In this document: positions 1 through 64,000 of the stretch, in pieces
How positions within the stretch are numbered: position 1 is the stretch's first letter
How the letters are laid out: every line of letters begins with the position of its first letter
From: Trypanosoma brucei
Taxonomy: Eukaryota
Direction of reading: 5' to 3'
Assembly: GCA_000002445.1 (NCBI GenBank)
Contig: CH464491.1
Location: 1,568,001 to 1,632,000, forward strand
DNA: 64,000 bases
Notes under the pieces: model-generated
What the model saw: the letters and a program-made list of their open reading frames with translations, nothing else
Told to the model about the DNA's origin: nothing
Databases searched by the model: none
Translations under genes and position numbers: made by a program

Positions 1-838
1 GCAGCTCATCACCGTTCACCATTCTTCGCACAAATGGGGCTGTGGTGGCGATGCTGGTTGTTCCATTGTTATTTCCCGATGCTGCTGTTGCTTTGCTGGT
101 GCTAGAGTTGGCTCCTAGCGGTTCTACAGCGCCGGCAATCCGCGCCTTCGCATCGTGGCTGGCCGCAAAAGTTATGTAGGAGGGAACTTTGTGGAAATCA
201 CACTAAATGAAAGGTGGAAAGTGTAAATTACCTCTGCTGGATCGGGATATATATATATATGCGCTGTTGCCTCGTTGCTGTAGTCTTCACAACCCTTTTC
301 ATTCTTTTCTTCATTTTTTTTGCGTTTCACACGGTTGGAAACAGTGAACTTGCACGATGTCCCCAATGTTTAGTTGGTGATGCAATTTGGTGCAGCTGAA
401 CACAGTACAGTGGTATGCACAAGCGCTTTTTGCTGTGTAACCAAGCGTACGACTAGTGTTTTGTGTATTCTACACTTTTACACGAATGTAATGTGGAGGA
501 GGCGAACAGGGAACGTTTTTCTCTTTTTGCATTGTGATTCTTCGTAATTTTCTGCACAATGTTTGATGATTATTTGTTTCATAATTCATTGTTTATTTCC
601 GCAAACTTCTGACATTCCTCCTCCTGATATGGCTTTTCATGCTCTATACACAGCGTCCGCTCCCTGCACAGTTTTTTGCGTTGTTTTTCCTCAATTGTTT
701 TCTTTATTGACCCATCTCAAGGTGTCAGGAGGAGCACTGACCGCGGTGGAAATTCCACACTACAGGAGCTCATAGAGAAGAAGTGCAAATAGATACACTT
801 ACTGTTATTATTTTTGGTAGATAACTTAGCAAGTAATA

Positions 839-863
839 ACACACACACACACACACGCACACA
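839..863. repeat. (CA)n microsatellite
   Basis: acacacacacacacacacgcacaca read directly, intergenic upstream of the first CDS. Confidence 0.9.
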
Positions 864-973
864 AACAAGAGCATATAAATCATTATATATATACATATAA
901 GGTAAATCCTTAACAACGTAAGAGAAAAGAAGAAGAAAAGGTCTAAGCTCATATACCCTTACTCTCTCCAATA

Positions 974-3847
974 ATGCAGCGCTCACCTCAATCATATGAG
1001 AGCTTTCTTGACGACGAGGAACTTGTTAAGCAGCTGATTGAGGCTACCGACGTGGATGAAGTTGTAGAGCGCATGGAAATAGAGCGTTACCATCACATTG
1101 CGCCCTTGCTACGGGAAATGGGACCGTATAATTGTGACTCAAAGAAACAACCAGGCTCTACGTTATCGAACTCTCAGCAACAGCAGTGGAATAGAGACGA
1201 ACCTTTTCACAATAATCCAGATGCGCGAACGAATGAAATGAAAAGAACACGCGATAGAGGTTTGCGTTACACCATGAATACCGCTTCCACCCCACCCCCG
1301 CCCCCACCAGAAACACTCTCCCCCATAGAGGATCCCCTTGAAAGGCCACGTGAGGAGATGAAGCCAACTAGAAGACGTTACACATCACCCGCACCCACGA
1401 AATCGCCATTACTCTCCAGCGAGAGAAAAAGGCAACCACCAACGTATGATGATCAGGACGAAAAACCTATCACCCATAGAATTCGTCGAAGACAAGCATA
1501 TAGTGCGGAAAGGCTGAGACCACCAAAGAGCAACACAAGTCGAGGGAGGCCACTCTCGCCGGCTAACCCCAGAGGCTACGCTGGACAGCAGAGGGCTCGC
1601 TCTTATGATCGGAAACCACCACCCCCATCGTCACGGCGGATTTCCCCACAGGATGAGTGTCCGAACGGGTTGGGGAAGTCACCTTCTAGTTATTCCTACT
1701 TTCGCCCGGCAGCCACCGCAAAGCCAGCATGGAGGGGTGTAAAGAATGCCCAACGTTACATGGATCTGTTTGCACCTCCTGCTGCTAACCCATCCGAAAA
1801 TCGTAGTCCATTGCGTCGGATTAAAGGTGGGTACATTGCGCCCCTTCCACCTCCTGACGGTCAATCAAGAAGAACACTATCGGCGAGGAAGCGTCCTCTT
1901 TCTCCGCCCGTTCCAGGCCGACGCCTAACACCACCAGTGGATCGTTACTTTCCTTTGAGCAGTGGTATTAGCCGGTGGGGCCGTATGGACAACGGCTATG
2001 ATTCAGAACTAACTGACGCATCAGAGGATGTACATCCCTCAGATGATGCACTTCAAGGCTACGCTGGTTACGATAATTATGTTGTTATTCCCCCACGTGT
2101 CGTAGAGAGGGAGCGGTGCGTGAGAAACCGTGTGCCAACTATGTCTCCGGCACGCTCCAGTATTCTTGTGAGCCCATGTAGATGTTTTTCTTCCCCCTGT
2201 GAGAGGAGTGGATCCTCCGATGCACAGAGGATGTGGAGATCACCACAAAGGACCCAACGAGGAACAAGATCACCCCAGGTAAGATTATCACCAGCCGTGG
2301 ATGATTCAAGAGAAAGTGAAAAGAACAAGAGCACGCGAGTGAAGAACGAAGACCTTAGTCGGAAAAATACTTGCGACGCAGGAATATCATTTCCTTCGCC
2401 GCGACAAAGGTTTAAGCCGCCCGACATGGTAACAAAGAAGGGAAATCACCGCGAAACCCAAACCTCTCCGCCACAACCCAGCCACAAGGAGGTCAAGAAT
2501 GCCGCCCTTTCACCACGCACGCTTCCAGACGAGAAGACGCCCCGCCCGGACGGCACGACAGAGCAACCGAGTACCAAATCTCCATCCCTCCCCGCTTCCA
2601 CGCGGGGGTCAAACATATCAGTTTCCTCGTCAGAAGGTGGGGGGAAGGATGAAGTTCCCATTGTGGATATTAGCAAAGAGAACAAGTCGTGTGACAACAG
2701 TCATTCACCTGACAGCGTTACTCATACATACAAAAATGTAGGAAATAAGATCTTGGATCGTAAAACTGCTGTAAGTCCGCGAGTCCACGATAAAGATAAG
2801 CGTGAGAGAAAGGGCAAGCGACAAAAGCGTATAAAACGGCGAAAAAACAATGCCCCTGACTCATCCACTGACCAGAGCAGTACGTCAGACTCAAGTTCAT
2901 CAAGTAACTTTTCCAGCGGTACACCATTTGATGAGTCACGGACAACGGAAAGAAAGCGTCGTCATCGCCGTACTCATCAGAAGTCGGGTGGCGATTCGCA
3001 CCGTCAGCAAAAGGGGAAATCAGCTCTAAGTTCCGACAACTCTCCTCTAAGAGATGATACGGCACACGCACAGGTGCCGAAAGTGTACCCCCCACTTACC
3101 AGCAGTCCTCAGAGAATTAGGAAACCTATTTGCCTACAACAGGATCCAGTTGTGCGACCGCAAGTGCAGTCAGCAAGCCGACCGCCTTTTGCGCAGACGG
3201 TACAGAGGCCTGTGTGCACTCCCGAACCGTTTATCTCATTTTCATCTCCTCCAAAGAGCAAGACGGATGTAAATGGCATTCAGCGCAGTGACAACGCAGG
3301 TCAAGGCGTTCCTTCTGTTAGCATACGAGTTGTGCCACCACCATCTCCAGGCCCACGTCGCGAACCGCCGAGCCCCACTGCCCCGAAAATGGGAGGAGTG
3401 AAGATTCCTTACATGTCGTATCTCCACACTTCGTCACCAACATCTGTAAGAGCTTCACAGTTGGGACCGGCGCAGCCGCAGCAGACCCAGTCAGCAGCAT
3501 CTGCAGCGACCCCCAGAAACGGAACTGGTGAACCCGTGTGGCGGAGCAGTGGTCATGATAGCGTTGGACGGAGTAATACGAGGGAACCTCATTTAAGGAG
3601 GAAGTGGGCTATTTGTGGGCATACACAGATACGTTCCCCACCGAGGGGTGGACGTTGTTCGTCGCAGCCTCCCCATCTACAGGCGCATGAATGGACGGCT
3701 AACGGACAACGAATGACAACAACTCGTCAAATTACTGAGCCGCCCCTCCCGATCACACCACGGCGGTCGGGCGCCACCACTCCTCAAAGACCAAACGGAT
3801 CATGCGTAAAGATAATCTCCAGCCCCTCGAGGGTAGCGCAGCACTGA
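974..3847 (+). CDS. Hypothetical Pro/Ser/Arg-rich low-complexity protein (957 aa)
   Basis: Long uninterrupted + strand ORF with an ATG at 974 and a pyrimidine-rich region with a (CA)n tract upstream. Short ordered acidic N-terminus (MQRSPQSYESFLDDEELVKQLIEATDVDEVVERMEIERY), then ~900 aa rich in P, S, R and T with many SP/RS/RR dipeptides and PPPP runs. No catalytic motif recognised. Confidence 0.5.
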   Translation: MQRSPQSYESFLDDEELVKQLIEATDVDEVVERMEIERYHHIAPLLREMGPYNCDSKKQPGSTLSNSQQQQWNRDEPFHNNPDARTNEMKRTRDRGLRYTMNTASTPPPPPPETLSPIEDPLERPREEMKPTRRRYTSPAPTKSPLLSSERKRQPPTYDDQDEKPITHRIRRRQAYSAERLRPPKSNTSRGRPLSPANPRGYAGQQRARSYDRKPPPPSSRRISPQDECPNGLGKSPSSYSYFRPAATAKPAWRGVKNAQRYMDLFAPPAANPSENRSPLRRIKGGYIAPLPPPDGQSRRTLSARKRPLSPPVPGRRLTPPVDRYFPLSSGISRWGRMDNGYDSELTDASEDVHPSDDALQGYAGYDNYVVIPPRVVERERCVRNRVPTMSPARSSILVSPCRCFSSPCERSGSSDAQRMWRSPQRTQRGTRSPQVRLSPAVDDSRESEKNKSTRVKNEDLSRKNTCDAGISFPSPRQRFKPPDMVTKKGNHRETQTSPPQPSHKEVKNAALSPRTLPDEKTPRPDGTTEQPSTKSPSLPASTRGSNISVSSSEGGGKDEVPIVDISKENKSCDNSHSPDSVTHTYKNVGNKILDRKTAVSPRVHDKDKRERKGKRQKRIKRRKNNAPDSSTDQSSTSDSSSSSNFSSGTPFDESRTTERKRRHRRTHQKSGGDSHRQQKGKSALSSDNSPLRDDTAHAQVPKVYPPLTSSPQRIRKPICLQQDPVVRPQVQSASRPPFAQTVQRPVCTPEPFISFSSPPKSKTDVNGIQRSDNAGQGVPSVSIRVVPPPSPGPRREPPSPTAPKMGGVKIPYMSYLHTSSPTSVRASQLGPAQPQQTQSAASAATPRNGTGEPVWRSSGHDSVGRSNTREPHLRRKWAICGHTQIRSPPRGGRCSSQPPHLQAHEWTANGQRMTTTRQITEPPLPITPRRSGATTPQRPNGSCVKIISSPSRVAQH

Positions 3848-4355
3848 TGGTTGTAGACGAGCGAGTGTGCGCGTGGAGGCAAGGCTTTACACTAAGGGGT
3901 GCTTGCGGTTTTACTATATGGAACTTTCATGCACATTTGCAATATTTTAAGAAAGGCTGCCAAACAGTTTGGTGGTTCTCTTAGTGTTTTGAGATATATA
4001 TTTTACCCCTTAGGTGTGTTAAAACTACTACATAGAGCAACAGTGTGCGAGGTGACGAAACATAAAGTTCTTTTACTTGTTTTTTTTAATTACGAATGCT
4101 TCTTTTTTTTTTTTTTGAGGGGAAGTGTGAACTACTGCGATGCTGTTCTTTATTAGATGCTGAGCGAAACGAAAGGGTACTGGATATAAGCGAAAAGAAA
4201 ATAATGGGCAGTAGAATAGGGAAAGAGATTGTTGGAAGGGAGCGGGAGACAAGTGGAATGGGGTTTGGTAGAGGGAGTGGTAGATGCATCTGCTTCAGTT
4301 AGAAGCGTTTATGTTGTTTTCCTATATTTTTTATGACCGTTTAAAGCATGCGGAC

Positions 4356-4372
4356 ATATATATATATATATA
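4356..4372. repeat. (AT)n microsatellite
   Basis: atatatatatatatata in the intergenic region upstream of RFC1. Confidence 0.9.
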
Positions 4373-4757
4373 AACCCTTTTCTGTCTTTTCTTTTCCGTT
4401 GTTATTAAGCGTGGGAGCACACAAGGAAACGTGGAACAACACTAAATTTAACCAATTTACGCGTTCTGGGCTGCATTACCTTACCGTCACCTTCACTTCT
4501 TTTCTATTTGTCTATGACGCATTTCTCTTGTTTGTGTGTCTTTCTTTTTCCTTCTACTTGGTCTGCTTTCATGGGGGTTGCCGTAAACCTACTGGAACCC
4601 CCTGACAACGGAAATGTTGTATTGAGGTGCTGGATCGTGCAGTGAAGGGGGGTTGGCTATTGGGTGCTAGAGTTCCCCGCACATAAGTACAATATAATTT
4701 TGTGTGCGCGCAGTTACGCACTTTTTTCGTTTGTACAGCTAAGAGAGACCGTTGACG

Positions 4758-6521
4758 ATGATGACCAGCAGTCCGAGTTCCATTGAAGTGCCCCACTCGT
4801 GGGCGGAGAAGTACAAACCAAAAACCATTGCACAGATGTGTTACCCCGTTACCGCAAATAAGTTGAAGCAATGGATGGAAGAATTTGAAGCCAATAGTTC
4901 CAAAATGAGGGGAGCACTACTCTCGGGACCACCTGGTGTTGGTAAGACGACATCTGTTTATGTTGTGGCTTCCGAGCTCGGGCGTGTTGTTGTTGAATAC
5001 AACGCCAGCGACTTCCGCAGCAGAAAATCACTGCGGGAGAACGTTAGCACCGTAGTTAATAACCGCACTTTCAGCAACACTTCCTCGTCCTACGCTAATA
5101 TTGTGCTGCTGATGGACGAAGTGGATGGGTGCGACATTGGCGGCGTCGGAGAAGTTATTCAAATGATCAAGAATACCAACGTGCCAATCATCTGCACGTG
5201 CAACGACCGGTGGCATCCAAAATTGCGCTCACTGCTGAACCACGTGGAAGACATCCGCGCTGGTCGACCCCCGTGTAACATAGTTGCCAACTACCTTTGT
5301 GATAAGGTACTGGCTCGCGAAGGCATCTCTCTTTCTAAACAGCTTCTGCAGGACATCATACAACGATCGGGAAGCGACATCCGCAGCATGCTCAACAATC
5401 TGCAAATGTGGTGCATCAACCAAACATCACTTCAGCAGAAGAAACTTGCGGAGTGCGCACTGCAGTCAGCAAAAGATGGTGATGTTGGCCTATTTGAAGC
5501 CGCCGAGGTATTTCTTCTGCAGGGGTCGTCGCGTGGTAGGCCCCGTTCCATTGAAGAGCTCCAGTCCACGTTCTACAACTCGGACCTTGTGGACATGTTC
5601 GTGCAGGAAAACTACCTTCACTTCAAACCTGAGGACCGTGATTGGATGGATGCAGTTGCCGAGGCAGCGTCTTCAATTTCACTCTCGGATCTAGCGCAAC
5701 GTATTATGTTCTTTGAGAACAACTGGTCCGTATCCCGGTCCCACGTACTTCTCTCCAGTATTATACCGTGTGCCCTAACTCGTGGTCATTACGAAACTTT
5801 TGTAACAGGGCAGCAGGCCATATTTGATCGACAACGTCCTGTGAAGTTTCCTTCATGGCTTGGTCAAAATTCAGCTGCTGGTAAAAACAAAAGGCTGCTT
5901 CGGTGCTTGACATTTCAGGCGATGGGTCACTCGAAGGGTATTAGCGGTACACAAGAGGATGTTCTGCTTGATTACATACCACGTGCCTGGGAGAGCAGAC
6001 TTACCGACCCATTAGCACAACGGGGGAAGGATGCCATTCCGGAAGTAATTGCTTTCATGGATCAGTACCACATCATGCGTGATGACTGGGAATTTATCCA
6101 GTCTGTTGCACACTTTAAGAAAATGCAGTCGGCGTCTCCAAACCCTGCTGCAGGAGATATTCCAGGAGGTATAAAAGCAGCCTTCACGCGAGAGTTCAAC
6201 AAGACACATCGTTTGGAAAGCTTTGCGAAGGGGGCGCTGCAACGGGTTGCCACCGATGGAATAGGGTTTGGAGAGGGGGAAGAAGACAACGAGGAAGAAG
6301 GAAGTGTTGCGGGAGCCTCACGCCCCACTGCGAAGAAAGCTTCCGCGAAAACTGCCGCGAAGCCGAAGAAGGCGGCGAAAAAGGAAGGTAACGAGAATGC
6401 AAAACCGAAGAAAGCGGCGGCCAAGACGGCGAAACCTGCGGGTAGGCGGGGGAGGAAAGCCACTCTTGTCGACTCTGATTCGGAACCGGAGTTTGAGAGC
6501 TACAGTTCCGATGACTATTAG
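4758..6521 (+). CDS. RFC1: Replication factor C large subunit (RFC1-like AAA+ clamp loader), lacking an N-terminal BRCT region
   Basis: Track ORF starts at a TTG (4752); first ATG is at 4758. RFC box II-like WAEKYKPKT, Walker A LLSGPPGVGKTT, Walker B LLMDEVDG, and the RFC1-diagnostic block PIICTCNDRWHPKLRSL...DIRSMLNNLQMW (compare human RFC1 PIICMCNDRNHPKIRSL...DIRQVLHNLSMW). C-terminal KA-rich basic tail (AKKASAKTAAKPKKAAKKEG...KPKKAAAKTAKPAGRRGRKA) and acidic end DSDSEPEFESYSSDDY. Confidence 0.85.
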   Translation: MMTSSPSSIEVPHSWAEKYKPKTIAQMCYPVTANKLKQWMEEFEANSSKMRGALLSGPPGVGKTTSVYVVASELGRVVVEYNASDFRSRKSLRENVSTVVNNRTFSNTSSSYANIVLLMDEVDGCDIGGVGEVIQMIKNTNVPIICTCNDRWHPKLRSLLNHVEDIRAGRPPCNIVANYLCDKVLAREGISLSKQLLQDIIQRSGSDIRSMLNNLQMWCINQTSLQQKKLAECALQSAKDGDVGLFEAAEVFLLQGSSRGRPRSIEELQSTFYNSDLVDMFVQENYLHFKPEDRDWMDAVAEAASSISLSDLAQRIMFFENNWSVSRSHVLLSSIIPCALTRGHYETFVTGQQAIFDRQRPVKFPSWLGQNSAAGKNKRLLRCLTFQAMGHSKGISGTQEDVLLDYIPRAWESRLTDPLAQRGKDAIPEVIAFMDQYHIMRDDWEFIQSVAHFKKMQSASPNPAAGDIPGGIKAAFTREFNKTHRLESFAKGALQRVATDGIGFGEGEEDNEEEGSVAGASRPTAKKASAKTAAKPKKAAKKEGNENAKPKKAAAKTAKPAGRRGRKATLVDSDSEPEFESYSSDDY

Positions 6522-7324
6522 AGGTAACAAACCGTTCAAGTATGCACATGAACACAAACACGTTAACGCCTCATGTGACCGTGTATGCGATTTATTGAAC
6601 GTGTGAATGGAGGTGCCAAAAGGGGGGAGGTGAAATCTAGGAATCATACAAGGGAATACATGTTATTGTCCTGCAGAAAATTGCTTTTCTGCTCAGCACC
6701 CGACATATTGGTATGAATGCTCACATATACAATGAGCGGTTGGGAGGAGCAGTCAAGCAGTGATGTGGAAGGGGAATGGGAGGAAGGAAATAGTGACGTG
6801 GCGAGAGTACATTTATAAAAATAAAGGAAGCACAATAGGGTAACATGCTAGAACTTAAAAGATGCGCGAAAATACTTGGTGCACCCGTTCGCTACTCTCC
6901 AATCCACTGTCCCCCCGCAGCCGCGCACCTTCTATATTCTACGGGGCAGGGAAAATAGCCTTTTCTTTAATTTTTGTGAACCCCCACAACATGCTCGAAA
7001 CCTGAGGTCACCTGCTTTACTTTTATAAAAAAGTTGAAAATTTACTCTTTGTAAACGCTATTCATCTGTCGTTTACTCATTCCTCCCATTCGCAGCGACG
7101 TTGTACTATTCTTTGGGTGTATGTAGTGTCCTGCCTCTAACCTCAACCGTTTAGGTTTCTCTTATTTTCTTTTCTCTGCTTCAATAATCTCCTAGTTGTG
7201 AGCGCTTCGGTTGTGTTAGGCTACTAACGCAGTTGGCTCTCACACTGATCAAGGTGCGACAACTGCACTCTTGTACCTACATCGCATTTACACAAATACA
7301 TTGGTGTGAGACGCGTGTGATTCA

Positions 7325-8551
7325 ATGATGACGCAAAACGTGAAACAGGTGCAAGTAGGAAAGCATTCTTTTCCATTGTATTCTCACCCTGCCATCCGTG
7401 AAACTGCCGGAACCGAGGCGTACGTTGAACGCGTTGTTCAAAAACATCAGAACAGCCCACGAGTACGAAACTCCGTTAATTACGTGGCGCGAAAGCTCCG
7501 ACAAATCGGAGCAATGAAAACCCTGAACCCCGAAGAACATCAGGTTGGTGAAGAAACATCGTGCGCGAAGTCCGCGCGCACCGACAGAAAACACAGTTAC
7601 TCACCCTCTCCATTTGAGGGGAGGATACCAGCGGCATTAAAAAGCGCAAAGAGGAACAGCGAAGTTTGTAAAACGCCCATGGGTAAATTACAAGCTCCCT
7701 GCTCTCCAACCGTATGTGGGTACCCGTTACCGTACCCCAGGTCGTTATCGCACAATCTTTTCAATGTCATTCAAGATACGAGGAGAAAGGGGAAAACAAA
7801 CACCGAACAAAGTGAATTGAAGAACGAGGGTGATCCTCTCACCTTGTCGCCCATTGTTCCAAAGGTTGATACTTCACCTGCTACGGAAAGCAAAGGACGT
7901 AGACGTGAGGAAAAACCTCTGGCACATGAGGGACAACTGCTCAAACATAAACTTGATGTGTGGAGAGATCTGTTTCTTGCCTCTGCTGCGCAGCAATTGG
8001 CTGCAAGCGGCCACCCCCGCTCGCGGCGTGACGATGCAGGAAATGTTTTTTATTCTAACATTTCGTGTTATCTTAAGGAGGGATGTATTGTGAAATCAGA
8101 AGACACGGACCTGCGTACTGGGCCGAGGGATCACCTTAGGGTTCAAGGTGCCTATTTGTCACACTTAGCACCCGAGGCGTTTGCCAATTTGCACGTCACG
8201 CTGGACGGTAATACTTTTGTTCTTCGTAATGTACAACGGACATCGCCTACTATAAAGCAAATATCAGAGGAACTGTGCGAGGAAAGGGGAATTAGATTGT
8301 TGCCAACCGCAATGCAAAAGAAGGTGGCGTACCTGGTTTCACAGGTGAGCACCTCGACGAAAGAGAGGGCGGGCACCATCAGTGGCAAAAAAGGGTTGGC
8401 AACCTCCAAATGGAAGCATACAAATTCTCTACAAACATGTAAACATTCTTTGAACATGGAGCTACCGGAAGTAACGTACCGCAGTCGCGTGCTCTCGACC
8501 ATACGTGAGGGTGCATACGGGTCACCGTTTCAAAAAGGCTGCAAGATGTGA
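7325..8551 (+). CDS. Hypothetical protein (408 aa), no recognised domain
   Basis: ATG at 7325 (MMTQNVKQ) in a continuous + strand ORF inside the gene array. Basic, Ser/Thr-rich. I could not match any motif to a named family. Confidence 0.45.
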   Translation: MMTQNVKQVQVGKHSFPLYSHPAIRETAGTEAYVERVVQKHQNSPRVRNSVNYVARKLRQIGAMKTLNPEEHQVGEETSCAKSARTDRKHSYSPSPFEGRIPAALKSAKRNSEVCKTPMGKLQAPCSPTVCGYPLPYPRSLSHNLFNVIQDTRRKGKTNTEQSELKNEGDPLTLSPIVPKVDTSPATESKGRRREEKPLAHEGQLLKHKLDVWRDLFLASAAQQLAASGHPRSRRDDAGNVFYSNISCYLKEGCIVKSEDTDLRTGPRDHLRVQGAYLSHLAPEAFANLHVTLDGNTFVLRNVQRTSPTIKQISEELCEERGIRLLPTAMQKKVAYLVSQVSTSTKERAGTISGKKGLATSKWKHTNSLQTCKHSLNMELPEVTYRSRVLSTIREGAYGSPFQKGCKM

Positions 8552-8822
8552 ATATCGCTTTATTTTGTTGTTGCGGCGTAATCTAATTGCCCTTTGTGTA
8601 CACAACTGGAAGAAAATGGAACAGTGTATCGCCAAACTTACTCTTTCCTCATTATTTTATTTACATCTATTTCTGCCCAAGTGTGCGGGTACTTCATTTT
8701 CCATCAGAGGGTTGATGCCCCACCAACTGATTTTCCCCTTTATGATTCTGCTTTGATAACTGTACAAGGAGGAGGACGAAATTCAGACACGAAACAAGTG
8801 GTCTCAGCTTCATCGGTTGCTA

Positions 8823-9938
8823 ATGAACAAATCCGCAAAAAAGAAGGGTCTCTCCATGGAAGAAAAGGTGTCGCGTATTGAAACTTGGTTTGTTAACAAT
8901 CCGTCGCCTTACACGTTGAAAGATTTAATTCAAATTCTACCCAAGGCGACGGGCGTGATCCCACAGTCCGTGGAAGAGTGCATGGAAATCCTTGTCTCGG
9001 AAAATCGTGTGCGGCAGAAGAAAGTGGGTGTTCATGTTCTTTTTTGGCGTTTTCCCCAAACTGCTACCCAACGGTTGGCCGGCTCTATGGGAGAGAAAAC
9101 AACAACCACAGAATTAGCCAAATACCTTAGTATGTCAGAAGATGAGCTTCGGACGGAACTTCAAACTTTGAAGAAGACAGAGAAAGATATTCGTCAGCGG
9201 ATAAAAGAGACTCAGGCATCCATTGGGGATGACAACGCTGTTCAAAAGGATGCAGAGCAAATACGAAGTCTTCAGGGTGAAGTCAAGATACTGGAAGAGC
9301 AACTCAATCAACTTGCCCTGTTGGATCCAGCATTCGTTGAAAAACTGAAGGCCGCAACAGTGGTAGCGTGGGAATCTGCCAACCGCTGGACAGACAACAT
9401 GTACTTACTTGAGCAGCATATCTCACGGAAGATGGGGATGAGTGCACGGGAGCTGCGTGCTCAGCTGCAGCTTCCTCTAGAGGTGGAATACATTGAGTAT
9501 GATGAGCTTCTGCCGTCAGCAACGAGTGGGGGTAAATCAGCATGTACATCTTCAGGAAATTCTTGTGCGTCACCTCTAATCTGCACCGTCGATGCCACTC
9601 ACGGGGGAGGCAACAGTCAAGAAGTACCGGCAGCATTCCACATTGAGGAAGGCCACACCCAAAATATCAATGAGGAAGCGGGGGAAGCATTAACTGAAGG
9701 TGGATGTGATGTGAAACCTCATGAAGACGTTGAGAATGAAACCTCTAACACCTTAAGGAAGGAGAGGGATGGAAAGAAGCGTGGCAGGGGGAGACCTCCA
9801 CTGGAGAATGCTAAGAAAGATGACAATATGGTTAATGCTCCCTCAGTTAAAAAGAAAAAGAATGAAAAGGACAGACCACCTGCTGCGAGTAATACTGATG
9901 CACTCACGCCGGCCAGACAACGGCGTTGCCGAAGGTAA
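8823..9938 (+). CDS. MND1: Meiotic nuclear division protein 1 (Mnd1) homolog with a ~140 aa C-terminal extension containing an AT-hook-like motif
   Basis: Track start 8817 is TTG; first ATG is at 8823 (MNKSAKKKGLSMEEK). N-terminus KKKGLSMEEK...YTLKDL...GV..QSVEE..E.LV matches the Mnd1 winged-helix N-terminus (human MSKKKGLSAEEKRTRMMEIF..FQLKDLEKIAPKEKGIT). Central coiled coil. Conserved block AWESANRWTDNMYLL matches Mnd1 AKEAANRWTDNIFAI. The extension carries KKRGRGRPP (nt 9774-9800) and a KKKK basic patch. Confidence 0.75.
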   Translation: MNKSAKKKGLSMEEKVSRIETWFVNNPSPYTLKDLIQILPKATGVIPQSVEECMEILVSENRVRQKKVGVHVLFWRFPQTATQRLAGSMGEKTTTTELAKYLSMSEDELRTELQTLKKTEKDIRQRIKETQASIGDDNAVQKDAEQIRSLQGEVKILEEQLNQLALLDPAFVEKLKAATVVAWESANRWTDNMYLLEQHISRKMGMSARELRAQLQLPLEVEYIEYDELLPSATSGGKSACTSSGNSCASPLICTVDATHGGGNSQEVPAAFHIEEGHTQNINEEAGEALTEGGCDVKPHEDVENETSNTLRKERDGKKRGRGRPPLENAKKDDNMVNAPSVKKKKNEKDRPPAASNTDALTPARQRRCRR

Positions 9939-10293
9939 CCAAACTCGTTAGTCCAAGAAATAGCGTGCTGCTTTGAATCCCTTTTCTAACAGAACAAGCA
10001 CAGAATACCTTTCCTTGAACGGCAGACAGACTTAAACAGTCATTGCCGCAATTTTTAAATATATCATATTCGGCTTGCGTTCACAGACTTGTGTTACACA
10101 TTTTATGTTGCTATTATTATTATTTTTTTTTGGAGGGGAAGGGGAGCCCAACTCTTGAAGAAGGGTCGTTCGCATGCAACAAGAAATGTTATCAAAGAGC
10201 ATATTGTTACTTTTCAACGTTTTATTGTAACGAGTAAATACCTCTCCAAATCCTCCACGTTTCTTTTATTTGAGGAGAGCGAGCGTGTCGAAT

Positions 10294-10339
<46 letters not shown>
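10294..10339. repeat. Compound microsatellite (TC)11(TA)12
   Basis: tctctctctctctctctctctc directly abutting tatatatatatatatatatatata, in the MND1-LC1 intergenic region. Confidence 0.95.
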
Positions 10340-10676
10340 CCTTCTCACTCCTTCCGAACCCGCTGTGTGTTGAAAATATTGTTTAATACTTATTTTCCTT
10401 TAAGCGGACGGTTGGAAGTGTCAGAGCTTTTGGTAAGTTGTTAGAAGATATAGGCAAAGAAAATGATTCCCGGTCCGTATTCTTAACGAACTGATCCTTT
10501 TATTTTTTCTACACGCATTCTGCCAAACTCAAGCACGCAATGCGCCATCGAGGGAAAGACTTGCATATGGGTGTCTTGAAGCACAGTTAGTGCGTGTGGG
10601 TGTGGTTTTGATTCCATTGTTGACCGCATGCCCATTGATTTTGTTGCCCTTTTTTAAATTTTGTAACATTGTTGCT

Positions 10677-10696
10677 TGTGTGTGTGTGTGTGTGTG
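10677..10696. repeat. (TG)10 microsatellite
   Basis: tgtgtgtgtgtgtgtgtgtg followed by T/A-rich low-complexity sequence. Confidence 0.9.
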
Positions 10697-11137
10697 TTTT
10701 ATTTTCAACTTTATTCATTTATTTAATAGAGCTTTATTTATCTATTTTTTTTTTTCGTTTGTGGAGTTAATGATATAGGTTCTTTACTTACCTCACCACC
10801 ACTCTTCTAATTTAGGCTAAGAGTAAGTGAGAAGCTTTAATGAGAAAATAAATAAATAAATGAGTCTGTAACTCACCTTTTGGTGTGGTCCTTTTGGGGG
10901 ATAATTTTTTTTTCTTAACCCTTGTGTCGACTTTTTTTAAAAAACTTTTCTGTTTCCTACTTTTTCATGATCTGTCTTTTTAACAACATCCGTTCATTAC
11001 ATGGTAATGTTCAAAAACACACACGCACAAAAAAAAAAGAAGAGTGAGAAAGGTAGCGAAGTCGCTATTCAATTGACTGGTCAGGTGGTGGAAGAGAGTG
11101 GCATTTCATCCTTTCACGACTATAGAGGTTTATAGTA

Positions 11138-11770
11138 ATGTCAGGAACAACTTCCATTCGAGAGGCGATAGCGCGGTTTGAAGATGCGGAATACAAACGT
11201 CGCACGATGGAGATGACAGAAGAGGCAAAAGCTGAAGCCCCGCGTGTTGTCGCCTCGGAGGAGGCTCGTGTTTTGCTAATTGGAATGCTACCTCCTATTG
11301 TGAAGATGGACAAGGACATTACGACGCTGGTGAATTGCGAACACCTTGCGCTCTCCACAAATGCCATTGAGAAGATAGGACCTGGGTTGAAAGAGCTCAA
11401 GAAACTAAAGGTTCTGTCACTCGGTCGAAATGCCATCCGAAAGATTGAGCAACTAGACATCCCGCATCTGGAACAACTGTGGCTCTCTTATAACAAAATC
11501 GACAAACTCACTGGACTGGATAAACTAAAGAGCCTTAAGGTGTTATATATGAGTAACAACCTTATCAGCAGTTGGACGGAGATTGACAGGTTGGCTAATC
11601 AATGCCCTGAACTCATTGAAGTACTTTTTAAAAACAACCCCATTCACAATAACGCCCCATCAGAAAAAGAGTACCGCTGTATGATATTGCAGAGGCTTCC
11701 ACGGTTGACGAAGCTCGATGGTGTACCAGTGGATCCGGAAGAGAAGGAAGAGGCGGAGCGCGGCCGGTAA
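11138..11770 (+). CDS. Axonemal outer-arm dynein light chain 1 (LC1, leucine-rich-repeat protein; DNAL1 family)
   Basis: ATG at 11138. The 210 aa product is collinear with Chlamydomonas/human LC1 as I remember them: IREAIARFE..., CEHLALSTNAIEKI, LKVLSLGRNAIRKIEQLD, LEQLWLSYNKIDKLTGLDKL.SLKVLYMSNNLISSWTEIDRLA, RLPRLTKLDGVPVDPEE. Six LRRs plus a C-terminal helix. Confidence 0.85.
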   Translation: MSGTTSIREAIARFEDAEYKRRTMEMTEEAKAEAPRVVASEEARVLLIGMLPPIVKMDKDITTLVNCEHLALSTNAIEKIGPGLKELKKLKVLSLGRNAIRKIEQLDIPHLEQLWLSYNKIDKLTGLDKLKSLKVLYMSNNLISSWTEIDRLANQCPELIEVLFKNNPIHNNAPSEKEYRCMILQRLPRLTKLDGVPVDPEEKEEAERGR

Positions 11771-12564
11771 GAGTGCATGAACGAACACATTCATACATTT
11801 ACATTAAGTTTGCATAGATGTGACTAACACACTGGTGGTGAGAAAGGGAACACAACTGAGTGCTCACATCAGGTAACAAATCTGCCGCTGCGACTCAGTG
11901 CGGTATTTTGGAAGCAGTGTGAAGACGAGACGGTAAAAAGGTGCTGAACTTCAAGTCAGTAAGTCGGCAGCTATCGGTGTGTGTATGTGCTACTCGAAAT
12001 CACTCCACGGGGTTCGTTTTTCTTTTTTTCAGATTCGGTGTTTTAGATGTACGCCTCCAAATGTGTTAAGGAGACAAAGAAATTAAAGAAAAGAGAAGGT
12101 AATGGTGAGAAGGAGGATGTAAGAGAGCCCAGAGAAAATAAAAGAATCTCTCACATATCCTCTGTTTTCTCCTCTTCTTTGTATGTGTTTTGTGTGTTTT
12201 GGTTCCTTCTGCCTTGTATGTGAGTGAAAAAATAACGTGTGGTGATGAATGGTGCAAGGGAAGGAGGAGTTGTGACCTGCTAAGGAACTGTAACTGAATT
12301 ACTTTTACCTATGTGGTGACGTGCGTAAGTAGTAGAAGCAAAGAAAGAGGAAAAGTTGGCATGTTACTGCAGTGGAGGTTTATCTCCTGTTTATGTAAAT
12401 TTGACTCCTACCACTAGGGATATCACTTCCTGACATAGTGGCAAGCTATGAAATGTTATCATTAGATGAATGAATACTTACCACTACTGTTATCATCCCC
12501 TTCACGCTGAATGGATCGTGAGGGAGTGAGATATTCAACACCTTGTGCTCAAAAGAATGCAAAA

Positions 12565-12640
12565 TTTTTTTTTATCAGTTCAATTTAAGAACTTTTTTCC
12601 ACCACGTTTGTTTCCCCTATTGACTGTAGCTGTTTTTCAA
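12565..12640 (+). promoter_or_regulatory. Polypyrimidine tract; candidate SL-acceptor/polyadenylation-guide region upstream of the SNF2 gene
   Basis: T9 run then C/T-rich sequence (tttttttttatcagttcaatttaagaacttttttccaccacgtttgtttcccctattgactgtagctgtttttcaag) with AG dinucleotides at ~12627 and ~12640, just upstream of ATG 12660. Confidence 0.45.
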
Positions 12641-12659
12641 GAAAGTGAGTGCGCACCAA

Positions 12660-15600
12660 ATGGATGGCGATGAATTATTCGTTTTAACACCCAGTGACGA
12701 TGGGGACTTAAGCCAAGCAGGAGACGAAGGGAAGGGTGGCCCCGAAGGCAATGAAAACAGAGAGGGCTCATCAACGGCAGCATCCGCTTCCATCACCGAA
12801 TTGGAGTTTCTGTTTTTACGTAAACCTTTAAATGCTCCGCTGGTCAAAGGGTCTATAACCTACGGTAAATTAAACGAAGGTAACGCGCAGAACCAACAAA
12901 GTCCACAAGTTCAGGTTGATGTGAAGAAGGAGGAATCATCGTCGTCAAACGGTGGCGTTTCACTAGGTGTGGGTAGCGATGTACAACGCGTAACAATTGA
13001 GAGTAAAACAGCAAGTACCCTTTTGTCCACGAATGTACAGGCAGAGGCGGCAGTTAATATCAGAATGCTACGTGCGATGACGTCTGCTGATGTACGTAGC
13101 GTTCTGAAACCCTTTTTCCACAAAAACCAAACCTCGATGGAATATTTCGAGAAAGTAACCACTCAGTTGAAGGAAAAAGTGATTGCTGGTAAGATTTTAG
13201 ACGAAAAGGAAAAGGACATGTTAGAACGTTGGCGACTGTTGGTGAATATATCAAACTGGGGTGACGGAAGTCGGAAAGCAGATGATGTCCTCTTTCCACC
13301 CGAACTTGTTCAACCAGCTGAAGCACTTTTGGAACCGGGGTGGAGTAGTAATAAAACGGCAGCAGACGAAACAACAGCTTGTCCACCGCCAACAAACGGT
13401 TGCAAGATATATTTGCGCGCCCATCAACTGAAGGGAATTCGTTTCATGTGGAGTATTCTGGCGGAGGGACCCGTTGGTCAGGTTCCTGCTGTTGGTTGCA
13501 TTCTTGCACACACAATGGGACTTGGGAAGACTTGTCAGGTAATCATTTTCCTTCACCTTTTCCTGGATATGTTGCGGAAAATGGGTGGAAGTTGGTACAA
13601 ATCAAAAAAAAAGCAGAGGAGGATATTAATCGTTGTACCAAAGTCGACACGGGCCGTGTGGATTGAAGAGTTTAACATGTGGTCAAAATTCTTTCCTCGC
13701 GATAAACGTATTGTTCCGTTGTCAGTGGAAGACTGCACAAGAGTAGGACAACGTGTGAGGGCGTTTAATGAATGGAAGACGAATGGTGGTGTTTTACTGG
13801 CGGGATATGAAATGCTGCTAAATGTCGCCAAGTGCATTGGAACCACTAGTCAGGAGGTATGGAACCCTTCAAGCTATGTTGATCTTCTTGTATGTGACGA
13901 AGCTCATCGTCTCAAATCTGAAAATTTACAAATTGCCAACGTGTTACGAAGCTTCAATCCACTTCGCCGGCTCCTGATCACAGGAACACCGCTGCAGAAT
14001 CACCTAAAGGAGTACTGGGCTATGGTGGACATGGCCGTTTGGAAATACTTTAACAAGCAGCGCTTCTCACAGTTCTTTGTCAGTCCAATAGAAGCCGCTG
14101 CAGACCAAAAGGCGAGCTTGGATGAGGTGACAGTTGCACGAATGAAGACTTTTGCACTTTCACGAGAGCTAAGGAATTTTGTTCAATGCGCTGATGGAAC
14201 AGCACTGAGGAAGGAACTGCCACCTTTGCACGAGTATGTTGTCGTTCTTCCGCTTTCTCAGAGTCAAGCAAAACTGTACAACGAATTTCTGCAGTTAGCA
14301 AGGCATAGTGGTGCAAGACATCGTGCCTTCCTGGAGATAGCAATAGCTATTAATAAAATTTGCGCGCATCCACAACTTCTCTATGCAACCGGATTTGCCA
14401 CAGGCGAAGAAGGACAAAGCGAAGCCTTGGGGCTACTGTCGGATGGTGAAGGGGATGATAATTTTATGACTGAATGCCCCGAGGCTGGGCAGGAAAATGT
14501 GGCCCTTCGAAGCAAACGGCGGGGGTTGTGCCAACCCCCTCCAGGGTATGTTCCCATGCCTGAAGAGGGAACCAAACTGTACGTTTCTATTTTAATAATT
14601 AAAGCGGCCGTGTTGCGGGGTGAGCGGTGCCTGTTTTTTAGTATGTCTACTAAATTGTTAGATATCTTTGAGGGCATTATAGCCGAGATGAACGATCGGT
14701 GGTTGAAGGATGGCTCTCTCAGCCGCCCCATTGTTTTCTGCAGATTGGATGGCCGTAAGACAGAGTGGGAACGGTCTGAGGCGCTACGGTCCTTTGCCTC
14801 GTCTACTGGTGCTGACCTTTTCCTTTTGAGTACTAAAGCGGGTGGTATCGGGTTGACCATTACATCCGCAACCCGTGTCATAATAGCGGATGGTAGTTTT
14901 AACCCTGCTGACGACACACAAGCTATTGGACGTGCGTATCGATATGGGCAGACTCAACCGGTTTACGCATACCGCCTTGTTTGCTATCAAACCTTTGAAC
15001 ACCGTATGTTTCAGCAGAAGTTGGCAAAGGAGTGGCTCTTCCGCACGGTTGTGGAAGAAGCCTCGTTGAAACGTGATTCGTTGTCAGGGCTCCGAATACA
15101 ACCCATTTATGAACTTCTAAACAGCAAACAAAATGTGAGAAGTGGGCCCCAACAATTGACCGACGAGCAGCGCCAATCAACAACCTCCATCACCTCTGAG
15201 GATGCCGTACTCGCCGATGTGTCGAAACACATTCTGTACGCTGAGCGACATTCCATGTTTCTACAACGGGATGAAACTACCAACCTCACTGCTGAAGAGC
15301 GATTTTTCCGGGAGGAGTATGAAAAGAACCGCCTGTTTGACACGGATAACATGCCGGATCCGGTGGAGGGAGCTCAATTGCGGGAGGTGTGGAAACAAAA
15401 CTTTCATAAAAGTCAGTTGGAGCCCCAGGCCAAAACGCTGGGTGCTTTGCTAGATAACATAATTAAGTCACGTGCCGAAGCAGACCCACAACTGGCTGAC
15501 CTCCTGAGTAAGATGGGCATTGTAAGGAAAGGAATTGATAATCTTGTGGTTGATGCAAGTGATGAACCAAACAATTCAGAAGTTACGGAGCGGCCGCAAG

Positions 15601-15866
15601 CAAACCAAAGGAATAGTCGCCGCGACGATGAAAATGAGTCGAAGGGTTACTTGCCTGAACCCAAAGCCCCACGCCTGGAGTCGGTTCCCCGCGTCCGGCG
15701 AGGTTTGGGGGGAAACACTTCCGCACAAAGTGTGCTTTCCCATTCTAATGCTGATAGCAGTTGTGTTGGCCCCTTCGAACCGCTTGTCGATCCAAAATTT
15801 TACGGAGAACTGCGACATGGGGGGAGCCCCTATCGACCCATATACGTTGATGACGATACTGTCTAG
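12660..15866 (+). CDS. SNF2-family DNA-dependent ATPase, ATRX/ARIP4(RAD54L2)-like subfamily
   Basis: Track start 12645 is GTG; first ATG is at 12660 (MDGDELFVL). Helicase motif I GCILAHTMGLGKTCQVIIFL (ATRX/ARIP4: GCILAH.MGLGKTLQV.SF), motif II LVCDEAHRLKSEN, motif III LLITGTPLQNHLKEYWAMVDM, motif V/VI LLSTKAGGIGLTITSATRVIIADGSFNPADDTQAIGRAYRYGQ. About 250 aa low-complexity N-terminus and ~290 aa C-terminal tail. No dioxygenase (JBP-type) domain. Confidence 0.85.
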   Translation: MDGDELFVLTPSDDGDLSQAGDEGKGGPEGNENREGSSTAASASITELEFLFLRKPLNAPLVKGSITYGKLNEGNAQNQQSPQVQVDVKKEESSSSNGGVSLGVGSDVQRVTIESKTASTLLSTNVQAEAAVNIRMLRAMTSADVRSVLKPFFHKNQTSMEYFEKVTTQLKEKVIAGKILDEKEKDMLERWRLLVNISNWGDGSRKADDVLFPPELVQPAEALLEPGWSSNKTAADETTACPPPTNGCKIYLRAHQLKGIRFMWSILAEGPVGQVPAVGCILAHTMGLGKTCQVIIFLHLFLDMLRKMGGSWYKSKKKQRRILIVVPKSTRAVWIEEFNMWSKFFPRDKRIVPLSVEDCTRVGQRVRAFNEWKTNGGVLLAGYEMLLNVAKCIGTTSQEVWNPSSYVDLLVCDEAHRLKSENLQIANVLRSFNPLRRLLITGTPLQNHLKEYWAMVDMAVWKYFNKQRFSQFFVSPIEAAADQKASLDEVTVARMKTFALSRELRNFVQCADGTALRKELPPLHEYVVVLPLSQSQAKLYNEFLQLARHSGARHRAFLEIAIAINKICAHPQLLYATGFATGEEGQSEALGLLSDGEGDDNFMTECPEAGQENVALRSKRRGLCQPPPGYVPMPEEGTKLYVSILIIKAAVLRGERCLFFSMSTKLLDIFEGIIAEMNDRWLKDGSLSRPIVFCRLDGRKTEWERSEALRSFASSTGADLFLLSTKAGGIGLTITSATRVIIADGSFNPADDTQAIGRAYRYGQTQPVYAYRLVCYQTFEHRMFQQKLAKEWLFRTVVEEASLKRDSLSGLRIQPIYELLNSKQNVRSGPQQLTDEQRQSTTSITSEDAVLADVSKHILYAERHSMFLQRDETTNLTAEERFFREEYEKNRLFDTDNMPDPVEGAQLREVWKQNFHKSQLEPQAKTLGALLDNIIKSRAEADPQLADLLSKMGIVRKGIDNLVVDASDEPNNSEVTERPQANQRNSRRDDENESKGYLPEPKAPRLESVPRVRRGLGGNTSAQSVLSHSNADSSCVGPFEPLVDPKFYGELRHGGSPYRPIYVDDDTV

Positions 15867-16593
15867 AAACAAAGCCACGTTATGTGAGCATGTTTGGAAA
15901 TATTTTTGTGCGCTATCGGTTAATTGGAGATATCACCTCTTAAGTAACATCACTTGTACCTTCTACCTTTGCTTCCCCCTTCTTTCCTTTCCCTCTCAGA
16001 CATGCAAAAACGTTATTTTTCACTTGTGGTGACGGAATAGAAAAAAAGAGTGAAGAAAACACAAGTAGCTTACTTCAGCAGTTCTGATTGAACAATCAGC
16101 TTCGAAATAACATTTGATGGGGACAGAAATAGAGAGAGATAAAAGGGCAAAGTGAGGTAATTGTAATGTGTTGCCCTCTACATTTTTGTATTGCTGCCGA
16201 AATTAATCTCCCTCTTCCCTGCAATCTGCTGGTAGCGTTGCCATAGTTACTGGTTTACAGTTTTAGTTATGGAAAAAAAATCCTTCGAGAGTTTTCTTGC
16301 ATTTCCTGGAGACCCCTTTCCTACCCGCTGTGTCATTGCTGGCAATATTGCCTTTTTGTTTTCTCCACACTCTTTGCTTCGCAATTATCATCGTATGACC
16401 ACTACTTGACCAAGTAACTCGTGGTGGTTTGGTTCGGTCCCCCTCCTCTCGTGCTACGAATTGCGACCCTCACCAAGACAAGGCAGAGAAGGGGAGAAGA
16501 GTGAAACTGCGATATAGGGCTAGGGGTAGTAACTCCTTCAGAAGGAAAAAAAAAGAGTTAAGACAAAGAAAAACGCGTAGCACTTCAGGAGAA

Positions 16594-19500
16594 ATGATGG
16601 GAGAGCAGGAGAACGTTCGTTTCCTTTCCCCCACTGGAATTGTGCCGTTCGCGGCGGACTCACCGCGGGGATCAGATGTGATTCGCCGCTCATTTTCTCT
16701 GCCCGCAGCAACCGTAACTTTCTCGCTTCGGCAACTCAATCGCGACAAGTGCGAAATTGCCACACCAGTAGCCGTCGAGAACTGTTTCCAAGTGTTGCAA
16801 CGGCACTTTGAACCCTATATCTCAGCTAGTGCGGTTTGCAACACTTGCCTCCCGGGTAGCAGGCTTTATTTGCGATTTAACAAACTTACAAATGCTACCT
16901 TTCATTCGGAGCCCTCCTTACTGAACGTATATGTTTACGCAGTAGATCAAGCAGAGTCACGGACCCGTGCACTTCATGGCGCGGTGCGTGAGTGGCAGAG
17001 TATGATGAAGACAAGTACGGAGGGGAGTTGTTTAGTTATGCTTTATCACCAGGATCTTGTTGATGCAACGTCAACAAGTGCCGTGCAAGCTGCGGTTTTC
17101 GGTGGCGAAATAAAAATGCCAGATCAACGCAAGGCAGAGGCAGCTGCCTCTGCCATGGGACCTTATTTTGATGAACTGGGAGCGATGAAGTTTGGACCAC
17201 AGCAAATGTGCTCTTATTTACCCAATGAGGCCCCTACCCGCATAATCGAGCGGTTAACTGCTGCGTACCGTAATCTCACAATACAACTGACTAATATCTT
17301 CAACGCTTCACAGCAGCGGAGACCCGCCTATACGCCTCGCGGAGACACAGGTTTGAATTCCCCTCCAAATGAAGCATGGAGCTTACAGAGGTGTTGGCGT
17401 GCCGGGTACGATTTGGCTGCGCATTATCTTCAATTTGGTGCTGTAAACAAGGCAATGGCCATATTTTCCCGGATGTTTGATGTGTACTACTATCATTCAG
17501 ACGATTACAATTTTTTGACGAAGAAAGAGTCAATTGAACAATTGATAAGATTAAGCGACATGTTTCATCCTGCATCTTTCCCGGTCCAGCAGGGTAGATA
17601 CCCCTCTGTTTTGCAAGATGCCGCAGAACCTGGCGCTGGCCTCCTTTTCATTGTAGTGTGTGAGATGAAGTGTGCCTTGCTGTTGGAGAGGCGCGATTTG
17701 GCCTTTGCTCGCTTTAATTCATTTTTACAGTTAGCGCGAGAGAAATTCGCTGAAGATGGTGAATCTACCAAGGTCACTAACTCCTTGCAAATTGTTTTCC
17801 TGCTTCGTTTTGCTATAACTGCGATGCAAACGAACTGGGCTCATAATGGGGCGTTGGATGACCATTCTGAAGCAAGATGTGATGGATCAGAAGCATCGTT
17901 AAGCGAACGCCAGCAGTCGCATGAGTCTTCGCAACGGAATCAACCGCACCCACAGCAGGCGCAATCGGTGACTGATATGAGCTCGCCTCTGAGAAGTGGT
18001 GATCAACCCCACGACTCTATTAGTGTGTCGGTGTTTTCCGGCAACAGCTCTATGTCGATGCCTTGGCCAGATGCCGAGGTGGAATTAGGCAAAGAGGTGA
18101 TTCACGAAACCGTTGATGTTGATCAGTCGCCAGACACCACCAAACGACTGAAAGAACTATGCAGAATGCTTAAACTAGAGTGGGTTGAAAAAAGCGTGGA
18201 AAGTGGTGGCGATAAGTTGTTCGTTCAGTTGGCAGATGAGGTATTGGAGCTAGTTTCTGATGCAGGTGCTCTTCTCGGCTATAGTGAAACCGGTGAAGTG
18301 GTGAAGGAAAGTGCAGTCGCAACATTTGGGGTTCCAGAGGTAGATTCCGTTGATGCCTTTGTTTCGTTTTACCGAGCGCTCACTGAAGCAGTAGCGCTCT
18401 ACTACCGCCTTCTCAACTATCGGCACCGCGAACACGCACTCCTTTACAAATTAGCATGTTCGTTTTCCGTAAAAGAACCCGAAAAAACAGTGAGGCTATG
18501 CCAGATTTGCCTCCTTCCATTTGTACAACAGTGTGGATGGCTCCAACTCCAGGTAATCATTCACCGCCTTTTGGTGGAGGCCATGGAACGTGTCATATGC
18601 CAACGCAAAGATCAGCAGCGGTTCGTACTTGAAGAAGATGTCACTTCAATGAAGGAGTCACTGTTGCGTCTCATCGCCGCGTGTGGAGAAAATGAACCGT
18701 TAAAACGGGAGATTGAGATGCTGGGGGGAAAAGGGTTGAATGCAGGGTCACTGTGGTGTCGCTTGCGGCGCTTCATGAGGGACGAGGGTTCGTTCCGTTT
18801 TTCACTTACAGAAGAAAATGGACCGAAGCAGGTATACGATGATGAAGGGGGTTCTGATGAGAATGCCGTTGGTTTATCGTGCTTCAAACTAACTGGTTTA
18901 TTAAAATACGCACAAGCCACTTGTCTGCGTAACAAGCCTATATTGGGTGATGCGAGTGAGTTTGGACTACTTGTCGCATCAAATGGTGGTGGCGACGACG
19001 GTAGTAGGGGATCATCTATTGGGCTGCAAGTTAACATTGGTGATACACTATATCTGTGCTTTGAGGCGCGTTGTCTGTTCAACATCCTTGAGTGTGATGA
19101 TGAGGAAGAGCAATCACAGGGACCCCATATGACTGAATCTCTCGTTCCCAGCGCTACGCTGGTGTCGAAGAAAGATTGGGACGATGATGATGAAACAATC
19201 CATATCGTGGACGTTGTGGACATTATATCCACTTACTATTCGGAACAGAACCAAAAAGTACAGTGGGTGTGGGAATTTAGGGCCTGTCACGCGGGTAATT
19301 ACCGTCTTCATGATATAACGTTCCAGGTAGGTGTGACAAAACTTGTGTACGAGCATAACGTAATTCCCCCTCTTCCTTCTGTAGAGATGTTTACCCCTAC
19401 CGAAACTACAGGCTCTCCCTTGAACAGCTTCCGTTGTGACTTCGATAAGGCGGAAACTGTGGCTTTGGGATGTCTTTTTACAGTTCCAGAACCGGATTTG

Positions 19501-21756
19501 GGTATTAAGATGCAATTGGCACCCGTAGGGGAGCCGCATTGCTTTGGCGATTCGCTAACCTTCTTTGACGTCCAAATTGATCTGGAGGAGCCATTGCTTT
19601 GTATGAGGAGCACACCCGCTTCAACTGTGGACACAGCAGGTATCGGGGGAGGAAAAGATAGTCACACAACCGTTAACTCAATTGGTGTCGTGGGAAATAC
19701 GTGTAGGTTTGAGTCCCTTAGTTTGCAAGTGCCTGCATCTCTCGGTGTAAGAACGTTGACAGATGGCGGAACTTGTACGATGTTGTCATTGGATTGTCGC
19801 TCTACGCTAAATGACACGGCAACGTCTACAACGATGTCTGTGCAACATGACTCGTCGACACTGGCCTGCCTCTTCCTGACGCGGCCGAAGAATTGTCCAC
19901 CCTTGCGACTGTCAAATCAATGCACCTCTGTTTTACAGGGTTTGACCCGTAGTGGAAGGGGTAACTCTGCGCCGCTCGTGAATGACGTGATCGCGTGGCT
20001 TGTGGAAGGTGATGGGCAGAGGGACAGTTCGCTCCTTATTGTCCGTGTCAAGCACATCACTGGTGCTTTTACCACTGTTCCCATTAACGAGAGTTTTGTC
20101 ATGTCACAACTCCCACCCGTTGTCACACGTGACGGAGAGAACAGTACCGATGGTGAGACCACAAAAAAAATTGATAGGATTGCGCAAGATGTACTTCCTG
20201 TACACTTGGATGGTAGCATTTGGCCACACCGAAAGCAGCAAAGTTGCTTCCGTATTTGTCTAGATGACCATGATGAGGAAAAAATTGACATGCAAAAGCA
20301 AAGTAAAGCAGTGGGGGACAGTAACAAAAGTGGTGAGGGGCTGCCGATACAAACCAACCAGCTGCGCTTGTCGCTACCTTTGCTTCCCTTATATACGACA
20401 CTGTCCGAAGAACGTGCGCATCTGTCCATCTGTCGCGAGGGTCATATGGACCCCAGTGGCGGCGACAACCGTGTCAGCGTTCCCATTCCCTACAAAATGA
20501 CAGCAGCTTTCGCTGTGCAATACTCTTTCAAGTGCCATCAAGGTCGCGTTTACTGTCTTGTGCGAGCGAAAAATGTGATGAAGGGAACATCGCTTTGGCT
20601 TCGCGGCGCGCTACTTGAGTTAGTGGATGGGGATCGGTATTATGAACTGTCCCGCGTGTCGTCTGCTCTGGATCACTTGATGTTACGTGAGTGGAAGCCG
20701 GAGGAGTCGGTTCACTTGTTCTTCGAACTTGCACCTTCGTCCAATGCGCCACCGCAGGTGGATGAGAGACGCCACAGTGTAAGGGTGCAGTTAATTTATT
20801 CCAATTGGTCTGTAACGGAGAGGCTGAAACCCATGGAAGAGTATATCCTACGACCAATCCGATCTTCTGGCACCAAATTACCTTCCCCTATGGCGGAAAC
20901 TGCCCATTTTTCCGGTGTGATGAAGAGCAGTAGCAACTGGATGGAGCACACTAACGATACTCCACTGAGTCCCGCTTCGACAGAAACTCTGGAAGCGGAG
21001 ATAGGAGATGAACCGGAGGTAAATGCGGAGGTGGTGCGGGTTCAGTACGATATTTCTCATTTAGAAAAGTTGTACAGTTCGTGTAACACATTTAACGGTC
21101 CTCTGGCGAGTTTTACATCCAAGCATTCATGCCTCTTCAACGTTGATATTACCGCACAACCTCTCACGTGGAGTTCGGCGGGCCCAAACAAGACACCCAA
21201 GTCGATTTCTCTGGAGGCAAACAGATCCTCTCTCGGATGCACGATTGAGTTTACTGACGGGCCCGGCGCCAGGTATCTACCGGGTGATTGTGTTTTCCCC
21301 GTTGGTGAGCCCGTTCAATTCACCGTTACATTAGATCCTCTTGCACACAACTGGCCGGAGGACAGTGCGAGTGAAGAGGAGTTCATCGTCTGTCTAAAGG
21401 TTGACCCCGCATTTTGGTTTGCGGTTGGTAAACAAAGGTTGCGGTGCAGGCTGTCCATGATGGAGGAAACGGTTCTTCGCTTCACGGCGATACCTCTACC
21501 ACCGGGGGAAGAAGGCACGCACCGTGCAGTGTCGGTCGATTATCCCCTCCATCAATATCAAGTGATTGGAAATATCCGAAAGAAGGGCAGTGATGAGAGG
21601 GTTGAAGGCGAATTCAATGTTCCCACACCAACAGTTGAACTCCACTCGATACCGCGTCAAAGTGTAAGTGAAACCGACGGAGCGAAACAAGGGGAAAATG
21701 TGGCTATTGAAGTGGTTCAGTTCAGTGCGCTCATGCGAATACGACAACAACAATGA
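16594..21756 (+). CDS. Large hypothetical protein (~1720 aa from first ATG), no recognised domain
   Basis: Track ORF begins at TTG 16429 with a basic low-complexity leader; first in-frame ATG is at 16594 (MMGEQENVRF), downstream of pyrimidine-rich tracts at 16300-16400. Uninterrupted 5.1 kb ORF on the array strand, mixed composition, no motif I can assign. Confidence 0.55.
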   Translation: MMGEQENVRFLSPTGIVPFAADSPRGSDVIRRSFSLPAATVTFSLRQLNRDKCEIATPVAVENCFQVLQRHFEPYISASAVCNTCLPGSRLYLRFNKLTNATFHSEPSLLNVYVYAVDQAESRTRALHGAVREWQSMMKTSTEGSCLVMLYHQDLVDATSTSAVQAAVFGGEIKMPDQRKAEAAASAMGPYFDELGAMKFGPQQMCSYLPNEAPTRIIERLTAAYRNLTIQLTNIFNASQQRRPAYTPRGDTGLNSPPNEAWSLQRCWRAGYDLAAHYLQFGAVNKAMAIFSRMFDVYYYHSDDYNFLTKKESIEQLIRLSDMFHPASFPVQQGRYPSVLQDAAEPGAGLLFIVVCEMKCALLLERRDLAFARFNSFLQLAREKFAEDGESTKVTNSLQIVFLLRFAITAMQTNWAHNGALDDHSEARCDGSEASLSERQQSHESSQRNQPHPQQAQSVTDMSSPLRSGDQPHDSISVSVFSGNSSMSMPWPDAEVELGKEVIHETVDVDQSPDTTKRLKELCRMLKLEWVEKSVESGGDKLFVQLADEVLELVSDAGALLGYSETGEVVKESAVATFGVPEVDSVDAFVSFYRALTEAVALYYRLLNYRHREHALLYKLACSFSVKEPEKTVRLCQICLLPFVQQCGWLQLQVIIHRLLVEAMERVICQRKDQQRFVLEEDVTSMKESLLRLIAACGENEPLKREIEMLGGKGLNAGSLWCRLRRFMRDEGSFRFSLTEENGPKQVYDDEGGSDENAVGLSCFKLTGLLKYAQATCLRNKPILGDASEFGLLVASNGGGDDGSRGSSIGLQVNIGDTLYLCFEARCLFNILECDDEEEQSQGPHMTESLVPSATLVSKKDWDDDDETIHIVDVVDIISTYYSEQNQKVQWVWEFRACHAGNYRLHDITFQVGVTKLVYEHNVIPPLPSVEMFTPTETTGSPLNSFRCDFDKAETVALGCLFTVPEPDLGIKMQLAPVGEPHCFGDSLTFFDVQIDLEEPLLCMRSTPASTVDTAGIGGGKDSHTTVNSIGVVGNTCRFESLSLQVPASLGVRTLTDGGTCTMLSLDCRSTLNDTATSTTMSVQHDSSTLACLFLTRPKNCPPLRLSNQCTSVLQGLTRSGRGNSAPLVNDVIAWLVEGDGQRDSSLLIVRVKHITGAFTTVPINESFVMSQLPPVVTRDGENSTDGETTKKIDRIAQDVLPVHLDGSIWPHRKQQSCFRICLDDHDEEKIDMQKQSKAVGDSNKSGEGLPIQTNQLRLSLPLLPLYTTLSEERAHLSICREGHMDPSGGDNRVSVPIPYKMTAAFAVQYSFKCHQGRVYCLVRAKNVMKGTSLWLRGALLELVDGDRYYELSRVSSALDHLMLREWKPEESVHLFFELAPSSNAPPQVDERRHSVRVQLIYSNWSVTERLKPMEEYILRPIRSSGTKLPSPMAETAHFSGVMKSSSNWMEHTNDTPLSPASTETLEAEIGDEPEVNAEVVRVQYDISHLEKLYSSCNTFNGPLASFTSKHSCLFNVDITAQPLTWSSAGPNKTPKSISLEANRSSLGCTIEFTDGPGARYLPGDCVFPVGEPVQFTVTLDPLAHNWPEDSASEEEFIVCLKVDPAFWFAVGKQRLRCRLSMMEETVLRFTAIPLPPGEEGTHRAVSVDYPLHQYQVIGNIRKKGSDERVEGEFNVPTPTVELHSIPRQSVSETDGAKQGENVAIEVVQFSALMRIRQQQ

Positions 21757-22180
21757 ATGGACATACGGTATGAGTGGGATCGGTGCTGAAGAAATAGTTA
21801 ACGTGGGCGATATTTCGAACGTGGTGCTGTTGCGTAAGAAGCGGTTGTAATGGCTACTGAGACTCACTAACCATAAAACGCTAAGCTTTGCTTTTTTTTT
21901 TGCCCTATTTTGTCGTTACATCGGTGTGATGCTCTAAAAAGAAAAAGAGGATTGCAGCTGCCTAATACTGGTGATGGGCATATACTCACATGTCGTTTTC
22001 ACACATGTCATCTTTGATATACCTCACTGTTCTTTCGTTTTCCTACTTCCTTTACCGCCAAAACTACTGCTGAGTGTACTGTTAATGCCTCTTTTCGTTA
22101 TTCCTAGTGGCTCCCCTCCCGTCTCGTTTATACCATTTACAAAATGTTTGCAGTCGCAGAGTTCTGCACTTAAACAAAAA

Positions 22181-22196
22181 TATATATATATATATA
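22181..22196. repeat. (TA)8 microsatellite
   Basis: tatatatatatatata in the intergenic region upstream of the J-protein gene. Confidence 0.9.
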
Positions 22197-22347
22197 GTTT
22201 GGTGGGAATACGTGCTTTTCCCTTTGCCTTTACATACTCTTTACATTTAGTGGGTTTGATCATTGTATTCACAACCGTGTGTTGTCTGTTGTCGTCATCC
22301 ACAAGAAAAAAATATTGCTAATATCGGTACAACTTAGGGTACTGGTA

Positions 22348-23619
22348 ATGTTTTTTGTGACGTCAATAGTTCGCATGACAGTTCATGCACCCCGAGGTAT
22401 CCCGTTTCAAATAACCACGGGGGACGCTGTCAAATCTGTACAAAAAAAATACCACAAGCCTTTTTTTGGCGTCAGCATGGAATACTTGCAGTTAGGGCCA
22501 CCTTCAGCAGAGTTTCTCCCCTTTTACTTCTGTGAAGGAAGTATAAAAGGTACCTTTCGTGGTGTTGTGAGCTACAGAGACGCAGAAGGCGGTGCTAAAA
22601 ACAATGCAGGAATATCCGGTAATAGTGGAATGAGACAGGTAGTAACGGCGCCACAGCCCTTACAAAGTTCCTTTGGTCCGCACCAAACACAGATTTATGC
22701 CGGGTATAAATATAATTTACATTATGTTCAGGGTGTTTTGTGTAGTGAAACAAATCCTCTGCAGCTCCGTAACATGTCTTCTGTGAATGTAGAAGGAGCT
22801 ACTATAAATCTTTTTGAGCAGTCCACCCGAACGCTCAGGGTTTTTGTAGAACAAGAGGTGCGGAGGCAGGCGACAGAAACCGCATGCGCCATGATTAGTT
22901 CATATCATCCCAGTGCTTCAAACATTGTTGTAGAATTTATTGAGTTAAACATACATATCGACGACGTAATACCAGTTTTCATGCCGTGTTATGTGGTGAA
23001 GGCTTGTTATGACCAACAAGAGTATACGTTGTACGTTAACGGTGCCAGCGGACAAGTGACCGGACCTTTTTTAATAAACTCACTTTACGCAGGCCGTACG
23101 GCTGCAGTAGCCACAGCTCTTGTTACGTTGTGTCTAGCACCTAATAAGGGGGCGGGCTTCATTATGGGCTCTTTATTTGCTGTTCCCATGTATTACATCG
23201 CCTTCTACGCGGCGAGGTACTTTCCATTGTTGCGGCGTGACTACTCACGTAAACGACGGCAGAAACTGCGCGAGAAACATGAGAGTGACGACCGCAGTGG
23301 CTTTCGACCGGATATGAGTTCGAAACGTATCGATGAAGAATACAGTCGTTCATCTTACTGGGACACGCACGCTTATGAACAAAAATGGAGTCGAAAACAG
23401 GGGACTGTGAGAGATCCCCGCGGCTATTACGGGGCTCTTGGACTTAACGGAGGTGAATCGGTAAACGAAATCCGCTCAGCATACCGCAAGATTGTGCTCA
23501 CTGAACACCCAGACACCGGGGGTTCCACGGAGCGTATGACGAAAGTAAATGAGGCTTACCGTGTGTTACGTGACCCTAAAAAGCGGGAGGAGTACGATAG
23601 ATCAGGGTGCTACACATAA
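22348..23619 (+). CDS. Membrane-anchored J-domain protein (C-terminal DnaJ domain with HPDTGGS signature)
   Basis: Track start 22279 is GTG; first ATG 22348 (MFFVTSIVRMTVHAPRG), alternative ATG 22375. Hydrophobic segment(s) around aa 270-315 of the track protein (AAVATALVTLCLAPNKGAGFIMGSLFAVPMYYIAFYAARYF). C-terminal ~60 aa J domain at nt 23419-23601: YYGALGLNGGESVNEIRSAYRKIVLTEHPDTGGSTERMTKVNEAYRVLRDPKKREEYD with an HPD tripeptide. Confidence 0.7.
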   Translation: MFFVTSIVRMTVHAPRGIPFQITTGDAVKSVQKKYHKPFFGVSMEYLQLGPPSAEFLPFYFCEGSIKGTFRGVVSYRDAEGGAKNNAGISGNSGMRQVVTAPQPLQSSFGPHQTQIYAGYKYNLHYVQGVLCSETNPLQLRNMSSVNVEGATINLFEQSTRTLRVFVEQEVRRQATETACAMISSYHPSASNIVVEFIELNIHIDDVIPVFMPCYVVKACYDQQEYTLYVNGASGQVTGPFLINSLYAGRTAAVATALVTLCLAPNKGAGFIMGSLFAVPMYYIAFYAARYFPLLRRDYSRKRRQKLREKHESDDRSGFRPDMSSKRIDEEYSRSSYWDTHAYEQKWSRKQGTVRDPRGYYGALGLNGGESVNEIRSAYRKIVLTEHPDTGGSTERMTKVNEAYRVLRDPKKREEYDRSGCYT

Positions 23620-24269
23620 TCTACCACTAGAGTCGATGAACCTTTTTTTTTTCTGTTGCTGTTATGAAACTCCGGCAAATGTGCACCTCCTTTTCTCTCG
23701 GTCGTTCTCCCACATGAGTGTATGCATAGGCCAGGAGACTTTCTATTTATTATTATTTTTTTTGTTCATTTGCCAGCTTACAAGGAGAAGCGGGGCTCCG
23801 TGTGTTGACGCCGCAAATGGTGAACAAGAAGCATGCCTGTATCTCACAACTACGATGCCAGACCAATTGTTTCCACTATGAGTGTGTTTTCCTTTAATTT
23901 TCGATGCCACTCCCTTTGGGTGGCAGCCGTGCGTTTTCAGACGCTGGTATACGTAAGAGGAACGACTTCTGTTTGATATGTTGTACCATCGATACCTCAC
24001 TATTAAAGGGTGTGACATAACGGGAAGGGACTATGACATTCCTTACCTTCGGTACTCCCGAGCAGTTTTTTTTTAATCATCAATGAATAGTATGGTTATA
24101 TACATATATTCTGTGTGATTTCACGGCTGTATGTACGTGCGTGTGTGCATGTGTACATGGTCGCTCAACCTTTACAACACTTTTTTGTTACTTTCTCGGT
24201 AGCGGTCGCTTGGTGTTTCAACTTGATATTGAATTATCGTACGGCAAAGGTATGCAAAACGTTTTGTCA

Positions 24270-24355
24270 GTGTTAGTTTATTTTTCCTTTTCCCCCCTCG
24301 ACCGCCTTACTTTAACATCGAAAGGGGTAAATAGTAGTCGTTTTTTTTTTTTAAG
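24270..24355 (+). promoter_or_regulatory. Polypyrimidine tracts + AG upstream of the membrane-protein gene
   Basis: ttagtttatttttccttttcccccctcg ... cgttttttttttttaag. T13 run ending in aag at 24353-24355, 57 nt upstream of ATG 24412. Confidence 0.45.
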
Positions 24356-24411
24356 AAAGTTACAGTAAAGACTAACAAGAACAAAAGGTTAAGGGAAGGG
24401 AAAGGGTCGTT

Positions 24412-25866
24412 ATGATGAATCGTAACGAGAACTCTGGCTGCAAGGCACTTTGGTCGAACACGCGCTTGGAGTGGTGTTATTGGTGTCATCTAATTCGGAG
24501 TTCCAAATGCAGCTTTGCCCTCTTTTTCGCCGTACTATGTGTTCTGGCCATCATTGTGGGAAATACTATTTTACTTCTAGGTGTAAACTTTTGGTTGGAT
24601 TTAATGGTAAAGGAATCCACTGAGGGTTTCACTCCAATTGCTGTTCAGGTAATTGTTTGTTTATTTCTTGTTTTATGCTTTGGTGTCCTCATTATAGTTT
24701 ATATTGCGGTGTACGGTATAAAACCACTTGTGAGAGCGTTGTGTGACACAAACCGCGCGGGCAGCCCACTCTACCGCATGCTTCTCATATTTTCTTCCGG
24801 TGCGACAAATGGACTCTCGAGTGCTTTGGCCATTTATGCCATGACTTACACACCAGAATTTATGCAAGCCGTGCTTTTGAGTGTCATCCCCTTTTTTGCA
24901 CAGATTTGGACTTACGCATTAGTGCGGGAGGAGCGAGACAGGTGCTACTCGTCCATGACCCTCATTGGTTCGTTGGTGTTGTGCATAGCTGGTGTCCTTC
25001 TCGCATCTCTATCCTCCTTCTTTACCACTGACATGTCGACCAAAAAAGCCCCATGGGGTTGGGCTTTTGTGTACTTTTTGAGTTGTATTGTGTTTGGTTT
25101 GTGGTGCGTTGTGCAGAGGTTGTATTTTGACGCCATCATGATTAAAGGGACGAAACCTCAAGAAGGGGAACGTGAACCGCACCAACCACTGTCTCATCAG
25201 CACCCTGAAATTACAAACTCTGGTAGATATGAGGGCAGAGGTGGGCAGAGGTTGCCCGCTGAGGCCGCTGCCGCAGGAGTTGATGGGGTCACTCAGTCGA
25301 ACGAAGTCGAAGAGGTGGCATCGTCAGAAAATGCTGAGAATCCAATGCTGAACCGTGAGTGGGCGAAGCAGGACGAAAATGATTTAGCTGCCAAGGCGCT
25401 TGTTCTGTTCCTTGGGATCATTTTTCAGGCAATGGTTTCTTTTGCATTTGTCCCAATAGACGCCATTCCAGGGTTTGGTAACTCCAAGGATATGAAAGAA
25501 TCGTGGAAAAACTTCAGTGCTACCTTCGACTTCGTATTCGCCTCATGGTTTAATCTGCGATTTGGCTTACTTCATACCCTTGGGTTTCTAATGAGTTTTA
25601 TTGGTTGTGCATACCTAAATGAGAGATCTCCTCCGCTGGCCTCTGTTGTTCTCCAGTTGGCCGGCCCAATCACAAGTCTTGTGCTTATTATTATACCCGA
25701 ATGGGATGTATTTGGAGAGCATGGCATTTTGAGCCATAAGGCAAGTGGCGTGATTTTCTTAATTATCGCAGGTTGGGCGTACCATGTCTGGGAGGTTGCA
25801 TACCCAAATGCTTACAAAAGTGCTACGACAACAGCAGCAGTGATGCGAGGCACGGGAAATGTCTAA
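24412..25866 (+). CDS. Polytopic integral membrane protein (putative transporter, family not assigned)
   Basis: ATG at 24412, T-run and AG just upstream at 24340-24355. About 10-12 predicted hydrophobic helices (e.g. FALFFAVLCVLAIIVGNTILLLGV, VIVCLFLVLCFGVLIIVYIAVYGI, LVLFLGIIFQAMVSFAFVPIDAI). A ~80 aa acidic hydrophilic loop sits in the middle (EGEREPHQ...ENPMLNREWAKQDENDL). Confidence 0.6.
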   Translation: MMNRNENSGCKALWSNTRLEWCYWCHLIRSSKCSFALFFAVLCVLAIIVGNTILLLGVNFWLDLMVKESTEGFTPIAVQVIVCLFLVLCFGVLIIVYIAVYGIKPLVRALCDTNRAGSPLYRMLLIFSSGATNGLSSALAIYAMTYTPEFMQAVLLSVIPFFAQIWTYALVREERDRCYSSMTLIGSLVLCIAGVLLASLSSFFTTDMSTKKAPWGWAFVYFLSCIVFGLWCVVQRLYFDAIMIKGTKPQEGEREPHQPLSHQHPEITNSGRYEGRGGQRLPAEAAAAGVDGVTQSNEVEEVASSENAENPMLNREWAKQDENDLAAKALVLFLGIIFQAMVSFAFVPIDAIPGFGNSKDMKESWKNFSATFDFVFASWFNLRFGLLHTLGFLMSFIGCAYLNERSPPLASVVLQLAGPITSLVLIIIPEWDVFGEHGILSHKASGVIFLIIAGWAYHVWEVAYPNAYKSATTTAAVMRGTGNV

Positions 25867-27340
25867 ACGCATTTCAAAAACCTCTATCGTTTCGTTATTG
25901 TTTCTATAATATTAATATAAATAATATATTTTTAAATATTTTTTTTTGTTTCTAGGGGGTATATTTGTTGACTTCGGACCATATTTTCGTAGTCACGAGT
26001 ACAATACGTTGCGAAAATAGCTTATTCCTTTATTCGTGAGTGAAGAAAAAAGAAGTGAGCAGTAAGGGAAATTAAAAGGAACGTATTGGTGAAGAGACGG
26101 GAGTGGGGGATTGAATGAGGATACGGAAGTGATGGCGTGACGTAACGTTTTAAAAAAAATAAAAAAAAGAACAAAAAATCGTGTAAAATCAGGGAGTCTT
26201 GGTAACAGAGAGAACAGTATGTTGCAGTGATGCATCAACAATTACTGAATTTATATCGGAGGCACGATCGACTCGAGTAGAATAGAGAAATGAAATATCT
26301 GAAAGGTATGTAATGAGATGAATATATTCATTTAAGGGTTTACTCCACCACATCTTCCACACTATACAAGATATGGTAAGGTGAGCTATCGTCCATTGTT
26401 TTAACTGTGTACAGAAACACATTTCCTCCACGGGTATGTCGGTGAAGGAGGTTATTTATTTATTTTTTCTTACTTTTTTTTTCATTTATTTACATGTTCC
26501 ATTACTTTTGTAAAGACGGGAAAACGTTTAGTTTTACACTTATGTGGTTGATGTCGGGAGACTCAGAGGCCGCGCATCGTTTTTGGATAGTCTTCTTTTT
26601 GCTGTCATCGGCACAATCCCATTTTGGTTTTCGAATTTTACAAATTCATACGTTTTTACACGGTTCCAAAACCAATTAAAGGGAGCTGATTGGTGGGGAC
26701 GTAATGATTCTTTTTTTGTTGTTGCCGCTATTTCTCTGTATGGCTGATAGATTATGGCCGCATGCACATTTATGCTAGCGCTCAACGGACGCAAAGGTCA
26801 TTTTTTTTTTTCAGCCGTTCAATTCTCGGAAAGGTTTATAATGACTGAGGAGTCGTTCCACCATGTCACATGTTGGCGCAAATGTCACTTGAAGATCTCT
26901 AAAAAGAAAAAAAAAGAAATTGACATTAAAAAAAATAAACAAGGTTGGCTCCTTCTTCTTAAGAAATGGAGTGATGAGGATGCTTCTTCGAAACCGTCGT
27001 GGCTCTCATTCACTTTGTGCAGTGTTTCGTACGGAGAAAAGCATACCAATTATCCAATTTTTTTTTTGTTCCACATTAAAGATCGTTTTTTTTTCTTTGA
27101 TGATTTTGAAGCCCACTATTGCTGCGTACTGAAGTCTAGGAAAACCATGTCTTCGTAGTAGCACAGGGCCATTCGCTAGTGTTTACAATTTTCTTTTTTT
27201 TTTATTTTACCCCAAGCTTGAGACAGAGAAAGAGCTGTAAACGTGCCGCACTTCACGTTACACAGAGGGGGATAGAATAAATGAATCTTTTAAAGATAAT
27301 ATGTGTATCCCGTGTACTTGTATTGCTGTATGAAGTGCTT

Positions 27341-27361
27341 TATATATATATATATATATAT
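27341..27361. repeat. (TA)10 microsatellite
   Basis: tatatatatatatatatatat inside the 2.6 kb intergenic region. Confidence 0.9.
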
Positions 27362-28360
27362 GTCTGCTCATTTTTTTTGGTTTTTCCCCCGTTCCTTAGG
27401 TGTATTCCTGTATATTCAAATTTCTCATAAGGTCTGTGGTGTGAGTGACTTCACCAAATATGATCTCTAGAGTCACATTCCTCTTGAATGTTTAAGTTGG
27501 GAAAGCTTTCTGATTTTACTGAACTGGCTCTAACTATCCGCATGAGGCACAATCTTGTCGTTTATATTACTTAAGAGGGCGCAAAAAGATGGGGAGGGGG
27601 GAAAAAAGACGAATGGACCGCCATCAGTGACCGCTGATTGGTAATTTTATGCCTTCAAAAATAACTAACCTCTTTTAAGGAGTTTCGGCCCCTTCGTCCG
27701 TTGCATCCGTACTAACGCATAGGCAATCCGTGGTTGCATGCATAAAGGGAAAGGGATGAATATGTGCTGTAAAATGTGTAATGCACAATCACATGCCCCA
27801 AAGATGCACAGTGGTATATTAGCGACAAATGAAAAAATATCTTTAAGAGGGTGCATCTAAATGACCTCCGAGAGACAAATCCCTTAGAAACTCCTTGTGG
27901 TGGAGACGGAATAATTGGCCTTTGTCGCTAAGAAAATATTTTTTTTTTCTCATCTTGGCGAGGGTTACTTTTTGTTACAACATTATGACAGGGAGTAGAA
28001 CTAGTAGGGAAGTTAACCATTTAAGGGACAACGAAACGGTTTATCTGCCCCTTGATGGGTGCTTTTCCTTTTGTTCTCATGAGCAGCAGCTTTTATATCT
28101 CCGTACGGAAATCAAAAGAGGCAGTGGAGACCAATGACAAGCTGAAAGGGGACACTACAGTGAACGCAAAGTTGCGTCGTTTCCTTCTTGCGAACATGTT
28201 TTTAAAAAATCAAACATATATCAATGTCATGCGCCGCATCTACGTATAATGAGTCGTCAGAATCTCTGTCTTACTCGCCTTCTCATCGGGTTGCATGATG
28301 ATTCTCACACTGTTTCTCGTTTAGTTTTAAATGACTACTTAACTATCGTCTGTCTATAAT

Positions 28361-28458
28361 TTTTTTTCTTTTGAATATTTTTGATTACTGAATTCTTTTC
28401 AATGCCTTACACCTTATCTTTTTTATTCACCTCTCTTTTTCTTTCTTTCTTTCTTAAG
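28361..28458 (+). promoter_or_regulatory. Polypyrimidine tract + AG; candidate spliced-leader acceptor region for the DEAH helicase mRNA
   Basis: About 95 nt almost pure C/T (tttttttcttttgaatatttttgattactgaattcttttcaatgccttacaccttatcttttttattcacctctctttttctttctttctttctt) ending in aag at 28456-28458, 50 nt upstream of ATG 28508. Function inferred from the kinetoplastid trans-splicing paradigm. Confidence 0.5.
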
Positions 28459-28507
28459 TGGCGTGCGGGCTTCAATCGCAAACTGTGGGACTCTTTGAGC
28501 CCTTGAG

Positions 28508-31500
28508 ATGCTTGACCGCCGGCGGCCACGTGATGAAAACATCACCCCGAGTGACAACCCCCCATTTAAAGGCCTGTTGAGTATGAAGGCGCTGACCACG
28601 TCAATAGAAACTGGCGGATCCGCCGGTGATGACACGGAAGGTCGGATGACTGGAAATGAAAACGCAGAGTTTGCTTACGGTAGCGGTTTTTATCTTCAGG
28701 AGGAGTACCTTGAGCGTCTCCGGCGTCGTGGGCATAGACTCAATAACACGGAAACTGATAATTTTGGTGACGACGCAGACAACAACGATAGGAGTGAATT
28801 AAGTGGGAGCCGCAGAGATAGGACACAGCGAGGGGAGGCATCTGACGTTGAGCTTATTATGGACCATAATCTTCAACCACGTTTTTTCCGCCTTGGGAAT
28901 GACTTTCCGGCCGTTTCTGCGTCGTCCGTACTCGATGGGGAGGGTACAAATGAATCGATGTTGCCACTGAATGTTATCACTGCTCACGACACCGCAGGTG
29001 ATATTATCATTCCTGTTGTAAGTTCAAGTTGCAGAATGGCGCAACAAGCTCAAAAGGGAAGCACTTCGTTAGCTGCTTTGAAGCGTCAGCAGGAGTCTGA
29101 GCGCGCTACGCGGGAGGCGATGGACACCAGTAAATCACAGCTGACGCGATTGCTTCAAAAGGGGGAAATTGGCCAAGAGATTGAGGTTGTAGACCAGTCG
29201 CATAAGCCAAAGGGACTGGACAGTTGGTTGCTGGACTCCACGAGGGATACCGAAGAAGATCTGGAAGGCGAAGAAGAGATGCTGCGACGCAAAGTGCGAA
29301 GGGAGCGCATACGGCTGGAAAATTCGTTGAACCCGTCTTCTGCTAACGGAGCGATGACTGCGGAAACAGCAGCAAAAGAGGAGGAGCGGGATGTTCGGGA
29401 GAGGAATTATTTGGATGTGCAGCGGAGGCGACAGGAAAAGTTGGACCGCGTGAGAGACGCTAAGGAGAAGTGGGAACGTTCAACAAATGATGCTGAGGTA
29501 AGCGGAGCACGGCGTATTGCAATTCTTACAATACAACGTCAGCTTCCAATCTATCGATGCAAAGAGGAGCTGCTCAGATGCATCGGAGAGAATCCAGTTT
29601 CCATCGTAGTTGGCGAGACCGGAAGCGGGAAGACCACGCAACTCGTACAATACCTGTACCAACGTGGCTATACTCGTGGTGGAGGAATTATTGGATGTAC
29701 GCAACCGCGGAGACTTGCCGCCATAGGCGTTGCCCGTCGTGTAGCGGAGGAGATGGGTTGTGCGTTAGGTACTCGAGTGGGTTATGCTATCCACCTCGAT
29801 GACAACACTTCTGAGGACACTGAAGTGAAGTTTATGACGGACGGTGTGCTTCTACGAGAGATTGTTCGTGATCCGAACGTGGATAAATATAGTGTGATAG
29901 TACTTGACGAGGCTCATGAGCGGTCTGTTAACACGGACGTTTTGCTTGGTGTATTACAAGCGGCAGTCCGCCGTCGATCAGACCTGAAACTGGTAGTAAC
30001 ATCTGCCACGATGGATATCTTGAAATTTTCAAAGTTCTTTGGTAATGCGCCGTGTTATGAGATACCTGGCCAATCGTACGAGGTGGATGTGCAGTACGCG
30101 ACGGCCCCTATTGAAGATTACGTGTTGGAAGCGGTTTTCCGCGTGTGCCAATTACACATCCAAATGCCACTGGAAGGAAAACATGACATATTAGTTTTTA
30201 TGACGGGTCGTGATGACGTGCTTGGAGTGTGTTCACTTATCCTTCGTCGTCTTCAAGAAATGGATCCAAAGTGGCTCGATTCTCTTCTGTTACTACCGTG
30301 TTTGTCGGAGGCAGTTGGCGCAACGGCAACCGGTGTTCTTGATCCTACACCCAGCGGAATGAGAAAGTGTGTTGTTGCAACCAATGTTGCAGAGACATCC
30401 TTGACCATTGATGGTATACGCTATGTTGTGGATTGTGGGTTCATGAAAACAAATGTATTCCGACCCAAACTCGGGATGAATACACTGCAGCGGTATCCCA
30501 TCTCTCAGGCGCAAGCAAATCAACGAAAAGGTCGAGCGGGCCGAACGGCAGAAGGCATCTGCTATCGTTTATACACTGAAAGTCAGTTCAAACACGAAAT
30601 GCTTCTTAGTAGCGTTCCCGAAATTCAGCGGAGCAGTATTGATAGCGTGGTGCTTCTTCTTAAAAGTATTGGTGTGTCACGCTTGATTGATTTTGATTTC
30701 ATGGACCCACCCCCTGCCGCGAATATAAGACGCAGCATGTGGCAACTTTGGGTACTCGGGCTTCTGGATGATAACGGGAATATAACGGCAGACGGGAAGT
30801 GCGCTTTAGAATTTCCACTTGCGCCGACACTTGCTAAAGTACTTATAGAAAGTACGGTGCGCGAATGCTCGGTGGAGGCGGTGCGTGTGGTGTCGGTGAT
30901 TTCAGCTGATCCCAAAGGACTTTTTGAGCTTCCAAAGGGTAGCGAAGAGGCCGCACGGCAGCACCACAGTCGGTTTCATGTGAATGACTCAGATCACCTT
31001 GCATTACTTAACGTCCTCACACATTTCATAGAAAACGGAAAGTCACGCCAGTGGGCAAGGGACCACTTTCTGCATCTTCCCACACTACTCCGTGCATGCG
31101 AAGTTCAACAACAATTACTCGAACGTTTGCGTCAGTTGAAACGCCCTATTGTTTCATGCGGAGCGAAGGGACTTGATCGAGTTCGTCAGTGCGTGGCCTC
31201 AGGTTTTTGTCTCCTTTCAGCACGACGGTCGAGTACAAACTGGAGTGCCTACCGTCCTATGCTTAACGCGGGGGTGACGTGTTACGTGCATCCGTCCTCT
31301 GCAGTGTATGCACGCGCGGAGATGCCACTTTATGTGGTTTACCACGACCTCCTTCTCACAACTCGAGAGTATCTTGTGATTGTAACTGCTGTGGAACCCG
31401 AGTGGTTGGTTGAGGCTTCTCGGGGTGTATTCATTGTGAAAGGATCACCGAAGGGCCTAGTGACCTCAGCGGCCACTCCTTCGGGTACCGCAGTGGTAGA

Positions 31501-31648
31501 GAACAGGAGTGTAACAGGTCGCGTGGTATCGGAAACCTTGCAGAATCCATCACCCATTCCACAAGGATTATCAGTCCCACGTCCTCCGGTTCATCAACCG
31601 AAATCAAAGGGGGGAATGGTTCTTACAAGACGGCGAAACAACATCTGA
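28508..31648 (+). CDS. DEAH-box ATP-dependent RNA helicase (spliceosomal Prp2/Prp16/Prp22-class)
   Basis: ATG at 28508, preceded by a ~95 nt polypyrimidine tract and AG at 28457. Motif I VVGETGSGKTTQLVQYL, Ia TQPRRLAAIGVARRVAEEMG, II VLDEAHERS, III SAT, IV FMTGRDDV, V TNVAETSLTIDGIRYVVDCG, VI QRKGRAGRTAEGICYRLYTE. C-terminal HA2/OB-type region. About 340 aa charged N-terminal extension (EEDLEGEEEMLRRKVRRERIRLE). Confidence 0.9.
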   Translation: MLDRRRPRDENITPSDNPPFKGLLSMKALTTSIETGGSAGDDTEGRMTGNENAEFAYGSGFYLQEEYLERLRRRGHRLNNTETDNFGDDADNNDRSELSGSRRDRTQRGEASDVELIMDHNLQPRFFRLGNDFPAVSASSVLDGEGTNESMLPLNVITAHDTAGDIIIPVVSSSCRMAQQAQKGSTSLAALKRQQESERATREAMDTSKSQLTRLLQKGEIGQEIEVVDQSHKPKGLDSWLLDSTRDTEEDLEGEEEMLRRKVRRERIRLENSLNPSSANGAMTAETAAKEEERDVRERNYLDVQRRRQEKLDRVRDAKEKWERSTNDAEVSGARRIAILTIQRQLPIYRCKEELLRCIGENPVSIVVGETGSGKTTQLVQYLYQRGYTRGGGIIGCTQPRRLAAIGVARRVAEEMGCALGTRVGYAIHLDDNTSEDTEVKFMTDGVLLREIVRDPNVDKYSVIVLDEAHERSVNTDVLLGVLQAAVRRRSDLKLVVTSATMDILKFSKFFGNAPCYEIPGQSYEVDVQYATAPIEDYVLEAVFRVCQLHIQMPLEGKHDILVFMTGRDDVLGVCSLILRRLQEMDPKWLDSLLLLPCLSEAVGATATGVLDPTPSGMRKCVVATNVAETSLTIDGIRYVVDCGFMKTNVFRPKLGMNTLQRYPISQAQANQRKGRAGRTAEGICYRLYTESQFKHEMLLSSVPEIQRSSIDSVVLLLKSIGVSRLIDFDFMDPPPAANIRRSMWQLWVLGLLDDNGNITADGKCALEFPLAPTLAKVLIESTVRECSVEAVRVVSVISADPKGLFELPKGSEEAARQHHSRFHVNDSDHLALLNVLTHFIENGKSRQWARDHFLHLPTLLRACEVQQQLLERLRQLKRPIVSCGAKGLDRVRQCVASGFCLLSARRSSTNWSAYRPMLNAGVTCYVHPSSAVYARAEMPLYVVYHDLLLTTREYLVIVTAVEPEWLVEASRGVFIVKGSPKGLVTSAATPSGTAVVENRSVTGRVVSETLQNPSPIPQGLSVPRPPVHQPKSKGGMVLTRRRNNI

Positions 31649-32215
31649 GTATGAAACTTATAATAGCGTAGGTGTTTTGAAGCGACATTGTAGGTTTTTT
31701 ACAGGTTCTCACCTTCCTTCACCTCCTCAAAAGCTACGTCGTTAGTTTTGTATATCGATTTCATGCTTATTGGCGTTTTGGTGCAGCATGGGGAGGGAGC
31801 ACAAAAGGAAGCGGCTCACATAGTCGAGACGATCGGTGTTGTTTCTTCATATTTATTATCATTATCTCAGACAGTAAATCTACGTGTAAATCTGTATGTG
31901 GATATATTTGCCTAGCTCTTTTGTTACTACCCCTGTCTGCTTTTTTAAAATTTTTTGACGTGGTCTTTGCGGTAGGTAGGGGGGGGATCTGACTTTGGTA
32001 GCGAGGGCACTCGGACATATTCTCTTTCGTCGTGTTTGGTGACACGGTCGTGGAAGAGTTAACGTATCACCCCACAACCCACAGTCCCCACATAACATAA
32101 GTTTACCGCTTAATTTTTTAGCGGAAACCACTAGAAGTTTTTTCCATTATATTTCGTTAAGGTTGGTGAGTTTTTGCACGTTTCCTTTCATTCGTATTTT
32201 CCCGAGAAGTGTTCC

Positions 32216-35200
32216 ATGCGTTTTTTTAGCGGGTGGTTTTCACCACGTAACGTGAGCCTCAAGCAAATAGCGGACTATCCTGTTTACATATGGCAGATTC
32301 CATGTGGTAAGACATCTTTAGATAAAAATGGAAAACTTGTTGTGAGCGGTACATCGACAAAGGACATAAAAAACACAGGTGGGTACCTTGACAGTACACA
32401 CAAGGAGTGTTGCATGGTTTTCAACTTCACACCGTTGTTGAAGGAACTTGAGGCTGCTTTTAAACACGGAGAAATACTAGACTACTCAAAGCAGACCATT
32501 GAGGATTTCACGTTATTGATTGAGCTGTGTTCCACGATCGCAAAGTGGGCGCTCGCCGACCGCGGGAGGGCGGGCTACTGCGCCGTCCTTGTTTTTTTCG
32601 AGGAAAGTGACGCAGTTCACATTCCTAGCTATGCAGCTATGATTGCTACGTGCTTTTACATTTTTGCAGGTGGGCAGTCCTATTGGGGGAAATATACGCT
32701 AGATTATATGGAGAAGCAACTGGGTATTCCGCGTAGCAGGTATCACTTTCAATCACAAGAACACTATGCAAATTACTTCCAGTTGCTTCTAGACGTACCA
32801 GTGGTACCTAGCAACAAGCGGCGTAGGCTCGTCCGTGCTTCCTTGTATAACGCGGAAGCGATTAAAGATGCGAAACTGAGTCTCCTTGTGCAGTGTGAGG
32901 GTGAAGAATTTCTCATAGACGATGCGAATGCCTGGGAGGTTGTGGATGATTCAGTCATTCATTTTGACGTGCCGTATCCGGTATGTATCTTTGGGGATTT
33001 TGCTGTAGTGCTGTTACGAAATGGCAAGCTGTTGATGGAGCAAATGAAGAAAGAGAACGTTATTGCGCGTTACGCATTTAGTACTATATTTGTCCACGAA
33101 GATAATCACCAAATTCACGTTCGAAGCATGGATTACGCTGAGAAAAACAACCTCACGGGTGATTTTTACATTACTCTACACTTTGTAGACGGGGAAACAA
33201 GGAGCACGGATTCGGCTTATGCTGACCAACTTAGGAAGCGCATTGATCAGTCGCCCAGACAAAAGGCGTTTTTATTAAATCCAGAGTCGTTCGGAGCACA
33301 AAATGGTTATGCCACCTCTTCCAGTCACCGCCATGATGATGATCTTATGGGTGGAGTATATTATCGAGCTGATGGAACTCAAAGAGGGGGACACAAACAC
33401 AGCGGAAGAATGCGGTCATCTTCTGCAGCGGTTAGGGAGCCTGCAGTTCTCATTTTAGAGCAGGAGGAGGAGAGGCTTTATCAGGATGACGAGGAGTTGG
33501 CTTCATTTGCTGGTTCCCTCTACGATGAGGATGATAAATGCGAGCAAAAAACAGCATCTCACTCATCTCCTCGGGACCCAGAGAGTTCACCGCTCCCTCC
33601 GTCTGCAACATTACCGCCACCGCCTCCGCCAGCGGCTGAGAGGTTACCAGCTCCCCCGCCACCCCCTGTAAAGCTACCGCCACCACCACCACCACCGGGC
33701 GGGAAGTTGCCGCCACCGCCGCCACCACCACCGGGCGGGAAGTTGCCGCCACCGCCTCCCCCGCCTGGAAAAGCGCCACCACCACCACCAGGCGGAAAAC
33801 TTCCCCCACCTCCACCACCAGGAGGTAAAGGGGCGCCCCCTCCGCCACCGCCACCTCCTGGTAAGCTGGGTCCTGGTGGAGGTCCTCCGCCACCGCCGCC
33901 ACCCCCACCACGTGGGTTAGGGTCACTAGGGGTGTCGGCATTGGGTGGACCAAAGGCCCCAGTGCCCAAACCTGCGTATGTTGGCCCAAAACTCAAGACG
34001 TTCTTTTGGAAGAAGCTCCCCAGGGCAATGGGTCTGTGGAGTCATGCTGATACCGCGGCTGTGGAGAAAGTTATCGATGAAAATTTTCTGTTAGGGATGT
34101 TTGAAGTTCGGAAGAAGTCCTCAACTACTATGGCAAAGAATAGCGAGGCGAAAGCTCCAAAGGGTAACAGTCTTCGAATGAGTACTGCTTTGACAGATCA
34201 GAAGCGACAAAACATTGCCATTTCACTAAAGAAGCTGAAGTTGAGTGTAGGCGACTTATGCCGGGCACTAATAGAATGCAACGACGAGGTGTTGCCATGT
34301 GATGTTTTGGAGTCTGTATATGCAGCTTTTCCCACAACGGAGGAAGTGGCTTCTCTTCGAGCCGAGCATACAGCCGGAAATGTCGAATGGACAGATGTCG
34401 AAAGATACATGCACGAACTTTTTAGCACCGTAGTGGACGTACGTGACCGCATTCCCCTATGGGTAGCAACGCAAACGAGTGTAGAGTTGGTTTCATTTAC
34501 GGAGGAACGACTCGAACTTATAGGGAGAGCAGTGTTGGCCGTCACAAAGAGGAACTCTATGCTAGCTGCGCTTCTCCACGTTATTCTCTCGATCGGAAAC
34601 TTTATGAACCGTGGGAGTGCCCATGCAAACGCCCCGGGATTCCGTTTGGAGAGTTTAAACCAGATGAACTTCGTGAAAGCGGTAGATGGAAAGACAACTA
34701 TGCTGGAGGTGGTGATTGTCTCGGTTCTTGACCGTGACCCTGGATTGCTTAAATTCATGGATGAGACAGAGTGTATCGAGGATATCTGTGGTACAACCAT
34801 ACAAGATGTAGGGCAAAGTGTTTCTCAACTGAACTTCACACTGCAGAAAATGCGGCGTGCGGTTGAGGCGGCGAACCAGTTACATCTGCCCGGAAAAATA
34901 GATGCGAAGCTCCCCCCTGGGGTAGTAGACGCACTCCCCAAAGTTCTGCAAGGATACTTGGAGAAGTACCTGGCGCCAGTCTCCCAGTTAGCCATACGTC
35001 ATCAGCGGCTTAAGGAAGATATCGCGGAGATGCTGGAAAGTTTCGGTGAGGACCCAACTATGGACGAGACGGTATTCTGGAACTACTTTTTGCAACTGCG
35101 GATGGAGGTGGGGAACATCCTACAGCGCGTTGAGAAGGAGGAGGTTACCAAGCAATCGCTACTGCGATCCGTGGGCGCGGACGGCGAGGGTATCGGTAGC

Positions 35201-35230
35201 AAGCCTGAAGACTCTTCCAAGAAAGAGTGA
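32216..35230 (+). CDS. Formin (FH1 polyproline + FH2 domain)
   Basis: Track start 32174 is TTG; first ATG 32216 (MRFFSGWF). FH1 at nt ~33588-33915: repeated GGKLPPPPPPP / PPPPPGKAPPPPP units. FH2 from ~33985: KLKTFFWKKLP..., ...GNFMNRGSAHANAPGFRLESLNQM..., lasso/knob/post-like segments through ~35160. Confidence 0.85.
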   Translation: MRFFSGWFSPRNVSLKQIADYPVYIWQIPCGKTSLDKNGKLVVSGTSTKDIKNTGGYLDSTHKECCMVFNFTPLLKELEAAFKHGEILDYSKQTIEDFTLLIELCSTIAKWALADRGRAGYCAVLVFFEESDAVHIPSYAAMIATCFYIFAGGQSYWGKYTLDYMEKQLGIPRSRYHFQSQEHYANYFQLLLDVPVVPSNKRRRLVRASLYNAEAIKDAKLSLLVQCEGEEFLIDDANAWEVVDDSVIHFDVPYPVCIFGDFAVVLLRNGKLLMEQMKKENVIARYAFSTIFVHEDNHQIHVRSMDYAEKNNLTGDFYITLHFVDGETRSTDSAYADQLRKRIDQSPRQKAFLLNPESFGAQNGYATSSSHRHDDDLMGGVYYRADGTQRGGHKHSGRMRSSSAAVREPAVLILEQEEERLYQDDEELASFAGSLYDEDDKCEQKTASHSSPRDPESSPLPPSATLPPPPPPAAERLPAPPPPPVKLPPPPPPPGGKLPPPPPPPPGGKLPPPPPPPGKAPPPPPGGKLPPPPPPGGKGAPPPPPPPPGKLGPGGGPPPPPPPPPRGLGSLGVSALGGPKAPVPKPAYVGPKLKTFFWKKLPRAMGLWSHADTAAVEKVIDENFLLGMFEVRKKSSTTMAKNSEAKAPKGNSLRMSTALTDQKRQNIAISLKKLKLSVGDLCRALIECNDEVLPCDVLESVYAAFPTTEEVASLRAEHTAGNVEWTDVERYMHELFSTVVDVRDRIPLWVATQTSVELVSFTEERLELIGRAVLAVTKRNSMLAALLHVILSIGNFMNRGSAHANAPGFRLESLNQMNFVKAVDGKTTMLEVVIVSVLDRDPGLLKFMDETECIEDICGTTIQDVGQSVSQLNFTLQKMRRAVEAANQLHLPGKIDAKLPPGVVDALPKVLQGYLEKYLAPVSQLAIRHQRLKEDIAEMLESFGEDPTMDETVFWNYFLQLRMEVGNILQRVEKEEVTKQSLLRSVGADGEGIGSKPEDSSKKE
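33588..33915 (+). repeat. Coding proline-codon tandem array (formin FH1), ~7 units of ~33-36 nt
   Basis: Repeated ccgccaccaccaccaccgggcgggaagttgccgcca-type units encoding GGKLPPPPPPP. The antisense gives a Gly-rich artefact ORF. Confidence 0.85.
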
Positions 35231-35426
35231 GTGTACTTTTTCATCGCCATGACGGAGGAGGCGGTGGAAGTTCGGGCCGCGCGACAACATTTACAAGGAG
35301 GGTAAAGCAAGGAAGATGAACAGGGGTTGCCTTTTGGGCGAATATACTGGAAGGTGCCTTGGTGAATCCGCTCATGTGCGGTCTAATTTGATTTGTGCGC
35401 TGTGCTGTGTTACCCGTAGCCAAATA

Positions 35427-35447
35427 ATATATATATATATATATATA
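35427..35447. repeat. (AT)10 microsatellite
   Basis: atatatatatatatatatata in the formin-polyQ intergenic region. Confidence 0.9.
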
Positions 35448-36353
35448 CTTCGCAGTAGTAGTAGAAGAGGTGCCCATCGTTACATGGACGAATATTATAA
35501 TGAGCAGTGTGGTGAGCAGAAGGGAAGAAACACATTTTTGTTTACGTTACTTCCGAATTCCATCTAACAAAAAAAATGTATTCTCGCTGCTGTATCGTCA
35601 GCTGCTGTTTAATTCACTCATTAACCACTGCTTTCCGCTGTCGTCGGCAACATTGGTCGGGGAATGTATCTCAGTCTAACCGAAAACGGAGACAATGAAG
35701 CAGTTGTGGAGGTCAAGCACTTGAGTGCACGTGGAAGGGGCACTCTTAACGCACCGTCGTACACCGAAGTTGGAAGTGCTGCGTCCATTGGGAAGTATCT
35801 TAGCCTGGAAATGCGCGGGCACCGTATCTTTCCGGAAAGGAAAAGACGGGGTCATACCGGGGGTTGAAACTTCACATTGTGTTTCCCCGTGTTACCTCTC
35901 CGTTCATCCCATTCCTTCAGTGGTAAGCTAAAAAATTGGTTCGACTACGTATAGACAATGGCATTATATATACATATGTCCGTATGCAATTCCTCTCTGG
36001 TTGCTGAATACTGTACCTCGTACGGTGTAAATATCGGGGAGATTAAAATTGCAAAGGCTGTCAAGTAATATTTATGATTTCTCCTTCCTGCTGGACGTCG
36101 TACCCGTAGTTTTACAGGTAGAGAGAGACACAGGAAGTACCACATTTCAATTTCGTTAAATGCTTGTAAGAAGACATAAACATAGAAATTGGAAGAGGCA
36201 AATAAAGTGTGTGTTCTGGCAGGGGTGCTTTCCGTCAAATTTTCCCTTTCATGCTTTGATGTCACCATTTTCCACCCTTTCTTTTAACTTCCGTTTTATA
36301 CCTTCTACGATTGAGAAAAGGTTGTGGTTCTCGCCACCGCGAAGTACCGGGTC

Positions 36354-39110
36354 ATGGTGCGGTCCCAGTCTCGACCATTCAGCTCAGGGAAGCGAGGTGT
36401 CGGACAACAACAGCAGCAGCAGCAACAGAAGCAGCAACAGCAACAAAAACAACAGGTCCAACCTCAGAAGCAGCAACAACAACAACATCAAGAGCAACAG
36501 CAACAGCAACGGCAACAGCAACCGACGCTGACTGAGCAGAAGGACAAAGTAGTGGCACTTAGTTCCTCGTCTAGTGATGTTTCCGTGAGTGCGGTCACTG
36601 AGTACAAAACCGGAGAGGAAACGGCATCGTCCCCGCAACCCTCTCCAGGGATAGTAAATCACGCAGAAGGACCACAAAATTGGCGGGAACAACTCTTTCT
36701 GCGTAACTTTCCAACAGGTGAGACGGCACAACAACATGCGAAGGGGCACTCTCCTAAGAGAAGGAAGAGTGCGAACAGTTTCTCCACTATCGGTAGAAGA
36801 GGTTCGTTTGTGCTGAGTCATACCGTTACACCTCGTAAAAAGCCTTTAGAGTCTCAAGAAGAACAGCTTGAGACATATCGGTCACTGCAGGATCGGCAGT
36901 TCGTCTCGGTCCACGAGGAGCTGCAGCACCTTCGGGTCATGTACACCAATTTGCAGAAGGTGGTTTCGCGAAAAAATGAAGAAATTGAAAAACTACATCA
37001 GGAGGTGCTCACTAAGACGAAAGAGATTGAGCGGTTAACCGGGCTGGTTGACAAATTGAGCAAACGCCGGGGTAATTCCACTGGCTCAGCCTTAGATGAA
37101 GGTAGAGCAGCAAGTGCACGAGGGAGTAGGCCTAGTTTCTCGCCATCACTGGCGCTCTATGCAAAGGGCGCATCGGAGGACAAGCTCAGTAATAAGGTCA
37201 ACGGGGCAGGCGGGGCCCCAGCCAAGATGTTGTTGGAACTCCGCCAAAATGTTGCATCTCGCGACACAATTATTGATAATCTCCGTATGGAGCTCCACTC
37301 AGCACAGCATGAAAAGAAGGAATCAGAAAGTAAAGCAAATAAACTGGGGACCGAGTTGGAAGACGCGAAGGCACAAGTTACCAAACTTCGATCTGATTTA
37401 ACTACGCGGGACGCTGTCATTGAGGATATGCAGAGGCGCCTTGTGTCCTTACCTGAAACAACCGTGGGTTCTAGTTCTCAGGGGCTTTACAGGACCCCCA
37501 ACAGTAGCAACAATTCAGGTCCACCAACGAAACAACCGATGCTTCACGAACTTGGCGGAAACTGCCTTGCTTCCAATGGTGCCTTGGAGCACATGCGTCA
37601 CGATTCGCAGCAGTTGGGTGGTGCCGGTACCTTACCCTACAAATCAGCGTTGTGTCCGGGGACCCAACATCAGGATTTGGAAAGTGCCTTTCGACTGGAG
37701 TTAGAACACCTCCGGCGATGCTTAGAGCGCGAGAAGGACACGAATAGTGAGTTGGAGAAACACTGGCGTCGACGGCAGGAAGTTGAAAAAAGGATGGCGG
37801 AAGTAGAGCTCAACACGGCGCGCGCAGAGGCCGAGGCGTTTAGACGTGAGCTAACACGACTTCAGCAACAACAAGCTATGTCCAATTTCGCAGAGAATCA
37901 GTTGCAAACAGCACGCAGTGAAAACGACGTTCTGCAGCAGCGCGTACAAGAACTTAGAGAGGAAAACGCAGCGCAAGCCTCACGTGAGATGGAACTTCGA
38001 AACAATGTGCGGTTGCTTCGTGAGACGTGCGAGCGGCATGAAGAGGAGGTGGAGACGCTTCACCGTCGAATGAAGGTGATGAAGGACAATGAAATTCGTT
38101 TACAGGAAGATATAGACATACTGGAAGAAAAGCTTTCGCGTGCAGAAAGAATGCGTGCAGCGGAGCAAAACGGAAACAACTCCCTCTCTTGTGACATTGG
38201 CAGTTACGTTTCACTAATGTCATTAAATGAAAAACTTCAGCGAAGAACAGAGGAGCTGGAAGAGCAAATTCGTAAAATGGAAGAGTGCCATGCAGCAACA
38301 CCCCACGATGATTTTAAAAAGGAATGTGGCCAGGAACATGTGTTTACAACGCCTGATGTGGAAGCTGGTGCGATTGGAGGAATATCGCCGGCAAGTTTAG
38401 ACTCTCAAGGAGGGGTTATTGAATTCCTCACGCCACCGGTTTCAACCGGTGGTGGGGACGCGGCAGCATGCTCCACGCACGAAGCAGGAGATTCAATGAT
38501 TTGCAACGGTCAAGCAGTAGGTGGCTCGAGGAAGTCGGTGAATAACCTTCCACTCGAGGTGAAAGAAACTACTGACGTTTCCACTGTGGTGCAGCAGCTG
38601 CAGGACGAGCTGCAAGGTGTCCGCGATCGACTTCGGGTAACTGAATCTGAACTCGCGATGCTGCGGGAAAAGCAGGCGCTAAGTGAGGAACGTGTACGGG
38701 AAACAGTGAAGCGGAAGGTTACATCCCTTCGTGCTGCCAGAGAGGAAGCAGCTCGCTGCTGGGAAATGTTGAGGCAGCAAGAAGTTTTAGTCAAGAGATT
38801 GCAGAAACAATGTGAGTATCAGCGGGAGATAATAGAATCTCGTGATCCGCCGTTGTTAGGACCGATGCGGCTATCAACACAAGCCTCGGCTCCAACGGTA
38901 TGCGCACCAACTACGTGCATTGAGACAAAGGATGGTAATACTGCGAATGAAACGTCACGGGAGGACAAGTTAATAGAGGAGGCACTGCGTTGGGAATCAA
39001 TGAGGTTGGATGAGGAGATGAAGTTGCTTCGTCAGAAACTTCGCCGGACCGTAGAGGAGCGTGACCACTGGAAGAATTTGGCAACTGGAAATAGCGGGGA
39101 AATCATTTGA
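36354..39110 (+). CDS. Coiled-coil protein with N-terminal polyglutamine tract (hypothetical)
   Basis: Track start 36324 is GTG; first ATG 36354 (MVRSQSRPFSS). About 40 Gln out of 55 residues encoded by mixed CAG/CAA at 36405-36522. Long heptad-like coiled-coil stretches follow (EELQHLRVMYTNLQKVVSRKNEEIEKLHQEVLTKTKEIERL...; ...LQQRVQELREENAAQASREMELRNNVRLLRETCERHEEEVETLHRRMKVM...). Confidence 0.6.
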   Translation: MVRSQSRPFSSGKRGVGQQQQQQQQKQQQQQKQQVQPQKQQQQQHQEQQQQQRQQQPTLTEQKDKVVALSSSSSDVSVSAVTEYKTGEETASSPQPSPGIVNHAEGPQNWREQLFLRNFPTGETAQQHAKGHSPKRRKSANSFSTIGRRGSFVLSHTVTPRKKPLESQEEQLETYRSLQDRQFVSVHEELQHLRVMYTNLQKVVSRKNEEIEKLHQEVLTKTKEIERLTGLVDKLSKRRGNSTGSALDEGRAASARGSRPSFSPSLALYAKGASEDKLSNKVNGAGGAPAKMLLELRQNVASRDTIIDNLRMELHSAQHEKKESESKANKLGTELEDAKAQVTKLRSDLTTRDAVIEDMQRRLVSLPETTVGSSSQGLYRTPNSSNNSGPPTKQPMLHELGGNCLASNGALEHMRHDSQQLGGAGTLPYKSALCPGTQHQDLESAFRLELEHLRRCLEREKDTNSELEKHWRRRQEVEKRMAEVELNTARAEAEAFRRELTRLQQQQAMSNFAENQLQTARSENDVLQQRVQELREENAAQASREMELRNNVRLLRETCERHEEEVETLHRRMKVMKDNEIRLQEDIDILEEKLSRAERMRAAEQNGNNSLSCDIGSYVSLMSLNEKLQRRTEELEEQIRKMEECHAATPHDDFKKECGQEHVFTTPDVEAGAIGGISPASLDSQGGVIEFLTPPVSTGGGDAAACSTHEAGDSMICNGQAVGGSRKSVNNLPLEVKETTDVSTVVQQLQDELQGVRDRLRVTESELAMLREKQALSEERVRETVKRKVTSLRAAREEAARCWEMLRQQEVLVKRLQKQCEYQREIIESRDPPLLGPMRLSTQASAPTVCAPTTCIETKDGNTANETSREDKLIEEALRWESMRLDEEMKLLRQKLRRTVEERDHWKNLATGNSGEII
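36405..36522 (+). repeat. Coding CAG/CAA trinucleotide repeat (polyglutamine)
   Basis: caacaacagcagcagcagcaacagaagcagcaacagcaacaa...caacagcaacagcaacggcaacagcaa within CDS 36354..39110. Mixed CAG/CAA with occasional AAG/CGG/CAT interruptions. Confidence 0.9.
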
Positions 39111-40219
39111 TATCGTGCATCCGTTGTACTATACAGTTGTATACGTTTAAATAACATTCTTGTTCACGTTTCCAATTGCTTTTTTGTTTACTTACGCAAC
39201 AGTGTGACTACAGGTGCTAAGGAGGGGACACGTCAGCGTGCATAGACAAATACAACAAATTTATGCTCCCATATCGGAATGTGGTATGGTGCTCGCAGCG
39301 TATGACAATTACTGGAATCGCGAGTCTTTAAGGGATCGCTACTCCTTGCCGTTAACATCATAACACTTGCACAGCACAAAAGGTGATGTTGGAGATGACT
39401 GAGCACAGTCATGCCGTAGCTCACATTGCATTTATGTGAAAAAGTGCTCTACGGTTTATTCCATAATCTCCAGTGGGTACCGTTTACTTCTACAAATCAC
39501 TTCGGTGTTGTTCTTTTTTCGCTTACGACTCTCAAAGCTTCGGAAAGCACTCTCGTTTTCATCTACGAATCTTCTTTCCTTCCCCAATTCATATCGCCCG
39601 AGATGTATCTTTTTTTTTTACAGATGGGAAGGTGAAAAATGTTTTCTTGTGTGAAAAAAAAAATAATATTAGAGCATGAAGTCTTGATTTAGGGGTTATG
39701 TGCACAAGGTTAAAAGACACGCTTGTTTCCAAGTCATTTGAAGCGATGCACCCCACCAAGTACCGTGGTGTTTCCTACGGTAAAGTCCCCTTGTGACATA
39801 TGCAAGAAATGTAATCGGCATGTGAGGATCACTACTGCTGCGCGGTTTTTTTTTTTGGTTGGTTGCTGACTGCTTACCTAACTGAGACTGCGCCACTTTT
39901 ACTGTGTGAGAGAGAGAAAATGTACAACTTTTCCCTCGAGACCTATGCTACCATTGTTGAATAATTATTTTTGCTTTTGTCATGACGATATGGTAGTGCT
40001 TGATGTTGCTCTCGCTCGTTATTAATCACCATCCGAGTGATTTACGAATGCCCCAACAGCTCGTCAACGACGTGCAGCTTTTTTCCTCTCAACCATTGTA
40101 ATGCAGTAGTTGTGAGGGAGTTTATATAGTCATATTATTATTTTACACACGCCGTAGCGTTAAGGGGTGGGTGAGGGACGAGGGGCGAATACGACAATCG
40201 TCATATTGTTGGAACTGTG

Positions 40220-41215
40220 ATGTTCCCCCCGGTGTTCAACATGTGGAGGAGAGTGAGGTTTTCTCTAGAAGGCCCCGTCTCATTGTTTACGCGACGTCGC
40301 CGTCACATGATGCTTAGCAGTAATAATGTAACGAGCAAACGGCTTTTGTGGAACCCATTCACCCCTTCACAAACTGAGGGAGGCGCGGCGTCCGCGTCCA
40401 CAAGCGGTACGAGTGGTAACAGTGACTTTGCCAACCAGCATATCGCTGCGAAAGTGCATCGCGATGCCATGCTTCATAACGAAAGACTGTTCGACGCTTG
40501 CCTGGAGTTACTGTCGTTGTGCGGTGCAAGTGCATCTGCTTGTCCAGCAGGAGGGTCTCCCCGTGCCGAAATGGACGCCGAGTCAACTGATGCAATCATG
40601 GCCGTCGTACATGATACGCTACAGGGCACTTGTAAAACGCCTGCAGACCAATTTAACATTGTGTACAAAGCACTTTGCCTCCCAACTGTCGCTAATAATC
40701 GGCAACTGCAGCGCAGTCTTTTGGTGGTTTTGGAGGCCGTCCTTCCTGAGGCGCTTTTCCGTGTTTTTGAAAGTGCTGATCTATTTGTTGTTGGCCCAGA
40801 CAATGCAAAATCTCGTGAAGCGCTCGTTCTATTCGTCAGAGCCCTCCTCGGTGTAGTAGAGGTCCCTGAGGGTGTCGAAAGAGAGGAAGTTGTTTTTGTC
40901 TACCTCGACGACGTACGTACGGCATTTCCTTCACTTCGCACAAACGCTGCCTTTGTGGAACTGGAAAAAAACACCACAGCGATAGCTTTGCGGGCCAAAT
41001 TATTCGACCTTATTTCACAACTGTGTGCGGAATTTGATCCAGAGGGTAGCGGACGTATTAACTTGCGTGAACTGCAGCAGGTAGCCGAACGGGTTTTGGG
41101 GCCAGAGCAGGCACAACTGCTCCTTGAAGGAACCTGTGCGGATAAGAACGGCAAAATACGTTACATGCAACTCGCTTCGCTACTCCTGCGCGCTCCTCCA
41201 CGCCGAAAGCGATAA
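40220..41215 (+). CDS. Hypothetical protein with C-terminal EF-hand-like loops (possible Ca-binding), presequence-like N-terminus
   Basis: Track start 40217 is GTG; ATG at 40220 (MFPPVFNMWRRVRFSL...TRRRRHMMLS, basic and hydroxylated, acid-free). C-terminal EFDPEGSGRINLRELQQV approximates the EF-hand loop consensus D-x-[DNS]-x-[DNS]-G-x-I-x-x-x-E. A second weaker loop is CADKNGKIRYMQL. Confidence 0.5.
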   Translation: MFPPVFNMWRRVRFSLEGPVSLFTRRRRHMMLSSNNVTSKRLLWNPFTPSQTEGGAASASTSGTSGNSDFANQHIAAKVHRDAMLHNERLFDACLELLSLCGASASACPAGGSPRAEMDAESTDAIMAVVHDTLQGTCKTPADQFNIVYKALCLPTVANNRQLQRSLLVVLEAVLPEALFRVFESADLFVVGPDNAKSREALVLFVRALLGVVEVPEGVEREEVVFVYLDDVRTAFPSLRTNAAFVELEKNTTAIALRAKLFDLISQLCAEFDPEGSGRINLRELQQVAERVLGPEQAQLLLEGTCADKNGKIRYMQLASLLLRAPPRRKR

Positions 41216-41855
41216 CCATCGAACTGGAGGTTGTCTAACTCTGTATCCCTTGTGTTTGAATCACTTTCTACGCCAGTTGTTACTTTGTGTTACCGTTAGA
41301 TCGGGATCCCTTCGCCTGTATACATGGCGCGTTGTATTTTCTATCATTTATCGATAAAGTGCTTACGAATAATTTTCTTTACCCCTTTCCATTGTATCCG
41401 GTATTTCACCGCTAGATAAAAACGGTTCCCCACAATTTTTGTTGGCAATATTATTCTCGCTGCTGTTCTCTTTTTCTCAAACATTGAGCACAGAACGGGT
41501 GTCAAGAAACACTCGCCCCATATTTTCCCCCTTTAGGCAGACGTCACACACACATTAAACGCACACACGAGTTACGTGGCGCGTTGTGTGCACTGCGTTG
41601 TGCACAATTCACCGGTTGAAAAGGCACTCCGGTTCGTAATTGACGAAGGCATCGGTGACTGAGAGGCTCACCTTCGCCCGTTTGTTTTTCTGCAAAAGTA
41701 TTACCATTCTGTGGTTAACGAGACGAGGCGCTGAGTGCGTCAAGGCACGAGTGTCATATTTGCTAGTGTGGTAGAGTGGTTAAGCAGGTTCATACGGATA
41801 TAGAAGAAATATAGAAGCGGTAGAGGTGAATCCAGCCTATAGGTGGATATCGTAA

Positions 41856-44800
41856 ATGTTTGAGAGTCTGTACGAACTCTTTTCGACGTCTCCAGGTAGA
41901 ACACCCTCCAATGTAGTTTGCAACAATGAGATGCCACCAGCGTTAATTGTGGTCATGCTTAAAGCTGATGAGCAGCGGTCACACACTTCACAGTCGGAGG
42001 GAGAGGGACGGAGGTTGTTGAACGGTTTGATGGCCGCCTACCCATCGTCCAATTACATGTTTGTTATCGATGCTGCAGAAAGTACTTCGGAGGTGTTTGC
42101 AGCGGTAACTGGAGAGTACAACTTGCTTCGTGAACTTTCTCCAAAATTCTGCTACGTGGTGTTTGCGGCACTTCGGGACCCCGAAGTGGTTGTTCCTTGC
42201 ACCAGCGTGTTTAACCCGGCGTGGGTCGGTGAGTTGCGTCGGATGTTGGATGGTTTACGTAACCCTCGTCACATGGTGGCAGAGTTACTGCTGCGTAAGG
42301 AATTGTGCATGCAGTTGGAGGGGCTTCTTCGGTTTACGGCGGAATGTCGATGGATAGGCGATGAATCGCTTTCTGCAAAACTTTCACGCCTGGTGGATTC
42401 CCGTGTCACTGATTTGAGCAGTAGTAAGAATTACTCCATGCCTTCCTGCGGAGGGCTGCAGGTTAGCTGTATTTCCATGCTCAAGGAAGATGAAGAAGCG
42501 GGTTCCCCTCCGCTAGTCCTCCAAACCGGGATTCGCATACGAGGCGTTGTACCCGACTTAACTAGGTCGTTAAGACTGTCAGACTGCAATGAACAAGAAT
42601 ATAGTCCCCCACTACTGCTCGTCGTTCTGCACGCAGGGGAATCTATTAGGGAAAATATCGTGGATGGCAGCGTTGGGCGGGATTCGTCGGTGCAGGAATT
42701 GGATTGCTTGTTACAGCAGTTAAGTTCTAGTGATGAAGTTTTTGTGTCGCTTGGTGGCTATGTGGTCGTTCCCCTATGCTCTGCCGCCGCGGCGAGGAAG
42801 CAGTGGCTCGATACAAAAGAGGTTCTGACAAGAAGGGTAACGTATGATGGTGCTGACTCCCATGCTCTAATTCGGGAAATGTTGACTCAGGCACTTCTCC
42901 CTTTGAGGAAATGGCACAGAAAGCATCACACTCCTGCGGAAGATGAAAAATCAAGTTCCCCAAGGAGCAGGGTAGCAATATTGTTTTACACACCTCAAGA
43001 ACCGTGTTCTGTGCACCAGTGTGTGCATTCGATTGTTCGTGAACAACTCGCTTTCCTTCAGGTGCCACTATTTTGTATCACAACTCCGGTTGGCGTTGAT
43101 ACCGCTTACAAACTACTAGATATCAGCAGTACGAGTGGTGAGCGTTGTATTTGCACCCTTGAAGCAAGTTGCACCGCCAATGTCAACCACGATAGCGAGT
43201 GTGGTGGTAAGGGTCAAGCGTGTTACGGGGTGCTGGGATCATCCACAGGTGAGCGAGTCGCCCAGGCGGCACTAACAGCAATTCGTAGCGTCACTCACCT
43301 TGGTGTTTCTGTCACCGTGCATTCTATCGACAACTCAAAAGAAGACACACGCTTCGAAGTTGGTGACCTACGCCAGGGTTTGGACACCACGGTGCTTATC
43401 TCTCGACCGGTGCAGAACCCGGATCGGGGGGCGTCTGCGAAGCACCAACTTACAATATTAGCTTATTCTGTTGATAAGAGCAGGTATGACATTGTACGTT
43501 TCATGCCTTCAGAAACTGTGAAAGAGGTGCCTTCCTCTGAGCACTCATGGTGGAGCCAGCTTCAAATTGCCGGGAGGTTGCTGAAATCCATGCCTTCCAA
43601 AGCACCCCCAAGTGTCTCACAGCTTGGAAACACTTTGATGCAACATTCTGAGGAGGTGCCATCTCTTGGGGGACTGGCCGAACAACAGCACAAGCTGGTC
43701 GAGTGGCTTCTCTCCAACTACGGTACACAAGAACTGGAGGGCACACCTTATACATTGGTGATTGGATGGTGCCCGTCCCCTTATATGGGCAACGGAAGCA
43801 CCGAAGAGGAGGACGGGTGGCCAACTAGTAGTGGGTACCTTTCAGCGTCTCCATGCATAGCGGACCCTTTGGTAGAGCTTCGGTGGACAAACTTTCCCTT
43901 CTGCGACGGCGCGCCGGTAACGACAATATCAGCGATCATAAGTCGAACGTTTCCCTTTGAGGCACTTGTGGAGAGTACTGCTTCCAACTCGCTCGCGCTT
44001 GAAACGCTGAGAAACGACTCTGCCGAAATCCGTCTCGCGTCCATGAAACACATCCCTGAACTGAGGGAGGCGCGGGCGCGCATCGTTGCATTTCTTAGCG
44101 TGGATACGTCGACTGGTGCCATGTCGCTACAACAGCTTGTGCCAGCGAAGACGGAAGACGATGTCAAAGGTGGTATGTTGCACACCTTTAGGTCACTTCG
44201 GTTACATCAAATGTACTGTGTGGTGCACCTCGCACTGCGATGTTCGCTTGACTCGTCGTTCTTCATGCAAAATGATGTTATCATTGCAGATGGTATTACA
44301 TTTATAACCCCAAGAGCAAGCGTACACGATGTAAGAGTTACTACCGTAACTCACTGCAGGGCAGATGTGGAGTGGAAGGGGACAGCAACATCTGTGAGAA
44401 TAGAATGTAAACCCATGAAATGGATCTCAACTCAAAAAAATAGTGAGCGGTCACCCGGCGGAATATCCGATGTAACAGATAGTGAAGTGGTTGGAGCAGA
44501 CGGTGCCACCACAATTGTAGAGTACTCTTGCGACGGGTTCCAAGCCGCGGTCGCGGGGCTACAACCCTTCACGCTATATCACCTGCGTGTGACGCCCATT
44601 GGGGATTCAACCCACGGTGCGATGATTAGGGAGAAACTGGAGGAAGGGGAAGCGTACTTTGCTACGTGTGTAGATGCAGGCGTCATCGATACCCTTAGCG
44701 TAGAATCCATCGTGCCAGATAGTGAGACACTGAAACTAACAGTTGCTCATCCCGTCCTTTGCAAAACAGCCGCCATTAGTCGCACACGCTCACTGGTACT

Positions 44801-47800
44801 CACAATAACTCCCACCATGTCAATGAGCAACTCTCTGGACAAAGAAAAGCCACTTCAAATGAGACGTAGGAAATTTTCTGAGGGCGAAAGCGTGGTGACA
44901 ACATTTACCTTACAGAAAGTGGAACGTGTACAAGTTTGCATTGAGTTCAACATGAAGTTGTGTTTCGGGCATGTTTACCTGGAAGAAACATCTAGTACCT
45001 GTAGTCACACGTGTGGTAGTGATGATAATGATGCGCAGTACATAGACGACAGTGGACAAGTGCGCGGCGTATGTGTGTGGTTTGCTAGGGGTGTGTCACC
45101 ATGGACAAAGGAGGTTGCGCTGTGTGGTAATAGCTCCCCCAGGTCGTTAAGTGCACCTCCCATGTGCTCATCGCCGACGCAACTTTTGGATGGCTACCGC
45201 ATCAGTCGTTCCGACACGCCGTTTGCTGAGATGCGTAGTGATTTCAAAGCTTCAAACGATCTTAAGGAACACTCCACAGAGGAGAATGTGGTGGTTACGG
45301 AAGGGAAGGAAGGATGTGGAGAAATGGAGTGGAGCGAGTCAAGTATTGTTTCAGTATCTCACGAAAAACGGTTATCAAAATATGTAGTGGATGACAGTGA
45401 CCCCAGCACCACCGGTGAAGCGACAAGGTCGTTGTATTGTGTCTTTTCGAAAGATCCCACATTCAGAGGAGTGCGTTTTTTAACGGACATGAGTTCTCAG
45501 GTGCTGTTAGCCAGTTTTGCTGTGGGTGGTAACAGTAGCGGATACATCTCGGCTGTGATCATGCCCCTAAATGTTTCAGTCGATAATCTTGACGGTGACA
45601 ACACCTCATTAAAAGTGAGTTACGCGCACGTTGATCGTGAGCGGCCGGTGACGGTAAAACTTGTTCAGCACCTCGAGCAACGGTACCAACGTGTCGGAAG
45701 AAAAACCATGCACTTATATGCTGTAACCGACGTTTGTTGCCGTAGCCGTGAGGAAGTGCTTGGGGTGAACGGTGTTAAAACTAAGAAAATGTTGCTTTCA
45801 TGGACCTGTGGCGCCCAACAGGAGGGGTCTTCTCTCTTCGTGCTTATAGGCAGCAAGAGATACAAACCGAAACCAAACAATACATTATTGATAGATTGCA
45901 ACGACACGCTCGTTGCAGCTCCTGTGTGCTTCTGTGGTTCTAACATCATCAAAGAAACATGTTCCATATACTTGGTTCCGCCACCTCCACCTTTATCGTC
46001 GCAATACTGCACAGTGAGGGCCGTAAAAGATGAAGCTTTGCATATTTTTATCACCGAGAAGTATTGCGTTCTATTGTATCGATGCCTTGCTTGTGTGAGT
46101 GATTTAATAATGGTGTTACTTCATGTGGGTGGTGACAACGCCACCGAACTTCCCTGTTCACAACAAAAATTGAGTGGTGGGGAAACGGGAGTACATCTGC
46201 AGGTACCGTTGGATGCAGTGGATCCGGAAAAAAACACAGTTGAGCTATGCGTCGAAGTTCGAGTTAGAAATTCTGCTTGTTGTATTGGGGACAACCCTTT
46301 AGTCTCGGATTGGAGGGATCGCACTGGTTTCGGCGGGAGTGGTAGCTCAAGTAGTTTGATCAGTACTAACATTTTGAAGGGGCGTCGTCAGCAACCTATT
46401 CTACTCATCCCGTGGAGCACCTCTGAATCTTTTGATGTACCTGTAGCATCCAGCACCTTGATCAAAAACCTTCAGGTGACCGAGCTCCACTCTACAAGAG
46501 CCAAATTATCGTGGACAACAGTTCCTTACAAGGAGACAGCGGACGAAAAACTTGGTGTGTTTTTGACGGTACAGTGTGCAGCGGCGGAGGGACATGTTAA
46601 GAAATACAAAGAATACGTCGTTTGCTCTGCACGATCTTTCCTTTTGCGCGGTCTCCTTCCTGCAACGCCATACCATGTCGAGTTGTCCCTGGACGGTGGA
46701 TGCCCACCCGGTCGTGTTGTATTTGTTACACCGCAGGATATGGAAGATAATGTGCTGCGCAAATTGATACCGTCAATTACGGCGGTGTGGGCATCACGAA
46801 GAGGAAGAAACTGGCAACACGTCATGAGGGCAGCTTGCGGGGGCACGGATGACGCGGAACAGCAGCGTTTCGTGCGTCTTCAATTGGATATTCCAAATGT
46901 GGAAAGCAAACACTGGACCGTATCCCCAAGTTCTGCACAAATTATAAAGGAGGAAATTAGCGGCTGTGGCACCTTGCGACTTGCAGTGACTGCCAAAGTC
47001 CAGGTACTACTTGTGGCCAAGTCGGGGAAGTTGCTGCAAATGTGGAGTACTGTAAGCGGGACCCAGAGCCAAACAGTGTCTTTTGCTTTTCCGATTTGTG
47101 GGGGAAATCCGGCTGCGAGTTGGCCTCATATTGAACTGAGAATGGACTCGTTTGCACAGTTTAGCCCAGCGGCAACGGAGGACGAAACAGGTGATGAAGT
47201 ATCCCCAAGCGTTGACCAAGACTCTTGGTCATTTAGTGAAAAAGACAAAATAAGTGACCTAAGAGCAGGCCACTTGGTTAGCCGGAAGCACCTCGGCGAT
47301 AGAACCAACTGTCCCTTTGCCAACAGCCATGTCACTGTGCACCTTGTTGGATGCCCTCAATTGATTAAGGTGGACGAAAACTGCTGTGTAGTTGAGTGGA
47401 GTGGTTCTTGTTCGGGTTACGCGATTCATTGGCGAGTTGGACCCTCGGGTGTCGTTAATACGGAACACATTGAGGCAGAGCGCAAACAAAAACCGAGCAT
47501 AACGGTTGATGTTTCAGCGTTGGATACGGTTGTGCTCCTTTTCTCTCTGCATGGGGCAGATTGTGCCTCCAACTGTGTACTCTTCGCTGTATTAGTCCCT
47601 CCAAAAGTCAGCAAGCAGATTGGCTGTTGTTGCGAAACGACACGAGGACTGTCCGTACCAACGTCACCTCGATGTTCCAACAAAGGATTGATAAAGGTGG
47701 ATTACACACGTGGGGGTCAACCCGGTTCTACCTTAACCGACGGTGAGTCTTTGGGACAGAACGGTGTAAGTGGTGTTAGCAGTGGACTTTGTTGCACTGC

Positions 47801-47948
47801 ATCCGTTGTTGATACCTCTAGTCTTGAGTGGCGGGAGGGCTTCAAGGGGTTGCTGAAGGATGAGGTTTGCTGCATGCTACTCCCGTTTCCTATGGAAGTC
47901 GTGTGGTTGAATCCTGTCGTGACAGCCTTCTACTCCCGTAGGACCTAA
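41856..47948 (+). CDS. Giant hypothetical protein (2030 aa), Cys-rich, no recognised domain
   Basis: ATG at 41856 (MFESLYELF). 6.1 kb uninterrupted ORF on the array strand. Many Cys residues scattered throughout, no transmembrane stretch noticed, no catalytic motif recognised. Antisense ORFs across it are short. Confidence 0.6.
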   Translation: MFESLYELFSTSPGRTPSNVVCNNEMPPALIVVMLKADEQRSHTSQSEGEGRRLLNGLMAAYPSSNYMFVIDAAESTSEVFAAVTGEYNLLRELSPKFCYVVFAALRDPEVVVPCTSVFNPAWVGELRRMLDGLRNPRHMVAELLLRKELCMQLEGLLRFTAECRWIGDESLSAKLSRLVDSRVTDLSSSKNYSMPSCGGLQVSCISMLKEDEEAGSPPLVLQTGIRIRGVVPDLTRSLRLSDCNEQEYSPPLLLVVLHAGESIRENIVDGSVGRDSSVQELDCLLQQLSSSDEVFVSLGGYVVVPLCSAAAARKQWLDTKEVLTRRVTYDGADSHALIREMLTQALLPLRKWHRKHHTPAEDEKSSSPRSRVAILFYTPQEPCSVHQCVHSIVREQLAFLQVPLFCITTPVGVDTAYKLLDISSTSGERCICTLEASCTANVNHDSECGGKGQACYGVLGSSTGERVAQAALTAIRSVTHLGVSVTVHSIDNSKEDTRFEVGDLRQGLDTTVLISRPVQNPDRGASAKHQLTILAYSVDKSRYDIVRFMPSETVKEVPSSEHSWWSQLQIAGRLLKSMPSKAPPSVSQLGNTLMQHSEEVPSLGGLAEQQHKLVEWLLSNYGTQELEGTPYTLVIGWCPSPYMGNGSTEEEDGWPTSSGYLSASPCIADPLVELRWTNFPFCDGAPVTTISAIISRTFPFEALVESTASNSLALETLRNDSAEIRLASMKHIPELREARARIVAFLSVDTSTGAMSLQQLVPAKTEDDVKGGMLHTFRSLRLHQMYCVVHLALRCSLDSSFFMQNDVIIADGITFITPRASVHDVRVTTVTHCRADVEWKGTATSVRIECKPMKWISTQKNSERSPGGISDVTDSEVVGADGATTIVEYSCDGFQAAVAGLQPFTLYHLRVTPIGDSTHGAMIREKLEEGEAYFATCVDAGVIDTLSVESIVPDSETLKLTVAHPVLCKTAAISRTRSLVLTITPTMSMSNSLDKEKPLQMRRRKFSEGESVVTTFTLQKVERVQVCIEFNMKLCFGHVYLEETSSTCSHTCGSDDNDAQYIDDSGQVRGVCVWFARGVSPWTKEVALCGNSSPRSLSAPPMCSSPTQLLDGYRISRSDTPFAEMRSDFKASNDLKEHSTEENVVVTEGKEGCGEMEWSESSIVSVSHEKRLSKYVVDDSDPSTTGEATRSLYCVFSKDPTFRGVRFLTDMSSQVLLASFAVGGNSSGYISAVIMPLNVSVDNLDGDNTSLKVSYAHVDRERPVTVKLVQHLEQRYQRVGRKTMHLYAVTDVCCRSREEVLGVNGVKTKKMLLSWTCGAQQEGSSLFVLIGSKRYKPKPNNTLLIDCNDTLVAAPVCFCGSNIIKETCSIYLVPPPPPLSSQYCTVRAVKDEALHIFITEKYCVLLYRCLACVSDLIMVLLHVGGDNATELPCSQQKLSGGETGVHLQVPLDAVDPEKNTVELCVEVRVRNSACCIGDNPLVSDWRDRTGFGGSGSSSSLISTNILKGRRQQPILLIPWSTSESFDVPVASSTLIKNLQVTELHSTRAKLSWTTVPYKETADEKLGVFLTVQCAAAEGHVKKYKEYVVCSARSFLLRGLLPATPYHVELSLDGGCPPGRVVFVTPQDMEDNVLRKLIPSITAVWASRRGRNWQHVMRAACGGTDDAEQQRFVRLQLDIPNVESKHWTVSPSSAQIIKEEISGCGTLRLAVTAKVQVLLVAKSGKLLQMWSTVSGTQSQTVSFAFPICGGNPAASWPHIELRMDSFAQFSPAATEDETGDEVSPSVDQDSWSFSEKDKISDLRAGHLVSRKHLGDRTNCPFANSHVTVHLVGCPQLIKVDENCCVVEWSGSCSGYAIHWRVGPSGVVNTEHIEAERKQKPSITVDVSALDTVVLLFSLHGADCASNCVLFAVLVPPKVSKQIGCCCETTRGLSVPTSPRCSNKGLIKVDYTRGGQPGSTLTDGESLGQNGVSGVSSGLCCTASVVDTSSLEWREGFKGLLKDEVCCMLLPFPMEVVWLNPVVTAFYSRRT

Positions 47949-48420
47949 TCTGTTGAGCATTTCTCCGTATCTTAACCAACGTGCAAGCAGGAACGACATT
48001 CTTAGACGCGTGAAAACTGACCTGATTTATTTTTCCCGTTTCTATTTCTTGTAGGGGTGGTGGAGGGCATCGTTGCACGTCACACATTATTTCACGTGTG
48101 TGGGCAATGTAACTTTGTTCCTCCGCATAGCTTATGTTTTGCTCAATGACCTAATTACGTACGTTTCCTCATTTGCACCTTTCCAACATTATTTTCTTAC
48201 GCGTTGTTATTTTTGCCGTTTCCACTGACTTCTCGGGTCTTGTGGAATTATTTTATTGATTTTGTTCGGGTTTGGGGGACATCTTTTGTGAATGTTCATG
48301 ATCCAAAGGTGCCTAACACATTTCCTATTCACTCTCCTCTATTTTTAGGGATGTTCTAACACCCCTTCCACACCAATGCGCATAGGAAACATATTTGTGT
48401 ACGTATAATTAGTCGCGACT

Positions 48421-48506
48421 CTTTTTTTTTTTTTACTTGTCTCATTTTCCCTGTTCGCTAGCTCTCACCGCTTAGTTTCGTTGTCATCTCTTTTCCTTCG
48501 CTATAT
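48421..48506 (+). promoter_or_regulatory. Polypyrimidine tract; candidate SL-acceptor region upstream of mtRNAP
   Basis: cttttttttttttttacttgtctcattttccctgttcgct...ttgtcatctcttttccttcgc, with AGs at ~48459, ~48473 and ~48524. Which AG is used determines which ATG (48513/48597/48642) starts the protein. Confidence 0.45.
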
Positions 48507-48512
48507 TTGTGT

Positions 48513-51500
48513 ATGTGTATGACAGTTGTGCATGACGATCCTATTACTTGTTGCCATCTTTACTCCGCTTCCACCCCTGTTCCTTTTATTGCTTCAATGG
48601 CTAATGCTAAAGAATTAAATTTTGTTTGGCACCGCCAGGTAATGCGGCGGTTGAGTCTGGCACCGATAAAGTGGTCGGCCATTGCGCAGCGGTGGGGCAC
48701 ACGTGGCACTGACGTTCCTAGCCGTGCCAAAGGAGCAATAAAATCCCCAAAGTCGAGGAAGTCACGCCTTCCGTACGTGGAGGTGGGGGAGCGGACCGAT
48801 CGAATGAAGGAGTTCGTAAGCAGTGGTACGGATGACAACAGTGGTGATAGTGACAACAACCATAACAGCGTTAAGAGTATAAACAATACCGACTGCAGGA
48901 ACAAGGGCACAGATGGCGGTGGAGAAATTGATATGGACACCGTAGCAGGAACTGACGCCTTCACGCCAACTGTAGATATGGAAGAAGGCTATGGAGCTCC
49001 TGTTATGGCAACAACGGGCAGCACATCCAGTGAGAGTGTGCTCTCTGTTATTGATGTGTTGTGCGACGACCTCTTCTCCTGCAAAACTGACGTGCTGAAA
49101 TCATTCGCACGTACACGCTCGGTATCTGGATCAACAAAGTCAGAACTCGTCATGAATCTTATTGACCTCGCTAATCGTGAGGCTCACGGAGAAAGTCAGG
49201 ATCTCAGTATCACGAAACGAGTGCTAGGGGATGTCTTCAACGAAGAAGTGCGTGTGAGTGGCGTGCGCTCGCAATGGACCAACAAATCACTTGAGGCCTC
49301 CCATATTGAGATGGCGTGTGATAACCATCTGAAGTTTGAAGCAATGAGTTACACACAAAAGACACTTATGGTGCGTCGAAACGCCTCAGAATCATCGCGG
49401 GTTCTACGTAAGCTCATACGTCCCTTTCAGCAGGACTACAACCGAGTAGCCGAAGCGGCTGTGGGCGGGGTTTTTCGTAACTTCAAGGCGGAAGCTGATC
49501 AGTTGGTTAACTCTATGATGGCGTCGGAAATAGTCACTCCTTTCTCCTCTTTCCTTGTCTCCTACGTGCGTTTTGCGACGTCAGGGAACCTGCTGACGCG
49601 GACAAACGTGATTGAGCGTTTGGAGCAACTGGAACTTGTGCAGATCGCAATGGATGAGGACAGTGACGCGGTACTACAGCGCCTTATGGCCCTTCTTGAT
49701 GACGTTGTAGCGGAGGTGGAGCGGCGGGCACTTTGCTTCGGCGGAAAGCGCACATCATGGGGAACAGAAACACCTGAAGTGCTGCGTTGTTCCATCCAAG
49801 CCTTTAGTGACAGCACCGCTCAGCAGCATGAAGATCTCGGTGAGCGTGTCCCAGCGTGGGTGCACGATTTGGTCCGAATGTTCAATAACTGGGAAGCCAT
49901 TGTACGAACGGATATCCCTGTCCTGGAGGACGTACCGCGTTACGTGTTTGATTGCATCCTCAGCGGGGTAGTTTGCTATCACTTGCTTCAGAAGATATAC
50001 GGTGATATTATTTCTCCCACCGATGTTCCGCCCACAGTACGGGGGGCGGTGAAGCGCGCCATGGAGGCGCATTTCAAAGATGAGGAAAAAGCTGGTCACG
50101 CACTAGCAAAATTATTTGCTTATGTGCAGGCACCCGGTGACTCCGGTGTTGTAAAAGCGGAGTTCTTTCCCGCAGTTCTTTCCCAAATGCAGGGTGCCTT
50201 TCATGATGTTGGGCAAAGCACACTTCACAATGTCCGCACGGCAATTGTATTGCGGGAAATATGTGCTACGGTATCCCGGTGCACCCGCACTTGCGGACTT
50301 TTTCACATGCTGGTTAAACTCACAGAGGACTTGAGGTTTCAGTTCCGTTTCAGCACAATATTTAAGAAGCTTAACGGAAGAGATCGCACGACAATTCGTA
50401 CCAAATATAGTATTAACATGGTGAAGACGTTAGAGTATTTTGAGCAAGAGTACGCCGTGACGCCTACCTCCACGAAGGCAGTTGGATTTATTGTTATATT
50501 ACTGTTGCACATGTCCATGTGTAGTGGAGCTGCTTCAGGACACGGTACCAAAGCTGTGCTCGAACGCTATATTAGTGTCACCAACAAGGAGGAGTTTAGC
50601 ATAATTTCAATCTCGGACCTGGAGGCGACGCATGTCCGAGACTTGCGCGTTGCCTTCCCTCCGCAGCTTTCCTATAACTCATGGCTTCACCAGTCGGATA
50701 CGAAGGATAAATCCGTTTATAACGTGCTTCCTTCAGTTGCGGTGAAAGGGTCAACAAATCAAGCTATGATTATCTCACAGGCGCCGATGATGAAGGCTTT
50801 AGATGCGATATCACGTGTGCCCTGGCGAATTAGCAAATATATGCTCCACGTGCAGGAAGCCATTGTTCGTGAAGGCTACGGTTTTGGAAAGATACGACCA
50901 GCATTTTATCCATTGCATTACTGTGCGAAGAGCCGTGGTGACATTTCCTATGAATCAACAGGGATGGATGACGACGACGATAAAACTGAGGTGTACAACC
51001 TTCAGCAACGTCGTGAGTACGAACTTCAGCAAGATGAAGACTGGAAAAACCTTTCAGAGTTGCGCAGTAACCGCATTCACTATCTCCAAGCCCTTCGTCA
51101 AGCGCGCTCGCTAGTTCAGTTTTCGCACATTTACTTTCCCAACAGTATGGACTTTCGTGGTCGTATGTACCCACTTCCCGGTCGGTTGAACCACACGGGT
51201 TCCGACCCATTCCGTGCGTTGCTTGAGTATGCGGAACCGAAACCTCTGGGGAAGGAGGGTCTCTACTGGTTGAAGGTCCACTTAGCCAACAAGATGGGAA
51301 TGAGCAAGCTGTCATTTGATGAACGTGTACATTATGTCAACGAGCATATCGATGATGTTGTGTGCAGCGCTGAGCAACCATTGTACGGTGATAAATGGTG
51401 GCAAGAGGCGGCGGAACCCATGCAGTGCCTAATGGCATGCAAAGAGCTGGCTGATGCACTTAAATGCTCGCAGGGGCCGGAGAACTTTTTATCGCGTATT

Positions 51501-52466
51501 CCTGTCGCCGTTGACGGTAGTTATAACGGTCTGCAGCATTATTCGGCCATTGGTCGGGATGCATTTGGTGCAACGCTGGTAAACTTGGTTCCAAGCGAGC
51601 GGCCGGCCGATGCGTACACAGGTATCTTAAAAGAGATGATGTCTTCAATCAAAGCAGATGCGGAACGCGACCATCCAGTGGCTCAGCGGTGTCTTGGGAC
51701 AGGTAAAGGGCAAGACCGTGATCATATCAAACGCAAAACGATTAAGCGACCCATTATGACTCAAGTGTATGGCGTAACAGGATACGGCATGTCTGAGCAG
51801 ATACTGGATGAGTTGGTAAAACAGAATAAAAACCACGGGCTTTGGACGTCGACTGACATGCGGGAGATGGCGGATTATCTCCGCGAGAAGGTGCTGGAAT
51901 CACTTGGTATTACGTTTCGCGAGACGCAAAACTGCCGACGCTGGATTACCGACGTGACGAATATAATTTGGGAAGTGCAACCCGCTGAGCTTCGTACCGC
52001 CCTCTGCTGGACGACACCTCTCGGACTTGTCGTGCGGCAACCATATAAGATGCGCAAGGAGATGATGATATTTACAGTACATGGTTGCGCACGTGTGCCT
52101 GCCAACGCATTTTCAGCAGCTAGCCGAAAACAGCTTACAGCTATCGCACCCAACCTTATTCACTCACTAGATGCCTCCCACCTCGCCATGACGGCAATAG
52201 AAATGCAAAACCTTGGTCTTTCTATGATGGCGGTGCATGACAGTTATTGGACGTACGCCTGTGACCTTCCAACTTTGAGCCGAGTACTTAGAGAACAGTT
52301 TGTTACCCTTTACGGTAAGTACGATCCACTGTGGGAGCTAAAGGAGCAATGGGAAGAAGCGTACTTCATGGACCTCCGTCGCCACGGTAAGGTCCTTCCG
52401 GATCCTCCGAAACGCGGGGATTTGGATCTTAACGTTGTCCTAAACTCCCCATATTTTTTCTCTTAG
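48513..52466 (+). CDS. mtRNAP: Mitochondrial single-subunit (T7 phage-like) DNA-directed RNA polymerase
   Basis: Palm-domain motifs of T7-like RNAPs in the C-terminal half. Motif A AVDGSYNGLQHYSAIGRD (T7: DGSCSGIQHFSA). Motif B KRKTIKRPIMTQVYGVTGYG (T7: RSVTKRSVMTLAYGSKEFG). Motif C AVHDSYWT (T7: HDSFGT). Track start 48507 is TTG; candidate ATGs at 48513, 48519, 48597 (MANAKELNF) and 48642 (MRRLSLAPIKW, presequence-like). About 430 aa N-terminal extension precedes the conserved core. Confidence 0.9.
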   Translation: MCMTVVHDDPITCCHLYSASTPVPFIASMANAKELNFVWHRQVMRRLSLAPIKWSAIAQRWGTRGTDVPSRAKGAIKSPKSRKSRLPYVEVGERTDRMKEFVSSGTDDNSGDSDNNHNSVKSINNTDCRNKGTDGGGEIDMDTVAGTDAFTPTVDMEEGYGAPVMATTGSTSSESVLSVIDVLCDDLFSCKTDVLKSFARTRSVSGSTKSELVMNLIDLANREAHGESQDLSITKRVLGDVFNEEVRVSGVRSQWTNKSLEASHIEMACDNHLKFEAMSYTQKTLMVRRNASESSRVLRKLIRPFQQDYNRVAEAAVGGVFRNFKAEADQLVNSMMASEIVTPFSSFLVSYVRFATSGNLLTRTNVIERLEQLELVQIAMDEDSDAVLQRLMALLDDVVAEVERRALCFGGKRTSWGTETPEVLRCSIQAFSDSTAQQHEDLGERVPAWVHDLVRMFNNWEAIVRTDIPVLEDVPRYVFDCILSGVVCYHLLQKIYGDIISPTDVPPTVRGAVKRAMEAHFKDEEKAGHALAKLFAYVQAPGDSGVVKAEFFPAVLSQMQGAFHDVGQSTLHNVRTAIVLREICATVSRCTRTCGLFHMLVKLTEDLRFQFRFSTIFKKLNGRDRTTIRTKYSINMVKTLEYFEQEYAVTPTSTKAVGFIVILLLHMSMCSGAASGHGTKAVLERYISVTNKEEFSIISISDLEATHVRDLRVAFPPQLSYNSWLHQSDTKDKSVYNVLPSVAVKGSTNQAMIISQAPMMKALDAISRVPWRISKYMLHVQEAIVREGYGFGKIRPAFYPLHYCAKSRGDISYESTGMDDDDDKTEVYNLQQRREYELQQDEDWKNLSELRSNRIHYLQALRQARSLVQFSHIYFPNSMDFRGRMYPLPGRLNHTGSDPFRALLEYAEPKPLGKEGLYWLKVHLANKMGMSKLSFDERVHYVNEHIDDVVCSAEQPLYGDKWWQEAAEPMQCLMACKELADALKCSQGPENFLSRIPVAVDGSYNGLQHYSAIGRDAFGATLVNLVPSERPADAYTGILKEMMSSIKADAERDHPVAQRCLGTGKGQDRDHIKRKTIKRPIMTQVYGVTGYGMSEQILDELVKQNKNHGLWTSTDMREMADYLREKVLESLGITFRETQNCRRWITDVTNIIWEVQPAELRTALCWTTPLGLVVRQPYKMRKEMMIFTVHGCARVPANAFSAASRKQLTAIAPNLIHSLDASHLAMTAIEMQNLGLSMMAVHDSYWTYACDLPTLSRVLREQFVTLYGKYDPLWELKEQWEEAYFMDLRRHGKVLPDPPKRGDLDLNVVLNSPYFFS

Positions 52467-53156
52467 TGACGGCTGAATGATAGCACATGCAGTGAGCATC
52501 TACCATACGTGCTTCCAAATCTCATCATGCTTCCCTTTTATTCGTGTGTTTCAGATGTGACCCTTTCGTGTGGCAAATAATGCCCCTTTCCCCCTTTTCT
52601 CACCTTATCTTTCAACTTCGATATTAGAAACTCGCAGATTACAAAGTGTGTCACCAGGACCCTGCGAAGCGCTCCTCAGCCCTTCTGGATGTGCATATAA
52701 TGAGGCAATGCCGGCATTTACTATGATTATCGTGGGATGTCGATGAAGGCTTTTCCCTGTCGATGGTAAAAATATGCAATAACAAAGTGGGAGTGCGATA
52801 CTGCTTAAAACAGATGTTGTATTCACGCGTACGCCGTTGGCACTTCATGATATGTTTCAAATGCTGCTGATTCACGTTAACTCGCATTGATTTAATTCTT
52901 CCCTTTTCTTTTTTAGGGGAGTTGTACAGCTAATAAATTACGTCTGTTTGTACAGTAGCGTAGCTGTATGACCCGCCTTCGTGCTATGTTGTGCTCTTGT
53001 GTATATATGTTTTTGTTTTTGGTATTTTTGGTGTTTGTTCGTTGGTGTGTTTGCCACAGAAGCACAAGGTTGCATTTGTTTCCACAATCCAATTTACTCT
53101 ACATTTCCGGCCCTTAACTCTGCGCCTCTAGTGTAAAGGGGTCGACAGACGTTGCG

Positions 53157-53978
53157 ATGGACTACCGTGGAAAGCACGTCGCGTCGGTGAATTATGACAA
53201 CTTCTTGCAAGAGGCACCGCGGTTTAACCCCCGCGAGAAACTGAAGCGTTCGGGCAGCCCACTCTTCTATTCACGGAGCTTCAGGGAGCATATTCCGACA
53301 TTCCCAACAGTCGCAGGGGCTTTTCGCCCGTCTTCAGCGATAACGTGGGTGAAGGGGAAAAATGAATTTGACAGACAGCTGCAGTCGCACCGCCGTTACC
53401 ATTCCCTATTAGAGAATAGGAGGAACGTCGATAAACTGCGCCACGTTCTTTCCACAAAGGCAGCAACTCTTAGCTCTAAGGAAGCTCAGGAAGCACATGA
53501 AAGTACCGTCGCGTTACTATCGACAAGAAGCAACTCGGTTGTTACAACGCTTGGTCCATTGTCATCTTGCAACACCACATTTAACAGCGACACTTCCACA
53601 TTCTCAACACCGCAACGCCTAAAGTCTGTGGACAGCATAGTGGCGGATCTCACAATTATCCGTGAAGCGGCGGAGTGTCAGTCTTCCTCCCGCCAACTTC
53701 GGTCGAACACCAACGGTTCCCTTTGCAGTGAAGGCTGTACGGGTTTAACTCACCTACCCACGTTTTGCGTCCGCCACGGGTGTTTGTTCGTAAATAGTCG
53801 CGCTAATCGGCGAACGGAACAAACGTTTGTCGACCGTTTCACTTCCTCTGAACTACCGGCAGAAATCCCAATGGGCCACGATAATTCCTTCACGCAAATG
53901 ATGGGAAACAAATGTGGCAGTCGCCATATCGATGAAAGACTTCTTACCCTTCTGCGTGCGAGAGACGTGAGCGCCTGA
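53157..53978 (+). CDS. Hypothetical protein (273 aa), Ser/Thr-rich
   Basis: ATG at 53157 (MDYRGKHV) in a continuous + strand ORF within the array. No recognisable motif. Moderate length, so coding status is less certain. Confidence 0.4.
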   Translation: MDYRGKHVASVNYDNFLQEAPRFNPREKLKRSGSPLFYSRSFREHIPTFPTVAGAFRPSSAITWVKGKNEFDRQLQSHRRYHSLLENRRNVDKLRHVLSTKAATLSSKEAQEAHESTVALLSTRSNSVVTTLGPLSSCNTTFNSDTSTFSTPQRLKSVDSIVADLTIIREAAECQSSSRQLRSNTNGSLCSEGCTGLTHLPTFCVRHGCLFVNSRANRRTEQTFVDRFTSSELPAEIPMGHDNSFTQMMGNKCGSRHIDERLLTLLRARDVSA

Positions 53979-55257
53979 AGGAATTTAAAAACAAAAAAGG
54001 GAGGAAAGGAGGCGACAGCTTGACCAACTCAGTAGGGTTCCTTCTGGTTTCACCTGGGTTGAGACGAGGGAAGTTCCGCATGGCACACTGCAATGAAGAT
54101 AACCACAATAAGAATTAAAAATGTAGGGGAGATCCAGGCACATGTATACATATATGTTGTTTTAGCCCCCTCCTTCTCTCTCTTTCTCTATGCATCTCCG
54201 TATATTTATTAATTTATGTATGTATTCGTATCCTTTTATGTAACCGACCGCAAATACGAGGTCAGGTCTTCCGTTTCATCAGCAATTGGAGTGAATGAAG
54301 TTAAAGGGTCATTTGTGGGAAATATGCGTTGTTGTGCTCCTTTTTTTCAAAAAAAAACCCTCTTCTTCCCTTCCATTTCTGGTTGTTACGGTTATTCTTT
54401 TCGCTTTTCTCACCTTGCACAATCAGACCGTGAAGTGGTAGTCACTTCGTCGCAAAAGGGTGTGAAAGGTTCTCAACACTTATGCACGAGTAGGGTCGAT
54501 GTATTCTTCCATAGTTGTAACTAATACTGTCCATTTCCCCCTCGTTTCTTCCTTCCCTTTTCCGTTCTTTTTTTTTTTCTTGACCATTTTCGGTTTTTTA
54601 CAGGTCTTGTCTTTTTATTTCATGGTTGTGAGTTGCTGATTAAAAAAGAAAATTGAGAGGATGGAGGTCAGATAACAAGAACAACACACCTGGAAAAGAA
54701 ACGGCGCCAGGGCGGCGTTGTGCGATATGTGAGTAAGCATTGTGGGGAAAGGGGAGTAAATATTGTTTTAAAAAGTTCAGAGGAGCAGCAAACTTTTTTT
54801 TTTTCGTAACTGGCAATACAGCAAAAGGAATCATGTCCCGCTGCGCATGCTGCACCCTGCGCGCACGGTGGGATCTCATAACGAGCAGCAATCAAAAGAA
54901 GAGATGGGAGTATTGAATTGATCAGGGAGATGTAAGAAATGGACGAGGAATTTGCAGGAAAATTTTCTCTCATTAGCCTCACAATTATTTCAATATCTAG
55001 TTTGCTCCTTCACCCCCCCCCCACTGTTTTTCAGGTTTCGGTTTCAACTAGGACAGTACCTTTTCAGCTGCTGTGCTTCGTTTCCCACCGCCACCTCCTC
55101 TCATTGTCGTAACTGCTTCCCTCTGCAATGTTGTTCTCCTCTTGACGGCACGTATTTGTTGCATTATGTTTTTTTTTGTTTAGGCTTGCGGGTTGGATTG
55201 GTGTCTTGTGGCATCACACTGCGGCCATCTACAGGAAAAGTAGTGAAATAACGGGAT

Positions 55258-57759
55258 ATGCCTTTGTTTTCGTATGAGTGTCACTGTGGTTATTTAGTTC
55301 TCGTCGAATGTGATGGTTGCCCGGAAGGGGCAGCACAAAATTTGTCAGCGGAGCTCCGGCGCCTCCCCTCTGATGCTGTAGGGTTATGTTCTGGCTTGCC
55401 ACCACTACTTGTGACCAACAAGTACTTCACAGCAATGGTTCAGACTGTTATTATCTGTGCACATGATTTTTCCTTCGGCACTGAACTCAATGTGAGCTCA
55501 GTGGGATTTGTTTTTCTCGTTGGTGATGCAACTTCTGCCGATAGCGTTCCGTGGCACAGCGCTCCAATGTCATGTCTGATTCGTGTGGTGATGTGCTATG
55601 GTAGTTGTGGTGCAACAAGGGATTTAATGCATGATGCTTGCGTGCTCAACAACTTTGAGTTGATTACACATGGGGAGGCGTATGAAATGCTTTCACCCGG
55701 GGTAGAAACACGAGGGCTACTGGGCGGTGACTTAGTTGGAGCGGCACGGCTCATCCAGATATTGCATAATACCGTATGGCCTGAAAACACACGAGTACCA
55801 CATGACGACGCGAAGACCATCAGTGGGACTGTAAGTAAAAATCTTGTTGTATTCGTTGGCGCAGACAGTGAGGAAGTAATGAACTGTATTGCAGCCACGG
55901 TTGGAAATGAAGTTGTTAACTACACTGAGCATTTCCGATTCACTGGATTTTGGCCACCGAAAACTGTGGTAAGTGGAAGTGAACGGGATCAAAGGGGGTT
56001 GAAAAGGACAGAAACCTTGGAAGCACCGCACAAGAGCTTTAGAGAGGGCTTATGCGGGACCACATTGACGGTTGCCAACGAGCATTATGTTTCGTCACTG
56101 GGTGTTGAATTCGTCCACCCCGTCATGTTCTTCCCGGCTATGGCAGATCTCTTTATGGTCAAATACGGTGGCCGCCATGCCCAGCTTGCTGTTGTTTGTT
56201 GGCCTCCGTTGCAACATTTTCAAAAGGTAGGCGCGGCTAATGGAGGTAATGCCCCCGTCAGGCGCTTATCATTGCCAGTTTTCATTGAACAAATTAAGCG
56301 ATGGGGTGTGGAGCGGTGCGTGGTAGCCGCCACAATGGATACCGATGAAGAGGATACCATTTCACCGTTTGAGGCACATTTTTGTGCCGAGGGGGGTATA
56401 GAAATTGTGCACGGCGTTTTCAAAGCAGCTGACAAGAAACACACACACGATATCAACATCACTGCGGTTGGAATGGCACGACTGCTGGAGATGTTACACG
56501 AAGCAAAGTGGCCAGAACGACAGAGATTGATTAAACTCAGCGAGTCCTTGTCATCAGACTCTCAGGTGAATCGTGTCCTCTTCTGGTCAAAGGCAACAAC
56601 AACCGTTGAAGAAGAAACAATTCTTTTCCAAGTGCTGAGGGATATGGAAGTAATAACCCCTCGTACTGCAGGTGAGCAATGGAAGGTTGTGCTTCCCCCA
56701 ACTTTGGCATCTGCGGTTAGAAAAGGGCCACTGGCAGTCACGACAGCTCGGAACAGATACTTTGAAGCGGCGATTTCTGTTCATTGCTACGGTGGGGCGC
56801 GTGCCCTAACAAAAAGAGACTCACCGTCATCAGCCGAGGAGCTGAGCCCCTTCGGTGTTGTCATTATTCTGACAACTACGCAATCATGTAAAAGAGAGAG
56901 CAGAAATGGTTTGCTCACAATTCTTAGCAACTGCCGTGCTTCCGCACGTGGCGGTCATTGCAGGGGTGACTTGGTTCTCAACGGTCCACACGGCTGCGAA
57001 TCGGAAATGACGCAGAGTTTGTGTGCGGCTACGGAGGTTGAACAAGCCTTTGTACTCTATATTGTGGATGGTGACGAAAACAACGATGCGCTTGTGGACG
57101 ATATAGAGGACATTATAAAAGAACTGATGTCAGATAGTGAAGTATCGAAGTGTACACACCCATCTGGTGGAGGTGCGGAGGAGGATTGGGCTAAGGGCAG
57201 CAATGGCGACGGTTCTTCGGAGGATCTTCCTCTGCGCACTGACGATGACGGTTGCGAAGGCAGTTTCGATGACCTCATGTCGGTTGTTCCGCAGATCGAG
57301 GTGGTGTATGGTGCGGGACCTGAGGACGGAATTGCGCGGTTACGAGAAATTATGAACCAACATATGTGGTCAAATCGTGTAATGGTGGATAAGTGTATCA
57401 GAAGCCACAATGGCAGTACTAGTAGCAGCAGGAATGCTTCTTTCAGCACCATTAAAGCAGAGAAGGTAAATGATCCTTCCGTACCCCACAATGTTAACAT
57501 TTCAGAAGCGGAAGAGGTTGATGTGGTGCGTGTTGGTTGCGAATTACCTCCAAATTATTTGATAGATCCTCTGACTCGGAAATCTGTTTGGGTTGAAGCG
57601 CTTAATGGTACTGCGTTGGAGGGAGAGCAGCAGCAGCAACAGCTCATGTACTGGATTGACACTATGAAACAGCATGGGCACCGGTTATCACGCACTACGC
57701 GACAGCGTCAGGCCGAAATACTCTCCAAGAAACTGGGCGAAGAGTTGGGGGTGTCATAA
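55258..57759 (+). CDS. Hypothetical protein (833 aa)
   Basis: ATG at 55258 (MPLFSYECHCG) following pyrimidine tracts at 54541-54600 and 54995-55070. Uninterrupted 2.5 kb ORF. Short Q5 patch near the C-terminus. C-terminal segment LPPNYLIDPLTRKSVWVEALNGT...YWI has only a faint U-box-like flavour. Confidence 0.55.
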   Translation: MPLFSYECHCGYLVLVECDGCPEGAAQNLSAELRRLPSDAVGLCSGLPPLLVTNKYFTAMVQTVIICAHDFSFGTELNVSSVGFVFLVGDATSADSVPWHSAPMSCLIRVVMCYGSCGATRDLMHDACVLNNFELITHGEAYEMLSPGVETRGLLGGDLVGAARLIQILHNTVWPENTRVPHDDAKTISGTVSKNLVVFVGADSEEVMNCIAATVGNEVVNYTEHFRFTGFWPPKTVVSGSERDQRGLKRTETLEAPHKSFREGLCGTTLTVANEHYVSSLGVEFVHPVMFFPAMADLFMVKYGGRHAQLAVVCWPPLQHFQKVGAANGGNAPVRRLSLPVFIEQIKRWGVERCVVAATMDTDEEDTISPFEAHFCAEGGIEIVHGVFKAADKKHTHDINITAVGMARLLEMLHEAKWPERQRLIKLSESLSSDSQVNRVLFWSKATTTVEEETILFQVLRDMEVITPRTAGEQWKVVLPPTLASAVRKGPLAVTTARNRYFEAAISVHCYGGARALTKRDSPSSAEELSPFGVVIILTTTQSCKRESRNGLLTILSNCRASARGGHCRGDLVLNGPHGCESEMTQSLCAATEVEQAFVLYIVDGDENNDALVDDIEDIIKELMSDSEVSKCTHPSGGGAEEDWAKGSNGDGSSEDLPLRTDDDGCEGSFDDLMSVVPQIEVVYGAGPEDGIARLREIMNQHMWSNRVMVDKCIRSHNGSTSSSRNASFSTIKAEKVNDPSVPHNVNISEAEEVDVVRVGCELPPNYLIDPLTRKSVWVEALNGTALEGEQQQQQLMYWIDTMKQHGHRLSRTTRQRQAEILSKKLGEELGVS

Positions 57760-58135
57760 TGTCGACCACTTCTTCATGGAATTTTATTTATTTATTTGTT
57801 TGGAGGGGATGATATCGTCATCCACAGTATCGTTGTTGTTCACTCCGCTCTAGTACTTGGAGAGTACCGGATTGTGGTAGTGTGTTACTTTTCTGTCATT
57901 CAGCTCCGAGGAGAAAAAAGAAAAATTGCCCCCCCCTTACACTTCACCATATTCTGACTTGTCATTGTTTTCCCTGAAGTCTTACTTGCTTTTGCTGTCT
58001 TAGTTGGGTCCGTTGCGCAGCCAACAGTTATCACAGTTAACAGGTTCCCTCGTACATACACAGGTGGATAGACAAGGCGTAATCGGCTAACTTAATTTAG
58101 CATATATCAGAGACTGAGGTGTTAGGTAGTGCTTC

Positions 58136-58166
58136 TGTGTGTGTGTGTGTGTGTGTCTGTGTCTGT
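58136..58166. repeat. (GT)n microsatellite followed by T11 tract
   Basis: gtgtgtgtgtgtgtgtgtgtgtctgtgtctg, then ttgttttttttttt gacag, immediately upstream of the SURF6-like CDS. Confidence 0.9.
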
Positions 58167-58235
58167 TGTTTTTTTTTTTGACAGAAAAGGTTGGGGATAC
58201 ATCAATTTTTTGTTCATACTTTTATCCATAGGCAC

Positions 58236-58856
58236 ATGAGTGCACGGGGTTCCCAACAGCAGTCGACCGCGACAGCTTCAATCCCACTTAACCTTTCCTT
58301 CGGAAATTTCGACTTCGATGAGACGAAACGTTTAGGGCAGCGTGGAGGTGGTGTCCGTGAGTTGGCAAAGTCGCTACGACGTGCCCAAAGGCAGGCGGCT
58401 GCACACTCGCAAATGCTCAAAAATCGTGGGGGTCTCGAGCAACGTAATGCAGAACTACTCGGCACGGCAATGCGACGGGCTGCAGGAGAGCGAGTGAAGG
58501 ATGACCCAAAACGGTTAGCAAAAGCTCTGGCAAAGAGACGGAGTAAAAAGCGGACCTCTGCGAGAAAATGGGCGGGGAGGTTGGAACAAATTCAGCAGTC
58601 TGTTGATAACGTCGTAGAGGATCGCGCCACGACACGTGCGAAGAAGCGGCGGGTAGGAAAAACTGGAGGTGATAGTGGAAAGAAGAAGGCTGCAAAGACA
58701 TTTGGCGACAAGGGTAACCGCAAAGGCAACAACAAGAAAGGCAGACGTGGTGGTGGTGTTGGTCCTTCTACCGGGAAAAAAGGAAGAGTGGGGGGCTTTG
58801 CGAAGAAGGGTGCGGCACCCACTGGAAAAAAGGGGCGCCCCAAAGGATCAAAATAG
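58236..58856 (+). CDS. Basic nucleolar-type protein with SURF6/Rrp14-like C-terminal signature (ribosome biogenesis)
   Basis: Track start 58191 is TTG; first ATG 58236 (MSARGSQQQ), right after a (GT)n-T11-AG element. KDDPKRLAKALAKRRSKKRTSARKWAGRLEQIQQ...TRAKKRR resembles the SURF6/Rrp14 signature (DDPKLLKKALKRKEK.K.KS..EWKER...). Lys/Arg/Gly-rich tail. Confidence 0.6.
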   Translation: MSARGSQQQSTATASIPLNLSFGNFDFDETKRLGQRGGGVRELAKSLRRAQRQAAAHSQMLKNRGGLEQRNAELLGTAMRRAAGERVKDDPKRLAKALAKRRSKKRTSARKWAGRLEQIQQSVDNVVEDRATTRAKKRRVGKTGGDSGKKKAAKTFGDKGNRKGNNKKGRRGGGVGPSTGKKGRVGGFAKKGAAPTGKKGRPKGSK

Positions 58857-59280
58857 TTCGGTACAGGTTTGAAAGTGAGTAAAATTAAGGGAACGGGTGC
58901 GGTGGTAACCAAAGAAAAGTGTTTCTGCATATACCGTCAATCAGCTCATGCAGGTGCTAATATAGTACGATTAAGCAGAATACTGTTGAACCATTACAAT
59001 CCCTTCATTCCGTCGGTGGTAAAGGGTATGTCGCTTCGAATAATTTTTTCTTAAAAGACGATGGCCGGCACGATTATTAACCCCGCTCCCGCACAATGAA
59101 TGAGTTGATGTCACTCATATGGAAGGGTATTTTTTGTCGGTGCTTGTGCCGTGGTTACACCCTGTAAAAAGGCGGGTAAATACCACTTCGTGTTCGTGTG
59201 TCGATTTTCGCTCGAAATGGAATACATACTGAATTGTATACGGTTTTCCAATGCTTGCTAAGCTCCTTATGTTCGTTACT

Positions 59281-59334
59281 TTTTTCCTTCACTTTTTTTT
59301 CTGTTTTGAACGGTTTTCTTTTTTTTTTTTACAT
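59281..59334 (+). promoter_or_regulatory. Polypyrimidine tract upstream of the BI-1 family gene
   Basis: tttttccttcactttttttttctgttttgaacggttttctttttttttttttac, followed by AG-containing sequence ~150 nt upstream of ATG 59525. Confidence 0.4.
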
Positions 59335-59524
59335 TACGGAGAGGCGGCGTCATTCCAATTGAGCCACTGAAGACGGAGCTCGTTTTGTGGTGAGTTTAAC
59401 GAATAATTTTATATATTGAAAACGAATTTAACCAGAAAAGGGGGAAATTTGAAGGCGAAACAAGCAAGCAAAATAAAACCTAAATAAAAGGTTGAAGGAT
59501 TGTCCAGGTGAAGGAGCAAAAAGC

Positions 59525-60433
59525 ATGCTTCGCCGGCTCAACCTCCGTGTGACATCCTGCATCGCTCTGAAGCATGAGGCAGCGATCGTGCCGAGTCTCA
59601 TGACTGGAACGCAGTTGTTCCATAAAGGGCAACTTCAGTTATGTACAGAGGTGAAGGAAACGACATCATTTTGCCAGCAACAGAGATGCTTTCACACACA
59701 ACCCGTATGTCACATGCGCGTTGCGGGGAGCATTAAACCGCAAACTTCCCCAATGAATTTTGACGGAAGCAGCAGCGGCAGCGGAAATACCGCTGACAGC
59801 CTTACACCATATGTTCGAGAACATCTCTTCAAGGTGTACGGTCTCTTGGCAGCTGGATGCGTAGCGGCAGGATTTGGTTCGGTCCTTATGTTCGCCACAC
59901 CGCTCTGCAAGACGGTGCCCTTTTGGCTTCCCATGGCTGCTGGTTTTGTGCCTTTGCTGTGGCTCAGCTTTGCACCACCACAAAATCCCAATTTGAAAAT
60001 GGGCCTTTTCTTCGCCTTTACAGTACTAGAGGGAATGGCTCTCGCTCCTTTGATTGCTTCTTCCATGGCTAAGGGAGTACTGGGTACAGCAATTGTTTTG
60101 ACAGGAGCTGTCTTTTGTGGCTTCAGCGCAGGTGCATATTTGGCACCTCGCGCTTCACTGCTTGCACTGCAGGGGCCGCTGTTTGGGATGCTTCTCGGAA
60201 TGGTGGCGATATCGGTCCTGAATCTCTTCTACCCTACGGCATTTGTACACTCGATTATTTTATACGGTGGATTGGCCCTATTCTCAGTGATGGTGTCCGT
60301 GGATACTCAGGCAATGATCGAGCGGGCACGCTGTGGTGCAGGGGACGTTGTTCAGGACGCTTTACAGATGTTCATGAATGTTGTCAACATCTTTGTTCGT
60401 ATTGCACAGATTCTGGGTTCTGGTGACCGTTAA
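59525..60433 (+). CDS. Bax inhibitor-1 / TMBIM family membrane protein (GHITM/TMBIM5-like, probably mitochondrial)
   Basis: Track start 59492 is TTG; first ATG 59525 gives MLRRLNLRVTSCIALKHEAAIVPSLMTG (presequence-like). Seven hydrophobic helices with the BI-1 family layout, and a C-terminal region DTQAMIERARCGAGDVVQDALQMFMNVVNIFVRIAQILG typical of the UPF0005/BI-1 fold. Confidence 0.75.
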   Translation: MLRRLNLRVTSCIALKHEAAIVPSLMTGTQLFHKGQLQLCTEVKETTSFCQQQRCFHTQPVCHMRVAGSIKPQTSPMNFDGSSSGSGNTADSLTPYVREHLFKVYGLLAAGCVAAGFGSVLMFATPLCKTVPFWLPMAAGFVPLLWLSFAPPQNPNLKMGLFFAFTVLEGMALAPLIASSMAKGVLGTAIVLTGAVFCGFSAGAYLAPRASLLALQGPLFGMLLGMVAISVLNLFYPTAFVHSIILYGGLALFSVMVSVDTQAMIERARCGAGDVVQDALQMFMNVVNIFVRIAQILGSGDR

Positions 60434-60738
60434 TGTTGATGTGGTGGAGCACATGAGGCTCGAAATAACGTGTCTACAGATCTTGAAGAAAGGAGAATAA
60501 TAACGCTGAGCAAAGCATTTTCTTGCTTCTCTCTCTCCTTATACTTTTTTTTTCTATCCGGGACCGGAATTTCTCTGCTTTTGATTTCTTTTGTTGCCTA
60601 CTCCACATCTTTTGCGCTCTCTTCGGTTTTCCCCAAATAGAATTTGAAGTTGCCTGTCTTTAGGGAGGAAGCGGTGATGTCTAGGTGAGGAAGCGAACGA
60701 CGCTAACACTGAAAAAATAAAAGTGTGTGCAATGCGTT

Positions 60739-60762
60739 TGTGTGTGTGTGTGTGTGTGTGTG
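60739..60762. repeat. (TG)12 microsatellite
   Basis: tgtgtgtgtgtgtgtgtgtgtgtg in the intergenic region downstream of the BI-1 family gene. Confidence 0.9.
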
Positions 60763-61506
60763 GAAAGAAGTTTGACGTAATAGTAATCACACGGAAGACA
60801 AATGAGCACTTAATACTAAAGAAAGAAAAGGAAGGGACAAGTGGAAGTACAGATGACTGAAGGTGGCGACCGAGGAATGGGATGAGGGAAAGTGGAGTAG
60901 GGAAAGAAAGAAAGAACCGTTGAATCAGACATTAAGGCACGCGTGGCTCAATGGCATAGTGAGTTATTGTGTTTGTTACGCTATACGGATAATTACTGAC
61001 ATGCCGAGGGAGAGAACCATATCTTTGGTGAAGAATGGTTTTGTTGCCGCTGCATGGATTGACTGCAAAAAGTTAGGAAATATTTCTGGAAGTGTGCGGA
61101 GGTGCATACTTCCCGATACATGGGTAACGAATTGTGCACTTTCTTTTTTTTCTTTGCAGCCGGGAACTCTGAAGGGTAAAATATCTCACAGTGGTATATT
61201 GCAAGGGAGGATGGAAGACGATTACGTTATTACTTTTTACCATTGTCGGTAATCCTGGATTTTCCCACCCCGTGTCAAACAGTGGTAATTTTTTGGTAAG
61301 CGCTCACAGCGTTCAATAGGTACGTGGAGTTGCCTTCACTTTATGTGGTGACTAAGTTTTTAGGTTAGGCTGCTGAATTAAGTTATTAATTCATGTTTTC
61401 GTTATTATTATTATTTTTTGGGGGTTTAAAATTTATCTACCATTTCTCACGCTAGTTACTTCATTACCGTGTAGCCTTTCAGTACTGGTCGTGCACACTT
61501 CCAACT

Positions 61507-62238
61507 ATGGACGGTGTTGACGACTCCCGCTGGAATGTCGCTGACGACCGCCCGCGGCGTGCCAACCGCGGCAATATGCTCCAAAACCTTCTGGAGAAGG
61601 GCCTCAACTCTGATGAAGAAAAATTTCTTAACAACCTCAGTGATGCCACCTCTGATAGCACCTTCACAACTAGCGAGGAGGCGGTGGACGAAATTGATAG
61701 TGATTTCTCCGACGAGGAGATCGAGGGCGTTTTGGAAGGCACGACGATTGTAACGGATGCCGCATTGGAACGGGAGGAGCGGTTGGAGCGAAAAAAAGAG
61801 CGGCAAAAAAGTATGCGCCACGGAAAGTTACTGGGACGCGGTGCAGCGGTGGACCGAGAGCAAGTTGTGAAATTGCGACTGCGGCCGCCATCGACTATTC
61901 CGTTGGAGGATCGGCTCCGAGCGGCACATGAGCGAGCGAAGGAAGTGCGCGCCACAGCAGCACGGCGGAGCACCGGGGGCATTGGGGCGATGGGTTCCGT
62001 GACACATGAAATGGAAGCAGCTGCAAAGAAACGGCGTGGGTACCATTCAAGGGGTCGAGGGCTCACCAAAAACGGAGATGAGAATTCGGTGGCAAATGCA
62101 ACGGATGAGGGAGAGGTGATTCAACGTGTGCGCTACACCAGTAGTGCAAGCGTACTCGAGCTGTATGGTGTTCCTGTTGTCATATCATTCTCCAGGTGCC
62201 TCCCAACAATGTTTACCTCAGGAGCGGGTTCCAACTGA
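61507..62238 (+). CDS. YL1/Vps72-like nuclear protein (putative SWR1/INO80-type complex subunit)
   Basis: ATG at 61507. N-terminus RPRRANRGNMLQNLLEKGLNSDEEKFL...DSDFSDEEIEG parallels the YL1 N-terminal domain (human VPS72 RAPRKTAGNRLSGLLEAEEEDEFY...DSDFDIDEGDE). A basic ERKKERQKSMRHG block follows. The canonical YL1_C motif (..Y.DP.T.LPYA...AF..IR) is not evident in frame. Confidence 0.6.
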   Translation: MDGVDDSRWNVADDRPRRANRGNMLQNLLEKGLNSDEEKFLNNLSDATSDSTFTTSEEAVDEIDSDFSDEEIEGVLEGTTIVTDAALEREERLERKKERQKSMRHGKLLGRGAAVDREQVVKLRLRPPSTIPLEDRLRAAHERAKEVRATAARRSTGGIGAMGSVTHEMEAAAKKRRGYHSRGRGLTKNGDENSVANATDEGEVIQRVRYTSSASVLELYGVPVVISFSRCLPTMFTSGAGSN

Positions 62239-62683
62239 TCGGGTGATGTTGGATGATGTTTCGTGTAGTGTAACACAGATCGTTGACAGAGGGTGCATTC
62301 ACATCGATCTGGAGGCTGGCGCATTATCAACACGTGACTTACACACGTAACTGAACACGAAATCAAGTTGTGTATATCTGAGTGTCTGCACGTGTTGCAG
62401 TTTGTTATTCTCTTGTGAAGTACAATCAACATGAAAATTTTAAAATTCTTTGTTAGCCTAACTTTTCCGTGATCCCAGTCGTCTGCGACTGCAGTCTGCT
62501 TTGTACTGCGCACCCAATTTATCCTTTATGTATCTTCTTTTTTTTTTCTCTGTATGCGCACCGGTTACACTGGTTGTGGATAACCCACTCGAAGAGAGCG
62601 CTGCTCATCCGAAAGCACTGACGTAATTCTTTAAATTTTCCTGAAAGTAAAATCCTAACCACCGGGTAAAAGAAAAAGTAATA

Positions 62684-63013
62684 ATGAATGCAAACGACGA
62701 GATGAGCGCGTTGATGGACCAGAAGCGGACTGTGCAGAATGCCCTTGAGGCGCAGAAGGTTCACATTCGTGTGCAGCAGCGTAGAGGAAGGAAATTTGTT
62801 ACCTCCGTACAGGGCCTCAACCAGCAACTAAATTTCCGCCGTATTAACCGTGAGTTCATGCGCCGGTGGGGATGCAACGGGACGGTGATCACTACACCAG
62901 AGGCGGGAACTGTCATTCAGCTGCAAGGAAACTGGAGCGAAGAGATTCGCACATTCCTTCTTGAAGAGCACATGGCGACCGAGCAGAACTTAGAGATCCA
63001 CTCGCTGAACTGA
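62684..63013 (+). CDS. SUI1: Translation initiation factor eIF1 (SUI1)
   Basis: ATG at 62684. The 109 aa product carries the SUI1 core VHIRVQQRRGRKFVTSVQGL...FMRRWGCNGTVITTPEAGTVIQLQGNWSEEIRTFLLEE (compare yeast/human IHIRIQQRNGRKTLTTVQGI...FACNGTVIEHPEYGEVIQLQGDQR). Confidence 0.9.
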   Translation: MNANDEMSALMDQKRTVQNALEAQKVHIRVQQRRGRKFVTSVQGLNQQLNFRRINREFMRRWGCNGTVITTPEAGTVIQLQGNWSEEIRTFLLEEHMATEQNLEIHSLN

Positions 63014-64000
63014 TGAAGACTAAGGACGAGAGGAACGCACATCGGGGTAATTTAAACAAGAGAAAAGGAAAGATAGTGGAGATGAGGCTACACAGTGCAG
63101 TTTTAAAGGAAATGAAAGGTATCACTGAGGAAGTTAAAGAAGTTCACACAATTTACAGAGCGATACAGATAGATTGTTACATGAGTATCAACGGCGCTGC
63201 GTCGACCGAAGTTAGGTACGTCAATCGCATTGGTAGAGGAGGGTGATTGTGTTGCCTCTGCCAGGGTTATTTCATGTACAATAAAAAGAAGGATAAGGAT
63301 TTGTTTTTGTCTGCTCTTACATCCATCTGATATTGTGTTATTCCCCTGTCAGCATCTCTGCCCTGTCCGCGGGTAAGAGGCTGCTGTAACTAGCAGAAAA
63401 AATGGAAGATGAATCCATCGAATGTGAGTGTGCACAGTTAAAGAGGAGCGAAAACATATCAGTGGATGAAGCATGAGTGGTCCATTAGCAACAGCTCTGC
63501 TGCGGCACCACACAAGATAATGAAAAGAGGTATACCTCTGTTTCTGTTCTAGGATTTTCCGTCGATTATCGTGAGTAGTGTTGTGAAATAATCGTGGAAG
63601 AAAACGGAAGGGGGAGACGAGGAAGGATATCGGGAGAAGCTGTGACTACGGTACGCTTGAAACCAATGCCGCAGAGCGTAAAGAAAAATCCGATCACTTG
63701 AGCTACTAATATTGCGTGCATAACCCCCTTTCTCCCTTTCACCATGGTGGTGTATGCATCCCATGTCTCTTTTTTTCTTTGTTTCCCTTGTGTTGAACAT
63801 GTGTTTTTTGTGCATACGCTCCACGACGCGAGAAAGCGCTGGCGCGTAGTTCTACAAACACGTCTCGCATGACCGTTAATTACCCTTTCATCCCCCCCCC
63901 ATCCACTGCTGTTAAGATGTTCATTTTGATCCCTCAAGTTGTAAGTTTGTCTCTGCTTCGAATTTTACTAACGCATCTTTTCTTTTTACCTACGGGAACG

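Follow-up and report, generated by a model that had tools for sequence, protein, structure and literature searches.

An RFC1 clamp-loader subunit without a BRCT region in Trypanosoma brucei and its relatives

Results

Identity and domain structure of the protein

An open reading frame on the + strand of a 64-kb stretch of Trypanosoma brucei DNA (the window) very probably encodes the large (A-position) subunit of RFC, the canonical PCNA clamp loader, in a form that lost its N-terminal region in the Bodo/trypanosomatid ancestor and in which the clamp-loading core and a disordered tail remain. The ORF extends from 4752 to 6521, with the first ATG at 4758 and the stop codon at 6519-6521, and the complete coding sequence (4758..6521) specifies a protein of 587 aa. 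This product is 100% identical over 100% of its length to database protein P0001 (EAN79528.1, CBH17519.1), and the matching annotation, 'replication factor C, subunit 1, putative', is carried by 100% identical proteins in T. brucei, T. b. gambiense and T. equiperdum. Since the identity extends over the full length of the annotated protein, the start codon agrees with the public gene model. The gene was thus already annotated, and nothing new is added here as to what it is.

All features described below lie on the + strand. The protein begins MMTSSPSSIEVPHSWAEKYKPKT, a 14-aa leader that is followed from residue 15 by RFC box II (WAEKYKPKT, residues 15-23, 4800..4826), in which W15, K18, Y19 and P21 do not vary among 22 Euglenozoan RFC1s. 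The AAA+ ATPase core (~residues 15-180, 4800..5297; PF00004, 9e-12; pLDDT 80-96) contains Walker A (GPPGVGKT, residues 57-64, 4926-4949, with K63 and T64 invariant), Walker B (DEVD, residues 120-123, 5115-5126, with E121 and D123 invariant) and the invariant sensor-1 residue N149, and all three elements are unchanged across 72 RFC1s. The RFC1-type lid (residues 184-227, 5307..5438; PF25361, 40.2 bits against a cut-off of 34.9) has the sensor-2 GxDxR motif in the form GSDIR, with D207 and R209 invariant. A collar region, placed by mapping onto yeast Rfc1 numbering, is helical (~residues 240-300, 5475..5657; pLDDT ~76-95), and the RFC1 C-terminal (A') domain (residues 307-482, 5676..6203) matches PF08519 at 5.1e-41 (140.8 bits against a cut-off of 23) and covers that profile in full (1-158).

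Counterparts of the yeast separation-pin and external-site residues were located with the same numbering map. In the collar, F246 corresponds to F552 of the yeast external separation pin and Y273 to F582 beside the internal pin; in the A' domain, W323 corresponds to W638 (internal pin) and F364 to F666. W323, F246 and F364 are invariant in 24/24 sequences compared. Yeast R477, R464 and R681 are represented by R170, R157 and R379, and every member of the BRCT-less clade has a basic residue (R, K or H) at these positions. The external site differs from that of yeast at R476 (to G), R511 (to G) and H556 (to E). The BRCT-bearing Euglenozoa show identical changes, which therefore do not track BRCT loss. 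The AlphaFold model has a pLDDT of 78, with the core mostly >85, and its top 20 PDB fold matches are all chain A of Rfc1/RFC1, the first being 8dr4_A, 'RFC:PCNA ... without NTD'.

Absence of BRCT coding sequence

No match to the BRCT family (PF00533) was found by Pfam search of the 587-aa protein, even at E<=1. Sequence and in-frame translation place a TAA at 4740..4742, 18 nt 5′ of the ATG, which rules out an N-terminal extension in that frame. The intergenic region (3848..4757) is broken by stops in all three frames and shows no BRCT coding potential: the BRCT profile was negative, and ORFs of 68-85 aa within it have no Pfam matches. The flanking ORFs, including an upstream ORF of 957 aa, likewise lack Pfam domains. 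The intergenic region also contains a T-run (~4100-4116) and a (TA)n run (~4359-4372), followed by a tract rich in pyrimidines (~4480-4571) that is likely to be the trans-splicing signal. A BRCT profile search of the six frames of the window, and of L049 and L050, found nothing; in a positive control, a leave-one-out version of the profile recovered the BRCT of the relative L048 at 7e-35. Neither the PIP-box pattern Qxx[ILMV]xx[FYW][FYW] nor an APIM motif is present anywhere in the T. brucei protein. Human RFC1 has an N-terminal PIP box (F6/F7; PMC1888830), and the region that holds it is missing here.

Two explanations would remove the need to invoke a loss from RFC1. If the gene model were an artefact, a BRCT encoded upstream would have been missed because of a frameshift, an intron or a wrongly called start. 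Apart from the unusual shortness of the protein nothing points that way, and an upstream BRCT was rejected on the in-frame stop, the stop-rich frames and a negative profile that does work on L048. The 957-aa ORF offers no candidate domain, the same short N-terminus recurs in independently assembled genomes of >20 named species, and to our knowledge cis-splicing is almost absent in trypanosomatids; such an artefact is extremely improbable. Equally improbable is an identity as Ctf18, Elg1/ATAD5 or Rad17/Rad24, the large subunits of alternative RFC-like complexes, which naturally have no BRCT. A weak match to the Rad17 P-loop family (PF03215, 4e-10) is seen, but it is seen in all RFC large subunits, whereas the A' domain is RFC1-specific and the lid scores above its cut-off. 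Among solved structures the best relatives by sequence are human RFC1 (3.5e-75) and yeast Rfc1 (4.7e-62), 45-60 orders of magnitude ahead of Ctf18 (1.7e-16), ATAD5 (3e-7) and RAD17 (9e-4); RFC1 also ranks first by fold, and in the tree the protein groups with the BRCT-bearing RFC1s of Perkinsela and Euglena. A Ctf18, Elg1 or Rad17 identity was rejected on domains, sequence ranking and fold ranking. A sequence-only reading of this DNA had described a ~587-aa RFC1, distinct from Ctf18, Elg1 and Rad17, that starts directly at box II and has no BRCT N-terminus. Of the two observations that it named as refuting, a BRCT encoded upstream and a best match to Ctf18 or Elg1, neither was made when tested here. 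The missing BRCT is genuine, the RFC1 assignment holds, and the start is nearly exact given the 14-aa leader; the RFC1-specific block that it cited, PIICTCNDRWHPKLRSL...DIRSMLNNLQMW, lies at residues 143-218.

Distribution of the short form

More than 40 orthologues, including that of Bodo saltans, whose N-terminus is complete, have 0-48 aa (typically 10-30) ahead of box II, and absence of BRCT is common to all trypanosomatid orthologues and Bodo. PF00533 is present in the RFC1s of Perkinsela (2e-11), Euglena longa (6e-12) and the environmental relative P0047. In a neighbour-joining tree calculated without support values, the BRCT-less sequences all fall into one clade, whose sister is the Perkinsela group, and the distribution therefore looks like a single ancestral loss. 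P0047 and a second environmental relative, P0044, come from contigs with kinetoplastid-like same-strand gene arrays.

Outside kinetoplastids, a census in a representative library gave ten short RFC1 representatives without BRCT, among them giant-virus-like sequences and possibly truncated gene models (Chrysoparadoxa, Neoconidiobolus); this census established no second BRCT-less cellular lineage. RFC1-type large subunits encoded on giant-virus contigs (IMG/VR GVMAGs) have the RFC1 C-terminal domain, and about half are scored as BRCT-less because <15 in-frame codons precede box II. They are viral, not cellular orthologues, and some (L021, L013) carry BRCT. Their identity to the giant-virus-like query P0092 is 23-43%, and P0092 in turn shares just 35% identity with the protein of T. 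brucei.

The nearest BRCT-bearing relatives, Perkinsela sp. and Euglena longa, share 35-37% core identity with T. brucei RFC1 and an acidic-then-basic, alanine-rich tail, but they keep PF00533 and end in a basic cluster without an acidic cap. Compared with eukaryotic RFC1 in general (yeast Rfc1, human RFC1/p140), box II, the AAA+ Walker A and B motifs and sensors, the RFC1-type lid, the collar, the A' domain, the internal-pin tryptophan, the external-pin phenylalanines and a lysine-rich disordered C-terminal tail are all held in common. The T. brucei protein differs in being without the N-terminal 300-550 residues, and with them BRCT (no PIP box was found), and in the acidic/Ser cap that follows its basic tract where typical RFC1s end in a basic cluster. 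Engineered truncated RFCs (yeast without the BRCT region; the human RFC1 construct 6vvo) have essentially the same boundaries and start just before box II, but that of T. brucei arose naturally and has become fixed across an entire clade.

The basic tail is shared with BRCT-bearing RFC1s

Residues 498-587 (6249..6518) are predicted to be disordered, with pLDDT <50 over most of their length and no secondary structure. They comprise an acidic stretch, GEEDNEEEGSVAGA (residues 507-520, 6276..6317, net -6), matched in position by an acidic stretch in most of the Euglenozoan RFC1s aligned; a basic K/A-rich tract (residues 521-571, 6318..6470) with 18 K/R and 14 A in 51 residues, net +16; and a terminal acidic/Ser cap, DSDSEPEFESYSSDDY (residues 572-587, 6471..6518, net -7). 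The tract ends in RRGRK (563-567); the protein has no other NLS-like cluster. In all Euglenozoan sequences aligned, a K/R-x-K/R basic cluster closes the tract.

Tail statistics over ~130 RFC1s place the T. brucei tract within the usual range: its densest 40-aa window holds 15 K/R, against 14-16 in BRCT-bearing mammalian and insect RFC1s and 9-13 in BRCT-bearing Euglenozoa. Human and yeast tails align to it, an equally lysine-rich disordered tail ends the BRCT-bearing RFC1s of animals, yeast, Euglena and Perkinsela, and a similarly alanine-rich one occurs in BRCT-bearing Euglena longa, its environmental relative P0048 and the Perkinsela-like P0052. Since the tail coexists with BRCT, these comparisons argue that it is an ordinary, ancestral feature of RFC1 and not a BRCT replacement, and a lineage-specific gain of the tail was rejected on these statistics. 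The sequence-only reading had correctly noticed the basic K/A tail and the acidic CK2-type end; its proposal that the tail is a lineage-specific swap for BRCT found no support. The main correction is that the K/A tail is generic to RFC1 and that what sets the clade apart is its acidic cap. The likeness to kinetoplastid histone H1 and other AK-rich tails that it remarked on is one of composition (K, A, P-rich; disordered): homology was not detectable, no linker-histone family appears among Pfam matches of the protein at E<=1, and the tract occupies the position of the basic tail found in all RFC1s. Kinetoplastid H1 is not known to have a globular domain, so Pfam could not detect an H1 likeness in any case.

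Two further accounts would have the lost function taken over elsewhere. According to one, a histone-H1-like K/A tail was gained after BRCT loss and took over DNA tethering. The strong charge and predicted disorder of the tail suit this idea, as does its length after the FTREFN motif, ~100-175 aa in trypanosomatids versus ~50-95 aa in BRCT-bearing RFC1s. The extra length, however, consists mostly of acidic/Ser and Ala expansions and not of added basic residues, and the tail sequence is poorly conserved between genera; together with the matching K/R density, alanine richness and alignability of tails that coexist with BRCT, this makes a swap unlikely. According to the other, the gene underwent fission, and a stand-alone LigA-type BRCT protein encoded elsewhere still works with RFC in trans. 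Nothing direct favours it, although the loose tethering between BRCT and core in yeast (PMC9293009) makes action in trans conceivable. The best 120 matches of a Euglenozoan RFC1-BRCT profile include no trypanosomatid protein, a weak search because the list is swamped by bacterial NAD-ligase (LigA) BRCT fragments, which make up almost all of it; nor was a BRCT found within the window. Fission is still less probable than a swap, and simple loss of the BRCT region is the preferred reading.

The acidic cap is lineage-specific

An acidic, serine-rich cap after the basic tract is lineage-specific (36/44 vs 1/33). In T. brucei it contains S-x-x-D/E sites at S573, S575 and S583, and a further site of this type, T569, lies just upstream inside the basic tract. 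The pattern SDSE.EF..SSDD is conserved in eight Trypanosoma species. The lineage-specific part of the C-terminus is this cap, which cannot itself bind DNA. Bodonid-type ends (EVVIL, EIIVDDE) look SIM-like; strict SIM, PIP and APIM patterns are absent from the T. brucei tail, and for want of the strict SIM pattern there this impression is speculative.

Discussion

The lost region is the one that carries the BRCT ('ligase homology') domain in other eukaryotes and, in human RFC1, a PIP box as well. From box II through the AAA+ ATPase, the lid and the collar to the A' domain, the clamp-loading core is retained in full, and a disordered tail of ~90 aa follows it. Assembly with RFC2-5 and ATP-dependent PCNA loading are predicted for T. 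brucei RFC1. With RFC2-5 and ATP, the complex would open PCNA and bind the 3′ primer-template junction in its central chamber, where W323 would act as the separation pin, and ATP hydrolysis would lead to ring closure and release. The external 5′-DNA site known from yeast would be half present, with the collar pin and most basic shoulder residues kept and the duplex-clamping, DNA-tethering BRCT gone. Because of this, behaviour close to that of engineered yeast RFC without BRCT would be expected, with normal loading at primer-template junctions and less help at nicks and small gaps; most likely, then, the protein works with normal PCNA loading and a weakened external site. In T. brucei, iPOND shows RFC1 to be enriched on nascent DNA (bioRxiv 10.1101/468660). 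Yeast RFC without BRCT still loads PCNA, its DNA binding stays within ~two-fold of the wild-type level (PMC9293004), and the yeast BRCT is dispensable for viability and clamp loading (PMC9293009, PMC9293004), which makes it an accessory and not a core domain of RFC1.

A whole eukaryotic clade that includes important parasites thus replicates and repairs its DNA with a natural counterpart of the laboratory 'RFC without BRCT'. Structural work from 2022 reportedly tied the BRCT domain to the loading of PCNA at nicks and small gaps, and kinetoplastids, being naturally without it, therefore offer a natural test of how far the external DNA site is essential. A further question is whether, and by what means, BRCT loss is compensated in their base-excision and gap-filling repair. 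Our literature search returned nothing specific on BRCT loss or RFC1 function in trypanosomatids.

The basic tract most likely supplies nuclear import, non-specific electrostatic affinity for DNA, or both. A human RFC1 fragment (734-1147) that includes the basic tail is cytosolic (PMC1888830), which counts against import. The acidic cap is a kinetoplastid addition and plausibly regulates the basic tract when phosphorylated by CK2. A stronger version couples the two events: loss of the BRCT tether in the Bodo/trypanosomatid ancestor would have been accompanied by gain of an acidic, hydrophobic, serine-rich cap as a phospho-regulated module, a DNA-end tether giving way to a regulated protein-protein or autoinhibitory switch. 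We regard this as a long shot. Acting as a DNA mimic, such a cap might fold against the basic tract or the external DNA site; alternatively, it might recruit RFC to a partner at repair sites. Its forms are the Trypanosoma pattern given above and a bodonid-type KRP..LTFID.

The T. brucei RFC1 gene and its surroundings

The RFC1 open reading frame occupies positions 4752–6521 of the forward strand, with its first ATG at 4758, and encodes 587 aa. The predicted protein starts with MMTSSPSSIEVPHSWAEKYKPKT and enters RFC box II at residue 15; the RFC1 block quoted in the sequence-only reading corresponds to residues 143–218. Over its full length it is 100% identical to T. brucei TREU927 EAN79528.1 (“replication factor C, subunit 1, putative”), as it is to the T. 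b. gambiense and T. equiperdum RFC1 entries. The ORF listing and the identity to an annotated entry confirm the earlier proposal of a short RFC1 ORF with box II near its start, and the gene is real, correctly identified and previously annotated.

The 64-kb window contains 19 ORFs of 220 aa or more, every one of them on the + strand, as expected if the genes are transcribed together as one trypanosomatid polycistron. Several of these ORFs are very large, among them one of 1775 aa (16429–21756, +) and one of 2030 aa (41856–47948, +). The 5′ neighbor of RFC1 is a 957-aa ORF (974–3847, +) of low complexity, rich in Ser, Pro and Arg, for which no Pfam match was obtained. The intergenic sequence upstream of RFC1 contains a T-run (4100–4116), a (TA)n run (4359–4372) and a long pyrimidine-rich tract (4480–4571) that is likely to serve as the polypyrimidine signal for trans-splicing of RFC1 mRNA.

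The protein is RFC1 rather than an alternative large subunit

In Pfam searches the RFC1-specific C-terminal domain PF08519 matched residues 307–482 (5.1e-41), the RFC1-type lid PF25361 exceeded its cut-off, and the AAA core was also matched. Among solved structures, the best sequence matches were human RFC1 (3.5e-75) and yeast Rfc1 (4.7e-62), whereas alternative large subunits scored far worse (Ctf18, 1.7e-16; ATAD5, 3e-7; RAD17, about 1e-3). An AlphaFold model made from a 72-sequence alignment was confident for residues 11–487 and disordered from about residue 498 on. When this model was compared with the PDB using Foldseek, each of the top 20 matches was Rfc1/RFC1 chain A, led by a yeast structure “without NTD”. 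Sequence, Pfam and fold results thus bear out the RFC1 assignment; the Ctf18/Elg1 alternative, which a better reciprocal hit would have indicated, is rejected.

The BRCT domain is absent and was probably lost in a common ancestor

No BRCT domain was detected in T. brucei RFC1 by Pfam, even at E≤1. An upstream BRCT joined to the gene by an exon or an unnoticed frameshift would have accounted for this, and is excluded. An in-frame TAA (4740–4742, +) lies 18 nt 5′ of the ATG, the 910-nt intergenic region is interrupted by many stops in each forward frame, and neither the small intergenic ORFs nor the downstream 408-aa ORF contain Pfam domains. A search profile derived from six Euglenozoan RFC1 BRCT domains found nothing at E≤10 in a six-frame translation of the whole window. 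As a positive control, a leave-one-out version of the profile recovered the BRCT from raw DNA of a BRCT-bearing relative (L048, 7e-35). For the window itself and for two loci of a deep-branching BRCT-less relative (L049, L050), its matches did not rise above noise (E above 1). The absence noted from the sequence is therefore real.

PF00533 was found in none of the best 46 homologue matches (P0001–P0046), which include every named trypanosomatid RFC1 (eight further Trypanosoma species, Leishmania, Leptomonas, Porcisia, Novymonas, Strigomonas, Angomonas and Phytomonas), Bodo saltans and environmental relatives. With the same Pfam release it was present in Perkinsela sp., Euglena longa and four environmental relatives (P0047, P0048, P0050, P0052). 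In the alignment, BRCT-less proteins begin 0–48 residues (typically 10–30) before box II, and BRCT-bearing proteins carry a block of ~90 aa upstream of it. The Bodo saltans N-terminal fragment opens with Met and 23 residues ahead of LWADKYKP. In a neighbor-joining tree of 505 well-occupied core columns, calculated without support values, the BRCT-less sequences form a single clade whose sister comprises BRCT-bearing Perkinsela, P0047, P0050 and P0052, with euglenids outside. The absence is a clade-wide ancestral loss, and the simplest reading of these sequences would be a single event on the Bodo and trypanosomatid stem, after the Perkinsela lineage diverged.

Some trypanosomatid-type RFC1s (P0032, P0037, P0039) reach 899–953 aa, a length that derives from large low-complexity insertions within the AAA+ and A′ domains, not from a BRCT. 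Angomonas RFC1 has poly-Asn insertions. One 4569-aa representative protein (P0135) has an RFC1 match, 57% identical, at residues 2202–2800; this is probably a gene call that read through a kinetoplastid-like polycistron, not a true fusion.

The basic tail is general to RFC1, and the acidic cap is lineage-specific

The sequence-only reading had proposed that a histone H1-like K/A tail replaced the BRCT as a DNA-binding appendage. The basic tract (residues 521–571) contains 18 K/R and 14 A, with a net charge of +16, and human and yeast C-termini align to the T. brucei tail by phmmer. In ~130 RFC1s, the tail was taken to start past the conserved FTREFN motif and its most K/R-rich 40-aa window was scored. 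The K/R count is 15 for T. brucei, 14–16 for mammals and insects with a BRCT, and 9–13 for Euglenozoa with one. Alanine-rich tails also occur in BRCT-bearing Euglena longa, its environmental relative P0048 and the Perkinsela-like P0052. The basic tract thus occurs alongside the BRCT and is older than its loss, and an appendage swap is not supported. The likeness to histone H1 is one of composition.

A K/R-x-K/R cluster closes the basic tract in all Euglenozoan sequences, and RRGRK (residues 563–567) is the only stretch of T. brucei RFC1 that resembles an NLS. A role in nuclear import is thus a reasonable inference but a tentative one, as a human RFC1 fragment that includes the tail was cytosolic (PMC1888830).

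The basic tract is followed by an acidic, serine-containing cap, DSDSEPEFESYSSDDY (6471–6518, +; residues 572–587). The last 15 residues are net negative in 36 of 44 members of the BRCT-less clade, versus 1 of 33 BRCT-bearing RFC1s; typical RFC1s terminate in a basic cluster. The cap takes the form SDSE.EF..SSDD in Trypanosoma, long serine runs with SDSD at the end in Leishmaniinae, and a short hydrophobic-acidic motif following KRP in bodonid-type proteins. By sequence comparison, then, the cap is a lineage-specific part of the RFC1 C-terminus. The co-distribution of cap and BRCT loss is seen in one clade and so counts as one event. Three S-x-x-D/E sites (S573, S575, S583), with T569 just upstream as a fourth, fit the earlier suggestion of a CK2-type acidic end. 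The protein represents a clamp loader naturally devoid of the BRCT and bearing an acidic C-terminal cap.

Among P0002–P0044, the cap, where present, is acidic, serine-rich and partly hydrophobic; Angomonas RFC1 lacks it. Bodonid-type ends (KRP..LTFID, EVVIL, EIIVDDE) look SIM-like, and the T. brucei tail contains no strict SIM, PIP or APIM motif.

The remainder of the external DNA site is largely conserved

Two 2022 cryo-EM studies of yeast RFC describe a second, external DNA site, formed by the Rfc1 BRCT, the AAA+ “shoulder” and the collar, that binds 5′ duplex at gaps and nicks. Yeast Rfc1 residues 296–688 were reconstructed from a printed alignment, in agreement with 23/23 residue numbers quoted in those papers, and mapped onto 22 Euglenozoan sequences and human RFC1. 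No variation was seen in the Walker A/B residues, in the internal pin (W323 in T. brucei, W638 in yeast) or in the external pin (F246 and F364 in T. brucei, F552 and F666 in yeast). Yeast R477, R464 and R681 correspond to T. brucei R170, R157 and R379 and are basic (R, K or H) across the BRCT-less clade; four BRCT-bearing relatives have N, S, L or G at the R681 position. At the position of yeast Q474 (T. brucei R167), human RFC1 and every Euglenozoan sequence have R or K, and N481 (N174) is kept in most sequences and is T or E in several. Three external-site positions in T. brucei are unlike yeast (R476 to G, R511 to G, H556 to E); Euglenozoa that keep the BRCT show identical differences, so nothing points to decay of the rest of the site after the loss. 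Kinetoplastid RFC would keep its complete clamp-loading core, together with the half of the external site that lies outside the BRCT, and would probably behave as the engineered BRCT-lacking form does. In human RFC1 the N-terminus also carries a PIP box (PMC1888830); T. brucei RFC1 contains neither a PIP nor an APIM motif.

[quoted passage not shown] This absence would fit weaker binding to lesions or nicks when the BRCT is missing. It is not evidence for it, because several BRCT-bearing species, e.g. C. elegans, also lacked RFC enrichment in the same table (PMC10220248).

Other BRCT-less RFC1-type proteins

A nascent-DNA proteomics preprint reports enrichment of RFC1 at T. brucei forks and does not discuss its architecture (10.1101/468660); in a limited literature collection, no paper describing BRCT loss from trypanosomatid RFC1 was found. 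Ten short RFC1 representatives from a 1.8-billion-protein library also lack a BRCT, none confidently placed in another cellular lineage. RFC1-type large subunits with PF08519 are common on giant-virus contigs (IMG/VR GVMAGs) and also occur on a giant-virus-like 136-kb contig; the loci concerned are L001 (6001–7638) and L002–L047. Fewer than 15 in-frame codons precede box II in about half of the 27 giant-virus loci checked, and two (L021, L013) do encode a BRCT. BRCT-less RFC1-type proteins are thus not unique to the kinetoplastid clade.

Follow-up and report, generated by a model that had tools for sequence, protein, structure and literature searches.

Mnd1 is the partner of HOP2, and it stimulates the strand invasion carried out by DMC1 or RAD51 in meiosis. 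In the crystal structure of Hop2-Mnd1 from Giardia lamblia (4Y66), Mnd1 consists of an N-terminal winged helix, a three-segment coiled coil, and a third leucine zipper with capping helices (LZ3wCH) that carries the ANRWTDN block. Human and yeast Mnd1 are about 205 to 220 aa long. In Trypanosoma brucei, a YFP::MND1 fusion was reportedly nuclear in the original paper on it (Peacock et al. 2011, PNAS). The fusion (Tb11.02.3380) is a marker of meiosis that is expressed in meiotic prophase cells of the tsetse salivary glands (PMC3928991; PMC8113336). HOP2 has been reported for both T. brucei and Leishmania, and MND1 null mutants of Leishmania tropica still formed hybrids (PMC10630298). The presence of MND1 in T. 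brucei is thus already published and is not new. The T. brucei protein has the same succession of domains as these Mnd1 proteins but differs from them in carrying 140 extra residues, predicted to be disordered, past the last capping helix, and it is this extension that we describe here.

We analyzed a 64,000-nucleotide stretch of T. brucei contig CH464491.1 (here called the window). An open reading frame (ORF) on its forward strand begins with ATG at position 8823, ends with a TAA stop at 9936-9938, and encodes a protein identical to XP_828642.1 / Q385K1 of T. b. brucei TREU927 and SCU66344.1 of T. equiperdum and 99% identical to MND1 of T. b. gambiense. By these matches the gene is the already known T. 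brucei meiosis gene MND1 (Tb11.02.3380). The ORF tool also listed a TTG start at 8817, which we dismissed as mechanical because the orthologs begin with MNK or MSK at the ATG. One trypanosomatid ortholog shares the gene order of the window, in which an RFC1-like gene and a 410-aa ORF precede Mnd1. No TBPIP/Hop2 domain was found in the other 19 long ORFs of the window. The gene and its conserved core have the following features.

8823..9938, + strand: MND1 coding sequence, 371 aa plus the TAA stop (exact match to the TREU927 protein)
8877..9056, + strand: Mnd1 winged-helix/HTH DNA-binding domain, aa 19-78 (PF03962, E=1.9e-18; pLDDT 93-98)
9063..9317, + strand: helical coiled-coil region, aa ~81-165 (AF2 helices; collinear with 4y66_A)
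9336..9494, + strand: LZ3wCH, aa 172-224, including ANRWTDN (PF18517)

Judged by profile and structure matches, residues 1 to 231 are a complete, conventional Mnd1. The Pfam family PF03962 matched aa 19-78 over its entire length (profile positions 1-60 of 60) with 66.9 bits against a cut-off of 23.5, and PF18517 (LZ3wCH) was recognized with 47.6 bits against a cut-off of 26.1 (E=1.7e-12). Within LZ3wCH, the ANRWTDN block occupies aa 186-192 (nt 9378-9398); R188 and W189 were invariant in a 21-sequence alignment (A1), and W189 was at least 90% conserved in a 46-sequence alignment (A2). A phmmer comparison aligned residues 7-225 with positions 3-203 of Giardia Mnd1 (4y66_A, E=4e-12), covering the whole 203-aa chain. 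The best Foldseek match of the predicted structure was also to the Giardia protein (4y66_C, E=6e-8); its TM-scores are low (0.21/0.37), owing to a different bend in the long coiled coil and to the disorder of the tail. The model places helices at 81-88, 95-102, 106-134, and 137-165, with a loop at aa ~88-105 that varies among trypanosomatids; its pLDDT is mostly about 90 or higher in the core and falls to ~73-75 at aa 81-100 and 161-170. Among 180 proteins (the best 150 matches of an exhaustive search plus earlier matches), the median homolog length was 209 aa, and alignments ended near query residue 225. The EYIEYDELL segment lies at aa 222-230 (nt 9486-9512). An earlier, sequence-only reading of this locus had called an intact Mnd1 homolog, had taken 200 to 230 aa as the canonical length, had put the end of the Mnd1 architecture near residue 230, and had counted an extension of ~140 aa beyond it; all four statements agree with these results, including those of the PF03962 search that it had proposed.

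Beyond the core, the frame continues into a tail with the following features.

9516..9935, + strand: trypanosomatid-specific disordered C-terminal tail, aa 232-371 (pLDDT, distribution, dN/dS)
9516..9752, + strand: acidic/neutral spacer, aa 232-310 (net charge of -8 in the first half of the tail)
9570-9578, + strand: S-P-L island, conserved within Trypanosoma (tail alignment)
9627-9635, + strand: P-A-A island, conserved within Trypanosoma (tail alignment)
9774..9800, + strand: KKRGRGRPP AT-hook-like motif, aa 318-326, on a genus-wide K-R-x-R island (alignment, regular expression)
9849..9869, + strand: KKKKNEK basic patch, aa 343-349, whose four-lysine run is specific to T. brucei (tail alignment)
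9915..9935, + strand: RQRRCRR terminal polybasic cluster, aa 365-371 (the most widely conserved tail feature across trypanosomatids)

The tail is real, in frame, and under purifying selection. It is predicted to be disordered, with pLDDT of 40-55 and no secondary structure in the AF2 model. Every trypanosomatid ortholog sampled carries a tail, of 91-410 aa; these comprise nine Trypanosoma species together with the near-identical T. b. gambiense and T. equiperdum, two Phytomonas, Leishmania martiniquensis, and about 15 further orthologs. Mnd1 of bodonids and other eukaryotes ends at ~205-245 aa, and neither Bodo saltans (226 aa) nor Trypanoplasma borreli (208 aa) has a tail. Among ~144 homologs with a locatable core end, long C-terminal extensions were essentially confined to the trypanosomatid clade, and the tail-bearing sequences formed a single clade in a neighbor-joining tree of the cores. 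The exceptions outside trypanosomatids (P0071, P0090, P0092, and P0118) lack a basic end and resemble fusions or run-ons. For two species pairs, dN/dS in the tail was 0.54 (95% CI, 0.32-0.89) and 0.49 (0.27-0.81), both significantly below 1, and in the core it was 0.10 and 0.22; the estimates are limited to these closer pairs because comparisons of T. brucei with T. cruzi or T. theileri are saturated in dS. The sequence-only reading had named a frameshift with read-through as one way in which its account could fail. We found nothing in favor of an artifact, be it a frameshift in sequencing, an overlooked stop, or an overextended annotation, and such an origin of the extension is virtually excluded, given that the identical protein is found in the independent TREU927 and T. 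equiperdum assemblies, that tails of the same architecture occur in all of the trypanosomatid orthologs, and that the frame runs on uninterrupted past the point where the Giardia crystal chain ends.

Across trypanosomatids, the conserved design of the tail is an acidic/neutral spacer, a K-R-x-R island in the genus Trypanosoma, and a polybasic C-terminus in nearly all species. In T. brucei, the first half of the tail has a net charge of -8 and the second half a net charge of +10, which bears out the acidic linker previously described; the KKKKNEK basic patch likewise lies where it had been placed. The RQRRCRR cluster at the C-terminus was absent from that description. We computed tail statistics on 28 non-redundant tail-bearing orthologs, in which net charge rose from about -0.06 to +0.38 across tail deciles. 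Lysine and arginine made up 46% of the last 12 residues, versus 12% of the rest of the tail (Wilcoxon p=7e-9), and 5% at the C-termini of tailless Mnd1 proteins. Terminal sequences of the orthologs include RKKRHKK, RRGRKKK, KKRTARKRAR, RKKRRRR, KKRKRRY, and KKRRKY; clusters were weak in T. vivax, T. rangeli, and Phytomonas Hart1, and the annotated C-terminus of T. rangeli probably runs on. Eight of the nine Trypanosoma species keep the K-R-x-R island.

This pattern bears on whether the tail could simply be a neutral, lineage-specific appendage whose basic end is a compositional accident. Disordered lineage-specific appendages are common in trypanosomatid proteins, the length of this one varies widely, and the T. 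brucei tail is only 24-26% identical to that of T. cruzi or T. theileri, compared with 58-60% for the core. Nonetheless, we disfavor this reading and consider it very unlikely: an open frame of ~100 codons or more has been kept in every sampled trypanosomatid lineage, dN/dS is below 1 in two independent pairs, the terminal enrichment in lysine and arginine recurs across the 28 sequences, and species that differ at ~50% of the surrounding tail residues have the same, or almost the same, KRxR and terminal islands.

The K-R-x-R island of T. brucei is embedded in KKRGRGRPP, whose RGRP had been called a textbook AT-hook core. AT-hooks are defined by a GRP core, ideally R-G-R-P, with K or R on both sides, often a proximal proline, and a disordered context (PMC11354804), and AT-hook 1 of HMGA1, KRGRGRPRK, binds AT-rich DNA on its own with a Kd of ~1.5-3 uM (PMC11526092). 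With its GRP core, basic and proline neighbors, and disordered surroundings, the T. brucei motif conforms to the AT-hook definition by sequence. It resembles the HMGA1 hook in its identical KRGRGRP stretch (7 of 9 residues match), its GRP core, its basic N-terminal neighbors, its proximal proline, and its disordered setting (no secondary structure, and pLDDT <50 for residues 314-321 and 324-326). It differs in being a single copy, in lacking a profile match, in its restriction to the T. brucei group, and in its C-terminal flank, P-L-E-N rather than R-K. The RGRP core (aa 322-325, nt 9786-9797), its location, the K-K-R-G on its N-terminal side, and the disorder stand. The C-terminal side reads P-L-E-N-A-K-K, with the next basic residues 6 to 7 positions away, and an hmmscan of a 28-aa segment and of the 140-aa tail gave no Pfam AT-hook at E<=10, which is weak evidence for so short a motif. 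RGRP appeared in 0.5% of tail shuffles, a rarity tempered by the conserved KRGR island on which it is built, as few extra residues are needed. In the 20 long ORFs of the window it occurred 3 times, against 0.26 expected from composition.

Conservation of RGRP among orthologs had been set as the test of the motif, and here the expectation failed. Among the 28 non-redundant tail-bearing orthologs, those of the T. brucei group alone had RGRP at the aligned position. The equivalent residues are KRGRGRee in T. vivax, KRGR(D/G)(D/G) in T. cruzi, T. conorhini, and T. rangeli, KRTRDD in T. grayi, and KRQRDN in T. theileri and T. melophagium; the T. congolense counterpart, GKRVKKGRAK, is shifted, and RGRP is also missing at this position in the Phytomonas and Leishmania orthologs. 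The purpose for which the tail is conserved therefore cannot be an AT-hook, and the motif is best read as having been elaborated late and locally, from the KRGR island of the T. brucei group.

Alternatively, KKRGRGRPP might be a working AT-hook that gives Hop2-Mnd1 an extra minor-groove, AT-preferring module to assist its winged-helix domains. The likeness to a hook that binds DNA alone and the disordered setting fit this idea, as does the observation that single AT-hooks are typically auxiliary to another DNA-binding domain (PMC3064810; PMC11354804). AT-hooks are also known in T. brucei nuclear proteins: a profile method reported one in NLP (Tb927.10.5450) (PMC3064810), and KKT2 apparently belongs here too. 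NLP is comparable in that it, too, is a T. brucei nuclear protein associated with DNA and has a single GRP-centered motif; it differs in being an unrelated protein, and the MND1 motif was recognized only by eye and by regular expression. Further, a second trypanosomatid ortholog (P0063) has independently acquired RKRGRPSRR at its C-terminus, a position separate from that of the T. brucei motif. The distribution among orthologs, the non-basic PLEN flank, the missing Pfam match, the short mutational step by which G-R-P can be gained from a conserved KRGR, and the merely micromolar affinity of a lone hook all count against a working hook, which we regard as unlikely.

The explanation that we favor, and hold with about as much confidence as doubt, is that the basic clusters of the tail act as a nuclear-import signal and/or an electrostatic DNA tether, with the AT-hook a late, lineage-specific elaboration. 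Mnd1 would have gained a disordered C-terminal tail at the base of the trypanosomatids. The basic clusters would be classical importin-alpha-type nuclear localization signals (NLSs) that carry Mnd1 into the nucleus together with Hop2, and they may have a second role in tethering the protein to DNA non-specifically, by charge. Drift or extension of the K-R-G-R island in the T. brucei group would later have produced KRGRGRPP, a stretch that can be read as an AT-hook; it could add weak minor-groove affinity, but the tail is not conserved for it. AT-hooks can serve as NLSs as well, as has been shown for the second hook of HMGA2 (PMC1874589).

The data show the identity of the gene, its architecture, the predicted disorder, the phylogenetic distribution, the purifying selection, and the charge pattern; nuclear import and DNA tethering are functions that we infer. 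The T. brucei clusters KKRGR (318-322), KKKK (343-346), and RQRRCRR (365-371) resemble classical monopartite NLSs (K-K/R-x-K/R) and lie in an exposed, disordered C-terminus, with analogous clusters in the orthologs; the difference from established signals is that an import role in MND1 is putative and that simple pattern matching is unspecific. We rejected PSORT-style patterns (pat4, pat7, and bipartite) as a discriminator: they matched 21 of 28 tails and also 66 of 109 tailless Mnd1 proteins (61%), and patterns so frequent without a tail do not discriminate. The tailless Mnd1 proteins of other eukaryotes enter the nucleus, which makes the need for a new NLS less than obvious, and a spacer of ~80-350 aa exceeds what an NLS requires.

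A different role for the basic end would be to compensate for its partner. The basic C-terminus of Hop2 has roles of its own in other eukaryotes, and the polybasic end of the tail might chiefly be a non-specific element that binds single- or double-stranded DNA, or contacts the recombinase, in its place. In the mouse HOP2 sequence used here, of which residues 1-84 were confirmed against 2MH2, the basic cluster is KEWRKRKRM (WRKRKR), and Giardia Hop2 has WATRRAKCR at the aligned position in its PDB chain. The tail leaves straight from LZ3wCH, at which end the complex is said to contact DMC1 (PMC10630298). InterPro recognized LZ3wCH in MND1 of T. brucei, whereas HOP2 of T. brucei and both proteins of Leishmania gave no such match (PMC10630298), which suggests divergence of the Hop2 C-terminus. 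The strongly conserved charge polarity of the tail is also in keeping with compensation, which we nevertheless consider quite unlikely. A combined scenario, in which the DNA-binding, recombinase-contacting, or import role of the basic Hop2 C-terminus moved to the Mnd1 tail and a genuine AT-hook in the T. brucei group biases meiotic strand invasion toward AT-rich DNA, would be a long shot.

Molecular handles on trypanosome meiosis are few, and MND1 is among them. If the tail governs how Hop2-Mnd1 enters the nucleus or engages DNA, as the import and tethering proposal would have it, the meiotic recombination machinery of these parasites would have a feature peculiar to their lineage; the AT-hook would at best be a peculiarity of the T. 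brucei group. The biological leverage is limited, as L. tropica MND1 nulls still hybridize. With such a role, the tail would also matter in practice for tagging: C-terminal tags would fall on its conserved basic end, whereas the published tags are N-terminal.

Two smaller observations concern the window and the tail. We considered whether a 957-aa ORF at 974-3847 might encode NLP, a protein of the same length (PMC3064810), and rejected it on the basis of its different chromosome ID, its lack of a glutamate-rich region, and the position of its RGRP at aa 190 rather than at 214-226 as in NLP. Within the tail, the small conserved S-P-x-R and D-T-P-A-A islands hint at further functions.

The MND1 product matches T. 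brucei brucei TREU927 XP_828642.1 (UniProt Q385K1) at every residue, which places the window on T. brucei chromosome 11. The T. equiperdum protein is likewise identical, and that of T. b. gambiense DAL972 shares 99% identity. The gene (MND1, old ID Tb11.02.3380) and its use as a meiosis marker are already known: in the salivary glands of tsetse, the protein, YFP-tagged at its N terminus, marks cells in meiotic prophase (PMC3928991; PMC8113336). The + strand carries all credible long ORFs of the window, as one trypanosome polycistronic unit would predict. Pfam assignments, among which Hop2 was not found in the window, gave the following genes.

974-3847, +, 957-aa S/P/R-rich low-complexity ORF without a Pfam match
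4752-6521, +, RFC1-like clamp-loader subunit
8823-9938, +, MND1, a single unbroken ORF of 371 codons from ATG (8823) to TAA (9936-9938)
12645-15866, +, SNF2-family ATPase
28508-31648, +, DEAH-box helicase with OB fold
32174-35230, +, FH2 formin
48507-52466, +, single-subunit (phage-type or mitochondrial) RNA polymerase
59492-60433, +, Bax-inhibitor-1 family protein
61507-62238, +, YL1 nuclear protein

The first ORF equals the AT-hook protein NLP in length (957 aa) but is clearly a different protein. About 70 to 90 nt upstream of the MND1 ATG, a pyrimidine-rich stretch, ttttcccctttatgattctgctttg (8731-8755), is followed by AG dinucleotides, a sequence consistent with a trans-splicing acceptor. 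Synteny differs downstream: a nucleoside-transporter gene (PF01733) is found just after MND1 in T. melophagium, T. theileri, T. cruzi, and T. conorhini, whereas in T. brucei nothing but a gap of 1.2 kb (9939-11137) separates MND1 from an LRR gene. The intergenic DNA downstream of MND1 contains the microsatellites (TC)11(TA)12 at 10294-10339 and (GT)10 at 10678-10697.

Pfam, phmmer, and AlphaFold2 with Foldseek all indicated that residues 1-231 form a complete Mnd1. The PF03962 profile bears out the identification made in the sequence-only reading, which had also placed four of the motifs below correctly; the third basic cluster, at the protein's end, was absent from it.

aa 19-78, +, Mnd1 HTH domain (PF03962, E=1.9e-18)
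aa 172-224, +, LZ3wCH domain (PF18517, E=1.7e-12)
aa 186-192, +, ANRWTDN
aa 222-230, +, EYIEYDELL
aa 318-326 (nt 9774-9800), +, AT-hook-like motif KKRGRGRPP
aa 343-349, +, basic patch KKKKNEK
aa 365-371, +, third basic cluster RQRRCRR

In phmmer, residues 7-225 paired with positions 3-203 of Giardia Mnd1, a chain of 203 residues in the Hop2-Mnd1 crystal structure 4Y66 (E=4e-12), and Giardia Mnd1 (4y66_C) was also the top PDB match of the AlphaFold2 model (Foldseek, E=6e-8). The model, built from a 46-sequence alignment, has a pLDDT of ~90 or more for most of residues 10-230, dropping to ~73-75 at residues 81-100 and 161-170. For residues 232-371, pLDDT is 40-55 and secondary structure is absent; the tail is therefore predicted to be disordered.

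An exhaustive phmmer search, run over 1.84 billion representative proteins, returned 608 matches at E<=1e-3, and we kept 180 proteins (the best 150 of the 608 plus earlier ones). Their median length is 209 aa, and their alignments stop near query residue 225. Among these 180, essentially only trypanosomatid proteins extend at least 60 residues past the core: nine Trypanosoma species (339-388 aa), two Phytomonas (448 and 469 aa), Leishmania martiniquensis (421 aa), and ~15 further assemblies (349-788 aa). Mnd1 of Bodo saltans (226 aa), Trypanoplasma borreli (208 aa), and other bodonid-like organisms ends at the core. In a neighbor-joining tree of core regions all tail-bearing sequences form one clade; in the simplest history the tail was gained once, at the root of Trypanosomatidae or close to it. 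The trypanosomatid homologue P0063 lies in the same gene order as in the window (RFC1-like gene, ~410-aa ORF, Mnd1), confirming orthology. Recurrence of the tail in orthologues excludes a frameshift or read-through, and the C-terminal extension proposed earlier is real. Our literature search found no paper that describes a tail shared across trypanosomatids or the basic end of that tail, so we regard it as a lineage-specific variation on a known protein rather than a new kind of system. Its functional stakes are tempered by Leishmania tropica MND1 null mutants, which remained able to form hybrids in vitro (PMC10630298).

Local alignment of the nine Trypanosoma tails revealed four small islands.

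Island 1, S-P-(L/Q/P)-(R), ~20 residues into the tail
Island 2, D-T-P-A-A
Island 3, K-R-(G/Q/T)-R-(D/G)-(D/G)
Island 4, terminal cluster of the R-R-x-K-K-K type

The T. brucei KKRGRGRPP is an extended island 3, which reads KRGRGRee in T. vivax, KRGRGDG in T. conorhini and T. rangeli, KRGRDDG in T. cruzi, KRTRDD in T. grayi, and KRQRDN in T. theileri and T. melophagium; in T. congolense the island is lost, with GKRVKKGRAK close by. The common design of 28 non-redundant trypanosomatid tails is charge polarity: the first half averages about -0.05 to -0.08 net charge per residue, the last decile +0.38. Of the last 12 residues, 46% are K/R, versus 12% in the remainder (Wilcoxon p=7e-9) and 5% at the C termini of 109 tailless Mnd1 proteins. 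Three Logan-assembly proteins of 699-788 aa (P0043, P0072, and P0075), which form one trypanosomatid subclade with tails of 358-410 aa, still finish in RKRKR-type clusters.

Coding DNA of four species (Nei-Gojobori with bootstrap) gave dN/dS values of 0.10 for the core and 0.54 for the tail (95% CI 0.32-0.89) in T. melophagium/T. theileri, and 0.22 and 0.49 (95% CI 0.27-0.81) in T. cruzi/T. conorhini. In these two pairs the tail evolves ~2-5x faster than the core and is not neutral, as is typical of disordered regions with a few short functional motifs.

The AT-hook reported earlier is present by sequence but not conserved. Among all 180 proteins, RGRP occurs only in T. brucei-group sequences and in P0063, where it lies away from the T. 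brucei position, at the extreme C terminus (...STRKRGRPSRR; locus L001 6001-7077, Logan SRR29272302), with basic flanks on both sides within the terminal cluster. This different position, and the clustering of P0063 with the Leishmania-side clade, indicate that RGRP arose twice. The T. brucei KRGRGRP reproduces exactly the opening seven residues of HMGA1 AT-hook 1 (KRGRGRPRK; PMC11526092), but P-L-E-N replaces the R-K on its C side, making it textbook on one side only. It fits a broad description of the motif, in which basic residues and proline neighbor a GRP core within a 10-15-residue disordered peptide (PMC11354804); the Pfam scan gave no AT-hook match. RGRP appears in 0.5% of tail shuffles, and KRGR to KRGRGRP is a short step given a pre-existing KRGR. 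A lone HMGA1 hook has merely micromolar affinity for AT-rich DNA (PMC11526092). The motif could contribute to DNA binding by T. brucei MND1; it cannot be the reason for the tail's existence. The window's long ORFs, 14,869 aa in total, contain RGRP three times versus 0.26 expected from composition, the other two cases being SRGRPLSP (1541-1552, ORF 974-3847) and SSRGRPRS (5532-5543, RFC1-like ORF); the tetrapeptide may be enriched in nuclear proteins of T. brucei in general.

The conserved tail elements are exposed K-K/R-x-K/R-type clusters ending a flexible spacer, a form shared with the classical importin-alpha nuclear localization signal (NLS). In mouse HOP2 (sequence verified over residues 1-84), a WRKRKR cluster occupies the position of WATRRAKCR in Giardia Hop2. 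The tail might alternatively make up for a divergent Hop2 C terminus; for T. brucei, InterPro reports LZ3wCH in MND1 and not in HOP2 (PMC10630298). Because of the NLS-like form, and because AT-hooks can serve as NLSs, as described for the second hook of HMGA2 (PMC1874589), we favor nuclear import: the tail would primarily bring Mnd1, and Hop2 with it, into the nucleus. A second, compatible role would be a nonspecific electrostatic tether to DNA, and the T. brucei AT-hook would be a late elaboration. This reading is weakened by simple NLS patterns, which do not discriminate, and by tailless Mnd1 elsewhere, which does without such a signal. Import also leaves the S-P-x-R and D-T-P-A-A islands and the length of the spacer without explanation.

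The S-P island is a possible phosphoregulation site. It is S250-P251-L252 in T. brucei (9570-9578) and the full CDK-type consensus S-P-x-R in T. grayi, T. cruzi, T. conorhini, and T. rangeli. T. brucei also has T-P-A-R shortly ahead of the terminal basic cluster.

Follow-up and report, generated by a model that had tools for sequence, protein, structure and literature searches.

The window analysed here, 64,000 nucleotides of Trypanosoma brucei DNA, carries a gene for a membrane J protein that had been predicted to resemble the Pam18/Tim14 class and to recruit Hsp70 at an organellar membrane, and the question it raises is which membrane this is and to what partner Hsp70 would be brought. The gene is already annotated and catalogued, and finding a J domain in it is in itself ordinary: the product is identical over its full length (100%) to an annotated T. 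brucei/T. equiperdum protein (P0001; XP_828646.1, Q385J7) named "chaperone protein DNAj, putative". Its identifier, Tb927.11.5710, was first deduced by synteny (MND1 Tb927.11.5670; formin Tb927.11.5740/LmjF24.1110; J29 LmjF24.1080) and then confirmed via the UniProt accession in the supplementary tables of a mitochondrial import study, which give a mass of 47.743 kDa (PMC5436138). The synteny with the formin gene agrees with J29 (LmjF24.1080/LINF_240016000) as the Leishmania orthologue, a type III protein of 435–436 aa with a C-terminal J domain (PMC9141911, PMC4488524); its catalogue entry lists only the J domain and one transmembrane (TM) segment, and Table 2 of that catalogue names neither an orthologue nor a location nor a function (PMC9141911). 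The T. brucei protein is likewise class C (type III), the class defined by a J domain, at any position, in proteins with neither a G/F-rich region nor a CxxCxGxG zinc finger; Pfam finds DnaJ only. Eukaryotic genes do not form operons, and the adjoining genes in the window are unrelated.

The reading frame is sound. From Trypanosoma to Bodo, orthologues align collinearly with the T. brucei protein and have similar lengths (406–463 aa), and a frameshifted or truncated gene model, which the original prediction had left open, was rejected on these grounds, no frameshift being evident. The Met at 22348 occupies the start position used by 17 of the 21 aligned orthologues, which begin MF, ML, MI or MY; two have longer N-termini (P0041, P0049), two appear N-terminally truncated (P0025, P0044), and the T. 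theileri orthologue begins where the second Met (22375) lies. The hydrophobic hairpin and the long N-terminal region described earlier are both present, but the residue numbers given for them (about 270–315 and about 380 aa) run 23 too high, as would result if the count began at the GTG at 22279, the first codon of the mechanical open reading frame. Counted from the ATG at 22348, the hairpin spans aa 246–292 and the J domain starts near aa 358 (see the table).

Features of Tb927.11.5710, with positions in the 64,000-nucleotide window
Feature	Residues (aa)	Position	Strand	Basis or remark
Complete coding sequence of Tb927.11.5710 (TbJ29)		22348..23619	+	423 aa plus stop codon; uninterrupted translation
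N-terminal 13 residues, MFFVTSIVRMTVH		22348..22386	+	short, basic, no acidic residue; possible short trypanosomatid-type mitochondrial presequence
YdjG/SamG-like core domain	14-241	22387..23070	+	alpha+beta fold on long beta-hairpins; PepSY/YpeB-like C-terminal half
Hydrophobic segment 1	246-264	23083..23139	+	hydropathy; AF2 helix 245-263; directly after domain, as the single TM of YdjG
Hydrophobic segment 2	268-292	23149..23223	+	hydropathy, AF2; completes helical hairpin
Basic juxtamembrane stretch, RRDYSRKRRQKLREKHE	296-312	23233..23283	+	AF2 helix continues to aa 317
Linker, mostly low-confidence/disordered	318-356	23299..23415	+	conserved SSYWDTH motif; pLDDT <50 for aa 321-351
J domain, canonical four-helix type	358-420	23419..23607	+	Pfam DnaJ, PDB J domains, AF2
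HPDTGGS loop	H387-S393	23506..23526	+	within EHPDTGGS

When the full protein was searched against Pfam and NCBIfam, the J domain was the one part recognised, and residues 14–241 had no Pfam match. These residues are homologous to the core domain of Bacillus subtilis YdjG (SamG) (HHalign 98.65%, E=5e-16). Pfam recognised only zinc ribbons in the bacterial relatives, so that no existing model covers the core domain; the homology, drawn from sequence comparison, is new here and ties about 55% of a protein formerly without assignment there to a bacterial module that has in part been characterised by experiment. The two proteins share this YpeB-related alpha+beta domain and a TM segment right after it, the domain of the T. 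brucei protein ending near aa 241. YdjG, however, starts with two zinc ribbons and has one TM, at its C-terminus, but no J domain, whereas J29 is free of zinc ribbons and has a further TM and then the C-terminal J domain. No CxxC pair for the one or two N-terminal zinc ribbons of the bacterial family occurs in Tb927.11.5710, whose domain already starts at aa 14; it thus shares the homologous domain of YdjG but not the full architecture.

In bacteria, the YdjG-like gene is flanked by an SPFH (Band_7_1) gene on one side and a TPM-domain gene on the other at four of six sampled loci, and the pspA-ydjGHI (samGHI) operon of Bacillus carries the same triad. There, neither the SPFH protein YdjI nor PspA is recruited to the membrane unless YdjG and YdjH are present, the module anchoring an SPFH protein and this ESCRT-III homologue at the membrane (PMC8581546; bioRxiv 10.64898/2026.02.06.704340). 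YdjG has operon partners, YdjH (TPM) and YdjI (SPFH), that with it place PspA at the membrane, whereas J29 has no known equivalents of them. A link of J29 to SPFH or TPM proteins is guilt by association from bacteria, and the triad is missing at two of the six loci.

That the protein is membrane-anchored was borne out: hydropathy gave two hydrophobic segments between the domains, and both are helical in the AF2 model, the second helix (267–317) running past segment 2 into the basic stretch that had been pointed out earlier. Two such segments separate the domains in 87 of the 102 eukaryotic family members, and the 20 residues after the second carry a net charge of +7 in Tb927.11.5710 and a positive charge in most of the family. 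Segment 2 is predicted to bring the chain back to the side of the N-terminal domain and so to close the hairpin. The conserved hairpin would place both domains on one side of the membrane, and by the positive-inside rule the positive flank points to the matrix. The domain of YdjG, moreover, comes after cytoplasmic zinc ribbons and so faces the cytoplasm, which corresponds topologically to the matrix. The linker between the basic helix and the J domain differs in length among orthologues. Two observations count against a two-TM hairpin: TM1 is of only moderate hydrophobicity and has a conserved Arg within it, and a single TM was annotated for Leishmania J29. With one TM, the membrane would come between the N-terminal and J domains.

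Published ImportOmics proteomics places the protein in the mitochondrion. The importome was defined by log2 ≤ -0.62 and p<0.05 in purified mitochondria after ATOM40 knock-down, and Tb927.11.5710 belongs to it: ATOM40 RNAi lowered its level in gradient-purified mitochondria to 0.434-fold (log2 -1.20, p=0.0225, 3/4 replicates; PMC5436138 Suppl. Data 6) and in organelle-enriched fractions to 0.62-fold (p=0.013), the changes in whole cells (0.82) and after SAM50 RNAi (0.95) not being significant (PMC5436138 Suppl. Data 3-6). The decrease is moderate and comes from three of four replicates. The organellar membrane of the original prediction, given there as mitochondrial inner membrane or ER, is thereby narrowed to the mitochondrion, and the ER half did not hold. 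The protein was not found in the searched supplements of TrypTag or of a structure-based annotation paper, and a full-text literature search for Q385J7 found nothing.

Residence in the mitochondrion leaves the choice between its membranes. An outer-membrane hairpin that exposes both domains to the cytosol and brings cytosolic Hsp70 to the surface of the mitochondrion would agree with the negative TargetP and MitoFates results for a presequence in Tb927.11.5710 (PMC5436138); a hairpin permits both domains on the cytosolic side equally well, the J domain is most like the cytosolic DNAJA/B types, and ATOM40 dependence is seen for outer-membrane proteins too, if only for 38% of the constituents of that proteome. 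We nevertheless consider this arrangement unlikely. Tb927.11.5710 is absent from a reference set that included the earlier outer- and inner-membrane proteomes, and the homologous bacterial domain is cytoplasmic, hence equivalent to the matrix. The N-termini also speak against it: those of the orthologues begin MF, ML or MY followed by RR, their first 20 aa being free of acidic residues and carrying a net charge of +2 to +5, and in many distant relatives they are extended further in a presequence-like manner. The first seven residues of the T. brucei protein have pLDDT <50. We infer an inner rather than outer membrane location, with the soluble domains facing the matrix.

The C-terminal J domain itself was confirmed with a Pfam DnaJ (PF00226) score of 57.5 bits against a cut-off of 27.8 (aa 360–417, E=1.5e-15, profile positions 2–63 of 63). 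J domains in the PDB match it at up to 50.3 bits, and the AF2 model shows helices at 360–363, 372–386, 394–408 and 410–422, with an intact HPD tripeptide (H387-P388-D389) between helices II and III. The EHPDTGGS loop noticed earlier is present, and H387, P388, D389, G391 and G392 are unchanged across 21 orthologues, in which the basic residues of helix II are also conserved. Such constancy, with a score well over the Pfam threshold, is not what one would expect of a J domain that has given up Hsp70 and serves as a structural membrane adaptor. That role has a precedent in the same organism, having been reported for TbPam18 and TbPam16 (PMC11349236), and 7 of 53 wider-family members have no recognisable HPD, but for J29 we regard it as quite improbable. 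The domain would more probably serve a co-chaperone of mitochondrial Hsp70 (mtHsp70).

The Pam18/Tim14 flavour, in contrast, did not survive comparison. Pam18 is small, with its single TM at the N-terminus and a divergent J domain after it, reads HPDKGGS in its loop and has Pam16 and TIM23 as partners. A J protein of this type in the presequence translocase-associated import motor was suggested by the HPDTGGS loop and the short spacing from HPD to helix III, which recall Pam18, and by membrane anchoring and mitochondrial residence; indeed, Pam18/Tim14 (DNAJC19, DNAJC15), TbPam27 and J29 are alike in being membrane-anchored mitochondrial J proteins that would place a J domain beside mtHsp70. 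HPDKGG[DS], however, also occurs in unrelated J proteins, and HPDxGG was found in 50 of 53 euglenozoan members of the family against 5 of the 46 HPD-bearing members of the wider family, the others having unrelated residues after HPD. Judged from these alignments, HPDxGG is a trait of the euglenozoan clade and rare elsewhere in the family. Searched alone, the J domain matched those of DNAJA and DNAJB proteins at 44–50 bits over its full length (63 residues) but Tim14 (2guz_A) at only 25.8 bits over 35 residues, at about the 50th rank. It keeps the helix I "YYxxLG" and helix IV "LRDPxxRxxYD" motifs of the classical DnaJ J domains aligned to it, which Pam18-type J domains are not known to have.

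The layout differs as well, a 245-aa YdjG-like domain, two hydrophobic segments and a 65-aa linker preceding a canonical J domain. The T. brucei PAM-type proteins Pam18, Pam16, Pam27 and the Pam-like Tb927.4.650 are encoded by four other genes, and the function of Pam18 is carried out by TbPam27, a 27-kDa protein that has a C-terminal inner-membrane anchor and associates with the presequence translocase (PMC7064343). Tb927.11.5710 was not found in the searched supplementary tables of the SILAC-IP studies of TbPam27/TIM (PMC7064343) or TbPam16/18 (PMC11349236). A missing component of the import motor is thus a very improbable description of the protein, and one already largely refuted. NCBIfam gave a weak match to Escherichia coli DjlA (E=0.012), limited to a short stretch around the start of the J domain (aa 343–389). 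DjlA resembles J29 in that it is membrane-anchored and ends in its J domain, which in DjlA is on the cytoplasmic side and tethers DnaK activity to the membrane; it differs in its single N-terminal TM and unrelated central domain. Least credible, and already unlikely, is an ERdj-type protein of the ER membrane, the alternative first offered for a membrane-anchored J protein, given the ATOM40 dependence and detection in gradient-purified mitochondria, the lack of a strongly hydrophobic N-terminal stretch suggesting a signal peptide, and the need, for a lumenal J domain in a hairpin led by the N-terminal domain, to translocate that 245-aa domain without one.

Tb927.11.5710 is therefore probably a mitochondrial class C J-domain co-chaperone that is anchored by a hairpin in the inner membrane, with both soluble parts facing the matrix, and recruits mtHsp70 to a partner of its YdjG-like domain. 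In such a mechanism, a two-helix hairpin, most likely in the inner membrane, would hold the YdjG/SamG-like and J domains toward the matrix. The YdjG-like domain may first bind a membrane-proximal partner or client, as proposed by analogy with Bacillus, where it belongs to the membrane anchor of a sub-membrane SPFH/PspA assembly. The J domain, on its flexible basic linker of about 65 residues, would then stimulate ATP hydrolysis by mtHsp70 at the site of the partner, so that Hsp70 would act on it locally. Going by the bacterial operon, candidate clients are an SPFH-type scaffold (prohibitin or a stomatin-like protein) or a TPM-domain protein. DNAJC19 reportedly associates with the prohibitin (SPFH) scaffold, in work by Richter-Dennerlein and colleagues in 2014, which would be a parallel to the bacterial link between YdjG and SPFH proteins. 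T. brucei has at least 38 mitochondrial J proteins, possibly needed to differentiate the function of its single mtHsp70 (PMC11349236). A "type III J protein of unknown function" thereby acquires a hypothesis testable in T. brucei, recruitment of mtHsp70 to an inner-membrane scaffold or site of membrane stress.

The combination of YdjG-like domain, TM hairpin and C-terminal J domain defines a widespread but overlooked eukaryotic family, one not seen in the standard models. It was found in kinetoplastids, a malawimonad, a choanoflagellate, ichthyosporeans, early fungi and a green alga, and a search with a full-length eukaryotic profile (A5), limited to 8000 candidates and crowded with generic J-domain proteins, added only Sphaeroforma among the matches listed. 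The few named members of the family include no animal, no member of the Dikarya and no land plant, and it may have been overlooked for this reason. We raise tentatively the possibility, doubtful as it is, that the family is ancient, perhaps of the age of the last eukaryotic common ancestor (LECA), and arose when the bacterial YdjG/SamG membrane-stress adaptor domain was fused to a J domain through an added second TM helix, coupling mtHsp70 to inner-membrane maintenance of SPFH type (prohibitin/stomatin-like) or ESCRT-III/PspA-like type. Even Neocallimastix, which bears hydrogenosomes, retains the family, so that its function would have to do with the membrane or with proteostasis as such and not with respiration or an organelle genome.

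The window, from chromosome 11 of Trypanosoma brucei, is a polycistron on the + strand. Its J-protein gene (22348-23619) encodes 423 aa that match, at 100% identity, the protein annotated as "chaperone protein DNAj, putative" in T. brucei TREU927 and T. equiperdum (XP_828646.1, EAN79534.1, Q385J7). The gene is already annotated and catalogued as Tb927.11.5710, an identity first inferred from gene order and afterwards confirmed. Its neighbors by Pfam include MND1 (Tb927.11.5670; PMC5015846) and formin (Tb927.11.5740, orthologue of LmjF24.1110; PMC7581878), and the Leishmania orthologue J29 (LmjF24.1080/LINF_240016000; 435-436 aa, C-terminal J domain, type III; PMC4488524, PMC9141911) lies three genes upstream of formin, exactly the order seen in the window. 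Table 2 of the Leishmania catalogue lists J29 without orthologue, location or function (PMC9141911). As orthologues from Trypanosoma, Leishmania, Phytomonas, Bodo saltans and deeper contigs are full-length and collinear (406-463 aa), there is no frameshift, and the possibility raised by the original prediction that the real ORF is much shorter or longer was not borne out. Most orthologues start at the Met of 22348 (MF, ML or MY, then basic residues), that of T. theileri at the position of the second Met (22375); no in-frame ATG was found upstream of 22348 within the mechanical ORF opening at GTG 22279. One full-length kinetoplastid orthologue from a JGI metagenome (P0017) is labeled "ribosome assembly protein YihI (activator of Der GTPase)" by its source, an erroneous name that the basic linker probably prompted.

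Positions of features in Tb927.11.5710 (aa) and of the surrounding genes (window nucleotides, + strand)
Feature	Position	Basis or remark
Alpha+beta domain on long beta-hairpins (N-domain)	aa 14-241	AlphaFold2
Helices	aa 245-263, 267-317	AlphaFold2
Hydrophobic segments	aa 246-264, 268-292	
Basic stretch RRDYSRKRRQKLREKHE	aa 296-312	
Disordered linker	aa 321-351	AlphaFold2
Four-helix J domain	C-terminal to linker	AlphaFold2
Pfam DnaJ match	aa 360-417	57.5 bits, cut-off 27.8
MND1, meiosis gene	8817-9938	
Tb927.11.5700, by gene order	16429-21756	Up to 1775 aa (mechanical ORF from TTG)
5' intergenic region of the J gene	22030-22200	Long polypyrimidine tracts, of the type preceding trans-splice acceptor sites
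(AT)n microsatellite, 5' of the J gene	~22178-22197	
Tb927.11.5710	22348-23619	
Probably Tb927.11.5720, by synteny	24412-25866	484 aa
Protein with borderline fibronectin type III match	41856-47948	2030 aa
Presumed mitochondrial RNA polymerase	48507-52466	

What the original prediction observed was confirmed, and its interpretation was partly right. The Pfam DnaJ match, the EHPDTGGS loop and the basic stretch are all present; the hydrophobic hairpin exists as two segments, at other residues than those claimed, the numbering being offset by +23, consistent with counting from GTG 22279. An organellar membrane J protein was correctly foreseen, the organelle being the mitochondrion (ATOM40-dependent in ImportOmics, PMC5436138), whereas the proposed Pam18/Tim14 flavor did not hold. 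When the J domain alone was compared with all PDB sequences, DNAJA/DNAJB matches reached 44-50 bits across all 63 residues (dnj-12, DNAJB8, DNAJB1, DNAJA1 and Sis1), while yeast Tim14/Pam18 (2guz) ranked about 50th with 25.8 bits over only 35 residues. The helix I YYxxLG and helix IV LRDPxxRxxYD motifs are retained, as in aligned classical DnaJ J domains. The HPDxGG pattern is invariant among 21 aligned orthologues and occurs in 50 of 53 euglenozoan-type members, but in only 5 of 46 HPD-bearing members of the wider family (others reading HPDRFQD, HPDKFKD, HPDVNRG etc.), and is a clade-specific trait. The PAM-type J proteins of T. brucei are TbPam18 (Tb927.8.6310), TbPam16 (Tb927.9.13530), TbPam27 (Tb927.10.13830) and Tb927.4.650, with the Pam18 function carried out by TbPam27 (PMC7064343); Tb927.11.5710 was not found in the supplementary tables examined from the TbPam27 study (PMC7064343) or the TbPam16/18 study (PMC11349236). 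Given the weak, partial Tim14 match, the clade-specific HPDxGG and the assignment of PAM-type roles to other genes, we rejected a Pam18-type identity and classify the J domain as canonical.

AlphaFold2, run with the orthologue alignment, modeled the protein confidently, at a pLDDT of 82 for the full length and 87 for the N-domain alone. Profile-profile comparison of a kinetoplastid-only N-domain alignment with a YdjG-family alignment returned 98.65% probability (E=5e-16, 214 columns), positions 14-237 aligning with YdjG residues 92-308. On this sequence similarity we assign the N-terminal domain to the YdjG/SamG family, an assignment that is new. The bacterial YdjG-like gene directly adjoins Band_7_1 (SPFH) and TPM-domain genes in four of six sampled contigs, and not in the other two; the arrangement is that of the Bacillus subtilis pspA-ydjGHI operon, which we retrieved from the B. 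subtilis group via a published ydjG primer (PMC8581546) and which reads pspA, ydjG (341 aa), ydjH, ydjI. The membrane proteins YdjG and YdjH interact, and recruitment of PspA and the SPFH protein YdjI to the membrane depends on both (PMC8581546; bioRxiv 10.64898/2026.02.06.704340). The passages searched in Psp comparative papers make no mention of a eukaryotic YdjG homologue. The tight triad of YdjG-like, Band_7_1 and TPM_phosphatase genes (loci L001, L004/L005, L006, L008 and L010) was seen even without an adjacent pspA in the stretch sampled. As PspA was adjacent only in L010 (Bacillus), and not seen within the stretch sampled in four metagenomic/MAG loci, the triad may be what is conserved, with PspA an optional addition.

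Searching exhaustively with an HMM profile of the N-domain retrieved 160 proteins (E<1e-3) beyond close orthologues, in two classes. In the eukaryotic proteins, many of which carry a presequence-like N-terminal extension, the N-domain is followed by one or two TM segments, then by a linker and a J domain at the C-terminus; in the bacterial ones it is preceded by one or two zinc ribbons at the N-terminus and followed by C-terminal TM segment(s). A broader profile matched >1100 proteins (E<=1e-5), the best scorers outside the kinetoplastid orthologues being bacterial-type; the few named ones (Clostridia, Oscillospiraceae, Lentisphaerota) are all "hypothetical protein". Named eukaryotic members come from Salpingoeca kvevrii, Creolimax, Sphaeroforma, Basidiobolus, Neocallimastix, Gefionella (malawimonad) and Myrmecia bisecta (green alga), and none among the named matches from Dikarya, animals or land plants. 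As judged from these searches, this is a newly recognized, widespread eukaryotic family with a conserved YdjG-like domain, TM hairpin and J domain. The anaerobic gut fungus Neocallimastix (P0104 cluster) has hydrogenosomes yet keeps all three parts (YdjG-like domain, TM and J domain), which makes a role linked to respiration or an organelle genome less likely.

In the ImportOmics data (PMC5436138), ATOM40 RNAi gave ratios of 0.434 (log2 -1.20; p=0.0225, three of four replicates) in gradient-purified mitochondria (Suppl. Data 6), 0.62 (p=0.013) in organelle-enriched fractions and 0.82 (not significant) in whole cells, and SAM50 RNAi 0.95 (not significant). The same study classed Tb927.11.5710 under "New mitochondrial candidate proteins", predicted no presequence with TargetP and MitoFates, and lacked it in a reference set that took in earlier outer- and inner-membrane proteomes; among outer-membrane constituents, ATOM40 dependence was seen in only 38%. 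The published data establish mitochondrial residence and favor an internal location.

Two hydrophobic segments separate the domains in 87 of the 102 eukaryotic family members having both, and in most of them the 20 residues that follow the second carry a net positive charge (+7 in Tb927.11.5710). Orthologue N-termini are basic and free of acidic residues over their first 20 aa. Together with the positive-inside rule and the ATOM40 dependence, these N-termini point towards anchoring in the inner membrane, with both domains facing the matrix, the compartment of mtHsp70. The first TM directly follows the domain, as does the single TM of YdjG; on the simplest reading, the ancestor would be a protein of bacterial type, with a single TM and its domain in the cytoplasm, and a second TM, gained later, would return the added J domain to the side of the YdjG-like domain. 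From its flexible linker, the J domain could stimulate mtHsp70 on the binding partner of the YdjG-like domain. A speculative candidate for this partner and client, suggested by the bacterial operon, is an SPFH-type scaffold or a TPM-domain protein; human DNAJC19, reported to associate with prohibitins, is offered as precedent. The analogy with YdjG would thereby give a concrete, testable hypothesis for the function of Tb927.11.5710.

Immediately downstream of the J gene, the product at 24412-25866 is rich in hydrophobic segments and matches no Pfam model at E<=1e-4; it is an uncharacterized multi-pass membrane protein. The upstream Tb927.11.5700 ("hypothetical protein, conserved") has no Pfam match and is listed in Suppl. 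Data 2, which comprises reference sets of mitochondrial and of non-mitochondrial proteins (PMC5436138). Further downstream, the 2030-aa protein shows only a borderline fibronectin type III match (25.3 bits, cut-off 25), and the same polycistron encodes a phage-type, single-subunit RNA polymerase (430.8 bits to Pfam RNA_pol) that is presumably the mitochondrial one.

Follow-up and report, generated by a model that had tools for sequence, protein, structure and literature searches.

The mitochondrial RNA polymerase (mtRNAP) gene of Trypanosoma brucei is essential, which is textbook knowledge in the field, and the enzyme was reportedly described by Clement & Koslowsky in 2001, Grams et al. in 2002 and Hashimi et al. 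in 2009. T. brucei mtRNAP is also the subject of a study by Berger et al. 2026 (PMC13623095). The enzyme is localised to the matrix/kDNA, where maxicircles and minicircle gRNA genes are its templates, and maxicircle replication depends on it (PMC13623095; bioRxiv 10.1101/350256). [quoted passage not shown] A Mol Cell 2026 complexome paper does not mention mtRNAP (PMC13631411). Described polymerases to which the protein can be compared are mammalian POLRMT (PDB 3SPA, 4BOC, 6ERP), yeast Rpo41 (PDB 6YMV) and T7 RNAP (NP_041960; PDB 1CEZ, 1QLN). POLRMT resembles it in layout: a presequence, which in the trypanosome protein is putative, and a long helical N-terminal region precede a T7-like C-terminal domain, and the length ahead of the thumb is similar.

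The stretch analysed here (the window) comprises 64,000 nucleotides of T. brucei chromosome 11 (1,568,001–1,632,000). A single frame on the forward strand is open from TTG 48507 / ATG 48513 to TAG 52464–52466 and, judged by its sequence, the part from 48642 is the known nuclear, phage T7-like mtRNAP gene. The encoded protein of 1,274 aa is 100% identical to UniRef/UniProt Q95WT2 (T. brucei, 1,274 aa), and the ORF listed for Tb11.02.3530 in Table S3 of Kolev et al. (1616642–1620466) equals the window position plus 1,568,000, an offset confirmed by a second gene. Protein, chromosomal coordinates and annotated start do not differ from those of the described enzyme. The initial annotation, which called the gene a nuclear T7-like kinetoplastid mitochondrial RNAP, was therefore correct, and since the gene is already characterised there is nothing new in its identity. 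What is added here is a confirmation of the annotated start by independent evidence from species comparison and transcript mapping, the placement of the splice signal inside an apparent upstream ORF and a measured domain map of the protein (Table 1). The gene lies in a same-strand polycistronic unit, its mRNA being produced by trans-splicing. We are highly confident of the reading as a whole, namely an mtRNAP gene with AG 48611 as the most probable acceptor, translation from 48642 and a protein of three parts.

Table 1. Features of the T. brucei mtRNAP gene, in positions of the window.
Feature	Position	Strand	Remarks
First polypyrimidine tract	48419..48459	+	41 nt, 88% Y, T13 run; followed by AG 48460 and AG 48474
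Upstream in-frame ATGs 48513, 48519, 48597	48513..48599	+	judged non-initiating
Polypyrimidine tract, longest by Kolev definition	48539..48595	+	57 nt, 81% Y, inside apparent upstream ORF
AG, probable spliced-leader acceptor	48611..48612	+	15 nt past 57-nt tract, nearest AG to 48601
Probable 5'UTR, 29 nt	48613..48641	+	lacks ATG; fits 64-nt total annotated UTRs
CDS, mtRNAP Tb927.11.5780 / Tb11.02.3530	48642..52466	+	1274 codons + TAG
Putative mitochondrial presequence, MRRLSLAPIKWSAIAQRWGTRG...	48642..48731	+	aa 1-30; charge profile
Variable low-complexity region	48642..49031	+	aa 1-130; 8-19% identity outside Trypanosoma
Helical block	49032..50573	+	aa 131-644; conserved across Kinetoplastea
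Possible SAP-like helix-loop-helix module	49080..49172	+	aa 147-177; weak, lead only
Region homologous to other single-subunit RNAPs	50574..52463	+	aa 645-1274
DFRGR, T/DxxGR motif	51150..51164	+	R841 = T7 R425
PF00940 RNA_pol match	51240..52370	+	aa 867-1243
Motif A, DGSYNGLQH	51513..51539	+	D958 = T7 D537
Motif B, RKTIKRPIMTQVYG	51732..51773	+	R1031, K1035, Y1043 = T7 R627, K631, Y639
Motif C, HDS	52236..52244	+	H1199, D1200 = T7 H811, D812
Long-form 3'UTR	52467..53002	+	to mapped mRNA 3' end

The C-terminal part of the protein, from residues ∼645/716 to 1,274, is a canonical T7-like thumb-palm-fingers catalytic domain in which all catalytic residues are intact. It matches PF00940 (431 bits, cutoff 22, E=7e-129), a family that is also matched by 12 of 12 orthologues. 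Similarity is highest to human POLRMT (E=2e-87) and Rpo41 (2e-85) and lower to T7 RNAP (3e-58), so that by E value mtRNAP is nearer the mitochondrial than the phage enzymes, an order also given by the profile. In a residue-by-residue alignment, T7 residues R425, D537, R627, K631, Y639, H811 and D812 are all identical, and the two catalytic aspartates (D958 and D1200) are invariant in the orthologue alignment. Motifs A, B and C lie within the ranges given for them by the initial annotation, except that motif B ends slightly earlier, and all three align to the corresponding T7 residues. A Pol I-like right-hand fold was found, and the top 62 Foldseek matches against the PDB are all to POLRMT, Rpo41 or T7 (lowest E 1e-21). 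The point at which homology begins depends on the comparison: residue 645 against P0056, 678 against mammalian POLRMT (hhalign, Tb 678–1274 = POLRMT 617–1199) and 716 against T7 RNAP (hhalign, Tb 716–1274 = T7 316–883, probability 100%), with which thumb, palm, fingers and catalytic residues are shared. No sequence homology to any other polymerase was detectable before residues 645–716. Residues 640–800 matched no polymerase when compared with the PDB by phmmer, and homology in this stretch emerged only in hhalign with a 29-sequence profile.

Conservation forms a gradient along the protein, and the part that precedes the catalytic domain was described in the initial annotation as a lineage-specific extension of ∼430 aa. 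A long extension is present, but its offset to T7 RNAP, when measured, comes to exactly 400 aa, the number of extra residues that the trypanosome protein has before the shared region. Nor is a long pre-catalytic region peculiar to kinetoplastids, as it is only ∼60 aa longer than that of mammalian POLRMT. It is the sequence that is lineage-specific. Residues 131–645 are conserved across all Kinetoplastea, Prokinetoplastina included, and in an exhaustive HMMER search the block was found only in Kinetoplastea (among them Perkinsela and Papus), with no match to these ∼515 residues elsewhere among 1.8 billion protein representatives. A profile of the N-terminal region, when used in word-indexed homology searches, brought in only two further sequences. 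The N-terminal 645–677 residues of mtRNAP have no detectable sequence similarity to POLRMT, there is likewise no detectable N-terminal homology to Rpo41, and the promoter-binding N-terminal domain of T7 RNAP is unrecognisable by sequence in the trypanosome protein. Weak Pfam matches in this region to ComJ, RasGEF_N and HEAT_GCN1_C were far below cutoffs and were dismissed.

We propose that residues 131 to ∼645 form an all-helical block located where other mtRNAPs have their NTE, PPR and N-terminal (promoter-binding) domains. Residues ∼240–660 were modelled with pLDDT values mostly of 75–95, but the fold of residues 131–645 is provisional because both structure models are of low global confidence (pTM 0.37 and 0.46). 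The first of the two, an AlphaFold model (residues 125–830, 8 sequences), had a pLDDT of 47 and was too poor to use; its Foldseek matches were noise (best E=1.3). The initial annotation suggested that the extension may interact with kDNA replication factors. This is corrected here in favour of mtTF1, the partner bound without the first 130 residues (PMC13623095), and residues 131–645 are the obvious place to seek the mtTF1 and kDNA contacts that set parasite transcription apart from that of the host. The block is for this reason relevant to drug-target thinking, as a structural question and not as a discovery made here.

Two accounts of the origin of this block were considered. The PPR-like character ascribed to it by the initial annotation is not supported at the level of sequence: no PPR/TPR Pfam family was matched at E≤10 by full proteins or isolated N-terminal pieces, a consensus-PPR probe gave an hhalign probability of 0.2% against the N-terminal region, and a search for tandem ∼35-aa helical-hairpin repeats, in which five N-terminal segments were self-compared by profile, gave only probabilities of ≤0.7%. 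RPOL_N (PF14700) was matched at E≤10 by 0 of 12 kinetoplastid orthologues, so that the kinetoplastid protein differs from POLRMT in having no detectable PF14700 domain and no detectable PPR motifs. Precomputed Pfam annotation places RPOL_N in vole POLRMT and in P0056; the domain is typical of the family but does not define it, and its fold may be present in mtRNAP. The term PPR-like would be right at the level of fold if residues 131–645 were a strongly diverged POLRMT PPR domain together with a T7-like promoter-binding N-terminal domain. This account, which we consider unlikely, is favoured by the equivalent position and near-equal pre-thumb length in mammalian POLRMT (677 versus 616 aa), by the nearly all α-helical character that the models predict for the block, and by Foldseek alignments to POLRMT of ∼1,150 columns, which are near full length and include the structured POLRMT N-terminal region. 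The other account, that the block is not a diverged PPR and promoter-binding domain but a distinct lineage-specific helical module serving as an mtTF1-docking and kDNA-targeting platform, also appears doubtful. Such a module would open with a SAP-like DNA-binding helix-loop-helix at residues ∼147–177. A SAP consensus aligned there in the expected register in hhalign, at a probability of only 7%, and Pfam SAP had no match in the N-terminal region. If true, the lineage-specific module would mean that a T7-like polymerase had arrived independently at its own way of recognising promoters.

Four in-frame ATGs occur within 130 nt (48513, 48519, 48597 and 48642), as the initial annotation had noted, and the nearest in-frame stop upstream of them is TAG 48459. 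The start that it favoured, ATG 48642, is the correct initiator, being supported by orthologues, by the basic N-terminus, by the mapped mRNA 5' end and by the annotated mRNA length. In an alignment of six annotated Trypanosoma proteins the N-termini coincide at MRR, which is MWR in T. rangeli. In T. congolense, T. grayi, T. cruzi, T. melophagium and T. vivax the protein starts with MR(R/C) at this position, at the first in-frame ATG, and genomic DNA of these five species has no in-frame ATG between this codon and a stop 2–33 codons upstream. The numbering of published constructs (G31 = GAIKSPK; residue 131 = ESVLSVI) also agrees with a start at 48642, and a recombinant construct begins at residue 31 (PMC13623095). 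Translation from 48642 would yield a 1,274-aa precursor, the basic N-terminus of which (MRRLSLAPIKW...RW.TRG) constitutes a putative matrix-targeting presequence that is probably cleaved. The first 20 residues carry a net charge of +4 (+4 or +5 in orthologues), the first acidic residue is at position 24, and a basic N-terminus with no acidic residue before that position is a pattern kept in Trypanosoma orthologues. Of the alternative starts, only 48642 gives such a presequence-like N-terminus; the first 20 residues from 48513 have a net charge of −2.

Transcript data point to the same start. The mRNA 5' end was mapped to ∼48601 (Kolev 2010), and the gene does not appear in the complete Table S1 of ORF-internal splicing in that study, which argues against spliced-leader addition downstream of 48642. 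The annotated mRNA of 3,889 nt equals the ORF plus 64 nt, and the 5'UTR is therefore ≤64 nt. As in a trans-spliced mRNA, a polypyrimidine tract and an AG acceptor lie upstream of the initiator. The initial annotation had assigned this role to positions 48421–48506, which are indeed pyrimidine-rich (80% versus 48% in the CDS), but the relevant signal is probably the second, longer tract, which it had overlooked, followed by AG 48611. This AG, which stands at −31 relative to the ATG, as does its counterpart in T. congolense, is most likely the spliced-leader acceptor, and trans-splicing there would leave a 5'UTR of 29 nt and make ATG 48642 the first AUG of the mRNA. The coordinate 48601 itself is not preceded by AG. 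For both window genes in the Kolev table the 5' coordinate follows GG, and the first AG beyond the polypyrimidine tract comes 12–30 nt further downstream; it follows that 48601 is an approximate position and that the exact acceptor is one that we infer. The first tract, part of the stretch cited by the initial annotation, may be used for minor splice sites upstream and/or for the coupled polyadenylation of the upstream gene. Kolev et al. report that several splice sites are used by most genes, and minor longer mRNAs carrying upstream ATGs may therefore exist. Tb927.11.5780 is absent from the supplements of Nilsson 2010 and from the ribosome-profiling supplements of Vasquez 2014.

The three upstream ATGs are judged non-initiating because each precedes or coincides with the mapped 5' end and none has a counterpart in other trypanosomes. 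Splicing at AG 48460 or 48474 would place ATG 48513 or 48519 in the mRNA and give a precursor of 1,317 or 1,315 aa in which the MRRLSL presequence is internal. No stop interrupts the frame between 48462 and 48642, and the 41-nt tract, with AGs 0 and 14 nt beyond it, is a good polypyrimidine tract in a genome in which genes commonly have multiple acceptor sites (PMC2936537). However, the 60-codon open stretch before 48642 is not significant, as 8.7% of composition-matched shuffles were equally open because the region is pyrimidine-rich, and the N-terminus so produced would be acidic, as noted above, with no amphipathic segment. The mapped 5' end is >80 nt downstream of both ATGs, which would have to be included in the mRNA 123–129 nt upstream of 48642 when annotated UTRs total 64 nt, and the stops close to MR(R/C) in other Trypanosoma leave no in-frame upstream ATG there. 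Translation from either codon is thus highly improbable. The same small chance is given to ATG 48597, which would add 15 aa (MANAKELNFVWHRQVMRRL...) and predicts a peptide MANAKELNFVWHR in the protein. It is in frame and only 4 nt from the approximate 5' end, and AG 48524, at which the mRNA would be spliced, is 3 nt past a 45-nt pyrimidine-rich tract. In the one case that can be calibrated, however, the table coordinates lie upstream and not downstream of the likely acceptor; this favours AG 48611, which excludes ATG 48597. A splice at 48524 also implies a 116-nt 5'UTR to 48642, incompatible with 64 nt of total UTRs, a conflict escaped only with a start at 48597 and practically no 3'UTR. Orthologues have nothing that corresponds to the extension, and its acidic residue, as early as position 6, is not typical of a presequence. 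Beyond the stop codon of the ORF that begins at 48642, an alternative 3'UTR processing site is flagged for the gene.

On the + strand of the window, one long open frame runs from 48507 (TTG), or 48513 (first ATG), to a TAG at 52464–52466, with in-frame ATGs at 48513, 48519, 48597 and 48642 and the nearest upstream in-frame stop, a TAG, at 48459. The product from 48642 contains 1,274 amino acids and is 100% identical to UniRef Q95WT2 (DNA-directed RNA polymerase, Trypanosoma brucei). This mitochondrial RNA polymerase (mtRNAP) is Tb927.11.5780 in Berger et al. 2026 (PMC13623095), where the constructs comprise residues 31–1274 (primer encoding GAIKSPKS) and 131–1274 (primer encoding ESVLSVI), a numbering that agrees with a count from ATG 48642. 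Kolev et al. 2010 (Table S3; PMC2936537) list Tb11.02.3530, ‘mitochondrial DNA-directed RNA polymerase’, with an ORF at 1616642–1620466 of Tb927_11_01_v4; its 3,825 nt correspond to 1,274 codons plus stop, and subtraction of 1,568,000 gives exactly 48642–52466. Tb11.02.3570 of the same table, shifted by the same offset, also falls on an ATG…TAA ORF, and since two genes fit, the window is T. brucei TREU927 chromosome 11, 1,568,001–1,632,000. All ORFs of at least 250 aa in the window (17 of 17) are on the + strand, as expected of a polycistronic unit. The upstream neighbour is a 2,030-aa ORF (41856–47948) whose orthologues, with a faint fn3 signal, also directly precede mtRNAP in T. grayi, T. 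cruzi and T. vivax; synteny is therefore conserved across Trypanosoma.

Catalytic motifs A, B and C lie where the initial annotation had placed them, and its open frame, candidate starts and pyrimidine tract were likewise confirmed in the sequence. The protein scores 431 bits against the T7-type RNA polymerase domain PF00940 (gathering score 22), and by sequence it is matched best in the PDB by human POLRMT (2e-87), yeast Rpo41 (2e-85) and T7 RNAP (3e-58). Alignment with the actual T7 gene 1 product, in which motifs A, B and C all align, shows that T7 R425, D537, R627, K631, Y639, G640, H811 and D812 are identical to Tb R841, D958, R1031, K1035, Y1043, G1044, H1199 and D1200, respectively. When an AlphaFold2 model of residues 131–1274 was searched with Foldseek, the best 62 matches were only POLRMT, Rpo41 and T7 RNAP, with E values down to 1e-21.

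Motifs and conservation zones of T. brucei mtRNAP (identities are to Bodo, Leishmania, Papus and Perkinsela)
Feature	Position	Strand	Basis or identity
DFRGR	51150–51164	+	sequence
Motif A, DGSYNGLQH	51513–51539	+	sequence
Motif B, RKTIKRPIMTQVYG	51732–51773	+	sequence
Motif C, HDS	52236–52244	+	sequence
Variable, low-complexity zone	aa 1–130		8–19%
Zone	aa 131–410		20–52%
Zone	aa 411–790		26–59%
Zone	aa 791–1274		54–84%

ATG 48642, favoured at the outset, is supported as the initiator by orthologue starts, N-terminal charge and mRNA length. Twelve kinetoplastid orthologues were aligned, and each of the six Trypanosoma species among them has its annotated protein beginning at this position; the sequence there is MRR, or MWR in T. 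rangeli, and a conserved RW.xRG comes next. Because annotations may be copied between genomes, genomic DNA was compared for T. congolense, T. grayi, T. cruzi, T. melophagium and T. vivax; in all five no other in-frame ATG lies between the MR(R/C) ATG and an in-frame stop located 2, 2, 5, 13 or 33 codons upstream, and hence the 45 extra open codons are peculiar to T. brucei. Composition-matched shuffles of the pyrimidine-rich upstream segment leave a 60-codon frame open in 8.7% of cases. The first 20 residues carry a net charge of +4 from 48642 (+4 to +5 in orthologues) and −2 from 48513, and the earliest acidic residue falls at positions 14–27 for 48642 and the orthologues, while a start at 48597 puts glutamate at position 6.

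The ‘Filtered mRNA length’ of 3,889 nt in Antwi et al. 2016 (PMC4845500) equals the ORF plus 64 nt, so the 5′UTR is at most 64 nt and ATGs 48513 and 48519 lie outside the annotated mRNA. The gene is absent from the whole list of ORFs with an internal splice site (Kolev et al., Table S1), and thus spliced leader (SL) addition downstream of 48642 is not indicated. The Table S3 transcript 5′ ends of both window genes (48601 and 59314) follow GG rather than AG and lie 12–30 nt upstream of the first AG past a pyrimidine tract, and are therefore treated as approximate. The tract at 48421–48506, which the initial annotation took as the splice signal, is indeed pyrimidine-rich (80% versus 48% in coding sequence), but by the definition of Kolev et al. 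the longest upstream polypyrimidine tract is 48539–48595 (57 nt, 81% pyrimidine), within the apparent upstream ORF. Because AG 48611 comes 15 nt after this longest tract, gives an ATG-free 29-nt 5′UTR and matches T. congolense, where the first AG after the tract has the identical −31 offset, we infer that it is the main SL acceptor. The AGs that follow the other tract (48419–48459 plus 48476–48520), at 48460, 48474 and 48524, may serve as minor acceptors. At 48604–48618 lies a four-codon uORF (MLKN*) with an out-of-frame ATG; the mRNA would include it only with a 5′ end at literally 48601, and splicing at AG 48611 would leave it out.

The N-terminal extension had been estimated at ∼430 aa, a fair figure for the excess over T7 RNAP, where profile homology begins at Tb 716 (T7 316) and the two numberings differ by exactly 400. 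This homology begins at Tb 678 for vole POLRMT (residue 617) and at Tb 645 for the homologue P0056 (residue 484), and compared with mammalian POLRMT the pre-thumb region is merely ∼60 aa longer. When 1.84 billion representative proteins were searched exhaustively by HMMER with a residue 125–830 profile, 15 proteins only were recovered, those named being from Leishmania, Perkinsela sp. and Papus ankaliazontas; by this search the N-terminal block is pan-Kinetoplastea and undetectable elsewhere. The proposed PPR-like character is unsupported: at a threshold of E≤10, neither the 12 orthologues nor isolated N-terminal pieces matched a PPR, TPR or RPOL_N Pfam family, the N-terminal profile aligned to vole POLRMT (hhalign) gave a probability of only 0.08%, internal repeats were not found, and consensus PPR/TPR probes reached ≤0.7%. 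A fold-level relationship to POLRMT N-terminal domains is conceivable from modelling. A first model of the N-terminal region alone was unusable, and a second (27 sequences) is all-helical over residues ∼240–660 with pLDDT mostly 75–95, at low global pLDDT (65) and pTM (0.46). Its long Foldseek alignments to POLRMT, spanning ∼1,150 columns, leave room for such a link, though at a TM of only about 0.3.

[quoted passage not shown] MTRNAP-TAP is found in the matrix in a ∼900 kDa complex (bioRxiv 10.1101/350256). The suggestion that the N terminus contacts partner proteins is reasonable. Recombinant mtRNAP that lacks variable residues 1–130 still co-purifies with its one known partner, mtTF1 (PMC13623095), which points to residues 131–645 or the catalytic domain as the site of contact.

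In T. vivax (L005, GCA_021307395.1, ∼2960–2975) the conserved PAWVHDLVRMF has an in-frame stop in place of its W, and the annotated product is accordingly truncated at 869 aa; apart from this, the 400 codons upstream share 82% identity with T. brucei. The gene is essential, and the stop probably reflects an error in the assembly. Near-identical Leishmania proteins (P0017 cluster) are annotated at 1,299, 1,417, 1,501, 1,508 and 1,603 aa; start-codon annotation is inconsistent across these genomes. Four Logan/EukProt homologues of 1,625–2,066 aa are 75–78% (P0018, P0054, P0055) or 67% (P0053) identical to the T. brucei catalytic domain with BLAST coverage of only 37–56%, which suggests that large insertions or extensions are present.

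Two mRNAs ∼500 nt apart in length were reportedly described by Clement and Koslowsky in 2001, with which short- and long-3′UTR forms of the mtRNAP mRNA agree. The gene is flagged with an alternative 3′UTR processing site by Kolev et al. (PMC2936537), the 3′ end being 53002 and the 3′UTR 536 nt (52467–53002), and the mRNA of Antwi et al. (PMC4845500) implies an isoform with a very short 3′UTR.
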